A DNA stretch of 64,000 nucleotides from Candidatus Limnocylindrales bacterium (GTDB taxonomy: Bacteria; Chloroflexota; Limnocylindria; Limnocylindrales; CSP1-4): contig JBKKDM010000177.1 of the NCBI GenBank assembly GCA_046707905.1, forward strand, positions 80,877 through 144,876. Direction: 5' to 3'. The position numbers and the translations under genes were made by a program. The notes below the pieces were generated by a model. It was not told the DNA's origin. It saw nothing but the letters and a program-made list of their open reading frames with translations, and ran no database searches. Positions 1 to 64,000 of this stretch are shown piece after piece; position 1 is the stretch's first letter, and every line of letters begins with the position of its first letter.

Positions 1-390
1 CGAGCCCAGTGGCCTCGGGGACGATCGGCGCGTTCGAGGGCGCGCACTACTACCACTGCGCTGTATATCGGCCCGCCTTCGACTGTCGCATGCGGACGTT
101 AGGCCAACCGTTCTGCGAGGTCTGTCAGCGCGCGATCGAGCGCCAGCTCGAGCGCTTCCTCCCTCCGCACAATCGGGATGCGGTCATCGCCGTTGATCGA
201 TCCTCTGAAGGCGCCTAGCTCGACGGTATCGCGCCCGGGCGAATGCGTCGCTCCTATTGAAGCGGCTCTGCAAATCCCTCAGCGTCTCGGTCGTCCAGCA
301 GCGCCCCTTCGGAACGACGCGCCGTGGCGAGATCGGCCCAGTCTGGGTGGCTCCCGACCAAGCGGCCCCCATCCATAACCGGCTCGGTCC

Positions 391-2301
391 TCAGCCCTCC
401 GACGTCCGTGCGATGCGGTAGCTGCGGTACCAAGGAAGCAAGGTGAAGTTCACCGCGAGCGTGCCGGCTGCCCCGGTCACGAATGCGGCCAGGTACTGCC
501 AACCCGAGCCGAAGGCTTGGTCGACGTACGCACTGCCAAGAAAGGCAGCGGCCGCGATGGCTGCGACGATCCAGAACTCGAACACATCGCCGAGGCGGAG
601 CCACCTGATCCGTCGATCGGGCGTGGCCCGGTCCGGCATGGCGGGCACGTCGACGGAGTCAAGGAGGGCATCAACCGAATCTGCCGGGGGCGGCGGCGCT
701 GCATCCCGGCGGGGAGCGGCGCGCAGGGCGACCTCAATGATCCCCAGTCGTTCACGCAACAGGCCAAGGACATCCGGATTCTCGAGATCCTGAATGCTCT
801 TGGCCGGCCGGAGGTAGGCCTCACGTATCGCGATGGGGTTGGCGAGGCGCGCTCGATCTGCGATCCATTCCGGCAAGGTTTCGGGAAGTGCTTGGTAGCG
901 CTCGAAAACGAGGCGATAGAGCCGGAATGCTCGCAGCCAGGAGGCATTTGCCCTGGTTTGGGCGCCGACCGCGTCGAGATGCGCGTTGATGTCATCCACC
1001 GAGGTGATGTCGACGGATTGGAGAATGTCGTCGCCGGCCTTGCGGAGCGCGGCTGCCTCGCTCGCTGAACTGAGCTCGCCCGCCAGTTGACCTCGGAGAC
1101 CGGTACGGGCTTCCACCAAGGCGTCGACCAGGTCGCCTGCCTCGAGCAGATCGCCGGTGGCTTTCGTCGCCTTGTCGAGGTCGTCCTTGCTGTGCGCCGT
1201 CGCCACGTTCTGGAAGAGCTTGGCGGCCTCGGATGAGCCCGCTGGAAGTTCGTGCACCGGGTCGAAGATCCCGTCGAGAATCGTCCTGTCGGCTTCGCCG
1301 TACTTGCTGCGCGCCTCGATGTAGCGGAGTCGGGCGTTCCTTAGCTCCTCCCATAGGACTGCTCGGGGCCTGGTGTTGTCACTACGCCGCCGTAGCACGT
1401 AGGCCACGCCCGCACCAGCAAACACCGCGAAGAGCGGATAGATGAACAGATCCTGCACCTTGATGGTGAGCGAAAGGGTCGAAGCCTCGTCATTTCCTAC
1501 CTCGAATGGGAGGGACCCCGCATAGGTTCCACTCCGGGAGGTGCAGCCAAGCTCAAGCCACGCATCGCCCTTGGGGTATCCGTTCGGCATCCCGAGCCTC
1601 GCGAACATGCGCCCGCCCGTATCAGAGGCCAGGAGAGCCACCGGTTGGCGCACGACGGTGCCTGGGGCAACAGGTGATCCCAAGTCCGTGAGACTGACCC
1701 GTAGATCCTCCGAATCGCGCGGAGGCCAGCTCCAGCAGCCGGCGTCCCACTTGAAAACCCATGGGAGCGATCGCGTCATGGTCACGCTGATTTCGGATGG
1801 CTCGACGCTAGCACCGCCAAACCGCTCGGCATCGTTCGAGAAGGCAGCCTCGATCGGGATGGTTGCTGGTGCTATTCCGGGCTCTATCGCCTCGGCGACC
1901 AGAAGGCCGGCGAGCGCCGTCAGATCGGAAGGACCGTCGACGCCCACAGTCGCTGCGAGAACGCTGCCTGCAGGGATCGTTGTGGATGAGGCACCGTTGA
2001 CTGTCAGCCGAAGGGCGCTATCCGGGTCCGTGGACCTGAACTCGGTCCCGTCTGTCGAGTCGATGATCGCCACGGTTATCGTCAGGTCGACGGCCGACTG
2101 GTTCCCGATGACAACGACCGTGGAGGCGACCGTTCGATCGCCGGCGACCTTGAAATCTAATTCGATTGGCGAATCGGCAGGCAAGACAAATGACAACGCG
2201 TGTTGCCGGGCAGCGTCGTTGTCCATGGCGCTCGCCGTCGAGGCCAGGGCCAAGCCCAAGAAGCCGGCGATCGCTGCGGCTCGCCCAAGAGCACCGGACA
2301 T
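391..2301 (-). CDS. Large membrane-anchored hypothetical protein (signal peptide, central TM, two C-terminal TM helices)
   Basis: ORF 391..2445; likely start at MSGALGRAAAIAGFLGLALASTASA (signal-peptide-like) about 2301. Hydrophobic segments IYPLFAVFAGAGVAYVL and FWIVAAIAAAAFLGSAY / LAAFVTGAAGTLAVNF. No recognisable catalytic motif. Confidence 0.45.
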   Translation of the reverse strand: MSGALGRAAAIAGFLGLALASTASAMDNDAARQHALSFVLPADSPIELDFKVAGDRTVASTVVVIGNQSAVDLTITVAIIDSTDGTEFRSTDPDSALRLTVNGASSTTIPAGSVLAATVGVDGPSDLTALAGLLVAEAIEPGIAPATIPIEAAFSNDAERFGGASVEPSEISVTMTRSLPWVFKWDAGCWSWPPRDSEDLRVSLTDLGSPVAPGTVVRQPVALLASDTGGRMFARLGMPNGYPKGDAWLELGCTSRSGTYAGSLPFEVGNDEASTLSLTIKVQDLFIYPLFAVFAGAGVAYVLRRRSDNTRPRAVLWEELRNARLRYIEARSKYGEADRTILDGIFDPVHELPAGSSEAAKLFQNVATAHSKDDLDKATKATGDLLEAGDLVDALVEARTGLRGQLAGELSSASEAAALRKAGDDILQSVDITSVDDINAHLDAVGAQTRANASWLRAFRLYRLVFERYQALPETLPEWIADRARLANPIAIREAYLRPAKSIQDLENPDVLGLLRERLGIIEVALRAAPRRDAAPPPPADSVDALLDSVDVPAMPDRATPDRRIRWLRLGDVFEFWIVAAIAAAAFLGSAYVDQAFGSGWQYLAAFVTGAAGTLAVNFTLLPWYRSYRIARTSEG

Positions 2302-2458
2302 TCGCACCCTCCGTCCCGGGATCGTGGTGGCTCGTGCCGCTAGAGGCAATGCATAGGTCGACGACGCAGTTTGCCAGTCCGCATTCGTGACCACGCCAGT
2401 TCGGCGAGGCGTCTGGCGGCGTCCGCACGTGACAGCGTGGGCCAAAACCCTGCGCCGC

Positions 2459-2478
2459 TCAACTGGGGAGAACCCTGG
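2459..2478 (-). promoter_or_regulatory. Conserved 20-nt motif copy (revcomp CCAGGGTTCTCCCCAGTTG)
   Basis: Upstream of minus-strand membrane-protein gene. Also in the divergent region before the XRE gene. Confidence 0.4.
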
Positions 2479-2483
2479 TCACC

Positions 2484-2816
2484 GTGTTCGGGGCGCCGAC
2501 GCAGGCGGCCTTGCGACGCTTCGAGCCCACGGTCGAGTCGAGGCTGTACGATCGAGACATGCCTCGAACGAGAGACGTGGTGCGCGAAGAACGCGCCTCG
2601 GCGGCTCGATGGATCGGCCGCCGCCTTGCCGCCGGTCGAGAACGCGCCAGCATGACACAAGTCGCGGCGGCAAGGGCGCTGGGCGTACCGCAGTCGCGGA
2701 TCGCCAAGCTCGAAGCGGGAGCGAGATCCCTGTTGTTCATCGAGGGATTGCGTCTGTCGAGCCTCTATGCGATGGCGCCATCCGAACTCGATCCGAACGC
2801 GACTGAGGAAGCCTGA
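2484..2816 (+). CDS. XRE-family helix-turn-helix transcriptional regulator
   Basis: HTH_XRE signature MTQVAAARALGVPQSRIAKLEAG. Real start may be internal (MPRTRD... about 2559). Confidence 0.6.
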   Translation: MFGAPTQAALRRFEPTVESRLYDRDMPRTRDVVREERASAARWIGRRLAAGRERASMTQVAAARALGVPQSRIAKLEAGARSLLFIEGLRLSSLYAMAPSELDPNATEEA

Positions 2817-3066
2817 CGCCCCCTGAGGAGTGACCGAGCCCCGGCTACACGTCGTCGGCAACTCGTCGGCAGTTCGTCGGCGGCTCTCGGGCCTGCCCCG
2901 GCTCTCTACCATCCCGCGGTGACGATGGCATTCGCCGTGCTCATTCCCCAGCACCGCGTTCGGTAACCGCGGGCTGCCCGCACGTGGCCGAGGGTTCAGA
3001 CGTTGTCCCATCCCTGCACGTTAAGTCCGCGTTCCCTTGGGCAGGCGTAGCGCGTTTCCCGAGCCG

Positions 3067-4194
3067 TTAGCGCCGAACCGTTGTTTCGAACAGCGCGGCT
3101 TGCTCGCCATCAGCCGGGCTAGGGGAAGCGGTGGAAGCGATCAATTGATCGAACCGGGTAACAAAGGCCGGGTCGAGCCCGGCTGCCTTAACGAGAAAAC
3201 GGATGACGTCCGACGCGAGCTTCGCCTCAACAACGTCACGGTGCGGGAAGGCTTCAACCCAAGTAACGCCGCGCCCAGCGATGGTTTCGACACCGACGAA
3301 CTCCAGAACTCGCAGGGCGCCAACGCCAAGATCTCGCCGACGCAGCAGGCGTGACGCCAAATCAGAGAGCTGATCGAAGTAGTCAGGCAGAACTGGAAAC
3401 TTCGACATCCGGTCTACGCGTTCCGGGGCGAGCTCGGCGATAAGTTCCTTGATGCGAGCGGCCAGTCGCTCCTTTTCGCGAAACTCGAATTCACTGCCGG
3501 TCACGATCTGTGCCAGTGATCCACGTCCGTCGGCGACTTGAAGCCGGACGACATCCTCGACGGCGCCGAGCAGCGCGACGAGGTACAGCCAAGCGAGGTC
3601 AAGGACTAGCAGAAGGCACCATTGCTCATCCGGGCGCAAGAGGCGGCTTGCGGCCTGGAGGTAGGCCGGGAGTTGCGTCAAGTTGCGCCGCCGCGGCAGA
3701 GTCCAGTAGTAGGCCCGCCGATATCGCTGCAGTGACTTGGCCGTGTCGGGTGTCTGCGTCGTCGCGACCATCCATCGCTGAAGCTGCTCGGCGGCAAGAA
3801 AACTTCCGGCTGCCGGCAGCATCACTTCGCCCGCCTGCTCCACGAGACCAGCTCTATCCGTGGGGTCCACCGCGGCGATGCCGAGTCGAAGAGCCAACTG
3901 TCGTGCCGCGGAAGCGATCTCCTCGTCGCGAACGAGAAACGCCGAGCGTGCACCAAACAAGTCGGCGACACCACGGAGCCAGAACACCCGCTCCGTCACC
4001 CGGCCCTTGAGTGTCTTGCAGTCGGCGACGGTGAACGCGAGACCGCTAAGCGGCGAATACTCGACGCCCAGAACATCGAGGTCCGTCCACTCTTCATATG
4101 GGGCGCGGGTCCTTGAGCGGGTTCGAGGGACGATCGCACTCAACTTCACATCGACGCGAGTCGCGGCGCCCATGGCCCAAAATGCCCGACGCAT
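3067..4194 (-). CDS. Hypothetical protein (island cargo gene A)
   Basis: Long ORF 3067..4407. Start trimmed to the ATG at 4192-4194 (MRRAFWAMGAAT), which has a GAAGG RBS and lies 25 nt downstream of the stop of the upstream gene. No recognised motif. Confidence 0.4.
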   Translation of the reverse strand: MRRAFWAMGAATRVDVKLSAIVPRTRSRTRAPYEEWTDLDVLGVEYSPLSGLAFTVADCKTLKGRVTERVFWLRGVADLFGARSAFLVRDEEIASAARQLALRLGIAAVDPTDRAGLVEQAGEVMLPAAGSFLAAEQLQRWMVATTQTPDTAKSLQRYRRAYYWTLPRRRNLTQLPAYLQAASRLLRPDEQWCLLLVLDLAWLYLVALLGAVEDVVRLQVADGRGSLAQIVTGSEFEFREKERLAARIKELIAELAPERVDRMSKFPVLPDYFDQLSDLASRLLRRRDLGVGALRVLEFVGVETIAGRGVTWVEAFPHRDVVEAKLASDVIRFLVKAAGLDPAFVTRFDQLIASTASPSPADGEQAALFETTVRR

Positions 4195-4219
4195 GTCGAC
4201 CTTCTGAGCGAAGTCGTGA

Positions 4220-5506
4220 TCAGTCAATTGGCTCGTATCCCATAGCCACGCGCAGGAGACGCTCAACCATCCGCCCGGCCAGCGGGCTGCCCTCGCGGAC
4301 CGCCGGTATCGCTTGGATCGGAGAGAGGTACTTTCCTTCGGTGAGGAGGACTTGCCCACCTCCGTATGGCAGCTCCTTGCTCCCGATGGCCTCGCCTTGC
4401 GAGGCAAGCTCGATCGCCAATTGGACCGCGGCGATGTTGTCGGCGCTATCGATCAGTTGAACTCCGTACCAACTTCCCGACTTGTGGAATTGGACGATAC
4501 CGCGCTGCGCCAGGACCGCGTACTGCCGGCGGGCACTGCTATGTGGTCGAATGGTGTATGTCGGGTCGGCAAGCACCTGCAGAAGCCGAACGGGATCGCG
4601 AAGATTTGTTGCTCCTCCGAAGTGCTCACCTGCTCGGACGGCCGCGATCAATGCCAGAGCCTTGTCCAGCAAGGCCTTTCCGACGGTCAGCAGCTGGGGC
4701 GCTACCCCGTACGGAGCAACGGCGAAGCTCTCTGTTCGCCCGTCGGGCAATTCCACTGCCGGACCAGCGATCAGGCCGCCCGCTACGAGGTCGGTCAGGG
4801 TCCGGCTGTGCGGTCCGATCGAAATGGGCAGGCCTTGGTAGCGTCGGACCTCCTCGACCGACGCCCGGATTTCGTCGATATCCAACATTCCGAGAAGCTC
4901 ACCGACCTCGGCAGGTCGTTCGTACGCGAAATAGGGCGAGTAGGCGATTGCGCCATCTGGGAGGTCGACAGTCTCGATTGCCATGGCGGCCCGCCCGATC
5001 GAAACGACCCGGTCGACGACGCCGGCATCAATCTGTAGTTGGCTGACGGGACGCGGGCCATAGGAGAGATCGTTGACCACCTCGAGCAGGCTCGTCTCGA
5101 TCTCCGTATGTGTCCGGATGGCCCAGACCTCCCCCAGATTACCGTACAGAGTGTCGAACTCCGCAGGCACCGTCTCGAAGAAGTCGGTGATCTCGCCAGC
5201 TCCGTCACGTTGCACCCGTCGCACAAAGCCGAGCTCATCTAGCAGATTTACGACACCGTCGAAGGCCCATGGCGTGATGTCAAGCTGCTCAGCGGCGTAC
5301 TGCTTGAGAGCCTTTGCATCCTTGACGACCTCCTGGCCTTTGACCGTCGTGCCAAGCGCAGCGGCCATACCCACGAGTTGCGTGGTGTGCAGTTCCGTGG
5401 CCACGAGGCCAACGTGTCGGTTGACCTTTCGCAAGCCCTGGTGGACGTCATGCGACCGGAGGGCTCGGAAGGCTGGGGAGATGGCCAGGCCATTCTCGGG
5501 CGGCAT
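4220..5506 (-). CDS. Hypothetical protein (island cargo gene B)
   Basis: ORF 4220..5674, start trimmed to MPPENG (ATG 5504-5506). Protein-like composition, possible winged-helix-like segments. Co-oriented with genes A and C. Confidence 0.4.
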   Translation of the reverse strand: MPPENGLAISPAFRALRSHDVHQGLRKVNRHVGLVATELHTTQLVGMAAALGTTVKGQEVVKDAKALKQYAAEQLDITPWAFDGVVNLLDELGFVRRVQRDGAGEITDFFETVPAEFDTLYGNLGEVWAIRTHTEIETSLLEVVNDLSYGPRPVSQLQIDAGVVDRVVSIGRAAMAIETVDLPDGAIAYSPYFAYERPAEVGELLGMLDIDEIRASVEEVRRYQGLPISIGPHSRTLTDLVAGGLIAGPAVELPDGRTESFAVAPYGVAPQLLTVGKALLDKALALIAAVRAGEHFGGATNLRDPVRLLQVLADPTYTIRPHSSARRQYAVLAQRGIVQFHKSGSWYGVQLIDSADNIAAVQLAIELASQGEAIGSKELPYGGGQVLLTEGKYLSPIQAIPAVREGSPLAGRMVERLLRVAMGYEPID

Positions 5507-5600
5507 CAACCTTGGCCGAGCGACCGACCGCAGGCGAATCCCGCACAATCGCAAACGGATTGATGGATCGCAACGTGGCTGCACCGCGTGAGATGCCGCA

Positions 5601-6257
5601 TCAGACGTACGGCGCGCGCCGAATGCGGGCCTCGGTGCTACTGAGCAACCGATCGAGCCGCGCCCAGCTCGCACGCAAATCCGGAGCGCGGTAGGACTTC
5701 GGCGCGTGACCGCGTTCCCGCAGGTGCCAAGTCTCGATACCGACGAGCCTGCCGTGCGTCGATTCGGCCAACGCGAGGGTCGCCGCCACCACCATCACGA
5801 CGCCCTTTCGCCCGCGCATCAGGGCGCGTTCCGCCCACAGGAGCCTCATGATCGGACCTTGCGGGCCCTGCATGATGAGCCCAAGAGGTGTGCGAATCAG
5901 GTGATTCCGCCATGACGTCACGGCGTCTGGCGAGGTCTTCGCCGAAATCAGGAAGGGCGCCTCGGGGGCTCGGCGGTCAAGGGCAAGGAACGTTTCGAGG
6001 TGGACGCGAACGGTTTCTGCCTGTTGCAACTTGAACGGCGTGATCCCTCGGCCGCGTTCAAGTTCGGCTTCGAGGCTGGCCCACATCGCCTCGGCGTTCC
6101 GGCCGTGCTCGTAGTACGCCGCCGCAGCGGCGTAGATCCAGCCGCGTTGCGGATAGGAGAATCCGGACCCACTTCGGAGGCTTGCGAGGCTTATGTTCGG
6201 GTCGCGCGCGAGCTCCCGAATGTCACTCAGGGTGAACGGGCTCCCGACGACCGACAA
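5601..6257 (-). CDS. Hypothetical protein (island cargo gene C)
   Basis: 218-aa ORF co-oriented with and immediately upstream of gene B. No recognised motif. Confidence 0.35.
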   Translation of the reverse strand: MSVVGSPFTLSDIRELARDPNISLASLRSGSGFSYPQRGWIYAAAAAYYEHGRNAEAMWASLEAELERGRGITPFKLQQAETVRVHLETFLALDRRAPEAPFLISAKTSPDAVTSWRNHLIRTPLGLIMQGPQGPIMRLLWAERALMRGRKGVVMVVAATLALAESTHGRLVGIETWHLRERGHAPKSYRAPDLRASWARLDRLLSSTEARIRRAPYV

Positions 6258-6259
6258 GG

Positions 6260-6511
6260 TCAGTGCTCACGATCGATCGGAGGATTGGGATCCTTTCGGG
6301 CAATCGTGTCCGAGGACCGGATACGTCCATCCTGCCCGTGCGTGATGACTTCGGCGCCGCCGCTCCGTCGGGCCAAGTCCTTGGCGGCCTTCTCTGCCCT
6401 TGCCTGCGTGGGTTTGACTTCAATGCTCGATCGCGAGTTGCCCGCCCGGACCGCACCCCAGCCATCGGGCCGTTTCACCACATGAATTTGCTTGGGGGTT
6501 GTCTTGGCCAT
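6260..6511 (-). CDS. DUF2188-family small protein
   Basis: C-terminal 83 aa of ORF 6260..7453 (MAKTTPKQIHVVKRPDGWGAVRAGNSRSSIEVKPTQARAEKAAKDLARRSGGAEVITHGQDGRIRSSD) matches the DUF2188 pattern. It has its own ATG at 6509-6511 preceded by an AAGGGAG RBS, but there is no stop between it and the upstream gene. Confidence 0.6.
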   Translation of the reverse strand: MAKTTPKQIHVVKRPDGWGAVRAGNSRSSIEVKPTQARAEKAAKDLARRSGGAEVITHGQDGRIRSSDTIARKDPNPPIDREH

Positions 6512-7453
6512 GTGCTTCGACTCCCTTCGTCTTGTGTCGTTTGCGTCACGAGTAGGTGAAGTGGCTTCTTGGTTGGGTAACTGGAGGTATTCCGCTTCTA
6601 GTAGTCCGGCGATCATGTCGGCGCTCGATGGATCGTCGTTCAGCTTTTGGAGCGGCGTCCAGCCATCAAGCGCTGGATGACTACTCGTCAACAGGCCAGC
6701 CAAGCCCCACGGGTCGTAGCAGGCTAGGCGAGACAAGGCTGGCTTGAGACCTGGCAAGAGGTGAGTTGGCCGGCTCGGATCGAATTGCCAGCGCGGATAC
6801 ACCAGCTTGCGAGAGGACCCGAGAGGCAGGCCGAGTAAAGCCCCACTCTGGCGACGAGCCGCAAGAGTCGTGCGACTAAGCTCGAGGAACTGTTGGATCT
6901 CCGAGGCGGACATCGGCCCACTGCCGCCGTATCGCAAGATCCGATCGCGCTGGTCCAGGAGTCGGTCGTCTGGCTGCCATGCGTCGGAGGTGTCCTCCGG
7001 CGGGGCCTCGCCGGCATGCTTCTCGAGCAGTCGAACGAGGTCGGTAGCGTAGCTCGCGACCATGGCCTCGAAATGCACTCGGATGAGCGTCAACGTTCGG
7101 GCCTTGGCTCGCTTGCCAACCGGGTATTCGGTCAGCAGATCGTAAACGGCTCGCGTCGCCGGCTTGGTACCGCTGGCCTCCCGCCCTCGGTGACCATTTG
7201 CGGTCGGCTCGAAGAGGCGGCCCATCGCCTTGCGGGAGAACGCCGAGACCGGATAGTCAGCAAATCGAACGGCGGCGAGCAAGGCGAGACTTCGGTCCAG
7301 CCCCTCAACGTCGACGGCGTCGACGCTCACATTCCCGGATGGGCCTACTCGAGCGCGCGCAACTTCTACCGCTGCGTTCGTGCTTGTGTCCTTGACTGCG
7401 ACGGTGAGGACGTAGCGGCTTTGGTTGGCCTGTGAGATTGCCTGTGGTCCCAT
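6512..7453 (-). CDS. HTH plus DUF2384 (Xre/MbcA/ParS antitoxin-like) domain protein, reading through in-frame into the DUF2188 gene
   Basis: HTH-like segment MSASEIQQFLELSRTTLAARRQSGALLGLP. C-terminal segment ACYDPWGLAGLLTSSHPALDGWTPLQKLNDDPSSADMIAGLL resembles the DUF2384 antitoxin domain of RES-Xre systems. An extra N-terminal domain of about 150 aa is present. Confidence 0.5.
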
Positions 7454-7493
7454 GCCTTCATGTTGGTCCTGTTCGTAAGTTATGTCAAGTTCG

Positions 7494-8180
7494 TCAACCC
7501 CAGGCGACGCCTACAGCACTGAGAAGGACTGCCCGTGCCTCGTCAAAAGACGCGTCGTCCACAGGTATGCCGGCGTCCCCCGGATTGAGTGTTGTCAGCG
7601 TCCTCGGCTCGAAGATGGCGACGTTAGGCCCATGGCCGCCTCCGAGGCGGGACCGATACACGAGCCCGCCAAGTTGGTCGTCGCAGTCGAAGAATCGGCG
7701 CGACCACGCCTGAGTCAGCGAATACCGACCCACGGTCCCAATGCGATCGTCAAGTCGATCAGGACCGCGCTGTACCCCGAGGACGGCGGGCGCTTGCAGG
7801 TTCAGGAGGCGAACCTCCTTGTCGACTCTTACCGTTCCGCAAACTCGACCTAGTCGCTGGGCCGGCGTAACCAAGCGCCCGGGAGTATCGCCATACACCT
7901 CCAGAAACGCCCCGGTGGCAGTCCGCGACCCATACCACACCGCGTATTCGACCCGGGGGTCGTCGAACCGATAGCGGGCAGGCGCCCTCTTCAGGATGTA
8001 GAGGAGCGGATGACCGGTCGCACCTGAAGGCAGCCCACCCACGTGGAATAGAGAGAGATCGGTGCCGCCGCCGAGCTCACCCGCCAATTCACCCGCCGTG
8101 ATGATGGCCGGTTCGAGCTCGAGCGACGTGCAGTCAGGCGGAGGAAGCGGGAGCGGACTTGGTCCGGCGGCCGTGGACAT
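7494..8180 (-). CDS. RES-domain protein (putative NAD-targeting toxin of a RES-Xre pair)
   Basis: RES signature RYRFDDPRVEYAVWYGSRTATGAFLEV (R...YxS...E spacing). 228 aa, immediately upstream of and co-oriented with the Xre/DUF2384 gene. Confidence 0.7.
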   Translation of the reverse strand: MSTAAGPSPLPLPPPDCTSLELEPAIITAGELAGELGGGTDLSLFHVGGLPSGATGHPLLYILKRAPARYRFDDPRVEYAVWYGSRTATGAFLEVYGDTPGRLVTPAQRLGRVCGTVRVDKEVRLLNLQAPAVLGVQRGPDRLDDRIGTVGRYSLTQAWSRRFFDCDDQLGGLVYRSRLGGGHGPNVAIFEPRTLTTLNPGDAGIPVDDASFDEARAVLLSAVGVAWG

Positions 8181-8404
8181 TCGGCTGGGCTCCTACGAGG
8201 TCCTCGCAACCCACCGCTCGCGACAAGGTGGGTATCGATGGGCACGAAATCAAACGTGCGCGCTGGCACGTTCGATGAGTATTCGTCGACACGACTGCGA
8301 CCACAATCGGGGAGAACCCTTGTCGCGCAGCCGTTGGGCCGCCCGACGGTCCGAAGCCGGATGGGCTTTGCGGCGCCGGATCCGAGGTGTTGCGACCGGC
8401 GGGC

Positions 8405-9269
8405 CTATGCGAGCCTGCGCCTCCGAGCCGGGCGAAGGCCTCGAATGGGGATGACGCGGGCGTGCTCCGCCTTGACCACAGCGTCGGACGGGTGCTGGTA
8501 GACGCGCTGACTCTTCTCGTCCGCGTGACCCATGATCTGCTGGCTGATGCGCGGATGCATGTTGCCGTTGGCGGCCGTCGTTCCGAAATAGTGGCGCAGG
8601 CGATGGAGCCCGAAACGGGTGGAGCCGCCGCCCCGCTTGTAGGCACGCGTGATTGCTTGGTAGAGCCCGCTCGGCGTCAGGCGCTCGCCGCGGGCCGATG
8701 GAAAGAGCGGAGCACGGTCGGACATCTCCTCAGGCCGCGTGCCGCTGATGGCGGGTCGGTCGCGCCGAAGGTAGGTGCGGATCGCGGACACAGTCTCCCG
8801 GCTGAGGGGCGCCCGGCGTTCGCGATCCCACTTGCCGTGACGTACCAAAGCCCAAGCGTCCCCGAAGATCGATGTCCATCACATAGCTACGGGTGACATC
8901 GCTGGTGCGGTGACTGGTGTCGGTCGCGAGCAGGATCATCGTGGCGTCACGTCCTCGTCCTCGAAGTCGGGCTCGGGCCGGTTCTCGGCTCGTTGAGCAA
9001 CTAGGTGTTCGTGTCCTACAGTCGTAGCGGTAGCCCTTCTCGGTCCGGTCGTTGATGATCGAGGCGGAGGCGGCGAGGAACTCCTCGAAGAGATCGTCGA
9101 GCGAGAGAGTCGCGGAGTAGCGCGGAGCCGAGCTCAGAGGGACCGATCGGCCCCGGGCCGGAGGTTCGGGCCGCCCTCTGGATACGTCATGGATCTGTCC
9201 CGCTGCCGGATCTTTCGAGGCGGCGCGCGTAGATCGCTCACCGTTCCTCGCCCCGCGGCGGGGGACCAT
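8405..9269 (-). pseudogene. Tyrosine recombinase / phage integrase, frameshifted
   Basis: Two overlapping minus-strand ORFs in different frames. ORF 8730..9269 carries an N-terminal SAM-like segment (SLDDLFEEFLAASASIINDRTEKGYRY). ORF 8405..8848 carries the catalytic C-terminus (LHRLRHYFGTTAANGNMHPRISQQIMGHADEKSQRVYQH, the HxLRH...Y box). It lies adjacent to the 3' end of a tRNA gene. Confidence 0.6.
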
Positions 9270-9440
9270 CAGAAGCCTCGAAATCGCGGGCAGAATGTCA
9301 GCTGAATCGGGGCTGCCCGCCGGGCAGAATGTGTCGGCTCCCTTGGCCCGGGAAGCCAGGAGAGAATCGGAGACCCGTCAACCTCACCTATCCACACAAA
9401 TCTGCGCTAACAGCGGCAATTCGTGGATGAAAGAGGTTGT

Positions 9441-9516
9441 TGGAGCGGGAGAAGGGTCTCGAACCCTCGACCTTCTGCTTGGGAAGCAGACACTCTGCCA
9501 GCTGAGTTACTCCCGC
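9441..9516 (-). tRNA. tRNA-Gly (anticodon CCC), CCA encoded
   Basis: Reverse complement of 9441..9516 folds as a canonical tRNA. Acceptor stem is GCGGGAG/CTCCCGC, anticodon arm is TCTGC-TTCCCAA-GCAGA, T-arm is GAGGG-TTCGAGA-CCCTT, discriminator is T, and a 3' CCA is present. Confidence 0.85.
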
Positions 9517-10006
9517 TCGGGAGGCCGTGATCCTATCGCGGCGCCTCGGCCGCGCGCCATCGCCGGCAGCAGGACCACCTCGTCGCGATCCCCGACCGGC
9601 GTGTCGAGCGCCAACAGGTGCCGCACCTCGAAGACGTTGACGACCGGTTCAGTTCGCCATTAGCGGTCCGGAGCTGGCCGGTCCGGAGCTGGCCGGCGGT
9701 CCTGGGGTGCGCGGCGAGTATGCGGTCGATGACCTCGCGCACCTTCCCGCCTTCGATCGTGACGTGCTTGGCTCCGTCGTTCGAGGCGCGGAGGACCGCT
9801 GAAATGCGGATCGAGGTCATGCCTGGAGCCACCTTTCGAAGTGCTGACGCTAGCCGGGAGGGAGGGGCGCGAGGCCGGCTTGATCCGCTGACGCGGGTCG
9901 AGCCTCGATCCCGTAACCGTTCTTCGTGGCCTTGGCATCACGCCACCTTCGCCCCGCATCCGAAGCTAGCCGGCCCCGAAGGACCGGTTATAGACGCCGC
10001 GCGACG

Positions 10007-11341
10007 CTAAGGAAGCAGCACGTCGATCGGGCCGTATCGAGCGACCTCGTTGAGGGTCGTTGGCAGCGCCAGATCTCCAACATTGCCCGTCTCCACGTGG
10101 ATCGCCACCGTGCTCTCGAGCGGCGACCACGGAATGTCGCAGAACTCTCCCGACGTGCACGGCTGGACAGCCGTCGCCGCCACGACATCTGGGCCGATCC
10201 AGATCGGGGCAACGAAGCCATCCGCGAGGTGTGTCGTCGCTCGCGTCTCGGTATCGAAGACGAAGACCGCGGGTTGGTCGGCATCGCCATCGTCGTACGC
10301 AATCAGCTTGCCCGATGGCGACGCTGCCGGCCTGAACGCAGCGCTCGGGAATCCGGATGGCCGAGTCGCGCCGGTCGCCGCTGATAGGGCCAGCCACTCC
10401 CAAGGCGCAGCGGCTTCCTGCGGGTCTTCCTGGAACAGCACTCGATTGTCCGAGAGCCACCGACCAAAGGAGCCGTTCCGCGGCTCCACGGTATCCCGCC
10501 CATCGATCGTCACGATGAACAGACTCGGCCGCGCGGCGGTATCGGTCACGAGCACCGCCTCGGAGCCTGGCGACCATGCAACCGCGGTCTCTTCCCGCTG
10601 ACCGACGCTCGTTCCGAACGGGTTTTCGATCTGTCGGAGCACCGATGTCTTGCCCGTGCGTGAGTCAAACGAGCAAAGGATTCGGGGCCCTACCAGCGTC
10701 TGTGTCTGCGTCCGGAGCAGGTACGCCAGGACCGTTCCGTCGTCGTTCCAGTCGAACGCGAGGAGGCTGTTGGGAAATCGGAGCAGTTCGGTCGCGCTGT
10801 CGGCTTGAAGGTCGAATTCCACCAGCGAGTCCTGGCCGAAGGTGTGTGCGCCGTCGGGGTTCTCGCGGAGGTGGACGAAGGACACGAGCCGCGGGGTGCG
10901 GAATCGTGGCCGGAGTCCACTAGGAGAATTGCTCGCATCCAGGTGCGCACTGCTGTTGCTTGAGATGCTGTAGAGCGACAGGCCATTGGGCGTCGAGTAG
11001 ACCGCGAGACCCTGCTTGGGGGCGGGGCGCGGTTCGGTGGCGGCGATGACCCGTCCGCAGTCAGCGACGACTACCGCGCTCGGGTCAGGAAACTCGGTCT
11101 CTGGCGCGCTCGTTGGCGGCACGCTACGCGTCGTGCTCTCGGGCATGAGGCTCTGCGCGGGCGACGGCGTTGCCGGCTGTGGACTGACGATCGGGCTGCA
11201 CGCGCCAAAGACGAGCCCGAACCCAAGCAAGGTGGCCGCGACCGCTTTGGCTTTTCGCGCCCGAGCGCCCGTGTCCCGGGCTCGCACCTCAGGCTCAGTC
11301 GTCAACCCAGCCCAGGCTCCGCGTCCAGTTCCCGACGGCAT
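10007..11341 (-). CDS. Lipoprotein with TolB-like / WD40-like beta-propeller region
   Basis: Lipobox LVFGAC after a basic N-region (RARKAKAVAATLLGFGLVFGACSP). Repeated beta-propeller-like segments. Start uncertain. Confidence 0.5.
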   Translation of the reverse strand: MPSGTGRGAWAGLTTEPEVRARDTGARARKAKAVAATLLGFGLVFGACSPIVSPQPATPSPAQSLMPESTTRSVPPTSAPETEFPDPSAVVVADCGRVIAATEPRPAPKQGLAVYSTPNGLSLYSISSNSSAHLDASNSPSGLRPRFRTPRLVSFVHLRENPDGAHTFGQDSLVEFDLQADSATELLRFPNSLLAFDWNDDGTVLAYLLRTQTQTLVGPRILCSFDSRTGKTSVLRQIENPFGTSVGQREETAVAWSPGSEAVLVTDTAARPSLFIVTIDGRDTVEPRNGSFGRWLSDNRVLFQEDPQEAAAPWEWLALSAATGATRPSGFPSAAFRPAASPSGKLIAYDDGDADQPAVFVFDTETRATTHLADGFVAPIWIGPDVVAATAVQPCTSGEFCDIPWSPLESTVAIHVETGNVGDLALPTTLNEVARYGPIDVLLP

Positions 11342-11987
11342 CGTTGTCGTATTCCGCTTGGGTCGGCGCTGTGTTCCATTTGATCGTGTTGAATCGATCC
11401 CATGCGGAACTGGTCACGTTGTTCTCGTGGAGGTGATAGCCGGTCCAGCAATCGGGGACCGCGGCGTCGCTGGCGGTGTCGCCGATGTTGAAGCTGTTGA
11501 ACCATGAGTAGTCCCAATAATTGGGGCCACCTTGGAAGAGGATGTCTTTCGGTGATGTCGTCGAAACCACCGCATGCGCAAAGACCATCTGCCCCTTGAC
11601 GAGCCCGTCCCAGGTCGATCGGATGCGGGCCTGGGCTTGGTCAATGTACCCGCTCCCTGCCCCAGTTCCGCAAAAGGGGTCCGGGAGCTGGTAGGGCTCA
11701 GCCTGGGCCCACGGGATCAACACAATGTCAGGTTCATCCTCACTCAGCGCTCGGGTCCGGAAGTAGATGTTCGAAGTGCCAGAACCGCAATTCTTGTTCC
11801 AATCGAGTGCGTCCCCATTGGCGGAATGCCAGCGCTGAGTGAGGCATGAGCTGGCGCTCGAGACGTCCATCGGCGGCATCATCCAGATCCGCATGTCATA
11901 AGGACCGGCGGCCGAGATAGGTGACGCGGAGACGCCGAGGATGACTGCGCAAACGCCGGCAAGAAGGGCCGCGCGGCGAAGATTCAT
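11295..11987 (-). CDS. Secreted hypothetical protein
   Basis: N-terminal signal peptide MNLRRAALLAGVCAVILGVSASPISAAG. Trp/Asn-rich mature part. Confidence 0.5.
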   Translation of the reverse strand: MNLRRAALLAGVCAVILGVSASPISAAGPYDMRIWMMPPMDVSSASSCLTQRWHSANGDALDWNKNCGSGTSNIYFRTRALSEDEPDIVLIPWAQAEPYQLPDPFCGTGAGSGYIDQAQARIRSTWDGLVKGQMVFAHAVVSTTSPKDILFQGGPNYWDYSWFNSFNIGDTASDAAVPDCWTGYHLHENNVTSSAWDRFNTIKWNTAPTQAEYDNDAVGNWTRSLGWVDD

Positions 11988-12745
11988 CGGATTCCCTCCG
12001 CCAGCTGCACGAGCTCGTCAAATGGGATTCCGTTGTCAGCGAAGACGCGGAGCACCACGTACTCCGGATCGGCGTCGTCCTCGATCACGATGACCTGTCC
12101 TGTCCCCAAGCCGAGCTGTGGATCGGCCGGCTGAACGAAGATCGCAGGAGCACCATTGATGGTGCCTTCGGTCACCCTGTCGTATGGAGCCATGAGGTCG
12201 ATGTCCCGCTTACCCCATATCGCCCGATACACCATGAGGATCCCTTCGCCAAGCGGAGTATCTAGCGTCATCATGCTGGTGACGTTGAGTGCCGCACCGT
12301 CGCAGACCCACTTCGTGACTTCTGGCTTGCCCCGGACCTCGATGTCGGCGGGGACGTAGGTGAGCGTGAAGTCCAGTTCGGTCGCCGTGTCGCTGTCGAC
12401 CAACTCCGGCTCGCAATCCAGGGACAGGTTCCTGCCAAGCCCTTCCTCTTCGAGGATGTTGTCTGGAGCCAGCCGCCAACCTTGGAGGACTCCGTCGAAG
12501 AGAGGCTTCTCGCTCTCCTCGGTCAGGATGCGGCGGATTTCATCGATCGCCATCGGGCCCGGCCGCGCCGGCTCTCTGCCGCCGCGCGCTTCGACGAGCG
12601 CTTGGTAGATCGGCCGGTCATCCGCCGGCGGAGCCGCAGTCGCCACCGGCGAGCCCGCAGTCGCCGACAGGGACCCCGCCAGAACAGCTGACATAGCGAG
12701 GACCAGCGCGCCTGTCCAACTCATCTGCCTCAGCCGGAACAGCAT
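11984..12745 (-). CDS. Secreted hypothetical protein
   Basis: ORF 11984..12889. Likely start MLFRLRQMSWTGALVLAMSAVLAGSLSATAGSP (signal peptide) at 12745. The conserved 20-nt motif lies about 100 nt upstream. Confidence 0.5.
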   Translation of the reverse strand: MLFRLRQMSWTGALVLAMSAVLAGSLSATAGSPVATAAPPADDRPIYQALVEARGGREPARPGPMAIDEIRRILTEESEKPLFDGVLQGWRLAPDNILEEEGLGRNLSLDCEPELVDSDTATELDFTLTYVPADIEVRGKPEVTKWVCDGAALNVTSMMTLDTPLGEGILMVYRAIWGKRDIDLMAPYDRVTEGTINGAPAIFVQPADPQLGLGTGQVIVIEDDADPEYVVLRVFADNGIPFDELVQLAEGIR

Positions 12746-12844
12746 GCCCACCTCCGCCGCTCGGATGCGACGAGCTTTCGGGACGAGCGAAAGCCTTCGC
12801 GTGCACCGTCCCGGTTGAACACTAGTGCCGTCTCCCGAGCGCAC

Positions 12845-12864
12845 AACTAGGGATAACCCTCGAC
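12845..12864 (-). promoter_or_regulatory. Conserved 20-nt motif copy (revcomp GAGGGTTATCCCTAGTTG)
   Basis: About 100 nt upstream of the secreted-protein gene starting about 12745. Confidence 0.35.
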
Positions 12865-12999
12865 TCGGCCCCCACTCAGGGCGTCGCAATCGCGGCTATC
12901 GCGATCGGCCGAGCTGAGGACTTCCCTCGTTGTGACCCGCCAAGTTTGCTCGCAGGCTCAATGCCCACTAACCCACCAGCCCACCACTCCACGCCACCA

Positions 13000-13650
13000 T
13001 CACGGCTTCGTCGGCGCTGTGTTGGGATCGAAGGCAACGCAGGTCGGAAGCCCGACCGAGCCACTCGAATCGGGCGTGCCCCACACGGCAATCGGACCCG
13101 AGAATGTGGCGTTCGGCGTCGTGATCGTCCAGACGTCTCCGGGTGAAGGAGCGGCATCGACCGCGTAGAGGAACGTCCCATCTGTGCCGGCCGACATCCT
13201 CCCTTCCGGCAGTCCGGCGACAGCAGGACTCGGTGGTGCCCCAAGAAAGCCGAAGAGCATGATCCCGGGCAGGCCAGCATCCGCGCTGCAGACAAGCTGG
13301 GCCACGAAGGGACGGGCCGAACCGCCATCGACGGCCGCCAGCTCGGTGGTCCGACCACCTGAAACGAGATCGACGGCAACGGCCCCTTCGGCGATGCGGA
13401 TCGTCAGTTCGCCCAATGGGATCGTCATGCGACTCGCGGCCGTTCCGGCCGATGGCGGCAGCTCGACTCGCGCCAGCACGGCGACGGTGGCAACGACCGC
13501 TACGGCGAGCAAAGCCGTGAGGCGACGGCCTGATTCTCGTCGTCGCGTCCGCTCGGCGGGAACGGCGACCGCCTCCGCCAGGAGGGCTGATGGCGTCTCG
13601 TCGCGAAGCTCACGACGAATGGCGCTTTCGAGAGGCGTGACGTGCTGCAT
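13000..13650 (-). CDS. Putative membrane-anchored anti-sigma factor
   Basis: Directly downstream of the ECF sigma gene with an ATGA overlap. Single TM segment LTALLAVAVVATVAVLA. No other motif. Confidence 0.45.
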   Translation of the reverse strand: MQHVTPLESAIRRELRDETPSALLAEAVAVPAERTRRRESGRRLTALLAVAVVATVAVLARVELPPSAGTAASRMTIPLGELTIRIAEGAVAVDLVSGGRTTELAAVDGGSARPFVAQLVCSADAGLPGIMLFGFLGAPPSPAVAGLPEGRMSAGTDGTFLYAVDAAPSPGDVWTITTPNATFSGPIAVWGTPDSSGSVGLPTCVAFDPNTAPTKP

Positions 13651-14178
13651 TCAGGATCTCCCAACTTCAATCGGCGCATCCTCGAGGCCGAGGGCCAGGC
13701 GCAGGCGCCCCCTTGCGCGGAAGAGCAAGGAACGGATGGTCGAGGGCTTTTGGTCGAGAAGGGTCGCGATGTCGGCGACGCTCAGGGCTTGGCCATAAAA
13801 GAGGACGATGACCGTTCGTTGGGTGGCGGGCAGGTCGGCGATTGCCTCTCGGACCTCCGGGTGGCGCGAGCCAGGCTCGGCCTGCATGAACGGCAGCAAT
13901 TCCATCAACCGGGCGAGCCGACGATGTCGCTGGAAGCAGAGGTTCAGCGCGATCTTCGCCATCCAGGCGGCGGCTCGCTCAGGATCCCGAAGCTGGCTGA
14001 GCCGCGACCTTGCCAGCAGGTATGCATCTTGGGCGATGTCTTCGGCCTCGTCGCCCACGATCGATCGACAGAGCGCCACGAGTTCAGGACGTGCGGATGC
14101 AAAGGCGGCGTCCAGGACTGCCACATTCAGGGGCCCAACGCGCTCGACGTTCGGGTTGTCGCTGGCCGCCATCATCAA
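13651..14178 (-). CDS. ECF-family RNA polymerase sigma factor
   Basis: Sigma-70 region 2 (EDIAQDAYLLARSRLSQLRDPERAAAWMAKIALN) and region 4 (LPATQRTVIVLFYGQALSVADIATLLDQKPSTIRSLLFRARGRLR). Confidence 0.75.
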   Translation of the reverse strand: MMMAASDNPNVERVGPLNVAVLDAAFASARPELVALCRSIVGDEAEDIAQDAYLLARSRLSQLRDPERAAAWMAKIALNLCFQRHRRLARLMELLPFMQAEPGSRHPEVREAIADLPATQRTVIVLFYGQALSVADIATLLDQKPSTIRSLLFRARGRLRLALGLEDAPIEVGRS

Positions 14179-14261
14179 CTATCTAGATGCGCGAGCGGCT
14201 CGCAAGGTTGCAGCACCGCGCCAAGAGAATTTCGCAGCGCCGCGTCGGCTGGCAGCCGACC

Positions 14262-15404
14262 TCAGTTGGTGATGATCGTGAGATTCCAATGTGCCTGGAT
14301 GGTCGGCCAGCGTTCCGAAAACATGTCGGCTCCGGCGCGCCCGATGTGGATGCCCCGGATGGTCACGCCGCCACTAGCCGGGTAGTTGTACCAAGGGGCT
14401 CCCGAGTCGCCCACTTGCGTCACGACTCCATCCCGGTAGACGGCGAGTCCACCCGTGCATCCGGCCGGAACGCAGAGCACGCCGTTCAGTGCGACGGCGT
14501 GATGGCCGCATGTCTCGTTCGAGGTTCGGCCGCTGACGCAGTACGAGGTGCTATTGACGACGGGGTTGGCCGCGCCCTTTACCGGCTGCCACACGCCGAC
14601 CGCGTTGCCAGAGTAGATCGAGCCTCCGTGATTACCGCTAATGAGCTCCATATCCCAGGCAGGGTACGGTCCGCGGTCGGAAACGCCGCCCCATAGAAGG
14701 CCTGTGCCACCGGCAACCGTCGCGCCTGCGGCGAAGCAATGGGCGGCAGTGACCATGTGCGTGAGACCGTTCGGCTTTCGCACGCCAAAGCCACTCGTGC
14801 ACGACACGCCGTTTGCGCTGATGTAGGCCCCGCCCCAGTGCGGCGGCGCGTCATTCGCTCGCGAGTCAAGGCCGCCGTCGGCAACCTCCCGGACGTCGAT
14901 GGCGTCCGGATGCTTTCTCACCAGGTCGGCAAAGATGGAGCCTTCGCCGACGACGTCGACGACCATCTTCCCGGAGGCAAGGTCGAGGTAGGACCCGTAC
15001 GTGGCATCCTTCGCCCGACGGTCGAAGGTGCGCTCGAGAACTGCTTTCTCGACGGCGGCGATCGTCTCGAGCTCGATCTCCCGGAACTCGATTCGAGCGC
15101 CAAGCGCGGCCACATCGACGTCGAGGGTCGCTGTCTTGCGGGACACGGGAAAGACGGCGACGTATTGCTCGCGCTCGAAGTCGTAGTAGACGCCGAGACC
15201 GCCAGCGGCGGCGGTCTCCGCGTTGAGTCGAACCGCGGCCAGCTCCTCGTCGCCATCGGTGGATTGCGCGCCAGGGGTAACCGTGGCCGGACTTTCACTC
15301 GCGGCTGCCGGACCCCCCAGCGTGATGGCGAAGGCGAACGTGAGGGCCGCGAGACCTCCACGCCGGGGAATGGGCGATGAGATTCTCGGCCGTAGAGACT
15401 TCAT
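14262..15404 (-). CDS. S1E-family (streptogrisin / alpha-lytic-protease-like) secreted serine protease with pro-domain
   Basis: Signal peptide, then catalytic His motif TAAHC, Ser motif GDSGAP and Cys pairs typical of alpha-lytic proteases. Confidence 0.8.
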   Translation of the reverse strand: MKSLRPRISSPIPRRGGLAALTFAFAITLGGPAAASESPATVTPGAQSTDGDEELAAVRLNAETAAAGGLGVYYDFEREQYVAVFPVSRKTATLDVDVAALGARIEFREIELETIAAVEKAVLERTFDRRAKDATYGSYLDLASGKMVVDVVGEGSIFADLVRKHPDAIDVREVADGGLDSRANDAPPHWGGAYISANGVSCTSGFGVRKPNGLTHMVTAAHCFAAGATVAGGTGLLWGGVSDRGPYPAWDMELISGNHGGSIYSGNAVGVWQPVKGAANPVVNSTSYCVSGRTSNETCGHHAVALNGVLCVPAGCTGGLAVYRDGVVTQVGDSGAPWYNYPASGGVTIRGIHIGRAGADMFSERWPTIQAHWNLTIITN

Positions 15405-15486
15405 CCAACCACCTCATTGATTCCTGGGGCTCCGTCGCCTCGGTGGAAGCGAGGCCTTGCCCGAGTCCGCGGCGTCGTTCCAAGCC

Positions 15487-15873
15487 TCAGCCTGGGGCGA
15501 TGCAATCCTCACCGGGAAGCTGGCACTTCGTTGCTCCGTTCCCCTTTCCGTCCTGCACCGATCGGACGCCAAGTGGCGCCTGCAGCGTTGTCCGAAAGAT
15601 GTACTTCTGCGCCGTGCCGGAGGCTGGGAATGAGATGACGGCATGCTGGCATTGGGCGTGGATGCGGACGACGTCGGTCGACTCCTCGACGGCCCCGATC
15701 CCGCAATCCAGGTCCGGCGCGTCGAGGAAGACCACCTCCAACTGGCGCTCGTCGACCACCCAGTAGGCCAGTGGCCGCTCGTTCGCCGATCGCCAAGAGA
15801 GGCCGATATAGGCCAGCCCCACGACGGCCGCCGCGACCGCGAGCGTGGCTAAGTAGGGCGATGAAGGGCGCAT
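15487..15873 (-). CDS. Small membrane-anchored hypothetical protein
   Basis: Start trimmed to MRPSSPYLATLAVAAAVVGLAYIGL (TM helix). Sits between two protease genes. Confidence 0.3.
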   Translation of the reverse strand: MRPSSPYLATLAVAAAVVGLAYIGLSWRSANERPLAYWVVDERQLEVVFLDAPDLDCGIGAVEESTDVVRIHAQCQHAVISFPASGTAQKYIFRTTLQAPLGVRSVQDGKGNGATKCQLPGEDCIAPG

Positions 15874-15877
15874 TCGA

Positions 15878-17179
15878 TCACTGGAGGTTTGGGGTCCCGG
15901 GCAGCCCGAGGAAACTGAGGTAGACGGGGGTGAAGTAGATTCGGCAAACGAAGAAGCCGCTGAAGATCCCAGCAGCTTTGACCCCGCCACTCACGGTCGA
16001 GAACACCGCGCCACCGGAGTCACCGTTGGTGGCGCACGGCTGGAAGAGCGCACCGCGCGCCGCGGATGAAATGTTCCTCACCCAGAGATCCGAAGGCGGG
16101 CTGTACAGGATGTCCCAGCCCACCAGATCTACGGTATATGGGCCTGTCTCGCCTGATGCGCGACCGCTGACGTAGACGACGTCGCCATTCTGTGCGACGC
16201 GGTTGTAGAACGAGATGACGGACGACCCAGTGGTCGAGTTCACGCCTCCCCGATAGATCTTCGAGCCAGAGGTTTTTCCGCTGACGAGGCGGATCAATGC
16301 GACATCGCCCCGATACGTGCTCTGGCCGGTGTAGTACCGGGTCCCGTGGACCGAGTCCCAGTTCTCCTCGGAGTTGGCCGTGACATTGCCGACGTTGCTG
16401 AAGGTTCCGATCTTCACGGATCCGCCGGTAGAGAAGCAGTGCGCGGCCGTCAGCATCGAGTTGTCCGAGCCACCGATCGACCAAGGGATCCCGTCAGAAC
16501 ATGCCTGGTTCTGAATCGACGCGCCGCCCCAGAAGGGTGAGGAATCCGACTGTCGGTCGAAACCAGGCTGGGCTCCTCGCATCGAGCCGTCGATCAACAG
16601 CTCGATCGTTTCGGTGCCGTACAGCCTGGCGAGCGCCTTGAACAAGCGCGCGCTCGGCGCACTGACAACAATGGTCACACGGTTCGTCCGCGGGTCGGGT
16701 CCGGTCATGTAGATGAGGTCCGCATCCTCGACACCCCTGTCCCGAAGGGTTGTCGCGTCGTGCTTGATCGCCTCCAACGTACCGAAGGAGAAGGACACCT
16801 CGCGCTGGCCGCTCTCCTGCTGGAGCTCGGCCCGCGCGGCACCGACGAGGCCAGCGCCGGCCTTCGAAGCGGCCGAGAGGATGATCTTCCCGCTGTCGTC
16901 ATCGAGCCAGGGGTAGCCGACGTCGTCCGGGTGCTCCATGGCGAACATCAGGGCGTCGCTCATCGCCTGCGCTTGCGCTTCGTCTCGAGGCTCCGGATGT
17001 TCAATTTTCGCGATCAGCGGGATGCCAGCGGTATCGATTGCGGCGGATCTTGGCCCCTGCGAGCTTGGAGCGGCGGCTGTCGTGGCTGCCGCGACCGACG
17101 GCGGCGCGACGACCACCAGCCCGACCAGTAGGGTCATCGCGAAACGCACGCGTACTCGAAGAGCGACGAACGTAGTCAT
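15878..17179 (-). CDS. S1E-family (streptogrisin-like) secreted serine protease, second copy
   Basis: Likely start MTTFVALRVRVRFAMTLLVGLVVVAPPSVAAA (signal peptide) about 17179 within ORF 15878..17476. Motifs TAAHC and GDSGGAVF. The conserved motif lies about 155 nt upstream. Confidence 0.75.
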   Translation of the reverse strand: MTTFVALRVRVRFAMTLLVGLVVVAPPSVAAATTAAAPSSQGPRSAAIDTAGIPLIAKIEHPEPRDEAQAQAMSDALMFAMEHPDDVGYPWLDDDSGKIILSAASKAGAGLVGAARAELQQESGQREVSFSFGTLEAIKHDATTLRDRGVEDADLIYMTGPDPRTNRVTIVVSAPSARLFKALARLYGTETIELLIDGSMRGAQPGFDRQSDSSPFWGGASIQNQACSDGIPWSIGGSDNSMLTAAHCFSTGGSVKIGTFSNVGNVTANSEENWDSVHGTRYYTGQSTYRGDVALIRLVSGKTSGSKIYRGGVNSTTGSSVISFYNRVAQNGDVVYVSGRASGETGPYTVDLVGWDILYSPPSDLWVRNISSAARGALFQPCATNGDSGGAVFSTVSGGVKAAGIFSGFFVCRIYFTPVYLSFLGLPGTPNLQ

Positions 17180-17334
17180 TCCCTGACCTCCCTCGCAGCG
17201 GTCCAGCGCGATACATCTGTTCGCCGACGCTGCGTCCCTTCCACGTGCGCTCCCCCAGGCTAACGGGCGCCATTCGGGGGCGAGCGAGGTGCGCTCGGTG
17301 ATGCTGCCAACCTTAGTGCGTGTGTCTCCGCACG

Positions 17335-17353
17335 CAATTGGGGATAACCCTTG
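17335..17353 (-). promoter_or_regulatory. Conserved 20-nt motif copy (revcomp CAAGGGTTATCCCCAATTG)
   Basis: About 155 nt upstream of S1 protease gene 2. In the divergent intergenic region shared with the SARP gene. Confidence 0.4.
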
Positions 17354-17610
17354 CATGGCGTCGCGAAGAGGGGAACTCGGGCAGGCATGAAGGCCATTCG
17401 CTCGGGCCTCAACCAGGGGTCTGCGAATGCCCTGCAAGGCCGGCGCCCGGGCGCAACTCGGGGCGCGACGCGGCATGACTGCGCCACATCGCGGCAGGGC
17501 GTCATAAGGGTTCTCCCCTATGGACTTGGCCAGTCGGATGGCAGACGATCACCCATCTCCCCGGGTAGGGAGAGCCGGGGACGCACAAGGCCCGCAGCGC
17601 CCACAACTCG

Positions 17611-18450
17611 GTGCTCGGGCGGCGAGAGGGCGCGATGGAGGCACCGGCCCGATCCGGGTCGCCGCAACCAGTCGTCGAGCGCGGAACTCGACATTCGGTC
17701 GAGCTGCGCCTCCTGGGCGGCTTCGAGTTGCGAAAGCACGACCAGGTCTTGCCAACGCGGCCCGGGGGAAAGACCCAGACCTTGCTGGTCAATCTCGCCT
17801 TGCGCCTCCACGTGGGCATGGAACGGGATGAGCTGTGCACCGTCCTCTGGCCGGCAAGCGACGAGGCACTGGCCGCGCAATCGCTGGACACGCTTCTTCA
17901 TAGTCTGCGGCGGAGCGTCGGTGATGCCTTGGGCGGTGCCGCGCCGGTCGTGCGAACGGCGGGTCGCCTCCGGCTAAACACGGAGATCGGGATCGGAGTC
18001 GACGTCGAGGCATTCGAGGCCGAGGCCATCCAAGGCGATCGACTCCGTCGGGCCGGCAGCCAAGCCGAGGCGATGACGTCATACGAGCGGGCGGCGAGCC
18101 TCTATCACGGAGATCTGGTGGTTGGATCGGAAGTCCGACACCTCCTCGAACGGGAACGCCTGCGAGCGCGCTATCTCGAGCTTCTGGCGAGCCTCTCGGA
18201 CGCGCGCTTTGCCGCGGCGGACTACATGACCTCTCGCGAGTGGGCCCAGACGCTCCTGCAGTGCGATCCCTGTCGCGAGGATGCCCATCGCTTGGTGATG
18301 CGATGCGATGTCCGCCTGGGCCGGAGGGCCCAGGCTCTTCGCCAATACGCCACGTGCGCGGAGATCCTTCGGCGCGAGTTCGCAACTGATCCGGAACCAG
18401 CGACTCGAGAGCTGTACGACTCGGTGCGCCTCAGTCCCGCGCACGTCTAG
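17611..18450 (+). CDS. SARP-family (AfsR/DnrI/RedD-like) transcriptional activator: OmpR-type winged helix plus BTAD
   Basis: N-terminal VELRLLGGFELRKHDQVLPT...LLVNLALR (OmpR/PhoB-type DNA-binding domain). BTAD-like helical repeat region (YERAASLYHGDLVVG...AHRLVMRCDVRLGRRAQALRQY...REFATDP). Alternative start ATG 17635. Confidence 0.7.
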   Translation: MLGRREGAMEAPARSGSPQPVVERGTRHSVELRLLGGFELRKHDQVLPTRPGGKTQTLLVNLALRLHVGMERDELCTVLWPASDEALAAQSLDTLLHSLRRSVGDALGGAAPVVRTAGRLRLNTEIGIGVDVEAFEAEAIQGDRLRRAGSQAEAMTSYERAASLYHGDLVVGSEVRHLLERERLRARYLELLASLSDARFAAADYMTSREWAQTLLQCDPCREDAHRLVMRCDVRLGRRAQALRQYATCAEILRREFATDPEPATRELYDSVRLSPAHV

Positions 18451-18825
18451 CAGCGAGCCTCTGGCGCGACCTCAGCCCAAGATCAGGGATTCCTGAGTTT
18501 TCGCAGCGCCTGCAGCCGGTGTGACCTCACCTCCAACTATGGACGGGCTGCTAGAACCGAAACCGTGGGCCGTTCTGGCAGCTCGGAAAGCCGGCAGCTT
18601 GGAGGAGGCACCGATCGCGAGGTGCTCGCCGTACTCCGGATCCGCGTGTCGCCGACGGGGGAGCTCCGGTACGGCGACGCGGTCGACGCCGAGACAGAGC
18701 GTCGGCGGCGCTTCCGTTCATGGACTGGGTTGCTAACGGACATCCGGTCGCTCGTCGACGAGAGCCTCCGGCGAAGAGGGGATCGACCGGGGATCCATCC
18801 ACGGCCCGACTGACAGGAGGTCAAG

Positions 18826-19191
18826 GTGGGCGAGAAGCTCGACTGGACGATCATCGTGCAGGCCGTCAACGGGCCGCAAATGAAATCGACGGCCTCGGCC
18901 GACGTTGATGCCTACGACAAGTTCACCTTCACTGTGCCGGCCGGCGGATCAGTCGACGTCGAGCTTGGCCCTGGGGGCTCCGCCGTCAGCTGTCTGGTCG
19001 CCATTCCGGCCCAAGGAGCGACCGGGGTCACGTACAAGGTCGGGACGAACGACGTCAAGCTCGACGCCCCGCTGGTCCTGCTCGGCGGCGCCGTTGCGCT
19101 CTCCGGGAGCCCGACCTCGCTGACCTTCGACAACGCGGACGCTGCTGATGCGTCCGTGGAGATCCTCATCGGCCGAAAGGCCGCCACCTAG
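18826..19191 (+). CDS. Hypothetical beta-rich protein, first gene of the eCIS operon
   Basis: GTG start preceded by a perfect AGGAGG RBS. 121 aa. No similarity to the clear tube protein at 20798. Confidence 0.5.
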   Translation: MGEKLDWTIIVQAVNGPQMKSTASADVDAYDKFTFTVPAGGSVDVELGPGGSAVSCLVAIPAQGATGVTYKVGTNDVKLDAPLVLLGGAVALSGSPTSLTFDNADAADASVEILIGRKAAT

Positions 19192-19231
19192 GCGTTCGGC
19201 GCGTCGAGAGCTCAGTACTGCGAGGAACAAC

Positions 19232-20785
19232 ATGGCCCTGACCTTGGCTCACCCGGGTGTCTACATCGTCGAGAAGCCGAGTGGTGTTCGGACGATCACC
19301 GGGGTCGCAACCTCGATTACCGCGTTTATCGGCCGCGCCCTCCGGGGCCCCGCCGATCGGCCGCGCCTGGTCCAGAGCTTTGCCGAGTTCGATCGCGTCT
19401 ATGGCGGACTGTGGGCCGAAAGCACCCTCGGCTACTCCGTATCGCAGTTCTTTTCCAACGGCGGTCGCGATGCCCTCATCTGCCGTGTCCACAACGGCGC
19501 GATCGCGGCCTCGCTGACCGTTGGTGGCAATCTCGATCTCGTCGCGGCCAGCCCTGGCACGTGGGGCAGCCGGCTGCGCGTCCGGGTGGAGGATGCCCCG
19601 GACCGGCCCAACGAGACCCCTGGGACGCGATTCAATCTCTACGTCAAGGACACGGCGACAATTCAGGTCGAGCGCTTCCTCAACCTCTCTACCGATCCGC
19701 TCAACGCTCGATTCGTGACCGAGATCCTGGCGCAGCAGTCGGAGTTGGTCCGAGTCGACCCCGCCGGGTCTGTCGGGGCAACCCGCCCGACGGCCGATGC
19801 CGCCGCCGTCGTAGGCCAGGACCCACTCGACAGCGCACCGTTCTCCAATCCCTTTCCGACTAACGGCGGAGACGGCAATCCGATCACCGACAATGCCATC
19901 TCAGCGCCTGGGCTCGAGGCCGGACGTCAGGGCCTCTGGATGCTCGAGAACGCCGACCTCTTCAACATTCTCGTCATCCCTCCACTCGAGCGCGACACCG
20001 ATGTCGGCCAGGTCACCTGGGACGCCGCAATCCGCTTCGCGCGCGACCACCGCGCCATGGTGATCGTCGATGCGCCCGCGGCTCTCGGGACGCCCGATCA
20101 GCTGCTCAACGGCATGTCCACGATTGCAACGCCCGACCAGAACGCGGCGCTGTACTACCCGCGCTTCCGGGCCCCGGATCCGCTTGCCGAGAACCGCCTC
20201 GCGACCTTCGCAGCTTCGGGTGCAGTAGCCGGGATCTACGCGCGAACGGACGCCCAGCGCGGCGTCTGGAAGGCGCCCGCCGGGCTGGACGCAACGCTGG
20301 TCGGTGTGTCCGAACTCACGGTCCGGCTGACCGACGGGCAGAACGGCCGCCTGAACCCGCGCGGCGTCAACTGCTTGCGAGTCTTCCCGGTGCATGGCCG
20401 AGTGGTCTGGGGGGCACGGACCCTTCGGGGCGACGACCAGATGGCCTCTGAGTGGAAGTACGTGCCCGTTCGGCGGACGGCACTGTTCATCGAAGAGAGC
20501 CTGTTCCGCGGCACCCAGTGGGTTGTCTTCGAGCCGAACGACGAGCCCCTCTGGGCCCAGATCCGCCTCAACGTCGGCACGTTCATGCAGGACCTCTTCC
20601 GACAGGGCGCCTTCCAGGGCGCCTCGCCACGCGAGGCGTATTTCGTGCGCTGCGACGGGGAGACGACCACGCAGAGCGACATCGATCGCGGGATCGTGAA
20701 TATCCTCGTCGGCTTTGCGCCTCTCAAGCCCGCCGAGTTCGTCGTCATCACGATCCAGCAGATCGCCGGTCAGCCGGCAGCGTAG
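19232..20785 (+). CDS. Contractile tail sheath protein (Afp2-4 / phage sheath family)
   Basis: Start MALTLAHPGVYIVEKPSGVRTITGV is the hallmark sheath N-terminus. GAGGA RBS. 517 aa. Its C-terminal region is also typical of sheath proteins. Confidence 0.9.
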   Translation: MALTLAHPGVYIVEKPSGVRTITGVATSITAFIGRALRGPADRPRLVQSFAEFDRVYGGLWAESTLGYSVSQFFSNGGRDALICRVHNGAIAASLTVGGNLDLVAASPGTWGSRLRVRVEDAPDRPNETPGTRFNLYVKDTATIQVERFLNLSTDPLNARFVTEILAQQSELVRVDPAGSVGATRPTADAAAVVGQDPLDSAPFSNPFPTNGGDGNPITDNAISAPGLEAGRQGLWMLENADLFNILVIPPLERDTDVGQVTWDAAIRFARDHRAMVIVDAPAALGTPDQLLNGMSTIATPDQNAALYYPRFRAPDPLAENRLATFAASGAVAGIYARTDAQRGVWKAPAGLDATLVGVSELTVRLTDGQNGRLNPRGVNCLRVFPVHGRVVWGARTLRGDDQMASEWKYVPVRRTALFIEESLFRGTQWVVFEPNDEPLWAQIRLNVGTFMQDLFRQGAFQGASPREAYFVRCDGETTTQSDIDRGIVNILVGFAPLKPAEFVVITIQQIAGQPAA

Positions 20786-20797
20786 GAGCGTCGACCG

Positions 20798-21322
20798 ATG
20801 GCCCAGTTCACTGTCAACCCTCGCCGATTCGATCCCTACAAGAACTTCAAGTTCCGGGTGAAGTGGGATGGTCGCTACGTCGCGGGCATCTCCAAGGTCG
20901 GCAGCCTCAAGCGTTCCACCGAGGTCGTGGAGCATCGCGAGGGTGGGGACCCATCAACGGGGCGCAAGAGCCCCGGGCGAAACAAGTACGAGCCCATCAC
21001 CCTGGAGCGGGGCGTCACGCACGACGTCGAGTTCGAGAAGTGGGCCAACAAGATCTGGAACTTTGGCTCGGGCCTCGGGATGGAGGTCTCGCTGGCTGAC
21101 TTTCGCAAGGACCTCATCATCGAGGTCTACAACGAGGCGGGCCAGCTTGCCCTCGCGTACAAGGTCTTCAGATGCTGGGTGTCCGAGTTCCAGGCCCTGC
21201 CGGATCTGGACGCCAACGCGAATGCCGTCGCCATCCAGCACGTGAAGCTCGAGAACGAGGGTTGGGAGCGCGACTATGACGTCGCCGAGCCCAAGGAGCC
21301 GCAATTCAGCGAGCCGGCCTGA
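20798..21322 (+). CDS. Tail tube protein (T4 gp19 / Afp1-5 family)
   Basis: MAQFTVNPRRFDPYKNFKFRVKWDGRYVAGISKV is the conserved tube-protein N-terminus. GGAG RBS. Confidence 0.9.
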   Translation: MAQFTVNPRRFDPYKNFKFRVKWDGRYVAGISKVGSLKRSTEVVEHREGGDPSTGRKSPGRNKYEPITLERGVTHDVEFEKWANKIWNFGSGLGMEVSLADFRKDLIIEVYNEAGQLALAYKVFRCWVSEFQALPDLDANANAVAIQHVKLENEGWERDYDVAEPKEPQFSEPA

Positions 21323-21330
21323 GGCCTTCG

Positions 21331-22113
21331 GTGGTCATTGAACGATCGGACGGCCGCACGACGACGCGACTGGACCCGACCAGCCTCGTTGATCTCTGGG
21401 AGACCCACGCACAGCGTGGGGCCCTGCACGCCGGAATCACCGCCCTTGAGCGGGCTGGGAACCGGGACGTTCTCTCACTGACGCTCGGCGATCGCAACGA
21501 GCGACTTCTCACGCTGCGCCAAGCGCACCTCGGGGACGACTTGAACTTGGTGGCGACGTGTCCACATTGCGGGGTGGATGTGGAGGCAACGGTTTCCTGC
21601 GATCAGCTCATCGCCGCGGGTTCAGAGGATGACGCCACGGATCGCGATGGTGCCAAGGCCGAGCGCGGGTCATGGGACCTCACCCTCGATGGCTACCGGA
21701 TCAGGATGCGGCCCCTCCGGGTTGCCGCTGAGGTCGGTGCGGTCGCCGCTGACGATCTCGAGTCCGCTCGGGCCGTTCTGATCACGGCCGCCGTGACCGA
21801 GGCTTTCCGGGAAGCAGACGTCGTCGAGCCCACCCAGCTTCCTGAGGCGGTCGTTGTCGCCGCCGGCGATTCCGTGCTGCAGGCGGATCGACTCGCGGAG
21901 GTCGAACTCCAAATCATGTGCCCTGAGTGCTCGAGGTCGTGGCCAGCGAGCCTGGACGTTTCGCGCTTGGTGCCCGAGGAGCTGTCACGTCTCGGGGCCG
22001 AACTCTTGGGTGATGTCGACCTACTTGCACGCACGTACGGGTGGACCGAGGCAGCCGTTCTGGCACTGCCAGCGGCGCGGCGCGCGACCTATGTCGCCCT
22101 TGCGAGCGGCTGA
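21331..22113 (+). CDS. eCIS-associated hypothetical protein with two CxxC motifs
   Basis: CPHCG and CPECS about 108 aa apart (a possible zinc ribbon). Sits between the tube and DUF4255 genes. Possible assembly or tape-measure-associated factor. Confidence 0.5.
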   Translation: MVIERSDGRTTTRLDPTSLVDLWETHAQRGALHAGITALERAGNRDVLSLTLGDRNERLLTLRQAHLGDDLNLVATCPHCGVDVEATVSCDQLIAAGSEDDATDRDGAKAERGSWDLTLDGYRIRMRPLRVAAEVGAVAADDLESARAVLITAAVTEAFREADVVEPTQLPEAVVVAAGDSVLQADRLAEVELQIMCPECSRSWPASLDVSRLVPEELSRLGAELLGDVDLLARTYGWTEAAVLALPAARRATYVALASG

Positions 22114-22829
22114 TGCTCCGGAACGACCTCTTCACGCGACTCGCGACCGGCAGTCGAGGGCCGGGCGCGCTCCGGCTCCGCCCACGCCCAACGTGGCGGA
22201 CGTTCGGAGATGGTCTCGATTCTGAGCTGGAAGCGGGAACGCCCACCGTGGGAGATCGCGCGGCCATGACAGCCATACGATCATCAGCACGCGGGATGAC
22301 CCGCGACCGCATCGACGAATTCGCTCGTCAATCCCGGCCTCAGAGCCCCCGTACCCTAGCCCACGAAGCGTCTACCGATCTTGCTGCGCCCGTCCTGGTA
22401 CAGGGCGGCCGTCTGGCTGCAGCGGTTGCCGCCCCGAAACCGTCAGTCACGCCGGCGTCTGTCGCGGCCGAGGACGCGTCGTCCGCGGTCGATTTCGAGT
22501 CCGCCTCGACCGCGCCCGCCTCGGAGCCGAGCGCGGAGATCGACAGCATCCGAAAGGGCGCCGCGCCTGACCTCGAAGGTCAACAAGGACCCAGCCTCGA
22601 TACCTTCGCCGTCGTCCGTCCCCGGGCCGGTGTCAATCGCCGACGAGGGTCTGATCCCACGCGAATGGCATCCGAACCGGCCCCCGTCCCCGACGTCGTC
22701 GTCCAGATCGGCAGGATCGAGGTCCGAGCCGCGGTCGTGGCTGCACCACGCCGCGAGCCAGCGAGCCGACCACGGCCCCGGCTCTCGCTCGATCAGTACC
22801 TCAACGACCGTCACGGTTCGGCCGGATGA
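22113..22829 (+). CDS. Ala/Pro/Ser-rich hypothetical protein (candidate tape-measure / length-determinator-like)
   Basis: Start ATG overlaps the upstream stop (TGATG). Low-complexity extended composition with a more conserved-looking C-terminus (VVQIGRIEVRA...LSLDQYLNDRHG). The tape-measure assignment is a guess. Confidence 0.45.
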   Translation: MLRNDLFTRLATGSRGPGALRLRPRPTWRTFGDGLDSELEAGTPTVGDRAAMTAIRSSARGMTRDRIDEFARQSRPQSPRTLAHEASTDLAAPVLVQGGRLAAAVAAPKPSVTPASVAAEDASSAVDFESASTAPASEPSAEIDSIRKGAAPDLEGQQGPSLDTFAVVRPRAGVNRRRGSDPTRMASEPAPVPDVVVQIGRIEVRAAVVAAPRREPASRPRPRLSLDQYLNDRHGSAG

Positions 22830-24094
22830 GCACCGCCCTCGCCGTCGCTGGCGTCACCGCCGTCCTGCGCGGTGTGCTTGACGCCTGGCTGGTCGATCAG
22901 AACGCGGCCACGGCCCTCGGGGGTGCGAACCCGGAGGTGAGCGCTGTGGCCCCGGACACGATCGAGCTTACCGGCGCCAACGCGGCACCGCGGCTGAATC
23001 TCTTTCTCCATCACGTCTCACGAAACGCGGGCTGGAGCAACGAGGACCTGCCATCCCGGAACGGCTCCGGAGAGCGGAACGCCAGCCCGGCACTCGCGCT
23101 CGATCTGCACTACCTGTTGACCGCCTACGGACCTGCTGAGCTCCAGGCAGAAGTCCTGCTCGGCATGGGGATGCAGCGCCTTCACATGAGCCCGGTGCTG
23201 GGGCGCTCCGACATCGAGGCGCGCCTGCCGGTCCGTCTTCGAGGTTCCGCACTCGGTCGCCAGGTCGAAATGATCAAGGTGACCCCAGAGCCCATCGGCA
23301 TCGAGGAGCTGTCCAAGTTGTGGACGGCGTTGCAGGCCCACTACCGCCCATCAGCGGGGTACCAGGTTTCAGTCGTCCTGATCGAGGCCCCGCAGACCGG
23401 CCGTGCCCCCAAACCGGTCCTTTCCCGCGGCGCTGCTGATCCCATCTCTGGCCGAGAGCGCGGCGTCGTGACCATTGCCGGGGTTGGGCCGGTCATGCCG
23501 CTCGTTTCGTCGATCGAGGGCTCGACCGGGCACGCGACAGCGACGCTCGGGGCGGTTGTCGAGATCGCCGGCGTCAACCTTCAGGGCGTCGGCCGAACCG
23601 CCATCCTCGAGAATCGACTACTCGGCATCCGGCGCGAGGTGGCCGCGGCCGCGAACACCTCGGACGATACCGTCCGTTTCACGATCCCCACCGCCCCCGC
23701 ACAGCTGGCGGCCGGGATCTACACGGTGCGAGTCAGGCTTACGCCGCCAGGTGCCTCCGGGCCATGTGAAACGAACGAGCTCGCCCTCTCACTCCTGCCT
23801 GAAATCCTTTCCACCAATAGCCCAGTGACGGCGAATGGCCAGGGCGTAGCCCAGATCGACCTCGTGGTCCGGCCCCAGGTCAGGCCGTTCCAGGACGCAG
23901 CATTGCTGATCGGTGGTCGTTCGATCCCGGCCGAGCCGCATCCCACGGCGACGGCGAGCCTGCGATTCCGCGTGCCGGGCGCCGTCGCCGATACCTACCT
24001 GGTCGCCCTGCGTGTCGCCGGCATGGAGACGCCGAGGATCGACCGTAACGCTACCCCAGTGGCCTTTGCCGGAACCCCGGTGGTGATCACGTGA
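22826..24094 (+). CDS. DUF4255-domain protein (Afp16/Pvc16-like tail terminator/cap)
   Basis: N-terminus MSTALAVAGVTAVLRGVLDAWL fits the DUF4255 N-terminal helix pattern. ATGA overlap with the upstream gene. Sits just before the AAA ATPase, as in type-II eCIS gene order. Confidence 0.65.
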   Translation: MSTALAVAGVTAVLRGVLDAWLVDQNAATALGGANPEVSAVAPDTIELTGANAAPRLNLFLHHVSRNAGWSNEDLPSRNGSGERNASPALALDLHYLLTAYGPAELQAEVLLGMGMQRLHMSPVLGRSDIEARLPVRLRGSALGRQVEMIKVTPEPIGIEELSKLWTALQAHYRPSAGYQVSVVLIEAPQTGRAPKPVLSRGAADPISGRERGVVTIAGVGPVMPLVSSIEGSTGHATATLGAVVEIAGVNLQGVGRTAILENRLLGIRREVAAAANTSDDTVRFTIPTAPAQLAAGIYTVRVRLTPPGASGPCETNELALSLLPEILSTNSPVTANGQGVAQIDLVVRPQVRPFQDAALLIGGRSIPAEPHPTATASLRFRVPGAVADTYLVALRVAGMETPRIDRNATPVAFAGTPVVIT

Positions 24095-26016
24095 TTGAGG
24101 AGGCAATCCGGGAGGCCGTCCCGTGGCTGGACGCCAATCAGAGTTATCTCGCGGCGCACCTCGCGCGCGTCGCGGCGTTGCTCGATCGGGCGAGCGCCCT
24201 GCCTGGGGCAGACGCGACGCTCGCCGACGCCCAGGCCGCGGTCGACCACGCGGGAGCTGAGGTCGTCGAGCCCGCGCTCGATCGGATCGTGCGTCTCTTT
24301 GGGCTGACCGACTTCGAGCGCGACACCCTCCTTCTCTGCGCGGGTGTTGAGCTCGACGCGGGGATCGCTCGCCGGTGCGCAGGAATCGCCGGCGGACCGT
24401 GGGGGACCTTCGGGACTGCGCTGGGGAGCTTCCAGGGAGCGCACTGGAGCGCGCTGCTGCCCCATTCCCCCCTCCGCGGATTTCGGCTCGTCGAGCCGGC
24501 GACGGTGGATTCGATCGTCACGGCGCCTCTCCGCGCCGCAGAGCCGGTGATCCATGCCCTGGCCGGATTGGAAACGCTCGATGGGGAGCTTGCGCCGCTC
24601 CTCACTCGCGCGATCCCGGCCCCACTAGCGGCCCCCTCGCAGAGCGCCGTCGCAGAGCAGCTCTCCGGCTGGCTCGTCGACTCGTCGTCCGGCCGATTCC
24701 AACTTGTCGGCGATGACGCAGAGGGCCAGCGGGACGTGGCCGCAGGGGCGTTGGCGCGGATCGGTCGGGGCCTCTGGACGCTCCCCGCGTCCGAGATCCC
24801 TCGAGACGTCGCCATCCGTCAGGCCTTCGCCTCGACGTGGAGCCGAGACGCCGCGCTGCTCGGCGCCGCCTTGCTCATCACGCGTGCGGAAGAACATGCC
24901 GACGCTGCCGTGGACTTCGCGCTCCGGATCTCGGGCATTGTTGGGTTCGCATCCGTGCATCGCCTTCCAATGCCCCCTGGCGCCGGCACGTGGCCAGTCG
25001 CGCTGCCAGAGCCCATCGAGCAGCGCAACCTGTGGCGTCAGGCCGTGTCCGAGGACGTCCTCGATGACGAGAGCCTCGGTGTCGTCTCGAGTCAGTTTCG
25101 CCTTTCGGCTTCCGGAATCGAGCGCGCCGCGCTCGAGCTGGTTGCGGTTGGGATCTCGGGCAGAGCAGCTCTCCGCGCCATTCGCCCCGCCACCGACAGC
25201 GACGCTGTCGGCGAGCTCGCCACCTGGATTGAACCGCGGGCCGACTGGGACCAGCTCGTCTTGCCGATGGACCAGATCGACGTTCTTCGGGAGATCGTGG
25301 ACCAAGTGCGCGGGCGGACGACCGTACACGACGCTTGGGCGTTTCGGGCCCGTGCGGGGGATGGCCTGGGGATCGCGGCCCTCTTTGAAGGAGACAGCGG
25401 GACTGGGAAGTCCCTGGCGGCGGAGGTGGTGGCGACGGCGCTCGGGTTGCCCGTATTGCGAGTCGACCTGGCGGGCGTCGTGAGCAAGTACATCGGTGAG
25501 ACCGAGAAGAACGTCAGCCGCATCTTCGCGGTGGCCGAGGGCAGCGGCGCGGTGATCCTCTTCGACGAGGCGGAGGCCCTCTTCGGCAAGCGCACCGAGG
25601 TCAAGGACAGCCACGACCGCTACGCGAACATCGAGGTCGCGTATCTCTTGCAGCGGGTCGAGGCGTATCGCGGGCTCGCGATCCTGACCTCGAACGCCCG
25701 ATCGTCGATCGACAAGGCATTCCTTCGGCGGCTGCGGTTCGTGGTCAAGTTCCCGTTTCCCGACCAGTCCCACCGCGAGCGCATCTGGCGTGCGGCGTTT
25801 CCCACCGCCGCGCCGACCAGGGGCATCGATTACCGCAGCCTGTCGCGACTTCCATTGGCGGGTGGTGACATCCGAAACATCGCGCTCGGTGCGGCATTCC
25901 GGGCAGCTGCCGCCGGGGAGCCTATCCGGATGGTCCACATCCGGGCCGCCACGAGAAGAGAGCTCGAAAAGCTTGGCCGATCGCCATCTGACGCGGACGT
26001 CGAGGCCCGCCGATGA
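24091..26016 (+). CDS. AAA+ ATPase (Afp15/Pvc15-like eCIS assembly ATPase)
   Basis: Walker A GDSGTGKS, Walker B ILFDEAE, sensor/arginine region SNARSSIDKAFLRRLRF. A long unique N-terminal region precedes it. GTGA overlap start. Confidence 0.9.
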   Translation: MIEEAIREAVPWLDANQSYLAAHLARVAALLDRASALPGADATLADAQAAVDHAGAEVVEPALDRIVRLFGLTDFERDTLLLCAGVELDAGIARRCAGIAGGPWGTFGTALGSFQGAHWSALLPHSPLRGFRLVEPATVDSIVTAPLRAAEPVIHALAGLETLDGELAPLLTRAIPAPLAAPSQSAVAEQLSGWLVDSSSGRFQLVGDDAEGQRDVAAGALARIGRGLWTLPASEIPRDVAIRQAFASTWSRDAALLGAALLITRAEEHADAAVDFALRISGIVGFASVHRLPMPPGAGTWPVALPEPIEQRNLWRQAVSEDVLDDESLGVVSSQFRLSASGIERAALELVAVGISGRAALRAIRPATDSDAVGELATWIEPRADWDQLVLPMDQIDVLREIVDQVRGRTTVHDAWAFRARAGDGLGIAALFEGDSGTGKSLAAEVVATALGLPVLRVDLAGVVSKYIGETEKNVSRIFAVAEGSGAVILFDEAEALFGKRTEVKDSHDRYANIEVAYLLQRVEAYRGLAILTSNARSSIDKAFLRRLRFVVKFPFPDQSHRERIWRAAFPTAAPTRGIDYRSLSRLPLAGGDIRNIALGAAFRAAAAGEPIRMVHIRAATRRELEKLGRSPSDADVEARR

Positions 26017-26249
26017 GACGCCTGACCATTGCCGTGGACACCCTTGTGGTCGAAGGCCTGGCGGACCTCGACCCCCGCGCACTCGAGCGTGCGTTCACGC
26101 AGCGCGTCGGCGAGCTGTTGGAGGCGGGAGCACTCGAGAATCTCGGTCGCGCGGGTCGCCTGGCCGTCGATCCGATCTCGACCGGTGACGCGCGGGCGGC
26201 CACCATCGGCGGCGCTATCGCGGAATCCTTGTCGAGGGCCGCGCAGTGA
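26013..26249 (+). CDS. Small hypothetical protein (78 aa) between the ATPase and the first DUF4157 protein
   Basis: ATGA overlap at both ends. Possible adaptor or chaperone. Confidence 0.4.
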   Translation: MRRLTIAVDTLVVEGLADLDPRALERAFTQRVGELLEAGALENLGRAGRLAVDPISTGDARAATIGGAIAESLSRAAQ

Positions 26250-28066
26250 CGGCGGCCGCTGCGCGCGTCGTGATGCCATCTGGTCCTGCTCGACCACCGG
26301 CTCGACCGCGAGCGTTCGCGCCGGACGCACCACGCGAGCGCGAGGCCGCCTTCGCGGCCGCGCGCGTTCTAGCAACAGGCGGGCCTCCGCTGACGACCGG
26401 ACCGCACTCGGCAGGCAAGACCGCGGACGGCGTCGGCGGCGAGCCCCTGCGACGCGCGGAACGCTCCTTCTTCGAGGCGCGATTCGGCGCCGACCTCGGG
26501 GCCATTCGGATCCATACGGCCGCTGCCGCCGACCCGATCTTCCTTCAGACCGGCGCGACGGCAGCCGCGCTCAGGGGCGACATCTGGTTGCGAGAGAGTG
26601 CGGCGATCGACCCCGGCTGGAGGAAGCGGACGCTGGCACATGAGATCGCTCATGTGCTGCAGCCGGAGGTCGCGAGAGGGGAGCGCTTGGGTAGGACGGT
26701 TGACGACTGGTTGACCGGCAGCCCAGCAGTCCGCAGCTGGGGCTACACCCAGCTCGTATCGGAGATCGATGACCTCGAGGCATGGCTGGAACGGCAGACC
26801 ACGTCCTCGTTTGACGAGACGCGCGTCCGCGAGGCGCTGGCGGAATTGCGAGGCGAGGTTGCACGGCGGGACCGCGAGGCCCGAAGGGCTGCTCGCTCCC
26901 GCCCGCGCCCAGCGGGCCGCGATGCGGCTCTGCCGGCTCGCCGGCCGCGCGTTCTGTCGGAGCCGTCGAGCTACGTGTACTCGGACCCATCGGAGATGCG
27001 CGCCGAGTACGACTTGATCATGGAGTGGCTCGCCCGCCGCGACGTCTCCCGCGCCGAGCGCCGCATGCTCGAGGTTGAGCGCGACAACCTCGCACCCCAG
27101 TTCGCGTCCGACCGTGTACGCGTCGCTGGCGAGCAACGGGTCGCCAGGTTGCAGGCGGCCTTGGCGCCGTCCGACCAAGAGGCCGGCCGCGAGCTGGAGG
27201 TCGCTGCCCGCGTGATCGCTGGCATCGCTCGAGATGACCAAGACACGAACCGATACTGGATCTACCAAGGCGGCGAACGGCTGCCGATCAGCGCCGATCA
27301 GGCCTCCCAGGTCCGGGGCGAAATCGATCGCCAGTTGCGCCGCGCCTCGCGGATGATCGCCGGCGATTCAGAGCAGTCCTGGGACACCTATCAGTCCCAG
27401 CTGGCAGTCAACCGGGACCATCCGATCATCTCGTCGATCGCCGGCTGGCTCGGCGGTGCGAACGACCCAGGGGAGGAACTCTCGAGGCGTCGGCGCCGGC
27501 TGGTACACGAGCTCAGGACCTACGACGAGGAAATCGCCGCTGGGAACATCGTCGCCGCATCGCGCAGGCTCGCGACGATCGAACGCCAGGCCCAGGTCAT
27601 CCATGGCGCCGCCGCAGCCTTCCGGGACCGGCACATCTCGGGTGCGGAGCGGGCCGTGGGCGCGCTCGAGATCACGCGAGATGTCTCGTTTGCGATCGCG
27701 GGCAGCATCGCAGCCGTGCTCGCCGCTCCAGTCGTCGCCGGGGCAGTGGCAGGGGCGGGGTTGACCGGGGCCACCGCGACGGTCGCGACGATTGGGGGCA
27801 CGGGTCTGGTTGTTGGTGGCGGGACCGGAATCGTTCGGGGTGGATCCGCGGCAACCGGCGTCGTCCTCGCCGGCGGTAGCGCTCGTGACGCCGGACGGGC
27901 ATTCGTGGGTGAAGGTGGGCGCGGTTTCCTTGATGGATTCATGGCCGGGCGGGCGGCGGCGCCGCTCGCGTGCTGGGGACGGCTCTGGGGATTGGCGGGC
28001 AGGTGGGTGGACAGGTCGCCCGGCGAATGGCGGCGGAGGCGATCGTCAATGGAACATCCTCGATGA
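26246..28066 (+). CDS. DUF4157-domain protein (eCIS cargo/toxin candidate 1, N-terminal part)
   Basis: DUF4157 signature PLRRAERSFFEARFGADLGAIRIHTAAAADPIFLQTGATAAALRGDIWL...LAHEIAHVLQ (HExxH). Coiled-coil middle region. Gly-zipper-like C-terminal segment (VAGAVAGAGLTGATATVATIGGTGLVVGGGTGIV). Confidence 0.75.
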   Translation: MTAAAARVVMPSGPARPPARPRAFAPDAPREREAAFAAARVLATGGPPLTTGPHSAGKTADGVGGEPLRRAERSFFEARFGADLGAIRIHTAAAADPIFLQTGATAAALRGDIWLRESAAIDPGWRKRTLAHEIAHVLQPEVARGERLGRTVDDWLTGSPAVRSWGYTQLVSEIDDLEAWLERQTTSSFDETRVREALAELRGEVARRDREARRAARSRPRPAGRDAALPARRPRVLSEPSSYVYSDPSEMRAEYDLIMEWLARRDVSRAERRMLEVERDNLAPQFASDRVRVAGEQRVARLQAALAPSDQEAGRELEVAARVIAGIARDDQDTNRYWIYQGGERLPISADQASQVRGEIDRQLRRASRMIAGDSEQSWDTYQSQLAVNRDHPIISSIAGWLGGANDPGEELSRRRRRLVHELRTYDEEIAAGNIVAASRRLATIERQAQVIHGAAAAFRDRHISGAERAVGALEITRDVSFAIAGSIAAVLAAPVVAGAVAGAGLTGATATVATIGGTGLVVGGGTGIVRGGSAATGVVLAGGSARDAGRAFVGEGGRGFLDGFMAGRAAAPLACWGRLWGLAGRWVDRSPGEWRRRRSSMEHPR

Positions 28067-29073
28067 TTGACGCCCTCGCGCACGGGGCAACAGTCGAGCA
28101 AGCGGTCGCGGCTGGCCTCAGGAGCGCCGCCCTTGCCGTACCGGGCGCGGTTGTCGGGGCTTCGGGGAGCCGACTGACACGAGAGCTCGGTGGACCCCTC
28201 GCCGCCGGCGGCACGGCGTACCTCGGCGCAATCGCTTCCGGTCAGTCGCGGGAGGAGGCCTTGCGCGCCGCCGCGGTAGCGGTCGCAGCGAACGTGGTCA
28301 CGAGCCGCGCCCAGCACGGCGCCGAGGCCGACGCGCGGCTCGAGGCGCGCGGCCGGGCCATCGGAGAAGCCCTTCGACCGTCTGGTCGAGCCACGGTGCC
28401 GGCCAGCGCGACGGCTCCTCCCATTACCGTCGCAGGCCAGGCGGCGCCGGATTCTCCGTCCGCCTCGAGCCCGCCGCAGGCGACATCCGCTGCGGCGCCC
28501 GCGACGGCAACGCCGGGACCGACCGCCAGCTCAGCCCAAACGAGCGCCGGTGCCGGGGCCGCCCAACCGACGCCGACCCCGACCGTCGCTGCGGCCCCCC
28601 AGGCCTCGATCGCCGGTGCGCCGGCAAGCACGGCGACGGCGTCGCCTGGCCCCCGCGAGTCGGCAGGCGCCACACCGCCGGGCATCCGCCAGCACACCGA
28701 TCCATTCACCGGACAAACCCACCCCGTCACGGCATCGGCTCGGGCCCCCAGCGCCATCCACGGTCACATGCGCGGCACCGGTGCGGAGTTCGAGGCCTAC
28801 AACACGGCTCTCCATCGCCGCGGCGAGATCGGCATCCAGCGACCCGGTCGTGTGAACGAAGGCGGTCCGGACTTCATCACGGCGCGGGTGGCGCCGAACG
28901 GGCCTCCGGGCTGGATGGGCGAGGTGCAGGCCGCCGTTGCTCCCGGCCGACTCAACCTGGGCGACGCCGCCCTCGAAGCCCAGATTCGCGCAGCGGTCAC
29001 GGCGGGCAACGTGACCATGCGAAATCTCCAGGTCCGGATCTCGCCGACCGGCCTGACGATCACCGGTTGGTAG
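27970..29073 (+). CDS. Probable continuation or C-terminal effector domain of DUF4157 protein 1 (different frame: frameshift or overlapping gene)
   Basis: Frame +1 is open from 27934. Its protein-like Gly-rich segment merges into an Ala/Pro/Thr-rich linker, then a distinct roughly 120-aa C-terminal domain (IHGHMRGTGAEFEAYNTALHRRGEIGIQRPGRVNEGGPDFITARV...). The last about 30 codons of the 26246 frame look non-protein-like (W/R-rich). Confidence 0.5.
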   Translation: MLGTALGIGGQVGGQVARRMAAEAIVNGTSSMIDALAHGATVEQAVAAGLRSAALAVPGAVVGASGSRLTRELGGPLAAGGTAYLGAIASGQSREEALRAAAVAVAANVVTSRAQHGAEADARLEARGRAIGEALRPSGRATVPASATAPPITVAGQAAPDSPSASSPPQATSAAAPATATPGPTASSAQTSAGAGAAQPTPTPTVAAAPQASIAGAPASTATASPGPRESAGATPPGIRQHTDPFTGQTHPVTASARAPSAIHGHMRGTGAEFEAYNTALHRRGEIGIQRPGRVNEGGPDFITARVAPNGPPGWMGEVQAAVAPGRLNLGDAALEAQIRAAVTAGNVTMRNLQVRISPTGLTITGW

Positions 29074-29077
29074 GACC

Positions 29078-29734
29078 GTGACTGGATTCACCCGATCGCC
29101 GCGGCTCGTCAAGGGGGGTCTCGTGCTCCTCGAGCCCCTGACGGGTGCGCCGCTCGGCGTCATCGCGTTGCAGTACAACCCGGACTCGCTGTCGCGCACG
29201 CTGCAGGTGCAGGGGACCGGCGAGGGCGGCGCGCGGAGCGACGCCCTCCGCCTGAAGGGCCCGCCAATCGAGACGATCAAGCTCGAGGCTGAGGTCGATG
29301 CGACGGATCAGCTCGCCGACCCATCCGCCAACCCGACGGCCGTCGCGGTCGGAATCCACCCACAGCTTGCCGCCCTCGAGATGCTCGCCTATCCGAGCTC
29401 GACCGCCATGTTCGTCAACGCCGTCCTCTCGGCCATCGGCACGATCGAGGTCGTGCCGATGGAGGCGCCGCTCAGCCTGTTCGCCTGGAGTCCCAACCGG
29501 GTCGTCCCGGTCCGCATCACGGACTTCTCGATCACCGAGGAGGCCTTCGATCAGCACCTCAATCCGATCCGCGCGAAGGTGAGCCTCGGGCTTCGGGTCC
29601 TCACACCAGACGACCTCGGGCTGCTGCATCGGGGGAGTGCCATCTTCATGGCCCACCTGATCGCCAAGGAAGCACTTGCACGCAGGGCCCCACGCGCGAG
29701 CCTCGGCCGGCTGGGCCTCGGAGGCGTGCCGTGA
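29078..29734 (+). CDS. Tube-like / baseplate-proximal hypothetical protein (possible second tube-family or tube-initiator component)
   Basis: Beta-rich 218-aa protein immediately before the LysM and gpD genes. Weak resemblance to tube-fold proteins. Assignment tentative. Confidence 0.4.
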   Translation: MTGFTRSPRLVKGGLVLLEPLTGAPLGVIALQYNPDSLSRTLQVQGTGEGGARSDALRLKGPPIETIKLEAEVDATDQLADPSANPTAVAVGIHPQLAALEMLAYPSSTAMFVNAVLSAIGTIEVVPMEAPLSLFAWSPNRVVPVRITDFSITEEAFDQHLNPIRAKVSLGLRVLTPDDLGLLHRGSAIFMAHLIAKEALARRAPRASLGRLGLGGVP

Positions 29735-30099
29735 ACGAGACCAATCCAGAGCTCGCGGCATTGCTGAATCCGGATCCGGCCACGACGCCCAGATTCCCGC
29801 CCAACAGTCGATACGCGGCCACGCCGATCGCCAGGCTGACAGCCCCGGACGGCCGGGAAGTGCCGTACCTGCGCCGTCGGTTCGTTCCATCTCCGGAGCG
29901 GTTCGCCGTGATCAGTGAACACCGAGTCGAGGAGGGAGATCGACTGGACCGGATCGCGGCGCAGGAGCTGGGTGATCCCGAATTGTTCTGGCGTCTCTGT
30001 GACGCCAACGGAGCGATGCGACCGTCTGAGCTCACGGAAACGATCAGGCGCCCCCTCAGGATCACGCTTCCAGACGGGATCCCCGGAGGCGAACGGTGA
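29731..30099 (+). CDS. LysM-like tail protein (P2 gpX-like)
   Basis: HRVEEGDRLDRIAAQELGDPELFWRLCDANG resembles a LysM motif. Positioned immediately before the gpD-like gene as in P2. GTGA/ATGA overlap. Confidence 0.6.
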   Translation: MNETNPELAALLNPDPATTPRFPPNSRYAATPIARLTAPDGREVPYLRRRFVPSPERFAVISEHRVEEGDRLDRIAAQELGDPELFWRLCDANGAMRPSELTETIRRPLRITLPDGIPGGER

Positions 30100-31244
30100 T
30101 CGGCGGCGTGCATCTGACGCTGCTCATCGGGCCCGGAGTCCCCATCCCGGCGCCGCCGCCGATCGTCGATGCGCTCGAGTCGATCCAGGTTACGACCGGC
30201 CGCGACCGCGCAGGTTTCCAGTTGGCCTTCGAGGTCGGGCCGACCTCCCTGATCCAGAACGTGCTGCTGCCAGCTGGCTTCTTTGATCCGATCGTGACAC
30301 GCGTGATCGTCATGGTCACGGTGCGCGGAATCCCCCAAGTCCTGATCGACGGTGTGGTGACCCGACATGAGGTTGGCGCCTCGAACGAGCCCGGAAAGTC
30401 GACCCTCACGGTGACCGGCGAAGACCTGACGGTCCTCATGGACCTGGCGGAAATGCCATTCATGCGGTACCCGGGCCAACCGGTGCCGGTGCGAGTTGCC
30501 GCGATCCTCGCCAAGTACGCCGCGTTCGGCATCGCCCCAATCACGATCCCGCCCTTGATGCCGGGCACCGTGAATCCCCTCGACGAGCTGCCAAGTCAGC
30601 GTGGCACCGATCTCGCCTATATCCGCGAGCTGGCGGGCCATGCCGGCTACGTCTTCTACCTGGAGCCGGGGCCAGCACCCGGCATGAGCCTCGCCTACTT
30701 CGGTCCGGACATTCGCATCCCGCTGCCGCAGCCGGCGCTCGCCATCAACACCGGGGCCGGCTCGAATGTCGAGTCGCTCACCTTCAGCCTCGACGGCATG
30801 GCAAAGAAGGTCGTCGTGCTGTCGGTCTTCGACCCGGCGACCAAGAAGATCCCGCTCCCGCTCCCCGTTCCACCGATCAACGTGCTGCGCCCGCCGCTGG
30901 GGCTGCGCCCAACCCTTCCAGCGAAGCTCGAGTTCACCCAGGAGGAATCCGGGCTCGACATCTCCGAGGCCATCGGCCGGGCCCTGGCGCTGAGCATCGC
31001 TAGCTCGGCCGCGATCACCGCCAACGGCTCGCTCGACGTGGCCCGCTATGGACGGCCACTGCGTGCGCGAATGCTCGTGGGAGTTCGGGGTGCCGGGTTC
31101 ACCTACGACGGCCTCTACTACGTCGACTCAGTGAGCCACGACATACGCCGCGGCGCGTACAAGCAGACGTTTTCGCTGTCGCGAGACGGGCTCATCTCGG
31201 CGACGCCCATCGTCCCGACGGACCCGATCGGAGTTGTCGCATGA
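30096..31244 (+). CDS. Phage late control gene D (gpD) family baseplate hub protein
   Basis: 382 aa, in the conserved position after the LysM gene. C-terminal YDGLYYVDSVSHDI...GAYKQTFSL is typical of the gpD family. Confidence 0.7.
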   Translation: MIGGVHLTLLIGPGVPIPAPPPIVDALESIQVTTGRDRAGFQLAFEVGPTSLIQNVLLPAGFFDPIVTRVIVMVTVRGIPQVLIDGVVTRHEVGASNEPGKSTLTVTGEDLTVLMDLAEMPFMRYPGQPVPVRVAAILAKYAAFGIAPITIPPLMPGTVNPLDELPSQRGTDLAYIRELAGHAGYVFYLEPGPAPGMSLAYFGPDIRIPLPQPALAINTGAGSNVESLTFSLDGMAKKVVVLSVFDPATKKIPLPLPVPPINVLRPPLGLRPTLPAKLEFTQEESGLDISEAIGRALALSIASSAAITANGSLDVARYGRPLRARMLVGVRGAGFTYDGLYYVDSVSHDIRRGAYKQTFSLSRDGLISATPIVPTDPIGVVA

Positions 31245-31771
31245 CCGCCCGACCTGCGCGACGGTTCCTCGGCAAGTACCGCGGCGTCGTCACGCAGAAC
31301 ATCGATCCGTTGCTGCGTGGCCGATTGCTCTGCATCGTGCCTGACGTGCTCGGTTCCGTGCCCTCGAGTTGGGCGGAGCCGTGCGTTCCGCTCGCAGGTC
31401 CGACCGGGCCACCCATGGGCGTCTACATGGTCCCGCCGATCGGCGCAGGCGTGTGGGTTGAGTTCGAGCGGGGCGATCCATCCAAGCCGATTTGGGTGGG
31501 CTGCCGATGGGGCAGCCAGTCGGACATTCCGCCACTGGCTCGTGCGGGCCTGCCGATCTCCCCGAACATCGTCCTGCAGACGGCCGGTCAAAACGCCATT
31601 GTCGTCAGTGACCTTCCCGGGCCGAGCGGTGGAATCATGCTGAAGAGCACGACCGGCGCCATGATCATCGTCAACGACACCGGGATCTATATCCAGAACG
31701 GCAAGGGCGCCTCGATCGTCATGACCGGCCCGACGGTCAACGTCAACGCCGGCGCCCTGACCGTGGTGTAG
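31241..31771 (+). CDS. Baseplate spike protein (gpV / gp5 OB-fold family)
   Basis: FLGKYRGVVTQNIDPLLRGRLLCIVPDVLG...WAEPCVPLAGP...GVWVEFERGDPSKPIWVG is the gpV N-terminal OB-fold pattern. Confidence 0.75.
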   Translation: MTARPARRFLGKYRGVVTQNIDPLLRGRLLCIVPDVLGSVPSSWAEPCVPLAGPTGPPMGVYMVPPIGAGVWVEFERGDPSKPIWVGCRWGSQSDIPPLARAGLPISPNIVLQTAGQNAIVVSDLPGPSGGIMLKSTTGAMIIVNDTGIYIQNGKGASIVMTGPTVNVNAGALTVV

Positions 31772-31773
31772 CG

Positions 31774-32094
31774 ATGCCCGGCCCGGTGCTCCACCTCGGC
31801 GCGACCGTCCTGTGCTCCCACGGCGGCCAAGCGACCCCAACGACCCCCAACGCACGGGTCACGGTGAGCGCGCAACCCGTCGCGACGGTCGCCAGCCCGT
31901 ACGGCGTGGTCGGGTGTCCCTTTGTTCCGAACGCCGGAAACGGCCCCTGCACGACGGGCCAGTGGTCAGCCGGCGCTACCCGGGTCTTCGCTGCCGGGCA
32001 GCCCGTCGTCGTGATGAGCGGAACCTCGACTTGCGTGCCGACCGGCACGCCTCTCGCTCCCGTGTCATCCCAGACGCGGGTCATCGCGACCTGA
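31774..32094 (+). CDS. PAAR-like (DUF4280) spike-tip protein
   Basis: 106 aa. HLGATVLCSHGGQATPTTPNARVTV and repeated Cys/Gly/Pro pattern typical of DUF4280. Directly follows the spike gene. Confidence 0.6.
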   Translation: MPGPVLHLGATVLCSHGGQATPTTPNARVTVSAQPVATVASPYGVVGCPFVPNAGNGPCTTGQWSAGATRVFAAGQPVVVMSGTSTCVPTGTPLAPVSSQTRVIAT

Positions 32095-32096
32095 CG

Positions 32097-32462
32097 ATGC
32101 AGCTCAACTACCCGTTCCGATTTGACACCCGGCGACGGACCGCCGGCGCGGACGACGATGAGCACGTCCGCGACCTGATCGAGCAGGTGCTGTTCACCCA
32201 GCTTGGCGAGCGGGTCAATCGACCGGACTTCGGGAGCGGCCTCCTCACCCTCACGTTCGCCCCGATGTCAGACGAGATCGTGGCCGCCACCACGTTCCTG
32301 GTGCGGGGATCGCTCGAGCAATGGCTGGGCGGCCTCATCGCCGTCGAGGACGTCGCCGTCGAACGCGGAGACGGGACGCTGAACGTAACGGTCGCGTACA
32401 CGATGCGCAGAACGGGCGAGCAACGGGTCGCCCAGTTCTCGAGACCTGCGGGCGCGCCATGA
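32097..32462 (+). CDS. Baseplate wedge protein gp25 / GPW family
   Basis: MQLNYPFRFD...VRDLIEQVLFTQLGERVNRPDFGSGLLTLTFAPMSDE fits the GPW/gp25 pattern. Confidence 0.8.
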   Translation: MQLNYPFRFDTRRRTAGADDDEHVRDLIEQVLFTQLGERVNRPDFGSGLLTLTFAPMSDEIVAATTFLVRGSLEQWLGGLIAVEDVAVERGDGTLNVTVAYTMRRTGEQRVAQFSRPAGAP

Positions 32463-35077
32463 GCCTGCTCTTCGCCTGCTGCGATGAACGCCGACGGGCT
32501 GCGCTCCTGGGTCACAGCAGCCTGAATGGCATCGATGACCTCCGCGTCGAGTCGCTGGCCGCCGCCGACCTTGATGCCGTTGAGCAGGCGGAACAACTGC
32601 AGCTGCCACCGAACCGCCGAGCCGAACTGCTCTGGCAGCGACGGCTGACGCTTCGCTTCGTCAATCCGCTCACCGGACCTCAGCTTGGCCTGACGTCAGA
32701 GCAGGTGCAGATCGAAGGGGGCGCGCGGGTCCGTGGGATCAGCGCCCTCGTGCTCTCCGCCGGGGGTCAGGAGATCGTGCTCAAGGCCTCGATGGCCGGC
32801 GATTTCAGTCGCTACACCCTCCGCCTCGTCCGGTCCTCGACTGACGATCGCCCGCCGCTGGGCTTCGACCCGATCCTGTCAAGGATCGACTTCTCGTTCA
32901 AGGTCAACTGCCCATCAGAGTTTGATTGCCGGGACGCCCACGTCTGCCTGCGGCCCGCCGCAGTCGAACCGGTCATCGACTATTTGGCCAAGGACTACGG
33001 CAGCTTCCGCCGGGTCCTCCTCGACCGGATGGCCCTCCTGGCGCCGCAGTGGCGCGAGCGAAACCCCGCCGATCTCGGGATCGCGCTCGTCGAGGTCCTC
33101 GCATACGCCGGCGATCAGCTCAGCTATTTCCAGGACGCGGTCGCGACCGAGGCGTACCTCGCTACCGCCCGAAAACGCACCTCGATTCGGCGACTCGCCC
33201 GGCTCGTCGACTATTCGATGCACCAAGGATCGAACGCCAGGACCTGGATCCAGGTCGAAGTCGCTGCCGACACCATCGTCGGTCAGGACCTGCGCTGCAT
33301 CTCCGGTGCGCTCGCCTTACCCGACCGTATCGCCCCCGGCTCGCCCGAGGAGGAGGCGGCCGAGAACTCGGCGAGTGAGTGGTTCGAGATCGTGACGCCC
33401 GATCCGGACCCCGCTGCGGTCTCGGCCCCGATCGAGCTCTTCGCCGATCACAACCACATGACGTTCTACACGTGGGGAGACGATGAGTGCTGCCTCCCTG
33501 CAGGTGCGACGCGAGCCACCTTGCGAGGAGCCCATCCCGATCTCGCCGTCGGCATGGTCCTGGTTCTCGAAGAGGCGCTCGGTCCCAAGACGGGGGACGC
33601 AGCAGATGCCGACCCAGCCGCGCGACAGGCCGTCCGGCTCGTCGACGTCCGCCACAGCGACGAGGGCAACGCGCTCGTCGACCCGCTCGACGGAACGCCG
33701 ATCACCGAGATCGAGTGGCACCGCGGGGACGCGCTCACCCGCCCCTTCTGCATCAGCGCACGGACGACGGACAACGCGCCCGTGGCTGATGCGACGGTGA
33801 TTCGCGGCAACGTCCTCCTCGTGGACCATGGGCGTCGAATCGGGCCCGAGCCGCTCGGGTCGGTGCATCGGCTACAGCGCCCGGTTCCTGACGGGCCCGC
33901 TGGCGGGTGCGATGACGTTCCTGCTGCATGTGATCCGAGCGAGCTCCAAGTGGAGACCCGTTTCCGACCGTCGCTGGAGCGCGGTCCCATCTCGATGACC
34001 GCCGTTGTGCCGGTGGTCCAGTCGACAATGACCGGACTGCGACGTCGCGCGCTCCGCTTCGACCCGGGCGGCTCGGCTCGCTCGGCACTCCTGACCGACC
34101 CAGCAGACGCCCGCCCATTCGTCCTGGTCACCAGCCTCCTGAACGGGGTGACCCGGACCTGGACGGCCGTTTCGGACTTGTTGAACAGCGGAGCATCCGG
34201 GTTGGACGCGGTCGTCGAGGTGGAAGACGACGGTCCGACAGGGCTCCGGTTCGGGGACGGCGAGCACGGGCGCCGCCCGGAGGTCGGCGAGGACTTCGTC
34301 GCTCACTACCGCATCGGCAATGGGCGCGCAGGCAACGTTGGAGCCGAGGCCATCCAGCACGTGGTCAGCGCCGACGCGCGCATCGTCCGGGTCCGAAACC
34401 CCCTCCCGGCGACCGGCGGCCGCGACCCTGAGTCGTTGGCCGAGGTGCGACGGCGTGCTCCGCAGGCTTTCCGGTCGCAGCGGCGCGCTGTCACACCGGC
34501 CGACTACGAGAACCGGACGGTCGAACGACCGGGCATTCAGCGAGCTTCCGCGAGGCTGCGCTGGACCGGCAGCTGGCATACGCATTTCGTCGCCGTCGAT
34601 CGGTCGAGCGGCGCGCCCGTCGACGAGTCGCTCGAAGGCGACCTCCGAGCGTTCGTGGAACCCTATCGCCTCGCCGGCCACGACCTCGAGTTCGACGACC
34701 CGACCTTCGTCGCCCTCGAGCTGGCCTTGGAGGTCTGCGTCGCCGATGGCTACTTCCGTGGCGACGTCCGGCGTCGCCTGTTCGAGGTCCTCTCGAATCG
34801 CCTCCTCCCAGACGGGCGCCGGGGCGTGTTCCACCCTGAGCAGCTGACATTCGGGCAGTCGGTCTACCTCTCACCCCTGCTCGCGGCAGCCCACGCCGTC
34901 GAGGGCGTGGCCTCGGCGACCGCCACGCGATTTGGACGGCTCGGCGGCGCCGATGGCGGTCGGGCCCTGGACGACGGATACATCGGCCTGAACGCGCTTG
35001 AAATCGCGCGCCTCGACAACGATCCCGATTGGCCCGAGCGAGGCGTCCTTCGCCTCGACCTCCTGGGGGGTGCGTAG
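32459..35077 (+). CDS. Baseplate J-like protein (gp6 / Afp11-like)
   Basis: ATGA overlap start MSLLFACCDERRRAALLGHSSLNGIDDL. Baseplate_J core NPADLGIALVEVLAYAGDQLSYFQDAVATEAYLATARKRTSIRRLARLVDY. 872 aa. Confidence 0.75.
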   Translation: MSLLFACCDERRRAALLGHSSLNGIDDLRVESLAAADLDAVEQAEQLQLPPNRRAELLWQRRLTLRFVNPLTGPQLGLTSEQVQIEGGARVRGISALVLSAGGQEIVLKASMAGDFSRYTLRLVRSSTDDRPPLGFDPILSRIDFSFKVNCPSEFDCRDAHVCLRPAAVEPVIDYLAKDYGSFRRVLLDRMALLAPQWRERNPADLGIALVEVLAYAGDQLSYFQDAVATEAYLATARKRTSIRRLARLVDYSMHQGSNARTWIQVEVAADTIVGQDLRCISGALALPDRIAPGSPEEEAAENSASEWFEIVTPDPDPAAVSAPIELFADHNHMTFYTWGDDECCLPAGATRATLRGAHPDLAVGMVLVLEEALGPKTGDAADADPAARQAVRLVDVRHSDEGNALVDPLDGTPITEIEWHRGDALTRPFCISARTTDNAPVADATVIRGNVLLVDHGRRIGPEPLGSVHRLQRPVPDGPAGGCDDVPAACDPSELQVETRFRPSLERGPISMTAVVPVVQSTMTGLRRRALRFDPGGSARSALLTDPADARPFVLVTSLLNGVTRTWTAVSDLLNSGASGLDAVVEVEDDGPTGLRFGDGEHGRRPEVGEDFVAHYRIGNGRAGNVGAEAIQHVVSADARIVRVRNPLPATGGRDPESLAEVRRRAPQAFRSQRRAVTPADYENRTVERPGIQRASARLRWTGSWHTHFVAVDRSSGAPVDESLEGDLRAFVEPYRLAGHDLEFDDPTFVALELALEVCVADGYFRGDVRRRLFEVLSNRLLPDGRRGVFHPEQLTFGQSVYLSPLLAAAHAVEGVASATATRFGRLGGADGGRALDDGYIGLNALEIARLDNDPDWPERGVLRLDLLGGA

Positions 35078-35079
35078 CC

Positions 35080-37896
35080 ATGACCCTGCCCCTCGAGGCC
35101 ACCTGCAGCTGCTGCCAGGGCCTCGGTCCTCGAACGCCCGGCCGAATCGAGAATCGGCCGGGACTGTCGGCGATCACGCATCGCGTGGGAACGCACGGCA
35201 CCTTCAAGGCGAGCCTGCTCGCGGCCCTCTCCAGGCGCGACGTTCCGGCACTGGGCGGCCTCGGGACGCGGGATGACGACGACTATTCGATTGCCATGAT
35301 CGATTCGTTCGCAGTCATGGCCGACATCCTGACCTTCTACACCGAGCGCATTGCGAACGAGAACTTCCTGCGGACCGCGACCGAGCGTCGATCGATCAGC
35401 GAACTGGCTCGGTTGATCGGCTACGAGCTTGCTCCCGGTCTGGCGGCTGAAACGCACCTCGCCTTCACGATCGATCCACCCCTGCCGGGCTCACCGGAAA
35501 TGCCCGTCCCAATCGCCGCCGGCGCTCGGGTCCAGAGTGTCCCGGGACCCGAGGAGCGACCCCAGACCTTCGAAACGGTCGATGCGATCTCGGCGCAACA
35601 CCGGTGGAATGAGCTCCGGGTCCAGACGATCGAGCAACAAGCGATCGGATTCGGTCAGCGTGAGCTGGTTCTCCGCGGCGCCAACCTCGGCCTCGCTCCG
35701 GGGGACGTCTTCCTGATCGTCGGAGACGAGCGTCTCGACGACCCGGGGAACGAGCGCTGGGACGCGCGAGTCCTTCGGACCGTCGACATTGACGCCACAG
35801 CCGAAACGACACGGATCACTTGGCTTGAGGGCCTTGGCAGCGCGGTGCCTCGCGTGAACCCGGCCGCGGCCAACGCGCGGGCGTTCGTCTTCCGCCAGCG
35901 CGCAGCGCTCTTTGGCCACAACGCCCCCGACCCCCGGCTGATGTCGCTGTCGGGAGAAGCCAAGGAGGCGCTGGTCAAGGACCTGACCAATGGCATCTGG
36001 AAGAACTTCGAGCTCTCCAAGAAGACGATCGATTTGGACCAGTCGTATCCGAAGGTCGTCCCGGATAGCTGGATCTTGCTGGTCAGCGAAGCCATTCCGC
36101 ATGGCGCGTCATCGCTTTCGGGGTACGCGGAGCTGTACCAGGCGCTGACGGTCGGTCATCAATCCATCAGCGCTTTCGGCCTCGCCTCGAAAGCCACGAG
36201 GGTTGGGCTCGACAGCAGCGAGCATCTCGACTGGTTCTCGCGCCGGGAGACCCTGGTCCTCGGCCAGTCGGAGGAGCTGCCAATCGCGGCCCGGCCTGTT
36301 CGGGCTCCGGTGTACGGCGACGCTCTGGCGTTCGCCGGTCATGTCCCGGGTCTATCGCGCGGGCAAGCGTTGGCGCTGACCGGGCCGGCGCAGCACATCC
36401 GGGTCACGATCGCAGGGGATGCCCTCAGCCTCACGTTTGGGGATGGGACCAGCCGCACGATGTCCACCGGCGACCGCCTCGCTCTCGCAGGACCTCCCGA
36501 GCTCGACGTGCAGGGAGCACGCGTGCCGGTCGCTCCCGTCGACCTTGAGCGGCAGCTCAATCCGGTCGCGACCGGCCCGCGGCCGAGCCTCTGGTGGAGC
36601 CTGCGAGATCGCGATGGGCGTGTCGGCACTGCGAACGCCGCCGCGTCGGCCTTCGTCCTTGATCCGGCGTTGGCCGATGCGCCGGGAGCACCCGGCGACG
36701 AGATCGTCGGCGAGGTCAGCAAGATCTCCGCCCTCGCCGACGCGATCGTGGACGACCGTGATCGGACGTCGATCCGGCTGGCCGACCCGACTCGCAACGT
36801 CTACGAGCGAGCGAGCCTGCGCATCAACGCAAACGTTGCCAGTGCCACGCATGGCGAGACCGTGAGCGAGCTGCTCGGAAGCGGCGACGGCAGCGTCGCC
36901 AACCAGCGCATCCGCCTTCGCCAGGAGCCCCTCACGTACGTCGGGTCGGAATCGCCAAGCGGTCGCCGCTCGACGCTACAGCTGCGGGTTGATGGCGCGC
37001 TCTGGGAAGAGCGGGACAGCCTCTTCAACGCTCCCCCGGGAGCACGGGCCTTCGAGGTACAGATGGGTGACGGGAGCGAGACGGATCTCCTGTTCGGGGA
37101 TGGCCGTGAAGGCGCACGCCTGCCGACTGGCCAAGGGAACATCCGGGCGACCTACCGCAAGGGCATCGGAGCCGCCGGCAACGTCCGCCGCGGCCAGCTC
37201 ACGTCGCTGCTGGCTCGTCCAACCGGCGTTCGTTCGGCGGCCAATCCAGAGCCCGCTGTCGGAGGGACGGACCCTGAGCCTGCTGGGCAGGCCCGGCGGA
37301 ACGCGCCGCGAACGGTGTTGACCCTTGGCCGTGCGGTCTCGCGGAAGGACTACGAGGACTTTGCGGCGGCTTTTGCCGGCGTCGCAAAGGCTACCGCCCT
37401 CTGGGTGCCATTTGGTCCCCAGCGAGGCATGGTCGTGACGGTGGCGGGACCTGATGGAACGACGATCCCGGCGACGGGCGAAGGCCACGACCGCCTGGTC
37501 GACGCGCTGCGCGCCTATGGCGATCAAACCCTCGATGTGCGGGTCCTGTCGTACGCGCGGGCGACCTTCGACCTCGGGCTTCTCGTCAAGGTCGATCCAG
37601 GTCGCGAAGTTCAACAGGTGGTTGCCGAGGTCCGGAAGGCACTCCTCGCCCAGTTCGATTTCAACGCGCGTGACTTCGGACAGGGCGTGGCCATCGACGA
37701 GATTGCCGCCGTCTGCCATGGGGTCGTCGGCGTGATTGCCATCGACGTGACCGTGCTCCGACGGTCCGGGCAGCCTGGACCCGACGCGAGCCCACGCTTG
37801 CACGCGACCCCGACGCTCGTCTCGGGCACGGCCGTCATGCCAGCGGAGATCTTGACGATCGATCCGGCGGCGCTCGAGCTCGGGGCGATGGCATGA
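35080..37896 (+). CDS. Second baseplate J-like large protein (gp6/gp7-pair paralogue, Afp12-like)
   Basis: Start MTLPLEATCSCCQG. Baseplate_J-like core DDDYSIAMIDSFAVMADILTFYTERIANENFLRTATERRSISELARLIGYEL. 938 aa. Confidence 0.65.
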   Translation: MTLPLEATCSCCQGLGPRTPGRIENRPGLSAITHRVGTHGTFKASLLAALSRRDVPALGGLGTRDDDDYSIAMIDSFAVMADILTFYTERIANENFLRTATERRSISELARLIGYELAPGLAAETHLAFTIDPPLPGSPEMPVPIAAGARVQSVPGPEERPQTFETVDAISAQHRWNELRVQTIEQQAIGFGQRELVLRGANLGLAPGDVFLIVGDERLDDPGNERWDARVLRTVDIDATAETTRITWLEGLGSAVPRVNPAAANARAFVFRQRAALFGHNAPDPRLMSLSGEAKEALVKDLTNGIWKNFELSKKTIDLDQSYPKVVPDSWILLVSEAIPHGASSLSGYAELYQALTVGHQSISAFGLASKATRVGLDSSEHLDWFSRRETLVLGQSEELPIAARPVRAPVYGDALAFAGHVPGLSRGQALALTGPAQHIRVTIAGDALSLTFGDGTSRTMSTGDRLALAGPPELDVQGARVPVAPVDLERQLNPVATGPRPSLWWSLRDRDGRVGTANAAASAFVLDPALADAPGAPGDEIVGEVSKISALADAIVDDRDRTSIRLADPTRNVYERASLRINANVASATHGETVSELLGSGDGSVANQRIRLRQEPLTYVGSESPSGRRSTLQLRVDGALWEERDSLFNAPPGARAFEVQMGDGSETDLLFGDGREGARLPTGQGNIRATYRKGIGAAGNVRRGQLTSLLARPTGVRSAANPEPAVGGTDPEPAGQARRNAPRTVLTLGRAVSRKDYEDFAAAFAGVAKATALWVPFGPQRGMVVTVAGPDGTTIPATGEGHDRLVDALRAYGDQTLDVRVLSYARATFDLGLLVKVDPGREVQQVVAEVRKALLAQFDFNARDFGQGVAIDEIAAVCHGVVGVIAIDVTVLRRSGQPGPDASPRLHATPTLVSGTAVMPAEILTIDPAALELGAMA

Positions 37897-40037
37897 TCCT
37901 CGACGGCGCGCGCCTCCTCGAGTTGCTGCCGGCAGTATACCGCATTCGGGACGTCGAGCTCGCCAGCCTGCTCGGTGAGCTCCTGACCGCCACGCAGCGC
38001 GCCGAGCTCACAACACTTGAAGGTCAGATCGGCGTACTTGACACGGCCGGCCTGGAGCGTCTCGACGAGCTTCGGGACCAAGCGCAGCGCGGTCCCCTCG
38101 CGGCGCTCCTGAGCATCATTGGCGAGCAGCTCGCCGTCCTTGATGACGATGTGCAGACCCTCTACGACGATCAGTTCGTCGAGACGGCCTCCGCGTGGGC
38201 GCTTCCGTACGTCGGCGACCTGATCGGCTATCGATCCCTGCATGGAAAAGCGCCCGGGCTCACGGCCCGGGCCGAGATCGGGCACACCATCGCCTTCCGC
38301 CGACGCAAGGGCACGGCCTCGATGTTGGAGCAGCTGGCCCGCGACGTGACCGGCTGGGAGGCGCGAGTCGTCGAGTCATTCGCCCTCCTGGCGACCACGC
38401 AGTACATGAACCACTGCCGGCTGGCCAATCGCGTGACGCCCGAGCTGCGGCAGGGTGGCGCCAGGGAACTGGTCGCGACGGCATTCGATCCATTCCCTCG
38501 AACCCTCGATGTGCGGCGCGTTGGCGGGGCTCGCGGCCGCCACAACATTCCCAATGTCGGCATCCACCTGTGGCGGCTTCGCGCCCTCGCGCGCCAGCGG
38601 ATCCCGGTCACGCCCGACCTGACCGACGCCGCGGGCGCACGCTTCTGGGTGGACCAACTTGGCACCGATGTCGCGATGTGGACGCTGCCACAGCGAGAGG
38701 ACGTGATCGAGCACCTAGCAGAGCCGATCAACGTCCCGATACCGATCTCTCGCCGACGCCTAGAAGCGGATCTAGCAAGTGCCCAGGCCGAGCTCTATGG
38801 CGAGGGACGGAGCGTGGCCATTTACGTCAACGGTGTGCTCGAGCCGCTGGCGACCGTGGCGGTTTGCCACCTTGGAGACACGCCGACGGGGTGGGCTCAT
38901 GACGCACCCGCCGGCAAGATCGCGGTCGACCCGGAGCTGGGCCGCATCGCCGTGGCCGCTGACCGCTTGCCACTCCCGGGCCCGCTCACGACCACCTTCC
39001 ATCGGGGCGGCCCGGATGCAGTAGGGGGCGGAGATTACGACCGGTCGCGTTCGTTCACCCCCGCCGCCGCAGGCGTGCCCCTAGTTGGGGTGCCGGACGA
39101 CATCGCCACGGTGCAGGGAGCGATTGATGCGGTCACCGCATTGGGCGGCGGCGTTGTCGAGATCCGGGACAGCCGCCGCTACCCGGAGGCGCTGGCGATC
39201 GACCTGCCCGCGAACGCCACGTTGGAGGTCCGCGCCGCCAATCTGGGCCGCCCGCTGATCGAGCTTCCGACGCCCTGGACGATCCGCGGTGCTCCAGGTA
39301 GCCGGGTCAGCTTGAACGGCTTGCTCGTGACCGGCGACCGTCTCGTGGTTCGCGGGGCGGCCAACCGGTTGGGTGCCTTGACCATCGCGCATTGCGCCCT
39401 CGTGCCCGGTCGCACCCTGACGCACACCGGCGAGCCGGTGACGCCCGGGGCGTCGAGTGTCGGGATCGGGATTCCTGGCGTCGACCTGACCATCTGCGCC
39501 TCGCTGGTCGGGGCCGTACGCGTCCACAACGGATCGAGTGCTCGTGTTGACGGATCGATGCTCGATGCCGGTATCGGCGGGGTCGCCTATGCCGCCTCCG
39601 ACACCGCACCCGGCGACCCGGGCGGCGCCCTCGACATTGAGTCGAGCACGGTGCTGGGACATGTTCGAGTCGACCGGCTGGACGCCTCCAATTCGCTGCT
39701 GTTCGGCACCACGACCGCCGTCCGGACGCAGGACGGTTGCCTGCGTTTCAGCTACGTCGACCCCAGTTCGGTCACTCCCCGCCGGTATCGCTGCCAGCCG
39801 GAGACAGGCCCGGGGGACATCAACGTCCCCCATTTCGAGACCTTGCTCTTCAACGCGCCCGGCTACGGCCGTCTCGCGGGCGGGACGCCTGCCGGCATCG
39901 CGCGGGGATCGGAGGACGAGTCGGAGATCGGCATCTTCCGGCGCCGCTATGAGCCGCAACGCCATGCAGACCTGCAGATCCGATTGGACGAATACCTACG
40001 CGTCGGTCTCGACGCTGGCGTAATCCACGAGTCGTGA
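37893..40037 (+). CDS. P2 gpI-like baseplate / fibre-attachment protein
   Basis: N-terminus MILDGARLLELLPAVYRIRDVELASLLGELL resembles the phage tail protein I (LLP...D) N-terminal motif. ATGA overlap. 714 aa. Confidence 0.55.
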   Translation: MILDGARLLELLPAVYRIRDVELASLLGELLTATQRAELTTLEGQIGVLDTAGLERLDELRDQAQRGPLAALLSIIGEQLAVLDDDVQTLYDDQFVETASAWALPYVGDLIGYRSLHGKAPGLTARAEIGHTIAFRRRKGTASMLEQLARDVTGWEARVVESFALLATTQYMNHCRLANRVTPELRQGGARELVATAFDPFPRTLDVRRVGGARGRHNIPNVGIHLWRLRALARQRIPVTPDLTDAAGARFWVDQLGTDVAMWTLPQREDVIEHLAEPINVPIPISRRRLEADLASAQAELYGEGRSVAIYVNGVLEPLATVAVCHLGDTPTGWAHDAPAGKIAVDPELGRIAVAADRLPLPGPLTTTFHRGGPDAVGGGDYDRSRSFTPAAAGVPLVGVPDDIATVQGAIDAVTALGGGVVEIRDSRRYPEALAIDLPANATLEVRAANLGRPLIELPTPWTIRGAPGSRVSLNGLLVTGDRLVVRGAANRLGALTIAHCALVPGRTLTHTGEPVTPGASSVGIGIPGVDLTICASLVGAVRVHNGSSARVDGSMLDAGIGGVAYAASDTAPGDPGGALDIESSTVLGHVRVDRLDASNSLLFGTTTAVRTQDGCLRFSYVDPSSVTPRRYRCQPETGPGDINVPHFETLLFNAPGYGRLAGGTPAGIARGSEDESEIGIFRRRYEPQRHADLQIRLDEYLRVGLDAGVIHES

Positions 40038-40056
40038 CGGAACGAGAGGGACCAAG

Positions 40057-43000
40057 ATGAGCGCCGATTACAGCCGCTGGCCCGTCAGGACACGAGACTT
40101 CACCCAGGTTCGGCTCCAACAAGGGCGAGTTCTCACGGATGCGGACTGGAACGAGCAGGCCCTCGTCGCGGAGCGACGCGAGCGGTTCGAGACGATGGAT
40201 GGGCTGGGGCGGGCAGTCGTCCCGACGGCGTCTGCGAACGCCTTCGCGATCACGGTCTCGGGCTCCGACCTTTCGATCGGCGTTGGCCGAGCTTACGTCG
40301 ACGGCCTCCTGGTCGAGAACTACGGCACCCCTGGCGCCTTCGATCCGATCACAGCCGAGCGGATGCCGAGCGGGCCGGTGCTCTATTCAACCCAGCCGTG
40401 GCTCCGCAACCCCCCGAACCTGCCGGCTGCCCCGTACGCCGCATACCTCAAGGCTTGGCAGCGAGAGCGAACAGCCGTCGAGGAACCCAGCCTCATCGAA
40501 CAGGCCCTCGGCGTCGACACCGCGGCCAGACTCCAGACGGTCTGGCAGATCAAGACCGTTTCGACCGGGCCGGCCGCGACGTGCGATGACCTCGATGCGC
40601 TGATCGCGGCGGCAGAGCCAGCGGCCGCCGGGCGGCTTACCAACGGGACCGCGGTCGTTCCGGGCCAGCCGGATCCCTGCCGGGTGGTGCCGGGGGGCGG
40701 CTACACGGGGCTCGAGAATCAGCTTTATCGCGTCGAAATCCACCGCGGCGGCGTCGTCGGTGGGGCGGGAGGTGCAACGTTCAAGTGGTCGCGCGACAAC
40801 GCAACCGTATCGGCGCGCGTCGAATCCATCGGGCAGGCCCGAAATCGCCTGGTGGTCGACTCGCTCGGACCGGACGACGTTCTCTCGTTCCACGATGGCG
40901 ACTGGGTTGAGATCCTCGACGACGATCACGAGCTCGGCGCGCTGCCTGGTGAGCTTCGTCAGATCCAGATCGGCGGGGGAATCGACAAGGCCAGTCGAAC
41001 CATCGTGCTGACCGACGCACTCCCGTCCGCCGCGCAGGCCTTCCCGGTCGACGCCCAGCTCCGAACCCTGCCCGATCGCAACACGCGAATCCGCCGCTGG
41101 GACCAGGCAGGCAAGGTCCTGAACTCTGGCGGGGGAACGGTCACAGACCTCGATGCCGCCAACGCCACCGGCGCAATCCTCGTCCCGGCGTCGAACGTCT
41201 CGGTTCTGCTCGAGCACGGGATCGTGGTCCGCTTCTCCACCGAGGGCCAGGGCCGCTTCCGAACGGGCGACTTCTGGCTCTTTGCCGCGCGGACGGCCGA
41301 TGCCAGCGTGGAGGTCCTGGCGGCCGCACCGCCGCTCGGCGTCCACGCGCATTACGCCCCTCTCGCAATCATCGGGCCCAATCCCAGCGACTGCCGCACG
41401 ATCGTCCCGCCTTTGGCCGAGATGGACACGCTCCACTACCTCGGCGGCGACGGGCAGGAGGCCACCCCGTCCTACCTCCAGCCGGCTCCCATCACGCTTC
41501 CGGTCCCGATCGCGGTTGGCGTCAGCCGTGGCAGCCTCCCGGTGGCAGGCCGCACGGTCCGTTTCACCATCGTCGACTTCCCGAACGCGGGCTCGTTGCC
41601 CGGCGCCGCTCAGGGAACGGTCGAGATCGATACGCCGGTGAACGGCATCATCAGTTTGGTCTGGACGCTCGGGTGGGATGGTCGCGAGAGCCAGAAGAAG
41701 CAGGAAGTGGTGGCCGAGCTCCTCGATGGGGTTGGCCAACCGATAGGGCTGCCGATTCGCTTCTCGGCCCGGCTTCGGACCGCCGACCTGGTCGCCTACG
41801 ATCCCGCCGCGTGTGCCGATCTCGCCGGTGCCGGAACCGTGCAGCAAGCGCTGGATGCACTGTGCGGACGCGACCCGGGCGAGGGCTGCTGCCTCATCGT
41901 GCGGCCGGGTGACCGGCTGCCAGCCGCGATCGAGGAGGCGGCCGCGCGCGGGAAGGGACACGCGTGTCTGTGCCTGACGCCCGGCGTCTATGAGCTGTCC
42001 GAGGACGACTCGAACCAGGTGCGGGAAATCCTCGGGCAGGTGCTGACGCTCACCATCGGCGGTCGCGGCGCACAGATCCTTCTCGGCGCTCCACTCGTCA
42101 TCGAGGGCCTCCAGGCTCTCGATATCCGCGAAGTCCAGATCGCCAACGCGACCGAACAGCTCGACGTCGTGCTCGACATCGTCGGCTGCGGCTCCGTCAC
42201 GCTCGACGGCATCGAAGCCAATCTGACCAATGGCTCCGAGGATTCTCGGGTCGTTCGGATGGCCAGCCCGGAAGCTGGGGAAGCCCCGCCCGCCATCAGG
42301 ATTCGGAACTGCACCATCCAACACGGGAAGCGCGTTCGACGGTTCCCTCGTGAGGAGATCGTCGGGGAGCTTCCCGCGACCATCCGGGCGATGGTCCTCA
42401 TGGCTCGCTCCGAATCGCCGGCCGGCGACACGGTGAGTGAATTCCGAAACCTGATGGACCAGCCCGAGGAGCGCCGTGTCGCTGACGCGGACATGCTCGA
42501 CGCTCTTGCGACTGAGCATCGCGACTTGCTCGATGTCACGACGAATCGTGCCATCAACCGTCTTAGCTCGACGGTCCGTGAAGGCCGCAGCCTGCCGCTC
42601 TCCCGCCTGACGACGCTCCTGGATCGAGCGCGCCTCGTCGGCGACCGCTTTATCCGTGAGTTCGACGCCGGGACGGCCGTGGAGATCGTCGACGGCCGAA
42701 GCGACGTCTGGCTCGATAGCAACCAGCTGCGCGGCAAGGTCATGGTCTATGGCTCCGGCGCACGCCCGGACGCTGAAGCCCGGTTGCAGGAGGTTCTGGA
42801 GGGCATCGACTGGTTCGGGATTGAACCCGGTGCCATGCAGGTTCTTCCGCCCGGGGTCGCAGGACTCCGGCTTTCGAAGAACACGCTGGCTCGTATCACG
42901 ATCGGCGGAGATGGCGTCGAGGCGTTCCTCCGCTTCCTGGAGACGCGCGAGTTTCCGGACGGGCTGCTGTTCGACTCTGTCGTGCTCGACGGCAACGACA

Positions 43001-43215
43001 TGTCCGACCCTCGCCAGGCCGTCCTCGGCCAGCTGGTCTCGCTCGCATCGAACACGATCGGCGGTGGACGAGGCGCCTCAATGGGCTTTGCCTGTGGCAA
43101 CGTCGCGACCATGAGCGGAAACATCGGGACGAATGGCGAATTCCTGCTGGCGGCCTGGGAGAGCGCCGAAGCCGCCAACCGCCGCATGAAGATCCATCCC
43201 GGAACCCATCCGTGA
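40057..43215 (+). CDS. Large tail-fibre / receptor-binding-like protein
   Basis: 1052 aa. N-terminal motif VRLQQGRVLTDADWNEQ, recalled (not checked) as recurrent in eCIS-associated fibre-like proteins. Gly-rich beta-rich body. Last structural gene before cargo. Confidence 0.5.
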   Translation: MSADYSRWPVRTRDFTQVRLQQGRVLTDADWNEQALVAERRERFETMDGLGRAVVPTASANAFAITVSGSDLSIGVGRAYVDGLLVENYGTPGAFDPITAERMPSGPVLYSTQPWLRNPPNLPAAPYAAYLKAWQRERTAVEEPSLIEQALGVDTAARLQTVWQIKTVSTGPAATCDDLDALIAAAEPAAAGRLTNGTAVVPGQPDPCRVVPGGGYTGLENQLYRVEIHRGGVVGGAGGATFKWSRDNATVSARVESIGQARNRLVVDSLGPDDVLSFHDGDWVEILDDDHELGALPGELRQIQIGGGIDKASRTIVLTDALPSAAQAFPVDAQLRTLPDRNTRIRRWDQAGKVLNSGGGTVTDLDAANATGAILVPASNVSVLLEHGIVVRFSTEGQGRFRTGDFWLFAARTADASVEVLAAAPPLGVHAHYAPLAIIGPNPSDCRTIVPPLAEMDTLHYLGGDGQEATPSYLQPAPITLPVPIAVGVSRGSLPVAGRTVRFTIVDFPNAGSLPGAAQGTVEIDTPVNGIISLVWTLGWDGRESQKKQEVVAELLDGVGQPIGLPIRFSARLRTADLVAYDPAACADLAGAGTVQQALDALCGRDPGEGCCLIVRPGDRLPAAIEEAAARGKGHACLCLTPGVYELSEDDSNQVREILGQVLTLTIGGRGAQILLGAPLVIEGLQALDIREVQIANATEQLDVVLDIVGCGSVTLDGIEANLTNGSEDSRVVRMASPEAGEAPPAIRIRNCTIQHGKRVRRFPREEIVGELPATIRAMVLMARSESPAGDTVSEFRNLMDQPEERRVADADMLDALATEHRDLLDVTTNRAINRLSSTVREGRSLPLSRLTTLLDRARLVGDRFIREFDAGTAVEIVDGRSDVWLDSNQLRGKVMVYGSGARPDAEARLQEVLEGIDWFGIEPGAMQVLPPGVAGLRLSKNTLARITIGGDGVEAFLRFLETREFPDGLLFDSVVLDGNDMSDPRQAVLGQLVSLASNTIGGGRGASMGFACGNVATMSGNIGTNGEFLLAAWESAEAANRRMKIHPGTHP

Positions 43216-43231
43216 GTCTGATGTAAGGGCG

Positions 43232-44764
43232 ATGGCGCAAGGTCCCTGGCGCCGGTCGACGAGGTCGCGCAGCTCCCCGCAAGAGCGGCAGGCTGACGCG
43301 ATCGCGGCGATGGTGTCTCGGGCAGATTCGAAGCCCTCATCTGCGCACCGCTCGCGGCAGGGCTTGCCGGCCGTGCTCGCCGGTCGGCTCCGTTCCGCCA
43401 CGGGCTACGACTTCTCCGGCATCCGAGTGCATGCCGGCAGCCAAAGCGCGTCCGAGGCCCGGCGCTTGGGGGCCAGGGCCTTCACGGTGGGCCGAAACGT
43501 CCATCTCGGCAGCGAGGCTGCGACCGATCAGGAAACGCTGTTGGCCCACGAGGCCGTGCACGCGGCCCAGCAGGGAAGCGTGCCGCAGGCCACGGCCTGG
43601 GGCGGACCGTCGACCACGCTGCTGAGGAGCGAGCCGAACATCCCACAGCTCACTCCGGGCGTGGACGCGACCGACAGCTGGCGCGACCTCGTCCGGCAGG
43701 AGGCGTTCATTCCGGACGAACCCACGCTGCGGGCTCGCGGGACCTCGGCCCGCGACCGCTTCCTACAGGCGCGCGAGGGCCAGCGATTGATCAACAACCT
43801 ATGGCAAGCCTCGAATCGAGGCAGGGCCAGTCCTCGTTTCGGCTTGGGTGTCGCGTTCCGAACGCAACTTCCGCCGCAAACTGATGGCCTCGATGCGAGT
43901 GGCTATTTCGAGCCCAACTCCCCGAGCGCTGGGCGCTATACCGTCCACGTCAAGGATGTGCTGCCCCCGATCTCAGGGTCGTTCCGTGTCGGCGGCATCA
44001 CGGGTGAGGGCGTTGGGTACGCGCATACGGATCCCGAATCTGATATGGCCGCCACACTCCACCACGAGCTGGAGCACGTGGAATTCGTTCGAACCGGGGC
44101 CGGAACGATCTGGCCGACCGGACATGGCGACGTCAGCAAGGGTGAAGTCGAGCCTGCCTTTCGTGAGCGCATCGCCGCATTTCAGGGCGACCTGGATGCG
44201 ATCGAGCGGCGTATCCGCGCAGACGCCGTGGCGCGAAACCAGGAGCCGATAGCCGCGGCTCCGGCAACCCGGGACGTCGCGCCGGCCAGGTCCGCGTCAA
44301 CGCCGTCCGATCAGCCGTTCGTGGGCTTCAGGTTGAGTGGCGAGGCCGGTTTGGCCGGTCAGGACGGTCGCCGTTTCGCCGGCGTGGCTGGTGCAGACCT
44401 TGTCCTCGGTCGAATCAGCTCCCTGAATCTCGGCGCGAGAGGCGTGTACTTGACGCCAGATCGCCTCTTCGCCGGTGGTGCCGTTGGCATTCGGTTCGGC
44501 CAATCGGCAGGTGACAGAGCAGGTCAGCGCGTCGAGAATCCGCTCTTCTTCGACATCGAAGCCGGCGTCGTAGGTCAACTCAACGCGACGGAAGCCTCTC
44601 GTGTAATGGATCGCGTCGGACTGTTCGGTTCGGCCGGAGTCGGCCAGGAATACGGGACGTCGGGCAACCGCTTCTTCTGGCGGCTCGGCGGCTTTGTGAT
44701 CGTCTCGGATCGGGGCAATGCATCGGGCGGTGGGACTGCGGGAATCGGTGTGCGGTTCCAATAG
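43232..44764 (+). CDS. DUF4157-domain protein (eCIS cargo/toxin candidate 2) with second HExxH and Gly/aromatic-rich C-terminus
   Basis: DUF4157 signature LAGRLRSATGYDFSGIRVHAGSQSASEARRLGARAFTVGRNVHLGSE...LAHEAVHAAQQ. Second zincin-like motif ATLHHELEHVEF. C-terminal 150 aa rich in G/F/R with alternating hydrophobics (beta-rich). Confidence 0.75.
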   Translation: MAQGPWRRSTRSRSSPQERQADAIAAMVSRADSKPSSAHRSRQGLPAVLAGRLRSATGYDFSGIRVHAGSQSASEARRLGARAFTVGRNVHLGSEAATDQETLLAHEAVHAAQQGSVPQATAWGGPSTTLLRSEPNIPQLTPGVDATDSWRDLVRQEAFIPDEPTLRARGTSARDRFLQAREGQRLINNLWQASNRGRASPRFGLGVAFRTQLPPQTDGLDASGYFEPNSPSAGRYTVHVKDVLPPISGSFRVGGITGEGVGYAHTDPESDMAATLHHELEHVEFVRTGAGTIWPTGHGDVSKGEVEPAFRERIAAFQGDLDAIERRIRADAVARNQEPIAAAPATRDVAPARSASTPSDQPFVGFRLSGEAGLAGQDGRRFAGVAGADLVLGRISSLNLGARGVYLTPDRLFAGGAVGIRFGQSAGDRAGQRVENPLFFDIEAGVVGQLNATEASRVMDRVGLFGSAGVGQEYGTSGNRFFWRLGGFVIVSDRGNASGGGTAGIGVRFQ

Positions 44765-44776
44765 ACTCGCGGCGCC

Positions 44777-45715
44777 TCACGGGTTGGCGGGCGGGGTCGT
44801 GGGGGGTAACGCTGTTCCTGTAGCCGTCTGTCCGGGCGGAGGTGCAGGAACCTCTTCCTCGGGCTTCGCGGTGGGCGCGACCGAAGGTAGGTTCTCCGTG
44901 CCTGCCCCGGCAGATCCGCTGACCGCGGGATGGTCCGGACCGTTGGACACGGGCGCACCCGCGACCCCGGACCCCGCCCTCGAATCGCTCCGAGCGCCGT
45001 CTCGGCGGTGAAGGCCGACCGCCTTACCTAGGCTACTCAGACGGCTCGACGCGTCGGGGACCTGGCCGCGGATTCCGCGCACAGCGTCTTCCAGTACCTC
45101 TTCACCCACGAAGTTCATCAGGAGCAACCCCAGGTTCAGGACCTTGGCTTGCGGCGGGATGTCCGAGTCGGATACGAGCTGCTTGATCTGGTCGCCGATG
45201 GCCTTCTGGTCCTCGAAGGTGAGGTTCTGCATCAGCATGATCGAGAACGCGGGAAGCGACTTGTAGATCGTGTCGAAATCGAGGTCGCCCATGATCCGCA
45301 CAACCTGCTCCGCACGATCACTTGCTCGCTTGCGATCGACTCCACGATCTGTTGCCCCAAGGAGAATCTGCAGAAAGGCAACCGGGCCGACGCCAACGTC
45401 GGTATTGCCGACCCTGACGACGAACAGCGATGTGCGAAAAATCGCCATCGCCCCGAAACCCGCGCCGAGAATCCGGAGGAGGCGCTGTGCCTCGGGCGTG
45501 GCCGTACCGCCCGGGGTCCACCCAAAGGTCAGCAATGCCACCAACGCAAACAGGCTCGCGAATCCATTGATAGCGACGTAGAGCATTGCGGATCGCGTCT
45601 GAATCGCTCGCCTGGGCTCGTCCCGATAGCGGGCGACCAGCTCGCCGACGCCGACGATACTTCCGATCAAGAAGACGATGATTCCGTCAATGGTCGGTTC
45701 CGCGAGCAGGTTCAT
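44777..45715 (-). CDS. Membrane hypothetical protein with Pro/Ala-rich C-terminal tail
   Basis: Start MNLLAEPTIDGIIVFLIGSIVGVG. Multiple TM helices. Convergent with cargo gene 2. Confidence 0.45.
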   Translation of the reverse strand: MNLLAEPTIDGIIVFLIGSIVGVGELVARYRDEPRRAIQTRSAMLYVAINGFASLFALVALLTFGWTPGGTATPEAQRLLRILGAGFGAMAIFRTSLFVVRVGNTDVGVGPVAFLQILLGATDRGVDRKRASDRAEQVVRIMGDLDFDTIYKSLPAFSIMLMQNLTFEDQKAIGDQIKQLVSDSDIPPQAKVLNLGLLLMNFVGEEVLEDAVRGIRGQVPDASSRLSSLGKAVGLHRRDGARSDSRAGSGVAGAPVSNGPDHPAVSGSAGAGTENLPSVAPTAKPEEEVPAPPPGQTATGTALPPTTPPANP

Positions 45716-45862
45716 GGCTGCGCTCCCTTGCTGCTTGGGCGAGCAACGCCAGCAGTATTCCCCGGCCCGCAACCAGAATCCATATCCTTGCCGACCTTCC
45801 GGCCGGCGGCCAATGACGTGCGCCTCGATTCATTCGAGACAGGACTGCGGGAATAGCGCATC

Positions 45863-46351
45863 ATGAACCCGTATTTGGCTAGGCGACTGGCGAGGAGAGA
45901 AATGGACGCAGGTCGAAGCCGATCGAGAGATGTCGTTGGGACGTTTCTTGACACCGTGGGCGACTCGAGATCAGCGTCGCAGACCCGTCCCCCCTCGACC
46001 AGCTCATGGCCCTCAGCAGAGCCGACCAGCGAGGCTCCCGCCGCCATCGACGACGGGTCCGAGTTCGAGGCGGAGTCCGAGACCGAGACTTCGTCCGCCG
46101 ACGCGGCCGAGCGCGTTGAGCCGATGCGGCCGTCGGCCCCATCGATTGTTGGCACCGTACTTGGTCGCCTGACCGATCGCGACCACCTGTTGATCACGGA
46201 ACTGGCCGCCGAACTCGACGTTTCGATCCTCGAGATCGCGAACGTCCTAGAAAAGCTCAACTCCGCGGGCTTGATTGAGATTGGCGGCACGCCAGGTCGA
46301 GAAATGGTCCGCCTGACTGAGTCGGGCCGAACCGTGGCGGGCCTCTCCTGA
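45863..46351 (+). CDS. Putative winged-helix transcriptional regulator with acidic N-terminal region
   Basis: C-terminal LGRLTDRDHLLITELAAELDVSILEIANVLEKLNSAGLIEIG resembles a MarR/wHTH recognition helix and wing. Confidence 0.4.
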   Translation: MNPYLARRLARREMDAGRSRSRDVVGTFLDTVGDSRSASQTRPPSTSSWPSAEPTSEAPAAIDDGSEFEAESETETSSADAAERVEPMRPSAPSIVGTVLGRLTDRDHLLITELAAELDVSILEIANVLEKLNSAGLIEIGGTPGREMVRLTESGRTVAGLS

Positions 46352-46443
46352 CGAGTTCGGCATGAGGACGGTTGATCAGCCGTCGACGATGCGGATCGCC
46401 CGAATGTTCCTCTGGCTACGAGCTTTTCCGCAGGCAAGGTGAG

Positions 46444-46629
46444 CTACTGACTTGGGTCGATCACGCCGCCTTTGGACGTGTCGCTCAGATCGTCATTGCG
46501 CGTGACCTCGTCGCGCTCATCGCTGCCGGCCTTCTTGCTGTGCTCGGGCTTGTTCCACCACTGCTTGACCCTGTCGCGAGCCTCATCGGCCCGCACCGGC
46601 CCCTCGCCGTCCTGGTCGTCTGACGGGCT
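46444..46629 (-). CDS. Small acidic hypothetical protein (61 aa)
   Basis: Start MSPSDDQDG, overlapping the stop of the upstream gene on the minus strand (start/stop coupling). Confidence 0.3.
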   Translation of the reverse strand, partial: SPSDDQDGEGPVRADEARDRVKQWWNKPEHSKKAGSDERDEVTRNDDLSDTSKGGVIDPSQ

Positions 46630-47435
46630 CATCTGGACAACCTCTCTCCGGCAAGAAATCCGGTGCCGTTTTCGTGCTCGATCCGGTGCCAGCCGAATGC
46701 GACCGTGCCGTCGGCCCGCTTCCACGGGCCGCCGACCTCCGTTGCGATGACGGAGTAGCTCTGCCCGAGGACCACCGGTCCGAGATCGGGCCCGTCAGTG
46801 AATGGCGTTTCTCGAATCCTGCCGTTCATCTTGCCGAATCGCGTCACGCCTTCTGTGTCTGTGCCGACGAGGGTGTTGATCCTCCCGCCGCCCCGGGCTT
46901 CGGCGGCCCTGAAGAGCAGCGAAGCGCTCCACCATCGGTAGCCTCGGCTCGTTCCCGGGTCCTCGACTTGGAATTCGCCGTGGCCCTTCGCCGTCAGCTC
47001 GCGCTCGCACTCGCAAGCGCCATTCGTGCGCCACGCGTACTCGTTGACGTAGACCGTGTGGCAGCCCTTGAACGTGCCCGTTGCCCGCTTGGTCCCGACG
47101 GTCACCGTGCAGTCGAGCGAAATGCAGAACGCGCGACCCGAGGCTGCCATGTCGCGCACCTGGCTCCGCTCCAGGCCATAGCGCGGCCTGAGGATGATCG
47201 CATTGTCTGTCTCGTCGGCGACCGCCGAGGCGGCCTGGTCGTAGGTGACGCCACCGTCCTTGTCTCCGGTGCGCTTGCGGAGGACCGGGGCCGGGATGCG
47301 TAGCCTGCCGACCGTCACGCGACCGATCAGTTCAGTGCAGGCCGCCAGCACACAGTTCTCCCATTGAAACTTCGATCCGTCGCCCTGAAAGTAAGGTTCA
47401 TCACGGAATGGGGTCGTTCCCGGGGCGGGTGGCAT
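46629..47435 (-). CDS. Hypothetical protein (Cys-rich, 268 aa)
   Basis: Protein-like ORF with several Cys residues (CVLAAC, CISLDC, CECERE). No recognised motif. Confidence 0.45.
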   Translation of the reverse strand: MPPAPGTTPFRDEPYFQGDGSKFQWENCVLAACTELIGRVTVGRLRIPAPVLRKRTGDKDGGVTYDQAASAVADETDNAIILRPRYGLERSQVRDMAASGRAFCISLDCTVTVGTKRATGTFKGCHTVYVNEYAWRTNGACECERELTAKGHGEFQVEDPGTSRGYRWWSASLLFRAAEARGGGRINTLVGTDTEGVTRFGKMNGRIRETPFTDGPDLGPVVLGQSYSVIATEVGGPWKRADGTVAFGWHRIEHENGTGFLAGERLSR

Positions 47436-47495
47436 GGCTCCCTCTCCTCAATGTTTCACATGGGCCCCGGCGAGCTGACGGATCCGCGCTCCCTT

Positions 47496-48080
47496 CTAGT
47501 TGCGGAAGACCGAGCTGAATGTGTCGTTGAATGACCCAAGCGAGCCGAACGCGCTATTGCAACAGAACGTGAACCGCGTGCCGCTATAGAGCCAATTCGT
47601 CCAGAACACGCCGCTCTCGCCGTTCTTGACCACGAATGAACTGATCCTGTCATTCCACCCAATCAGGGAGAGCATCGAGTAGTCCTGCGCCATGTGCATG
47701 AATGCACCTTGGTAAAAGGTGAATTCGTACACCGTCGCATAGGTGACGCCAGCGGCGGCGAGCGAGCTATCAGTAGATCGCAGTGCACTGGTTCCGCTTT
47801 TGGCTAGCGTGGGCGCATCTGCGAGAGCATCGGGGTTCGAATAGCAGTGAATCGCGGGGAAGTCGAAGTCGTGGCAATACCACTTGCCAACATCCACCAG
47901 ATCGATAGGCTGGCCGTCGAGATCGGCGTGCAGCTCCGTCTGGAGGCTTCGCATCGGTCGATCATTGCGGCCTTCGTGCGATGCCGAGCTGGCGGGCGGC
48001 TTGATGGCTGTGGCAAGGGCGATGCCGACGGCCAAGAGCAGCCCCGAGCGCCATGCTCGCTCAGACAAGAGCCTCCCCAC
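47496..48080 (-). CDS. Secreted hypothetical protein
   Basis: Signal peptide (WRSGLLLAVGIALATAIKPPASSASHEG). Cys-containing, aromatic-rich mature domain. Confidence 0.5.
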   Translation of the reverse strand: MGRLLSERAWRSGLLLAVGIALATAIKPPASSASHEGRNDRPMRSLQTELHADLDGQPIDLVDVGKWYCHDFDFPAIHCYSNPDALADAPTLAKSGTSALRSTDSSLAAAGVTYATVYEFTFYQGAFMHMAQDYSMLSLIGWNDRISSFVVKNGESGVFWTNWLYSGTRFTFCCNSAFGSLGSFNDTFSSVFRN

Positions 48081-48127
48081 CTCGAACCTCCCTCCAAGGT
48101 TGCCCCGGTGCGTAGGCTTCTGAGGCT

Positions 48128-49705
48128 ATGGAAGGCTATGGGCGAGCGGAATTGGGGAGTTCCCAAAGGTTGGGCAAGGGTTTTCCCCACTTGAAGCTCG
48201 ACGAGGTCGAAATCACGCTTCGACGAACGGCTCTCGCGGCCTGCGCGTTGACCGCGTTCTTGACCGCGATAGTCGCGACCACAGCCGCCATCGAGGGCCG
48301 CGCGGATGCAGGTGTCGTTGTCGACTCGTCCGGGACGGTGGTCAGTGTTTCGCACACCGGCTTCGCTTGGCGAGATGGCATTCGACCCGGGCAGCATGTC
48401 GTGGTCGCCAGTCGATCCGACGCCGATGGCGGCTGGTCGATGGTCACCGATGGTCCCGCTGGCCGGATTACGTCGCGCGAGGCGCCAATCGTCACCGCGC
48501 TCCGGGAGACACTTCCATTCGCATTGGTGGGCCTCGCCGCAGGGAGCCTGGCCTTCGGGTTCCTCCGGATCAACCGCGAATGGGCCTTGCCTTCGGCCTG
48601 CCTCGCCCTCGTCTGCGCCTCAGTCCCGCTGCTCCTGGCCAACCAGCTCTGGTCAATGCCAGCCGTGGTTCTCGCGTCCGCGGCGCCAGCGGCGTGGGCG
48701 AGTTGGCGGTCGCGACGAACCCCGATTCTTGCGACCTCGATCGCTCTCGGGTCGGCGGCACTCCTCGCCGCTTGGCTTTCCGCCTACGTCAGCGGGGATC
48801 CTGCCGACGAACTCGACCAGGGACGGCGCCTCCTCGCGCTCGGCGGCACTGGCTATCTGATGGTGGAGCGAGTGGTGCAGAACCTGCCGGGCAAGGCTAT
48901 GCGTCTCACCTCCGTTCACGCAGTCCGGGTGATCGGAACGGCGGTGTTCATCGTGGCTGGGTTAGGCCTAATCTATTTCGCGGCCTTCCCGGCGCCAGTA
49001 ATCGCGATCGCGCTCGTTCTCGGCCTCCTGGCCGTGCCGCCGCTCCGAATGGCGCTCGGACGACGCGTTGAACTTGCCCTTCTGGCAGACCTGCGCGACC
49101 ACGTCGCGGCTGATGTCGCGGAAGAGGAGCGGGGCCGGTTGGCCCGCGAGCTGCATGACGCGCCGCTTCAGGAGCTCTCCGCCGTCATTCGGCGGCTTGA
49201 ACTCGTGCCCGAAGCAAGCTCCGAAACGACCGCCCTGCGAGTCGTCGCCGACCAACTTCGATCCGTGGCAGTTGGGCTGCATCCCCCGATGCTCGACGAC
49301 CTTGGCCTCGGCCCTGCCCTCGACTTCCTCGCAGAGCAACTAACCTGCGAGGAGACGGCTGTTGCGGTCGCGGTAAGCGATGCGACCGGTTTGGACGCCG
49401 GTAGCCGGCCGCCCAAATCGGTGGAATTCGCTCTTTACCGAATCGCCCGTGAGGCCGTGACCAACGCGCTCCAGCACGCGGATGCGAGGAATATCACGAT
49501 TGGGGGCCGGATCGGTCGAGACTCAATCGATCTCCTCGTTGTCGACGATGGCCGCGGTCTCGTCGATGGCGCCAGCCACGAGGCCATCGGCCGGGGTCGA
49601 TTCGGTCTCGCATCGATGCGCCGGCGTGCGAACTCGATCGGGGCCGAGTTGTCTCTCCAGGGCACCCGAGCCGGTACGAGGGTAGCCGTCGCTTGGCGCC
49701 GGTGA
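48128..49705 (+). CDS. Sensor histidine kinase, NarX/NarL-type (HisKA_3 plus HATPase_c), multi-TM sensor
   Basis: H-box RELHDAPLQELSAV. ATPase motifs AVTNALQHADARN and VVDDGRGL. Five to six TM segments in the N-terminus. True start probably downstream of the 20-nt motif at 48175. Confidence 0.75.
   Translation: MEGYGRAELGSSQRLGKGFPHLKLDEVEITLRRTALAACALTAFLTAIVATTAAIEGRADAGVVVDSSGTVVSVSHTGFAWRDGIRPGQHVVVASRSDADGGWSMVTDGPAGRITSREAPIVTALRETLPFALVGLAAGSLAFGFLRINREWALPSACLALVCASVPLLLANQLWSMPAVVLASAAPAAWASWRSRRTPILATSIALGSAALLAAWLSAYVSGDPADELDQGRRLLALGGTGYLMVERVVQNLPGKAMRLTSVHAVRVIGTAVFIVAGLGLIYFAAFPAPVIAIALVLGLLAVPPLRMALGRRVELALLADLRDHVAADVAEEERGRLARELHDAPLQELSAVIRRLELVPEASSETTALRVVADQLRSVAVGLHPPMLDDLGLGPALDFLAEQLTCEETAVAVAVSDATGLDAGSRPPKSVEFALYRIAREAVTNALQHADARNITIGGRIGRDSIDLLVVDDGRGLVDGASHEAIGRGRFGLASMRRRANSIGAELSLQGTRAGTRVAVAWRR
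48149..48193 (+). promoter_or_regulatory. Inverted pair of motif copies (GAATTGGGGAGTTCCC ... CAAGGGTTTTCCCCACTTG)
   Basis: Lies in the 5' region of the histidine kinase gene. Confidence 0.35.
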
Positions 49706-50322
49706 TCCGGATCGCAATCGTTGACGACCACCCCATCGTTCTGCATGGCCTGCGTACCGCGCTATCAACCGTCGATGACTTCGAGATTACGGCGAGCGGC
49801 GGGACGCTTGCGGAAGCTCGCGAGATTGCCGATCGCTCCGACGTCGAGGTGCTCCTGCTCGATATCCGCCTTCCGGACGGAAACGGGCTCGAGCTTCTGA
49901 GCGAGATTTCGCGTCGCGGTCGACCGGCCGTCCTTGTCCTGTCGACCTTCCGGTCACGCCAGTACGTCGCCGCTGCATTGCGCTTCGGCGCGAACGGGTT
50001 CCTTCTCAAGACCACCCCGCTCAAGGAACTGATTGCCGCAATTCGATCGATCGCTGACGGCGGGACAGCGTTCAGTAATGAGCAGATCCGGGAAGGTCAG
50101 GGCGGCTTCGTGAAATTGACGGATCGTGAGCGGGACATCGTGCGTTTGGTTCTGGAGGGAAAGTCGAACGACGAGATTGCCGTAGTGCTCAGCACGTCGC
50201 GGAAGACGGTGGAGTATCACCTCTCGAGAATGTATGAACGGTTCGGGATCATGACCCGGGTCGAACTCGCGCTACGGGCTGATCACGATGGCTGGCTCGA
50301 CATCAAGCAGGAGGCCACGTAG
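49693..50322 (+). CDS. Response regulator, NarL/FixJ (LuxR-type HTH) family
   Basis: Receiver IRIAIVDDHPIVLHGLRTAL...VLLLDIRLPDGNGLELL. LuxR HTH LTDRERDIVRLVLEGKSNDEIAVVLSTSRKTVEYHLSRMYERFG. Confidence 0.85.
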   Translation: MAPVIRIAIVDDHPIVLHGLRTALSTVDDFEITASGGTLAEAREIADRSDVEVLLLDIRLPDGNGLELLSEISRRGRPAVLVLSTFRSRQYVAAALRFGANGFLLKTTPLKELIAAIRSIADGGTAFSNEQIREGQGGFVKLTDRERDIVRLVLEGKSNDEIAVVLSTSRKTVEYHLSRMYERFGIMTRVELALRADHDGWLDIKQEAT

Positions 50323-50401
50323 CCACGAGGCCAACCCGCCTAGGTGATTTTCGAAACATTCGGAACGTATCCCGCCGCCCGCCGAGGCCCGTTGGCGCCG
50401 G

Positions 50402-50427
50402 CCTAGGGTTCTCCCCAATTGCCCTAG
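50402..50427 (+). promoter_or_regulatory. Conserved 20-nt motif copy (CCTAGGGTTCTCCCCAATTG, flanked by the CTAGGG/CCCTAG palindrome)
   Basis: 77 nt upstream of membrane-protein gene 50479. GCGACGAT follows 19 nt downstream. Confidence 0.45.
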
Positions 50428-50478
50428 CAGGGAACAATCGCGACGATCTCGAGAACCGGTCGACCGCTCGAGCGAGAA

Positions 50479-51945
50479 TTGGGGATCGGCTCGCCATGGG
50501 AGGGCCAGGGCGTGACGGCGAGTTCGCTAGCAAGGACTGTGGCCGGGGCTATCTACCCCGCGCTTGGGGTCATCACCGCTCTGGAGCTGTGGTTGTGGGC
50601 GAGGGTCGCGGCCGGAGATGTCGAGGCCGCAACGCCTGAGCTCCTGACGGACGGCGCCTTCTTTCTCATCGTCATCGGAACGATCGCTGCCGGGCGCGGC
50701 CTGGCGCAAGCACGATGGGGCGAGGCCTATCTAGGCGCATTACTTGCGACGGGGCCGGTGGTTCCCTTCCTGGTGAGCCTCGGAGTGCTTCTTCTCTATC
50801 TCCGTCAAGGGCCGGGCGACCACGCGAGTGCGGTGTACGTCGGCTTGGCGGCAGGCCTGGGAGCATGGATCTTCGGAGCCCCGCTCTTCCAGTGGATGGC
50901 CCGCGCCGATACCGCCCAGTCGCGGAGCTACGGCGATCTCGTGATGCGAACCCGCCGGGCTGCCGAGCGATTGGCCCGCATCGAGGCCGCCGGGGTGAGG
51001 CCAATCGATGGGTCGGTCGGCATCATCCGGACCGATCTGCAGTACCTCCAGGGGGAGCTCGGCCTCTCACCAGGGACGAACATTGGCGCGGGCCTCCGGT
51101 ACGCCAGTGCCGTCGGCTACATGAATCTGTGGCGGGCCGTGCACCGTGTCGAAGAGCGGCTCCTGACAATGGAGTCACTGCCCGAGCTGTTCGGCGCCGC
51201 GCTCTACAACTCGTTGCGCTTGCGCGGTGTGCCCAACGGGACGCTTCTAACCAAGAAGCTCCATGGGGCGTTGGCGACCTTCGGGCCGGCCGCCAAGCCC
51301 GCTATCTGCGACCAAGATGTTCAGCCACAAGACGATCCGACAGCGCACGAGACGGCGAGGGCCGTGATCAGCGAGGTTGTGCACGCGCTCAACGTCTACC
51401 TCGACGACTCGTGGGAGCGGCTGATACGCCAGCGGAACCGCCTCCTTCGGACGATTCTCGTAACGTCCACCGTCGGCTTGCTCCTGATCTCGCTCGCCGT
51501 CCTGTTCCATGTGCCCAAGTCGGCGCTGGGAGCGGCAGGCCTCTTCTACCTTGTTGGCGCGCTCGTCGGGCTCTTCGCCCAGCTTCGCGTCGAAACGCGC
51601 GCCGGGCTGGCCGTGGACGACTATGGTCTCTTTGAGGCCAGGCTGCTGGCAACGCCACTTCTCTCTGGGCTGGCTGCCGTTGCCGGTGTGGTGCTCGTGG
51701 CGTTCACGCCGGGACTCGCTGGACTGGGTGCTGATGCCGCGAAGACGACGGTGCACCTTGCCGCTGCGCTGTCGCTGGAGGACAACCCCGGCGGATTGGT
51801 TGCGGCAGCGATCTTCGGCTTGACCCCGCAGCTCTTGATTGGCTGGCTAAGCAAGCAGGCGGACGACGAAATGACTCGCCTGAAGAATGTAAATGCGGGC
51901 GAGAAGTCAGCGCCACGACAGGACGAAGAGTCGGCAGCGACATAG
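50479..51945 (+). CDS. Polytopic membrane hypothetical protein
   Basis: At least 8 hydrophobic helices. The 20-nt motif lies 77 nt upstream. Alternative TTG/GTG starts. Confidence 0.5.
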   Translation: MGIGSPWEGQGVTASSLARTVAGAIYPALGVITALELWLWARVAAGDVEAATPELLTDGAFFLIVIGTIAAGRGLAQARWGEAYLGALLATGPVVPFLVSLGVLLLYLRQGPGDHASAVYVGLAAGLGAWIFGAPLFQWMARADTAQSRSYGDLVMRTRRAAERLARIEAAGVRPIDGSVGIIRTDLQYLQGELGLSPGTNIGAGLRYASAVGYMNLWRAVHRVEERLLTMESLPELFGAALYNSLRLRGVPNGTLLTKKLHGALATFGPAAKPAICDQDVQPQDDPTAHETARAVISEVVHALNVYLDDSWERLIRQRNRLLRTILVTSTVGLLLISLAVLFHVPKSALGAAGLFYLVGALVGLFAQLRVETRAGLAVDDYGLFEARLLATPLLSGLAAVAGVVLVAFTPGLAGLGADAAKTTVHLAAALSLEDNPGGLVAAAIFGLTPQLLIGWLSKQADDEMTRLKNVNAGEKSAPRQDEESAAT

Positions 51946-51958
51946 CGCGTAGCGCAGG

Positions 51959-51977
51959 CCCGGGTTTTCCCCAGTTG
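51959..51977 (+). promoter_or_regulatory. Conserved 20-nt motif copy (CCCGGGTTTTCCCCAGTTG)
   Basis: 112 nt upstream of the DUF4157-M14-M15 cargo gene. Confidence 0.4.
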
Positions 51978-52070
51978 CGAGAGGGCGCATAACGGCTCAG
52001 TCTGAGTTCCGCACACCGCGCCGGTAGCCCATCGACCCGAGCCACCTCCCGGGCGGCCTTTGGATCGCCG

Positions 52071-54350
52071 ATGCCCACATTCCAGACAGCTCGCGGAAAC
52101 CTCACAGCGGCAGGGCGGCAAGTCCCCTCCGAGGTTCGTGGGCTGCGCGTTTCAAGAGTCGGTGACGCTGCAGAGACATCGGCGGAGGCGGCCGGGTCGC
52201 TTCCACCACTCGAACGTCCGAAAAACCAGCGGGAGACCCTGCCACGAGCCCCCAGCCGATATGCCCCCTCGTGGTTGGGTCCTGGCCAGCCTCTTGACCC
52301 AGCGCTCCGGCGACGATTCGAGGCGCGGCTTGACCATTCCTTCGCGGACATCCGTATCCACGACGACACCAGGGCGAATGCTTCTGCGATCGCGCTTCAG
52401 GCCCGCGCGTACGCAGTAGGCCGCCACGTTGCTTTCGCCCCCGGGTACTACGAGCCGACAACCGAAGCCGGATTCGCTCTGCTCGGTCATGAGCTCGCAC
52501 ATGTCCGGCGCCAGGCAGGCGAAGGCACTGCGATCGACCGGGCACCGATGCGCGATGCTGAGCTCGCGCGGCTGGATCGCGAGCTCGCCGCAGGTGTTCC
52601 GCTCACCCAGTCAAACGGCGAGATCGGTGCAGCTGCTGATGCTGGGACCACGGTTCCACCCGGCGAAGACACGAGCCTGCCAATCGTGATGCGCGTCTAT
52701 CGCGCTGCCGCGGCGCTCATTCCGACGACTGGGACGCCCGCGGTCCCGTCTGCGCCTTCGGCACCTGCTCCGCCGCCTGGGCCTGCCGGCACGCGCAGCG
52801 ACGCCGGTGTCCCATACAGCGACGCCGCTCCTACCGACGGGCCGCCGGTCGCCGCGATGCCGGCCGAAGCACCGACTGCCGTTGGCCCGACGTCGTCTTC
52901 GCCGCCTCCGGCCAAAACCCCTCCGACTCCTCCACCTCAGCGCGCTCTTGTGGTTGGCGGCGTCCACGGTGACGAGCGCGGACCCCTGCAGCTGGTCGAT
53001 GCCCTCGATCGCGAACTAGCGGCCGGCGCCCGCCGGGACTTCGATACGTTTGTCATTCCCCGGATGAATCCATGGGGAGTCGCCAACGGCGCGCGCGAAA
53101 ACCGCCGCGGTGTGGACCTCAACCGCAACTTCCCAGGCCTCCGCGGGTTTCCCGCCGCCGCCGGACCAGTCCCGGCCGAGCAACCGGAGGTTCGGGCGGT
53201 TCGCCGGGTCATCGAAATCCTTCGGCCGGTGCGGATCCTGGCGCTTCACGCGATTGGCGGCGCCGAGAAAGGAGGCGTCTTTGCCGATCCCGTCGAGGGT
53301 GCCGCCCGAGATCTGGCCGCTCGAATGGCGTACGCGATGGGCCCCGCGAATGTCCGGGGCAACGTCCTCCGAAATGGTGCCTTTAGCGCCCGGTACCCAG
53401 AGTCCGCGTCGGTCAGCGTCACGACATCGCAGAGCAGCCTTGGCGCATGGGCATCGGCACCGACAGCCGTCGGTGGACGGGGAACTGCCGTGATTACACA
53501 CGAAGTGCCCGACAAGCCAGCCCTGGCCGCAACCGGTTCCCGCTCAGTGGCGAGCATCATGCCGGGTCTTCGCGAGTTCCTCGTCAGCAACGGAGGTGCG
53601 GCATCGGCCGCCGATGGCGCCCTCCGGGCGGCGGTCACCGACGCCTTCCTCACGGGCGAGCAGACGACTCCTGCTGAAGCCAGGCTACTTGCCGACATCA
53701 GCGGCGTCGTCAACAGTCGCTTTGCCGACATGGCGGCCCACTACAGCGCCGTTTGGCTACCAGCAAATCGCGGTCCTGGACTGCCGCCCAGACTCTCGAT
53801 CGTCGGAGGCCAAGGCGTCCGCCGTTTCCCGGACCAGGCGGCGATCGTCCGGGGTCAGCTCGGGGCGCTGACCGCCACGAGCGCGGACGCGCAGATCCGC
53901 GCCGAGATCGAACGCGTTCTCACAACCCGGTCCATGCCGGGCTTCTCGCGCCATCACTGGGGAACGGACATCGACATCGTCTCGGCGGACCGTGTGCGCT
54001 GGACCGGTACCGGGGACCTGGTCGCGCTGATCCCGTTCATTCGCGATCACGCACCCCGGTTCGGCTTCTTCAATCCGTATGCAGGCCCGAGCGGCACGCC
54101 CGCTAGTGGCGGGTTCCCGAGTCCGGCAGCCCCCCACTACCTGGAGGAGCCGTGGCATCTCTCCTACGCCCCGATCGCCACGGTGTTGCAAGCCGAATGG
54201 GCGCGTCGAATCACCGGAGCTGTGCTTGACGGCTTGGTAACACGGACAGCCGCGGCCATCCGCGGGCCCATCCCGCAGGCGACCATGGAGCGCGTGCTTC
54301 GTGGTATGGGCTTGACGAGCTATCAGACCAACGTGGCGTCGCCTCCGTAG
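52071..54350 (+). CDS. DUF4157-domain cargo protein fused to M14 zinc-carboxypeptidase-like and M15 (VanY / D,D-peptidase-like) domains: putative peptidoglycan-hydrolysing eCIS effector (candidate 3)
   Basis: DUF4157 signature LDPALRRRFEARLDHSFADIRIHDD...ARAYAVGRHVAFAPG...LLGHELAHVRRQ. M14 motifs VVGGVHGDERGPLQ (HxxE), IPRMNPWG, GVDLNRNFPG. M15-like SRHHWGTDIDIVS. Pro/Ala-rich linker between the domains. Confidence 0.8.
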   Translation: MPTFQTARGNLTAAGRQVPSEVRGLRVSRVGDAAETSAEAAGSLPPLERPKNQRETLPRAPSRYAPSWLGPGQPLDPALRRRFEARLDHSFADIRIHDDTRANASAIALQARAYAVGRHVAFAPGYYEPTTEAGFALLGHELAHVRRQAGEGTAIDRAPMRDAELARLDRELAAGVPLTQSNGEIGAAADAGTTVPPGEDTSLPIVMRVYRAAAALIPTTGTPAVPSAPSAPAPPPGPAGTRSDAGVPYSDAAPTDGPPVAAMPAEAPTAVGPTSSSPPPAKTPPTPPPQRALVVGGVHGDERGPLQLVDALDRELAAGARRDFDTFVIPRMNPWGVANGARENRRGVDLNRNFPGLRGFPAAAGPVPAEQPEVRAVRRVIEILRPVRILALHAIGGAEKGGVFADPVEGAARDLAARMAYAMGPANVRGNVLRNGAFSARYPESASVSVTTSQSSLGAWASAPTAVGGRGTAVITHEVPDKPALAATGSRSVASIMPGLREFLVSNGGAASAADGALRAAVTDAFLTGEQTTPAEARLLADISGVVNSRFADMAAHYSAVWLPANRGPGLPPRLSIVGGQGVRRFPDQAAIVRGQLGALTATSADAQIRAEIERVLTTRSMPGFSRHHWGTDIDIVSADRVRWTGTGDLVALIPFIRDHAPRFGFFNPYAGPSGTPASGGFPSPAAPHYLEEPWHLSYAPIATVLQAEWARRITGAVLDGLVTRTAAAIRGPIPQATMERVLRGMGLTSYQTNVASPP

Positions 54351-54415
54351 GGATGGCGCGCGGCCACCCATCGCCTCTCCGGCCCGTCAGGGTGTCTGGA
54401 AGTGCGCCGGGCAGT

Positions 54416-54435
54416 CCTAGGGAACTCCCCGATTG
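54416..54435 (+). promoter_or_regulatory. Conserved 20-nt motif copy (CCTAGGGAACTCCCCGATTG)
   Basis: 94 nt upstream of four-TM protein gene. GCGACGAT follows 17 nt downstream. Confidence 0.45.
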
Positions 54436-54509
54436 TCACGGCGACGCCCGAGCGCGACGATGCGTAGGCGCCCTACGCACCTGGGCGATCGCAAGTTGGA
54501 GGCGCCGTC

Positions 54510-55283
54510 GTGACCGATCAGCCGACGCGTGATCCCCAGGTTACGGCGAACTCCGCTCGAATTCGAGCGCGGAGCTATCTGAACGTCGAGATGCTCCTCC
54601 TCGGCGTTTCGGTGGTGCTCCTTGGCGGGGCTGCGATCCTGCTCGCCCACTACGGGTTCACGTCTCGACCCGAAGTCGTGACGACGATGGTGATTCTCCT
54701 CGGAATCGTCGTCCTCCTGGTGGCGATCGGTGCGTTCGTCGCACTGCTCCGCGGATTTGACCTTGCCGACCGCAGGTACGCCCTCGGTCTCCCTGACGGA
54801 AGCGTTCGGGCGATCCTCGCACTCGGGCTTCTCCTCGTTTTCGCCATGATCTCCGTGTTCCTCTATTGGGACGCCGCGCACCCGCCGCTGCTGCAGTCTG
54901 TTGGCATCACCGCCGAGCAGTTGGCCAAATTCGAGGACGGCACCATCATCGCGATTGAGCCCGGTCCTACCGTGGGCACCTTTAACGTTCGAACGGTCGC
55001 GACGAATGCCAATGCCCAGCAGCTAGGACAGCAACTGGTGACACTCCTTGGCACCCTCGTGACAGCGATCGCCGCCTTCTACTTCGGCGCGACCTCCGTT
55101 GCCTCGGCGACGAGCACTTCGCGCGAAGGCGCGACGTCCGACGGCGAGCGGCCATTGGGGAAGACAGACCCCTCCGAGGCTAGCGAGGGCCAGGGGGAAA
55201 TGTCGCAATCCGAACTGGCTGCCGCTCGCCGGGCTGAACTCAAGAAGCAGGTGCCGAAGGTCCCGCCGCTGCGGCAGGAGTAG
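54510..55283 (+). CDS. Four-TM membrane protein (candidate immunity protein for cargo 3)
   Basis: GTG start with the 20-nt motif 94 nt upstream. TM helices MLLLGVSVVLLGGAAILLA, VVTTMVILLGIVVLLVAIGAFVALL, ILALGLLLVFAMISVFLYW and LVTLLGTLVTAIAAFYFG. Confidence 0.5.
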   Translation: MTDQPTRDPQVTANSARIRARSYLNVEMLLLGVSVVLLGGAAILLAHYGFTSRPEVVTTMVILLGIVVLLVAIGAFVALLRGFDLADRRYALGLPDGSVRAILALGLLLVFAMISVFLYWDAAHPPLLQSVGITAEQLAKFEDGTIIAIEPGPTVGTFNVRTVATNANAQQLGQQLVTLLGTLVTAIAAFYFGATSVASATSTSREGATSDGERPLGKTDPSEASEGQGEMSQSELAAARRAELKKQVPKVPPLRQE

Positions 55284-55342
55284 GAGTGGACTGCACACCG
55301 TGATGGGGGCGATGACGTCCACGCCGTGGCTCCCGTGGCAGC

Positions 55343-57139
55343 TTGATGTTTGACGCGATACGTCGGCCGGTATCTGGCCTCTCGGCTGTTGGATTCGCTC
55401 CGTCACCTCGTCGCGGAACGCCCATTCCCGATGCGCTGCGATTGTCGATGGAGGCGTCTTTCGGGCACAGCTTCGCCAACGTTCGCGTCCACGAGGGCCC
55501 CGAAGCTCGGCGAGCGGCGGCATCCATCGGGGCCGCGGCGTTCACGACCGGCGACGACGTTGCGATCGGGGCGGGCCAAGCGCTCGACAGCCCTATGGGG
55601 CACAGACTCGTAGCCCATGAGCTCGGCCATGTCCTGCAGCATCGACGTCATCCGCGCCTGGTTGAACACGCGCGCGTGTCCGGACGCGGTGGTGCCGCCG
55701 AACGCGAGGCCACGTCCCTTGCCGTCGCAGCCTTCCCCCATCCGTTGGCGCGCCGACGTGGCGCCCGGTCGCCAGTCCGCCTCGAAGCCGTCGAGATCGG
55801 CGCAGGAGTCGATCGGCAGGATCTCGACGCTGGAGTTGGGGGCGCGGGTCCAGCGCCGCCCGCTACCACTCCCTCTCCAGGCGCCTCGGCGAGCGATGTC
55901 GCCGTGCTGGTCAAGGCATGGCTTGATTACGCCGTGCCGGGAGTGGCAGCTGGGATCGGCGATCCCGATCGGGCCTACGCCATCCTTCGAAGTCTCGACT
56001 CAGACAAGCTCCTTGCGGTGCTTGGGGAGCTGGATCGGCTTGCTTACCTCGCCGTCCTCGAAGGCTACAGCGGTGCAGGGCGGGCGGATCCGCGAACCGA
56101 GCCCTTCTTCCTGGCGGTGAAGTATCGCGAGCACGACTTGGCTGATGCCGATCGAGCTCGTGGACCCTCCAAGATCTCCAGCCTCGATCCGGGCGACCAA
56201 GCCGCTGTTCGCAGGTATCTTGCCCCGCTCGGACAGCACCGGGTCGAAATGTTCGTCAGTGGAGCAGACGCCGAATCGACCCGACTCGCGGGTCTCACCC
56301 TCGACGCGCTCGAGGCGAAGCGGAAGGCGGCGGAGGCGCAGGCGAAGGTGGAGGCCGACGCGGCCGCCAAGGCTGCCGGCAAGGCCCCGCCGGCGACGGC
56401 TCCTAAGGTCGACCTGGGAACGGTCGTTGCAAAGGATGTCGACAAGCTCAAGATCCAACCGCTCGCCACCGACGCTTGGACCAAGCTCCCGGACCCGACG
56501 AAAGCCGATTGGACGAACCGCCGGGCGCCGGCGGCGATCGCGGCGATCATGGCGAGCATCAAGGGCACGCCGCTAGAGGCCACGATGACAGGGCATTCCA
56601 TCGTGTTTGAACCACTGAAGATGCTGGAGCGCGGCGGCTATGCCTACCAGGATGGTCCGAACCTGGTCGGGGGCACGGCGTTCATCGCAGACGCCGAACG
56701 CGACCCGAAGAGCGTGTGGGGGATTCTGGCCCACGAGATCGGCGGCCACTTCGAGTACGGGACCACCTACGCGGACGCCATTGCGAAGAAGGTCCTGGCG
56801 AGGCTGCCCGAGACCGACCGTAAGCGCTACTCGGAGACGAAAGAGGGCCGGGCTGCCTTCTTCGACACGTACATCTACTCCGAGACCGAGATTTTCTCTG
56901 CCCTGCGCCAACGCCAATACGATGTTCCAGTCAGTGGCCCCGCACCAAGCCATGGCGCGATCAAGCCCGACGCCAATATTGCTGGACGCCTCGACACCTT
57001 GGCCGCCGCATATCCCCCCCACGTCGTCAACGCGATCCTTATCGAGCTGAATCGCCGCGTCCAGGCAAGTTCCAACATCCTTGATCGCGACAAGGCGTAC
57101 TTCGTCGCGGAAGCGAAGAAGCGGGGGCATCCCCTTTGA
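55343..57139 (+). CDS. DUF4157-domain protein (eCIS cargo/toxin candidate 4) with C-terminal HEIGGH zincin-like motif
   Basis: DUF4157 signature LRLSMEASFGHSFANVRVHEGPEARRAAASIGAAAFTTGDDVAIG...LVAHELGHVLQH. Coiled-coil (EAKRKAAEAQAKVEADAAAKAAGKA). C-terminal ILAHEIGGHFEYG. Confidence 0.75.
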   Translation: MMFDAIRRPVSGLSAVGFAPSPRRGTPIPDALRLSMEASFGHSFANVRVHEGPEARRAAASIGAAAFTTGDDVAIGAGQALDSPMGHRLVAHELGHVLQHRRHPRLVEHARVSGRGGAAEREATSLAVAAFPHPLARRRGARSPVRLEAVEIGAGVDRQDLDAGVGGAGPAPPATTPSPGASASDVAVLVKAWLDYAVPGVAAGIGDPDRAYAILRSLDSDKLLAVLGELDRLAYLAVLEGYSGAGRADPRTEPFFLAVKYREHDLADADRARGPSKISSLDPGDQAAVRRYLAPLGQHRVEMFVSGADAESTRLAGLTLDALEAKRKAAEAQAKVEADAAAKAAGKAPPATAPKVDLGTVVAKDVDKLKIQPLATDAWTKLPDPTKADWTNRRAPAAIAAIMASIKGTPLEATMTGHSIVFEPLKMLERGGYAYQDGPNLVGGTAFIADAERDPKSVWGILAHEIGGHFEYGTTYADAIAKKVLARLPETDRKRYSETKEGRAAFFDTYIYSETEIFSALRQRQYDVPVSGPAPSHGAIKPDANIAGRLDTLAAAYPPHVVNAILIELNRRVQASSNILDRDKAYFVAEAKKRGHPL

Positions 57140-57756
57140 CGACCCCCGATCCCGAGGTGCGCCGCGAAATCTTCGCGCTGGCGAATGACCATCCGGACCC
57201 TCCGATCGCAGCTATGGATGCCCTCCGGTCGCGAGGTCGCGAAGTGGTTCCGGTGCTACTCGAGGCGATCCGAGCGGATGAGTTCGGCGGGGTCGCCCTC
57301 GGACGACTCCTCGACGTCGTGACGGAGCTTGACCCCGATGCCGCTGTCGCCGCGGCAACCCTTCTCGTTGAGGATCCTCGCGGCAACGTTGCGCAAGCGG
57401 CCGTTCGCACCCTCGGGGTAGTCGGTTCTCCGGCCGCGCGCCAGGCCCTGCAAACGATTGCCGGTGGTTCTGATGCTGACGCCGCCGCCTATGCACGGAT
57501 CCTGCTCGGGCCTAGGGTTCTCCCCAATAGCAATCTCGTCGCTGCACGCCGAGATTCGTGGCAACCTCGACCCCGATGGTCGGGTCGCACCCGCGGGGTT
57601 CCCGAAATGGCGAAGACGAGTCCGTGGCATTCAGTGAAGGCAGACATTCACCACAACAACACGAACTGCAACACGGGCAACAACATCGAGAAGGAGAACC
57701 GGCGCGAAGGGACGGGCGGGAAGCCGCTGTGTGCCGAGTGCGCACGGCTGCCATAA
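57136..57756 (+). CDS. HEAT-repeat (PBS-lyase-like) protein, possible immunity factor; the C-terminal 49 aa may be a separate small Cys/His ORF
   Basis: TTGA overlap start. Repeats VVPVLLEAIRAD...AVAAATLLVEDPRGNVAQAAVRTLGVVGSPAARQAL. The in-frame ORF continues across a copy of the 20-nt motif (57511) to MAKTSPWHSVKADIHHNNTNCNTGNNIEKENRREGTGGKPLCAECARLP, which has an ATG at about 57607. Confidence 0.45.
   Translation: MTTPDPEVRREIFALANDHPDPPIAAMDALRSRGREVVPVLLEAIRADEFGGVALGRLLDVVTELDPDAAVAAATLLVEDPRGNVAQAAVRTLGVVGSPAARQALQTIAGGSDADAAAYARILLGPRVLPNSNLVAARRDSWQPRPRWSGRTRGVPEMAKTSPWHSVKADIHHNNTNCNTGNNIEKENRREGTGGKPLCAECARLP
57511..57530 (+). promoter_or_regulatory. Conserved 20-nt motif copy (CCTAGGGTTCTCCCCAATAG), nominally intragenic
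   Basis: Inside the 3' part of the HEAT-protein ORF, 96 nt upstream of the ATG of the small Cys/His ORF (about 57607). Confidence 0.4.
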
Positions 57757-58041
57757 CCCCTGTGGCCGTGGTGGGAGCGAATGTGAATTCCCACCACGTC
57801 CCTGTTTGCCTCTCGATCCACGATTGGCCAAACGCGGCGCAGAGCCTGGACGCGCAGACCCCGCACCGCCGTTAGAGCGCGATAGCCCTCCGATCGATCC
57901 CCGTGAAACCCGACCGTCGGCTCCGCGTGGGTATGGCCGGCACCGCCCTCGCACGACTCAAGAACGCTCAACCCGAGCGCGGCGCAACACGGTCCCGGCC
58001 TCGGCATTCCGGGTCCAATCGCGTCTCAAGCATGTCGCTAG

Positions 58042-58752
58042 CTAGCCCGAGAAGACTCGCACTAGATCGATCATGTCCTTGATCTTCCCTGCGTTGTTGA
58101 ATACCCATTTCGCCGCCGCGCCCGCGACCTCGAGGCCATCCGGCGCCTCTCCGCTCCGTGGAGCCGCCATGAGGTTCAGTGGCTTGGTGGTTTCTTCCAG
58201 GAGCTCCAAGCCATTCGACACGACGCCTGCGATCCGGGGGATGAGGGCCTCGTCGCCGAGATTAATCGTCCCCTTGTCGCGGTCCACGCTGACAACCAGA
58301 TTCGTTCGCGCACCCGTGACCGGGTCGGGTTGAGTGAGGAGGGCAAGGTCGTCGACGCGTCCGTAGAGACCGTTGTCGTTGACGCCCATGAATAGAGGTC
58401 GAGTGGCGTAGAGCTCGTCCCAGACGCGCTTCCGAAACTGCTCGTCCTTGGGTCCGTACATCAGCCGGCGGATGGGCTCGAGCGCCTGTCCGAAGCTTGT
58501 CGCGACCATCAGGCCCCCGCGGGGGTATGGCAGGAGGTAGGCGACCGCCACCAGGGACCCGGCCTCGTATCGCACTTCAATTTCGAGTTCGGTGAAGTCC
58601 GGCAAGGCACGTCGACGAAGACCGCTCGCCCACGTGTCATAAGGGCCGGCAGCCCAGCGCGGCTGCACCAGGAAGCGCAGCGAGCCGACAGGTTCAACCT
58701 CGATGTCGGCTGGCATGAGCCAGCGATCCGGAGTTCGGGCCTCGCCAGCCAT
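58042..58752 (-). CDS. Hypothetical protein
   Basis: ORF 58042..58851, start trimmed to MAGEARTPDRWLMPADIEV. Last gene of a three-gene minus-strand cluster. Confidence 0.4.
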   Translation of the reverse strand: MAGEARTPDRWLMPADIEVEPVGSLRFLVQPRWAAGPYDTWASGLRRRALPDFTELEIEVRYEAGSLVAVAYLLPYPRGGLMVATSFGQALEPIRRLMYGPKDEQFRKRVWDELYATRPLFMGVNDNGLYGRVDDLALLTQPDPVTGARTNLVVSVDRDKGTINLGDEALIPRIAGVVSNGLELLEETTKPLNLMAAPRSGEAPDGLEVAGAAAKWVFNNAGKIKDMIDLVRVFSG

Positions 58753-58756
58753 GCCG

Positions 58757-59011
58757 CTACTCCGGGACGGGAACACCCCGACGCTTGAGCTCCTCGGCGA
58801 CTCGCTGACGGATCGCCAAGCCCTGAACGCTCTGCAGGAGGGCCTGCCCATCGACCGAGACCGGATCTTCCTTGGTCCCGAATTCGGCCTGCTGATTCAT
58901 GTAGTTGAGGGTCGCGAACGCCTTCGCGTGTTTCGCATACTCCTGCAACAAGCGATCAGTGGGAATGCCCCTGAGATCGGTATCTGGTTTGATGCCCGTG
59001 AACCGCCACAT
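58757..59011 (-). CDS. Small hypothetical protein (85 aa)
   Basis: MWRFTGIKPDTDLRGIPTDRLLQEYAKHAKAF... lies between the toxin-like gene and the 58042 gene. 4-nt intergenic gap. Confidence 0.35.
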   Translation of the reverse strand: MWRFTGIKPDTDLRGIPTDRLLQEYAKHAKAFATLNYMNQQAEFGTKEDPVSVDGQALLQSVQGLAIRQRVAEELKRRGVPVPE

Positions 59012-59066
59012 ACCCACTCCTAATGTCTCTGTCGCGGGCCGACCTCGACTCGTCGGTCGACTGGTG

Positions 59067-60382
59067 TTAAGCGACTGAGAGTGCGCGCAGCACGTAGATG
59101 TCGCCGGTTCCCGCCGGATCCGCGGAGTCAGCCGATGGCCCAACTTCGATGACGATGCGGTTGAGTCCAAGGACAAGATAGTCGTGGTAGTCAACAGCGC
59201 CAAAGCCGAGGCTGCGCAGTGAGATCATCGTAAGGTTGTCGTCCCCGCCCTCCCCCTCGTGCTCTGTGACGTACCGGCGGATCGTCGGTGTCGACGCCAA
59301 CACCTGGGGCAGCGTGATCGTTGGATCCGGGTTCACCCAGATCGACACGGTCGCCGGCCGTCGACCGGTGATCCAGTGCTTCATCGCGAGGTCGTAGTCC
59401 GCTTCACGATCGAGGACTTTGAAGAGCACCGTAAGTACGCCCTTCTGGGCGGCGTCGATTTCCAGTGTCATCCCCGAACCGCTGTACCCATAGCCGGGCC
59501 CGAAGTCGAAGCCACTTCCGAGGACGCGCAGATTGTCCATCCTCGAGCACGCAGCGAACGCGCCACCTGCCTGCGCCTGTAGCTCCCCCGGCGTGAAACC
59601 GACCATCGCCTGCTTCCCGGCGCCGGTGACGCTCACCGGGATGAGGGCGTACTGCTCAAGCGGGATCGTGTGGATGATTGATCCAGCGGTCGGGTATGCG
59701 GTCGAATGCGGCGCGATCGCGACCGGCGAACCGTCGGCTTCATCGGCGTCATGGGTCGCTTGCCAGAACACGCCGCTGTGGGCCACTGTGTGAGCTGCGG
59801 CTCGTCTGTGGGAGACCAGGACGTCGGCGTGACCAGCCATGTCGACTGGCAATTGAAGTCAAAGCCCATCTGTGCAAGGTGCGATGGCGGCTGGATGTAC
59901 CCGTCCAGCGACATGCGCATCTGGACGTCCTTCGGGATCGGCATCTGCGTCCCATCGACACCGGTCGGACGCAGGAGCACTGCATCCCATGGATATTCCT
60001 GGGCCCAGATCCAGGCGACGTTTGGGATGCTGTTTGCAATCCCGAGCCGAGCGAAGGAGGCCCAATCCTTGATGGTCATTCCGGCACTCGTCGAGACCTG
60101 GGAGGACGACCCTCGGTTCACAGCGTCCATCCACTCGTTCCGGGATTCCGAGGTCTCAGCGTGCTCGAAGTTGATCCCGCCCGAGGGATTGCCTTCGGCA
60201 TCGACACCGAGGTTCGCGCCGAAGCTGTTGGTGACCGTCGTGGCAGACCCTACCGTGTGCTGGCGGGTCAAGGTGGCGTCGGTGCCGATCACCTGCGCGA
60301 CATCGGTATTGACGCTGGAATTGACGGTCTTAGGGCTGTACTCGACGAGCTTGATGTCCAGCGGTGGGCTCCCATCGGCCAT
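59067..60382 (-). pseudogene. Possible beta-pore-forming-toxin-like (aerolysin/ETX-MTX2-like) protein, interrupted by a frameshift near 59800
   Basis: Two overlapping minus-strand ORFs (59633..60532 and 59067..59852) in different frames. The upstream part has a Ser/Thr-rich alternating amphipathic segment (TDATLTRQHTVGSATTVTNSFGANLGVDAEG) of the kind that forms membrane hairpins in aerolysin-type toxins. The fold assignment is speculative. Confidence 0.35.
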
Positions 60383-60838
60383 CCCGGGCTGCAGCAGATT
60401 CACGAGCGCCGCTGGATAGCCGAGCCACGTCCTCGGCGTGTCATGCGTCAGATCGAAGGGCGGGCTCTTGAGCACGCGCAGGCGAAGGGTGCAGCGCACG
60501 CGATAAGCCGTGTGGGATCCGAGGTTGCGCACGTCTCGGGTCTTGGAAACGTCGTAGCGGACGAGCCCGTATCCCTGCCGAACGACGGGTCTGCCCCGGT
60601 CACTTGCCTACCAGCGCTGCCCGGGCGGACGGTTGAAGGCACGATTGAGGGCCGCGCCACCGATAACGATCGCACCGATCACGACGCCGGGGAGTGAGGT
60701 CAAGAACGCGATCACGTCATCCATCGCAGAAACTACCTCTACAGTTGCCCGCGAGCATAGACCTCAGGAGAGCGGCGTCTGTACGCGAACAGACCCCGCG
60801 GGCGCGGCTGAGCTAGACACTTCGGAACGGATCTTGAG

Positions 60839-61570
60839 GTGCTCATGCCTGAAGACGTAGACGCCAGCATCGCCGCTCGGTTCGCGCCGCTTGTAGGAGT
60901 GTGGCGGGATGACCTACCTGCCGATCCGGATCCCTGGCTGCGCGAAGCCGACTTGGTGCGGTACGACGACGCCGGGACGGCCACGACGATCGGTATCGCA
61001 GGTGATACTGACCAGTGGCCGGCAGATGCTCGGTCCGACGGCGTGCGGCCGAACGAGCGATCGGCCGCCGGCCTCGCGTCGGTTCCGCGATCCCGCGCCG
61101 CGAAGTTGGTGCCGGTCGGTGGAGAGGCAGCGAGCTTCGGGCGGTTACCCCTGCGTGGGGGACGAGTCGACGCTCCATGCTTCTACGAAGCCGAGGCAGA
61201 CGCGGCCGGTGTGCTGCTCACCTACTGGTTCTTCTTCCCGACGAGCACGACGCCGGCCAACCAGTTCACCCAGATGCTGCCCGTGATCATCGATGCGATG
61301 CGCCACGGCGAGCTCTCGCCCACCGAGTTTCCGCCTGTCTCTGTCGAGGCGCCACGAAACCTCGTTGACCGCTTTTGGGAATGGGTGGCGCGCAGCTCCC
61401 CCTTCGGAAAGGACCTCGTTCGCTCGGCGCGGAGCATTGGCGCACTTGGAACGTTTGCCGCGGTCCTGCCGTTTCGAGCGCTGGGGGTGGATACCAAAGC
61501 CTTCATCAAGCAGCTCGACCCCCGCGTTCAGGATCTGATCGCCTCGGTGTACGTCCACGAGGGGGATTAG
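60839..61570 (+). CDS. Hypothetical protein
   Basis: 243-aa protein-like ORF. No recognised motif. Confidence 0.4.
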   Translation: MLMPEDVDASIAARFAPLVGVWRDDLPADPDPWLREADLVRYDDAGTATTIGIAGDTDQWPADARSDGVRPNERSAAGLASVPRSRAAKLVPVGGEAASFGRLPLRGGRVDAPCFYEAEADAAGVLLTYWFFFPTSTTPANQFTQMLPVIIDAMRHGELSPTEFPPVSVEAPRNLVDRFWEWVARSSPFGKDLVRSARSIGALGTFAAVLPFRALGVDTKAFIKQLDPRVQDLIASVYVHEGD

Positions 61571-62604
61571 GAAGGTATCTCCGTGCGGCTGAACACCGCC
61601 GGAGCCCTCGAAGAAGCGATCTATTGGGCGCACGGAAAGCCGGTGATTGACGCGCGACCGGAGCTGCAGGTCGTCGACGGAGTCGATCGGATCCTCGTCA
61701 GCGTCGCGGGAGGATCCCACGCCTGTGGGAGGGCGAGCGCTGATGGCGCCGGCGCACGCGGCTTCGACCCAGCCCGGCGGCTCCAAGAGGAAGTGTTCCC
61801 TGGAGCGACCGGCGCCCATTGGCGGACGTGGGACCATCTGCGCCCGGCGCCGTCGCAGCTCTGGTACGGCTTTGCAGGTGCCTGGGGGCGCCCGCGGCTG
61901 CCGCCCGTCGGATCCCTTGACCGCCGCCGGTTCGGGTCAATGGACATCTGGGTCGAATCGACCGGCCCATTGGGTCCTGGCCCACTCAAGCTGGCGCGGA
62001 ATCGCCAAGCGGCGTCGATATTGTGTCCAGCGGGCGAGTGCGTTTGTTCCGCCTTCTATTGCGTCGCGAGACGGCCAACGGCCTCCAATGAGCGGCCGTC
62101 CCAACCCCGGCCCTAAGGCTCGATATAGACAAGTCGAGCGATCCCCGCCGCGAGCGACGGGTCGCGGGCGGGCTGGTCCAAGACCGGACATCCCGATATC
62201 GATTGGACTTTCGTCGACTGGTACGAGAAGAATGTGGTTACGAGTTGGGACGGCTTCTGTTGGCGGACGACCACGCCTCTTTCCGGGCCGCTGTCCGCTT
62301 GGACCGACGCCTCAAGTCACGAGTAGCGCGGCGCGGCCTGCACGCCTTGACAGGCCCCGCGTACGGCGGGTGGTCCCACTGCTGAATGGCACGCATGTAG
62401 TCGCGGCAATGCCTGCGCATGACAAGCCGCGGGCCGAGACTCCGCGGCCTGCGTGGGCTGTCGCCGGGCGCCGGGGGGCTCGGAAGGCTCAAGAGGCGAT
62501 GCCGCCGTTGCCTGTTGGTCACATCTAGGTTGGCGTCTCAACTCGCCTCGGTTCGCGGATCACGTGGATCGACGCCATCGCGACGACGGTCGGCGAGACC
62601 GACG

Positions 62605-62624
62605 CCTAGGGTTCTCCCCACTTG
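62605..62624 (+). promoter_or_regulatory. Conserved 20-nt motif copy (CCTAGGGTTCTCCCCACTTG)
   Basis: About 240 nt upstream of the ATG of the partial GST/P450-like ORF. Confidence 0.4.
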
Positions 62625-62846
62625 GCCGAATGCCTGTCGACAGGAAGAATCTCCTACTGTCGAGGCCTAACTCCATGAGGCTGCCTTCGACCGAAGGCCA
62701 GAGGAACCCGGTAATGCCTCGACGCGAGCCGAGGCTAAAGCGAGATGGTCGATGCGATGGCCTAGTGGCGGGGTGTGAGGCGGTCAAGGGCTTGGCCGAA
62801 AGGGGACGGCATGGGCACCGAGCCACCGCAGAAGGCACCGTGGCGC

Positions 62847-64000
62847 ATGGTGTCGATCCCGGTCAGTCCATACGTCGAGCTCGTTCGATGGGCGCTTGAC
62901 TGGTTCGCCGTGCCCTACCGGGAGGAGCCGCACGCGCCGTTTGTCCACCTCTTCGCGGCCTGGCGGGCAGGCGGGGGGACAGAGGTTCCGGTCCTCGTCA
63001 CGCCCGACGGGACGCAGTCGAACGCCCGTCAGTCGATCGCGTTTATCGAGACGACCCGAGCCGATCGCTCGCTGCGCCCCGCCGAGCCAGCGGCGAGGAA
63101 ACTGGTCGATGAGCTGTACGAGCTCTTCTACGGTCCCCTTGGTGTGGCAGTGCGCGCCTGGGCGTACGCGTACCTGCTGCCCGGGCGCCGGGCCGGAGTC
63201 CGCGTGTGGAGCGCAGGGGCGCCTAGCCCGGAACGATGGCTCGTCCGCGTCGCCTACCCGGCGCTGGCCCTCCTGATGCGGAAAGCGCTCGGAATCGGCC
63301 CGACCACGATCGAGAACGAGCGTGCAGCAATCCAGCTGATTTTCGACCGAACGGCCGCTGTACTCGCCGACGGGCGACGATATCTCGGCGGCGAGGAGAT
63401 CAGCCTCGCCGACGTCGCCCTCGCGTCACTGGCAGCGCCCGCGATTGTTCCGGCCGAGTACGGCGGCCCGCTGCCGACGCTCGACGAGATGCCGCCTCCG
63501 ATGCGGGCGCAGGTGGAGCGATGGCGGGCGGAGCCCACGGGCCAGTTCATCCTGCGCTTGTACCGCGAAGATCGAGGACGGGCCATGCGCCCCGGAGCCG
63601 CGACGACATTGCAAGGTGCTCCGGGTGACGCCGGCTGGATCGAGGAGATTCGAGCCACCGCCACGCGCTGGTTAACCGGGCCACGGGTGCTGCGTCTCGT
63701 GTTCGGGCTTCTTCGCCGGTTCGCGCCGATTCTCGTGATCGGCAAGACCGCCGTTATCAGTCGACACGCTGATGTTGTCGAGGTCTTGGCGCGCGACGAC
63801 GCCTTCACGATCAGCGAGATCAACGCCAAACGCTTCGACGATCTCGGCGCGCGCTTCATCCTTGGCATGGATCGATCGCCTGAATACGAGCGTGAGGAGG
63901 CCGTGCTGCGCCAGGCGGTGCGGCCCGACGATCTGCCGAGGGTCCGTGCGTTTGTCGCTACCCAGGCGGCGTCATTGATTGCTGCGGCCACGCCGACGGG
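62847..64000 (+). CDS. Partial ORF running off the window end: GST-like N-terminal region followed by cytochrome-P450-like N-terminus
   Basis: Stop-free frame-0 translation from ATG 62847 (MVSIPVSPYVELVRWALDWFAVPY...), absent from the ORF track because no stop lies within the window. The later part (VISRHADVVEVLARDDAFTISE...FILGMDRSPEYEREEAVLRQAV) resembles the P450 N-terminal region. The opposite-strand ORF 63254..63991 is Arg/Ser-rich junk. Confidence 0.4.
   Translation, partial: MVSIPVSPYVELVRWALDWFAVPYREEPHAPFVHLFAAWRAGGGTEVPVLVTPDGTQSNARQSIAFIETTRADRSLRPAEPAARKLVDELYELFYGPLGVAVRAWAYAYLLPGRRAGVRVWSAGAPSPERWLVRVAYPALALLMRKALGIGPTTIENERAAIQLIFDRTAAVLADGRRYLGGEEISLADVALASLAAPAIVPAEYGGPLPTLDEMPPPMRAQVERWRAEPTGQFILRLYREDRGRAMRPGAATTLQGAPGDAGWIEEIRATATRWLTGPRVLRLVFGLLRRFAPILVIGKTAVISRHADVVEVLARDDAFTISEINAKRFDDLGARFILGMDRSPEYEREEAVLRQAVRPDDLPRVRAFVATQAASLIAAATPT

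Follow-up and report, generated by a model that had tools for sequence, protein, structure and literature searches.

Proteins with DUF4157 at the N-terminus and a toxin at the C-terminus are regarded as markers of eCIS toxins (PMC8213781, PMC11297309). In AlgoCIS, Cgo1 and Cgo2 fill the tube (PMC8894135), and the signal by which such cargo is loaded is a disordered N-terminus, the DUF4157 domain being dispensable (10.64898/2026.05.27.728243). That dispensability weighs against taking DUF4157 as a sign of cargo, as does its occurrence beyond eCISs, in T6SS effectors and in mycobacterial Rv2189c (PMC6899460, PMC12067865). In a haloarchaeon, DUF4157 proteins from orphan genes need the sheath for their secretion (PMC11566945). 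A wall target is documented for eCIS toxins, the toxicity of EAT10 being 10^4-fold higher when it is in the periplasm (Geller et al. 2021, PMC8213781); the C-terminal DUF4157-type metallopeptidase of Pseudomonas aeruginosa VgrG2b is itself a periplasm-acting antibacterial toxin (PMC6899460), and the Tae5/Tlde1 superfamily is reported to comprise L,D-carboxypeptidase T6SS effectors that are toxic in the periplasm (10.1101/2020.02.18.954545).

In the window, by which we mean the whole 64,000-nt stretch that was analysed, a contractile injection system (CIS) cluster is followed at some distance by a gene for a 759-aa DUF4157 protein and by a gene for a membrane protein:

17611..44764, plus strand: contractile injection system cluster (domain matches)
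51958..51978, plus strand: copy GCCCGGGTTTTCCCCAGTTGC of the window-wide motif aGGGTTcTCCCCAnTTG, 113 nt before the effector start codon
52071..54350, plus strand: putative effector gene, 759 aa, DUF4157 - M14 (MpaA-like) - M15B (VanY/LdcB-like), ATG start
52071..52289, plus strand: N-terminal region, aa 1-73, predicted disordered, A/R/P/G/S-rich (AF2 pLDDT, composition)
52290..52520, plus strand: DUF4157 / eCIS_core domain, aa 74-150 (PF13699)
52548..52706, plus strand: conserved, family-specific helix and beta-hairpin, aa 160-212 (family alignment, pLDDT)
52716..52925, plus strand: Pro/Ala-rich disordered linker, aa 216-285 (composition, pLDDT)
52932..53600, plus strand: M14-clan zinc carboxypeptidase domain of MpaA type, about aa 288-510 (Pfam, PDB, Foldseek)
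53793..54173, plus strand: M15B (VanY/LdcB-like) zinc peptidase domain, about aa 575-701 (Pfam, profile against PDB)
54174..54347, plus strand: C-terminal helical extension, aa 702-759 (alignment, AF2 model)
54416..54436, plus strand: motif copy CCTAGGGAACTCCCCGATTGT, 94 nt before the four-TM gene
54510..55283, plus strand: gene for a 257-aa protein with four predicted TM segments, GTG start

Both open reading frames were present where the first-pass annotation had placed them, on the same strand, and came out the same when genes were called independently on the source contig; the strings it had quoted (FEARLDHSFADIRIHDD, GHELAHVRRQ, HGDE, NPWG, DLNRNFPG and SRHHWGTDIDIV) were all located. The three-module architecture of the 759-aa protein is real and its catalytic residues are conserved. 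In the Pfam search, in which all matches reported exceed the gathering cut-offs, the DUF4157, M14 and VanY families that had been proposed all scored above threshold, and conservation was scored over 34 homologues with 33-65% identity to the protein. PF13699 (eCIS_core, the former DUF4157) matched residues 74-150 (E=1.3e-24; 86.6 bits, cut-off 22), and its HExxH is intact, H140, E141 and H144 being invariant in the 34 homologues. The protein had been said to begin with this domain; the domain was borne out, its position at the very start was not, as 73 low-confidence residues come first. In the AF2 model (pLDDT 83, with most 10-residue blocks in both enzyme domains at 90 or above), pLDDT is below 50 over residues 1-18, 20-24 and 48-63 and lies at 52-68 over about residues 21-50; by analogy with AlgoCIS Cgo1/2 (10.64898/2026.05.27.728243), residues 1-73 are a candidate loading sequence. 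Residues 160-212, conserved in the family alignment as LDRELAAG.PLTQ..GEIG...ED.SLPI, are modelled with block-mean pLDDT of 88-95 and recur in a protein that has no PF13699 match (P0169). The Pro/Ala linker was found as claimed, with 21 Pro and 14 Ala among the 70 residues 216-285 and pLDDT below 50 over residues 218-275. No hydrophobic segment was found in the 759-aa protein, which consequently has neither a signal peptide nor a membrane anchor.

The carboxypeptidase core proposed earlier turned out to be a complete MpaA-like domain. Three M14-clan families matched within residues 290-394 (PF24827, E=7.5e-9; PF10994, E=1.8e-6; PF00246, E=2.9e-5), and HGDE, NPWG and DLNRNFPG occupy residues 299-302, 333-336 and 349-356. 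H299, E302 and H393 are the proposed metal ligands, R342, N351-R352 and E478 are candidate substrate-binding or catalytic residues, and all of these are invariant in the 34 homologues. MpaA was the best match in the PDB sequence search (5hxd, E=6.7e-11, and 4axv) and the top match in Foldseek, where it was covered over its full length; the HxxE, NRNFP and third-His motifs are common to both. Identity to MpaA is about 20%, however, and the protein scored 38 bits against the NCBIfam MpaA equivalog NF007897, whose cut-off is 157, so that the domain is not an MpaA orthologue. MpaA is a small, stand-alone, cytoplasmic recycling enzyme, whereas the M14 domain here is part of a fusion. MpaA cuts the gamma-D-Glu-mDAP bond, freeing the C-terminal diamino acid. 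Two points speak against a cargo acting on the wall: the natural substrate of MpaA is free murein tripeptide in the cytoplasm, and the M14 clan also includes deacylases that do not act on peptidoglycan.

The M15/VanY-like assignment of the C-terminal domain likewise held. PF02557 (VanY) matched residues 581-701 (E=7.2e-11; 42.4 bits, cut-off 25), and the two motifs are S626-x-H628-x-x-G631-x-x-x-D635, within SRHHWGTDIDIV at residues 626-637, and E693-x-x-H696, in which H628, D635, E693 and H696 are invariant in the 34 homologues. A profile of the domain matched VanY 5hnm in the PDB (E=2.9e-5) with both motifs aligned; a fold search with the model of the M15 domain alone gave no match at significance. 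SxHxxGxxxD and ExxH align residue for residue with VanY and LdcB (5hnm, 5zhf, 4ox5, 4mph), from which the domain differs in having D or E, not A, at motif position eight and a helical C-terminal extension of roughly 60 residues. VanY and LdcB take off the terminal D-Ala. The VanY module, the helical linker and the C-terminal tail also occur in four proteins with an N-terminal TM anchor, two of which carry SH3_3 domains; the conserved ...FQTNVAPSP tail that closes the extension is found in the membrane-anchored SH3_3-VanY relatives as well. Related M14 domains occur in fusion with Amidase_2, Peptidase_M74 and S13 domains. Judged from these relatives, the TM-anchored VanY modules and the M14 fusions to wall hydrolases, a cell-wall target is favoured.

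The payload had been called unusual. As a one-off it is not, since the architecture, though rare, recurs in about 40 protein clusters from at least three phyla; the word is also overstated given that eCIS toxins directed at peptidoglycan (EAT10, pesticin) and DUF4157-toxin fusions are published (PMC8213781). What stands, and what is new, is the M14 and M15B pair as a DUF4157 payload, which is undescribed: our literature search returned no relevant report of DUF4157 with a carboxypeptidase or of contractile injection with VanY, and the EAT papers mention neither VanY nor carboxypeptidase. Among family loci of at least 10 kb, to which the count is confined, CIS structural genes lie within 10 kb of the family gene in 17 of 22. 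Six loci (L091, L092, L112, L114, L116 and L118) have the gene within the operon, with the AAA ATPase gene on one side and the tube, spike and gp25 genes on the other, and in many loci several DUF4157 paralogues adjoin one another after the ATPase gene. Other DUF4157 proteins are recurrent neighbours (19 loci), and clustering of the neighbours of family loci revealed no recurrent partner beyond DUF4157 and CIS genes. Against the cargo reading, neither of the two closest homologues (64-65% identity) nor the Plasticicumulans homologue has a CIS structural gene within 10 kb.

The CIS cluster of the window is complete and presumably constitutes the machine served by the effector. It encodes a BTAD regulator, sheath, gp19 tube, T4_baseplate-like protein, Pvc16_N protein, AAA ATPase, a DUF4157 protein, CIS_tube, Phage_base_V spike, gp25, two Baseplate_J proteins, a DUF6519 fibre and a second DUF4157 protein. 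The distance from its end to the effector gene, 7.3 kb with seven genes, counts against the cargo reading; opposite-strand genes and a two-component system lie between. The window's four DUF4157 proteins have N-termini without any recognisable sequence in common, which also counts against it. The earlier claim of eCIS cargo is nevertheless backed by the family, because proximity to CIS genes in 17 of 22 loci and the frequent in-operon position support it, and by a layout that agrees with that of the demonstrated cargo Cgo1/Cgo2 (PMC8894135; 10.64898/2026.05.27.728243). We put at roughly 0.6 the probability that the 759-aa protein is a cargo effector of the CIS 7.3 kb upstream and weakens the target wall by trimming stem peptides.

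Like the 759-aa protein, Cgo1 and Cgo2 combine a disordered N-terminal region, DUF4157 and a variable C-terminal domain and are encoded with CIS genes; their C-terminal parts are unrelated to the enzymes found here, the effector gene of the window sits outside the operon, the AlgoCIS sheath is only distantly related to that of the window, and loading, demonstrated for Cgo1/2, is for our protein a prediction. The eCIS-associated toxins (PMC8213781) share the N-terminal DUF4157, long linker and C-terminal enzyme, as well as a gene near the eCIS on its 3' side; EAT10, however, has no DUF4157, and its description is that of a peptidoglycan hydrolase rather than of a zinc carboxypeptidase. VgrG2b (PMC6899460) has a DUF4157-type HExxH, a motif invariant in our protein too, but is fused to a T6SS spike and owes its toxicity to the HExxH domain alone, whereas DUF4157 here lies N-terminal to two further peptidases. 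The closest functional analogue of the proposed mechanism is Tae5/Tlde1 (10.1101/2020.02.18.954545), an effector of a contractile machine that trims stems and so blocks cross-linking; there a T6SS delivers it and a cognate immunity protein accompanies it, whereas the family described here has no conserved immunity partner. In the CIS of Halogeometricum borinquense (PMC11566945), whose sheath is one of the two closest solved sheaths, DUF4157 genes also lie away from the cluster and their products are still secreted by the machine; that system is archaeal, membrane-anchored and contact-dependent, and peptidoglycan is not mentioned. The fold of Tae5 is YkuD-like and unrelated to M14 and M15.

The 257-aa protein encoded directly downstream, on the same strand, has the four hydrophobic segments attributed to it (residues 28-46, 61-79, 101-119 and 176-194), and had been put forward as the cognate immunity protein, which would shield the producer or its siblings from the peptidases. 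Its 55-residue loop, of extracytoplasmic size, could in principle meet the enzyme outside the membrane, and toxic DUF4157 proteins of the haloarchaeal CIS are neutralised by downstream partner genes (PMC11566945), a precedent for a protective gene in this position with no conserved counterpart in our family. We nonetheless consider immunity quite improbable. By tblastn, no homologue of the four-TM protein was found in the 36 family loci, the 64-65%-identical closest relatives included, and the recurrent family neighbours are DUF4157 and CIS genes only. Its own homologues (62-81% identity) lie in unrelated contexts, among genes for TIR_2, KwaA, KAP_NTPase, PIN, resolvase and regulators, and DUF4157, M14 and VanY genes are absent within 10 kb of them; the four-TM protein itself matched no Pfam, NCBIfam or PADLOC family. 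Toxin-immunity pairs are usually tightly coupled, whereas here a gap of 159 nt and a separate motif copy intervene. That copy does start at 54416, 94 nt upstream of the gene at 54510, as noted previously, but it does not tie the gene to the effector: the 20-nt motif (8 matches at up to 3 mismatches in the window versus 0 in 100 shuffles) has at least 11 copies in the window, one upstream of the effector gene, and precedes at least 10 genes other than the four-TM gene, many of them unrelated. The gene of the effector's closest homologue, from another sample (L082 9847), has a similar copy as well, 154 nt upstream. On our preferred reading, the four-TM gene is an unrelated accessory gene of the lineage.

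Were the CIS to fire in or from the producer, like the Streptomyces cytoplasmic CIS or the membrane-anchored haloarchaeal system, the peptidase would be pushed through the producer's own membrane into its wall, leading to regulated death or particle-releasing lysis instead of an attack on competitors. Such self-lysis is unlikely, yet it stays a live rival because the sheath is nearest to Streptomyces cytoplasmic and haloarchaeal T6SS-like systems: placed by pairwise scores only, it matches the haloarchaeal T6SS-like sheath 9ezm best among solved structures (254 bits) and that of the S. coelicolor cytoplasmic CIS (8bky/9gtp) over its full length (250 bits), the Afp, PVC and AlgoCIS sheaths matching in the C-terminal third only (135-160 bits). 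The baseplate-J protein has a single solved relative, from S. coelicolor. For both the sheath (90%) and the four-TM protein (66%), the best named homologue comes from Candidatus Limnocylindrales of the Chloroflexota, a phylum whose CISs have been proposed to act in the cytoplasm (PMC12998442). The missing export signal and immunity partner speak for self-lysis, and the conserved position in the operon points to a standing function, not to an exchangeable toxin. Set against this is the 1052-aa DUF6519 protein of the cluster, DUF6519 being the tail-fibre baseplate-attachment domain (eBAP5) of eCISs (PMC12923769). Pvc16_N and a Pvc15-like AAA ATPase are present, as in loading-competent eCISs, and the family occupies a small minority of the clade's operons (44 representatives at E<=1e-30 versus more than 8000 sheath homologues), so that it is not a general requirement. 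The Streptomyces CIS is stated to be without certain clear homologues, which to our knowledge are the tail-fibre components.

It is improbable that the injected effector is instead a cytoplasmic toxin that breaks down UDP-MurNAc-pentapeptide and recycled murein peptides and not the assembled wall. MpaA, the closest M14 relative among solved and curated proteins, acts in the cytoplasm on free murein tripeptide, the substrates of VanY are late peptidoglycan precursors, delivery into the cytoplasm is within the capacity of eCIS and T6SS tubes, and the protein has no secretion signal; but a producer would be exposed to its own active enzyme, and no inhibitor gene is conserved, while the closest M15 relatives without DUF4157 are membrane-anchored, two of four with SH3_3, as befits extracytoplasmic wall enzymes, and the related M14 domains are fused to wall hydrolases. 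A stand-alone wall-remodelling or lysin-like enzyme with a DUF4157 zincin, outside any CIS and with a flanking membrane protein as holin, would account for the orphan genes of the closest homologues and for the multi-TM proteins (257 and 488 aa) on both sides of the effector gene; endolysins, too, are without signal peptides, and M15 peptidases are common among them. This is very improbable in view of the strong association with CIS operons across phyla and the absence of family members from 2.9 million IMG/VR viral contigs; moreover, the two flanking membrane proteins are not conserved next to other members of the family, both are far above typical holin size, and the predicted exopeptidase activities are not lytic.

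For the CIS cargo we infer the following about its loading, its substrate, which of the two reactions comes first and which organism is the target. The disordered N-terminus, zincin-like DUF4157 domain, flexible linker and C-terminal enzymes would be loaded as in tube-lumen cargo, and the particle would deliver the protein to a bacterial envelope. With no export signal, the protein could not reach the producer's own wall unaided, which may be the reason that the family lacks a conserved, dedicated immunity gene next to the effector gene. In the target, the M15B domain would act first, shortening penta- or tetrapeptide stems, and the M14 domain would then remove the third stem residue. Since exopeptidases leave existing cross-links uncut, rapid lysis is not expected; rather, the trimmed stems would be unfit for cross-linking, and the wall would weaken as the cell grows.

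An earlier sequence-only reading, the first-pass annotation, had claimed a 759-aa open reading frame joining a DUF4157 domain to two peptidases, with a further open reading frame downstream. Both are present, and the same two genes were called independently on a public contig that encodes the identical protein; the sequence strings quoted for the 759-aa protein (hereafter the effector) are each found at their claimed places, and the DUF4157, M14 and VanY modules all score above the curated Pfam cut-offs.

Effector gene, domains and neighbouring genes (aa numbers are those of the effector)
50479..51945, +, 8-TM protein, 488 aa, about eight hydrophobic segments, 126 nt upstream of the effector
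52071..54350, +, effector, ATG start, 759 aa
aa 74-150, PF13699 eCIS_core (former DUF4157), E=1.3e-24, 86.6 bits against a cut-off of 22, profile positions 1-77 of 79
52548..52706 (aa 160-212), +, family-specific helix and beta-hairpin, block-mean pLDDT 88-95
aa 290-394, M14-clan Pfam matches, three families, all above cut-off
aa 581-701, PF02557 VanY, E=7.2e-11, 42.4 bits against a cut-off of 25
54510..55283, +, 4-TM protein, GTG start, 257 aa, 159 nt after the effector
55343..57139, +, second orphan DUF4157 protein, 598 aa, eCIS_core E=2e-24
57136..57756, +, HEAT-repeat gene, overlapping the DUF4157 stop codon by 4 nt

The three M14-clan matches were PF24827 (AstE_AspA_cat; 35.8 bits, cut-off 25), PF10994 (DUF2817; 28.2 bits, cut-off 23) and PF00246 (Peptidase_M14; 24.3 bits, cut-off 21.6); no M15 Pfam family other than VanY was reported on the effector at E<=0.1. 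Of the 70 residues of a linker at aa 216-285, 21 are Pro and 14 are Ala. In a Kyte-Doolittle scan, the 257-aa protein showed four hydrophobic segments and the effector showed none, so that the effector has no signal peptide or membrane anchor. In the AlphaFold2 model of the whole effector (mean pLDDT 83), confidence was high over DUF4157 and the C-terminal domains, with most 10-residue blocks of both enzyme domains averaging at least 90; values fell below 50 at aa 1-18, 20-24, 48-63 and 218-275, and the N-terminal region between its lowest stretches, rich in A, R, P, G and S, lay at 52-68. The modelled layout, a predicted disordered N-terminus followed by DUF4157 and a C-terminal enzymatic part, is that of Cgo1/Cgo2-like cargo and of the toxins associated with extracellular contractile injection systems (eCIS). 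The helix and hairpin at aa 160-212 might dock on or plug a peptidase domain in the manner of a pro-segment; a disordered linker of 60 residues lies between the hairpin and the enzyme domains.

In order to examine the active sites, a search of 5.8 billion proteins was utilized, which returned about 40 clusters with the full-length effector architecture at 31-65% identity; 34 of these homologues (33-65% identity) were aligned. H140, E141 and H144 of the DUF4157 HExxH (H140-E141-L-A-H144) were invariant, as were H299, E302, R342, N351, R352, H393 and E478 in the M14 domain and S626, R627, H628, D635, E693, W695 and H696 in the M15 domain. Judged from the alignment, the M14 motif set is present, with H299, E302 and H393 as the HxxE...H zinc ligands and N351-R352 as the substrate-binding pair; E478 is the putative catalytic Glu, assigned from its position and invariance. 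The second enzyme domain carries S626-R-H628-H-W-G631-T-D-I-D635 and E693-P-W-H696, motifs of the SxHxxGxAxD and ExxH type, in which the His, Asp and His of M15B enzymes are zinc ligands and the Glu is catalytic; the effector family has D or E in place of the 'A'.

The closest relatives of known structure point to the same enzyme classes. By family profile, the best relative of the M14 domain among PDB sequences is MpaA, a murein tripeptide amidase (5hxd, 4axv), with HGDE, DLNRNFP and the third His coinciding in the alignment, and Foldseek against the PDB also placed 5hxd and 4axv on top (probability 1.00); because the entire 237-241-residue MpaA chain was aligned, the M14 domain is complete. 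The NCBIfam MpaA equivalog NF007897 scored 38.3 bits against a cut-off of 157; with the score this far under the cut-off, the domain is MpaA-like and no orthologue of MpaA. For the second enzyme domain, the best relatives are the VanY and LdcB carboxypeptidases; a profile of the C-terminal part only matched VanY 5hnm at E=2.9e-5, with the family's PGFSRHHWGTEIDV aligned to PGTSEHQLGLAVDI of VanY and EPWH to EPWH. Public annotations of family proteins read 'predicted deacylase', 'succinylglutamate desuccinylase family' or 'DUF4157 domain-containing'. Two variants of the family (the P0152/P0182 set) differ in their N-terminal parts: one has two DUF4157 domains (1407 aa), and the other a Peptidase_M91-like region before DUF4157 (1165 aa; 23.7 bits, just under the cut-off of 25). 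With the M14-M15B pair fixed in both, these variants indicate modular shuffling at the N-terminal side.

Characterised members of both peptidase families cut the C-terminal residue off peptidoglycan stem peptides: D-Ala is taken from pentapeptides by VanY and from tetrapeptides by LdcB, and the tripeptide loses its diamino acid to MpaA. We infer stem-peptide carboxypeptidase activities for the effector, whose two peptidase domains would trim stems sequentially and leave them unfit for cross-linking. In an HMMER search of 1.84 billion representatives, the same M15 module, with its upstream helical linker and C-terminal tail, was found in N-terminally membrane-anchored proteins, two of four of which contain SH3_3 domains; effector-type M14 domains are elsewhere fused to Amidase_2, Peptidase_M74 or S13. 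Together these relatives argue for the assembled wall as the target rather than an unrelated substrate. The DUF4157 HExxH could form a third active site; the DUF4157-type domain of VgrG2b acts in its own right as a toxin in the periplasm (PMC6899460). The proposed stem trimming resembles in function that of the L,D-carboxypeptidase effectors of type VI secretion systems (bioRxiv 10.1101/2020.02.18.954545). The folds of the effector are unrelated to theirs.

The window contains a complete contractile injection system (CIS) cluster on the + strand.

CIS cluster of the window, in gene order
17611, +, BTAD regulator, first gene of the cluster
19148..20785, +, sheath
20798, +, gp19 tube
next in order, +, T4_baseplate-like protein, Pvc16_N protein and AAA ATPase
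26246, +, DUF4157 protein, 606 aa, in the slot after the AAA ATPase
29078, +, CIS_tube
31241, +, Phage_base_V spike, then gp25 and two Baseplate_J
32321..35077, +, baseplate-J protein (counted among the two Baseplate_J above)
40057-43215, +, DUF6519 protein, 1052 aa
43232..44764, +, second DUF4157 protein of the cluster, last CIS gene

Downstream of the last CIS gene, 7.3 kb and seven called genes, including a histidine kinase/LuxR pair, precede the effector gene, which is thus within about ten genes of the operon. To determine whether this proximity recurs, 36 loci of the family (homologues sharing the DUF4157-M14-M15B architecture) were fetched and searched with the CIS proteins of the window and of two other loci. 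A scan of genome contigs with the full-length alignment was swamped by the generic M14 motif VDLNRNFP and yielded two family loci only (L002 and L003); a metagenome scan with a rebuilt C-terminal alignment yielded 27. CIS structural genes were present within 10 kb of the family gene in 16 of 21 non-redundant loci of at least 10 kb, or 17 of 22 when the window is counted. At least six loci (L091, L092, L112, L114, L116 and L118) have the family gene inside the operon, in the order AAA ATPase, one to three other DUF4157 genes, family gene, then CIS_tube, spike and gp25; these six operons belong to the same clade as that of the window (baseplate-J against L114, for example, gave E=0). The exceptions examined in detail were the two closest homologues of the effector (64-65% identity) and a Plasticicumulans gene, and no CIS structural genes were found within 10 kb of these three orphan genes. 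In the window, the slot after the AAA ATPase (26246..29073) holds the 606-aa DUF4157 protein and a 367-aa protein without a family match, and in many related operons the same slot is occupied by a DUF4157-M14-VanY gene; in the window's lineage, the peptidase gene has apparently left the operon.

This pattern is made meaningful by the literature on DUF4157 cargo. [quoted passage not shown] In one haloarchaeon, sheath-dependent secretion extends to DUF4157 proteins whose genes lie far from the cluster (PMC11566945). When the four DUF4157 proteins of the window were aligned, no shared N-terminal loading sequence was found and similarity began only at DUF4157, a weak negative, since the start codons of the other three are uncertain. 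From the 17 of 22 loci with CIS genes and the cargo-like layout, the proposal that the DUF4157 effector is a CIS cargo candidate stands, with loading predicted.

The direction in which such a particle would act had been posed as an alternative, delivery of a wall-degrading payload to other bacteria or autolysis of the producer. The cluster has eCIS hallmarks, namely a DUF6519 protein, Pvc16_N and an AAA ATPase, the latter two forming a loading module of the Pvc15/Pvc16 type; DUF6519 is a tail-fibre baseplate-attachment domain, eBAP5 (PMC12923769). The fibre protein and the loading module argue for an outward, target-binding particle, and the rarity of the family among the clade's operons argues against a general structural need. 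Autolysis, in which a wall peptidase without an export signal would be fired through the producer's own membrane, is kept alive by the sheath. Its best named homologue (90%) is from Candidatus Limnocylindrales, Chloroflexota, and among solved structures its nearest relatives by pairwise score are the haloarchaeal T6SS-like sheath 9ezm (254 bits) and the sheath of the cytoplasmic CIS of Streptomyces coelicolor, 8bky/9gtp (250 bits over its whole length), whereas the Afp, PVC and AlgoCIS sheaths match in the C-terminal third only. The baseplate-J protein likewise has its nearest solved relatives in these two systems, not in Afp, PVC or AlgoCIS. Chloroflexota CISs have also been proposed to act cytoplasmically (PMC12998442), and the effector carries no export signal. 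On balance we consider autolysis unlikely and delivery outward the better supported of the two.

A more speculative reading, which we regard as a long shot, is that the effector, instead of being an interchangeable toxin, is the dedicated wall-crossing device of one widespread CIS clade, a counterpart of the phage tail-associated lysin. Carried in or on the tube, it would thin peptidoglycan stems locally for passage of the tube through a thick wall, whether into a target or, by cytoplasmic or anchored firing, out of a monoderm producer, the modes invoked from the Streptomyces, Chloroflexota and haloarchaeal relatives. Such a role would account for the conserved slot between ATPase and tube initiator, the absent immunity partner and the three intact metallopeptidase sites. 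A holin-endolysin reading was rejected: the family is strongly associated with CIS operons across phyla, neither flanking membrane protein (257 and 488 aa, well above the usual size of holins) is conserved next to family genes, the predicted exopeptidase activities would not be lytic, and, in addition, no family member was found in IMG/VR viral contigs.

The 4-TM protein had been put forward as an immunity candidate, a suggestion that failed in every comparative test run. No homologue was detected by tblastn in the 36 family loci, and all-against-all clustering of open reading frames within 3 kb of 31 family genes revealed no conserved neighbour, immunity or chaperone, other than DUF4157 paralogues (19 loci) and CIS structural genes; the genes flanking eight family loci, downstream or upstream, were mutually unrelated. 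Homologues of the 4-TM protein form 58 clusters (best named, 66% identity, Candidatus Limnocylindrales, Chloroflexota). In the three best-covered of their loci (L087, L088 and L089), the neighbours include TIR_2, KwaA, KAP_NTPase, PIN, resolvase and regulator genes, and DUF4157, M14 and VanY genes are all absent from the surrounding 10 kb. GerE and BTAD genes also occur there, and the 4-TM gene is solitary in a variable neighbourhood resembling a defence island or mobile element. Haloarchaeal DUF4157 toxins do have downstream protective genes (PMC11566945), so that the immunity idea was not absurd; nothing in the comparative sequence data, however, supports such a role here.

A CisA-like membrane adaptor was also considered for the 4-TM or 8-TM protein and rejected, as neither has a homologue near other family or CIS loci; CisA itself (PMC12237407) crosses the membrane once and has a periplasmic domain resembling substrate-binding proteins. 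Neither PADLOC nor NCBIfam gave a match for the 4-TM, 8-TM, second orphan DUF4157 and HEAT proteins. The 8-TM protein has its own copy of a 20-nt motif, no Pfam match and no homologue in any family locus. The 598-aa DUF4157 protein carries AHEIGGH in a C-terminal part without an assigned family, and with the overlapping HEAT-repeat gene it looks more like a toxin and partner than do the effector and 4-TM pair.

The 20-nt motif, aGGGTTcTCCCCAnTTG, recurs throughout the window, with eight matches at up to three mismatches against none expected; a looser pattern gave 11 copies, and a repeat search added a variant at 12844.

Copies of the 20-nt motif
window, - strand: 2459, 8303, 12844, 17334, 48148
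window, + strand: 17504, 48174, 50402, 51958, 54416, 57511, 62605
related metagenomic contig: L082 (locus of the closest effector homologue, another sample) 9847, +
related metagenomic contig: L089 (locus of a 4-TM homologue) 7140, +

Every copy points toward the gene it precedes, from roughly 90-200 nt upstream, and two pairs are divergent (17334/17504 and 48148/48174). The genes preceded include the BTAD regulator with which the CIS cluster begins, the trypsin-like, RES-domain, histidine kinase and 8-TM (50479) genes, the effector (51958) and the 4-TM gene, among others; in L082, a copy lies upstream of the gene of the closest effector homologue. A specific link between 4-TM protein and effector through the motif was discarded, since at least 11 copies in the window lie upstream of unrelated genes on both strands; these copies indicate instead a lineage-wide promoter or operator-like element, and the arrangement, if it says anything, hints that each preceded gene is transcribed on its own. 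A search of 50300-55500 for sigma-70 promoters and intrinsic terminators gave nothing above chance. Close to motif copies are the genes of the BTAD regulator and of a LuxR-type response regulator. Copies also stand upstream of the RES-domain gene (7494..8180, -), the trypsin-like gene (15878..17476, -) and the histidine kinase/LuxR pair (48128..50322, +), which may belong to one regulon with the CIS regulator and effector.

To our knowledge, a biochemical activity has been established for very few CIS effectors. The first-pass annotation had called this payload type unusual, which was in part too broad, as DUF4157-tagged CIS effectors, including wall-directed ones, are already known; the combination of M14 and M15B was not found described in the literature searched, where the two papers on eCIS-associated toxins contain neither 'VanY' nor 'carboxypeptidase', and neither was a conserved in-operon slot of one clade across at least three phyla. 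The negative result for the 4-TM protein is a caution against taking adjacency alone as proof of immunity. Members of the clade occur in Chloroflexota, Pseudomonadota and Bacteroidota, and have a sheath related to those of the Streptomyces and haloarchaeal systems. A recurrent cargo whose catalytic domains are both aimed at peptidoglycan stem peptides is an argument for bacterial walls as the site of action of this clade. The effector would also be a natural antibacterial payload for engineered particles.
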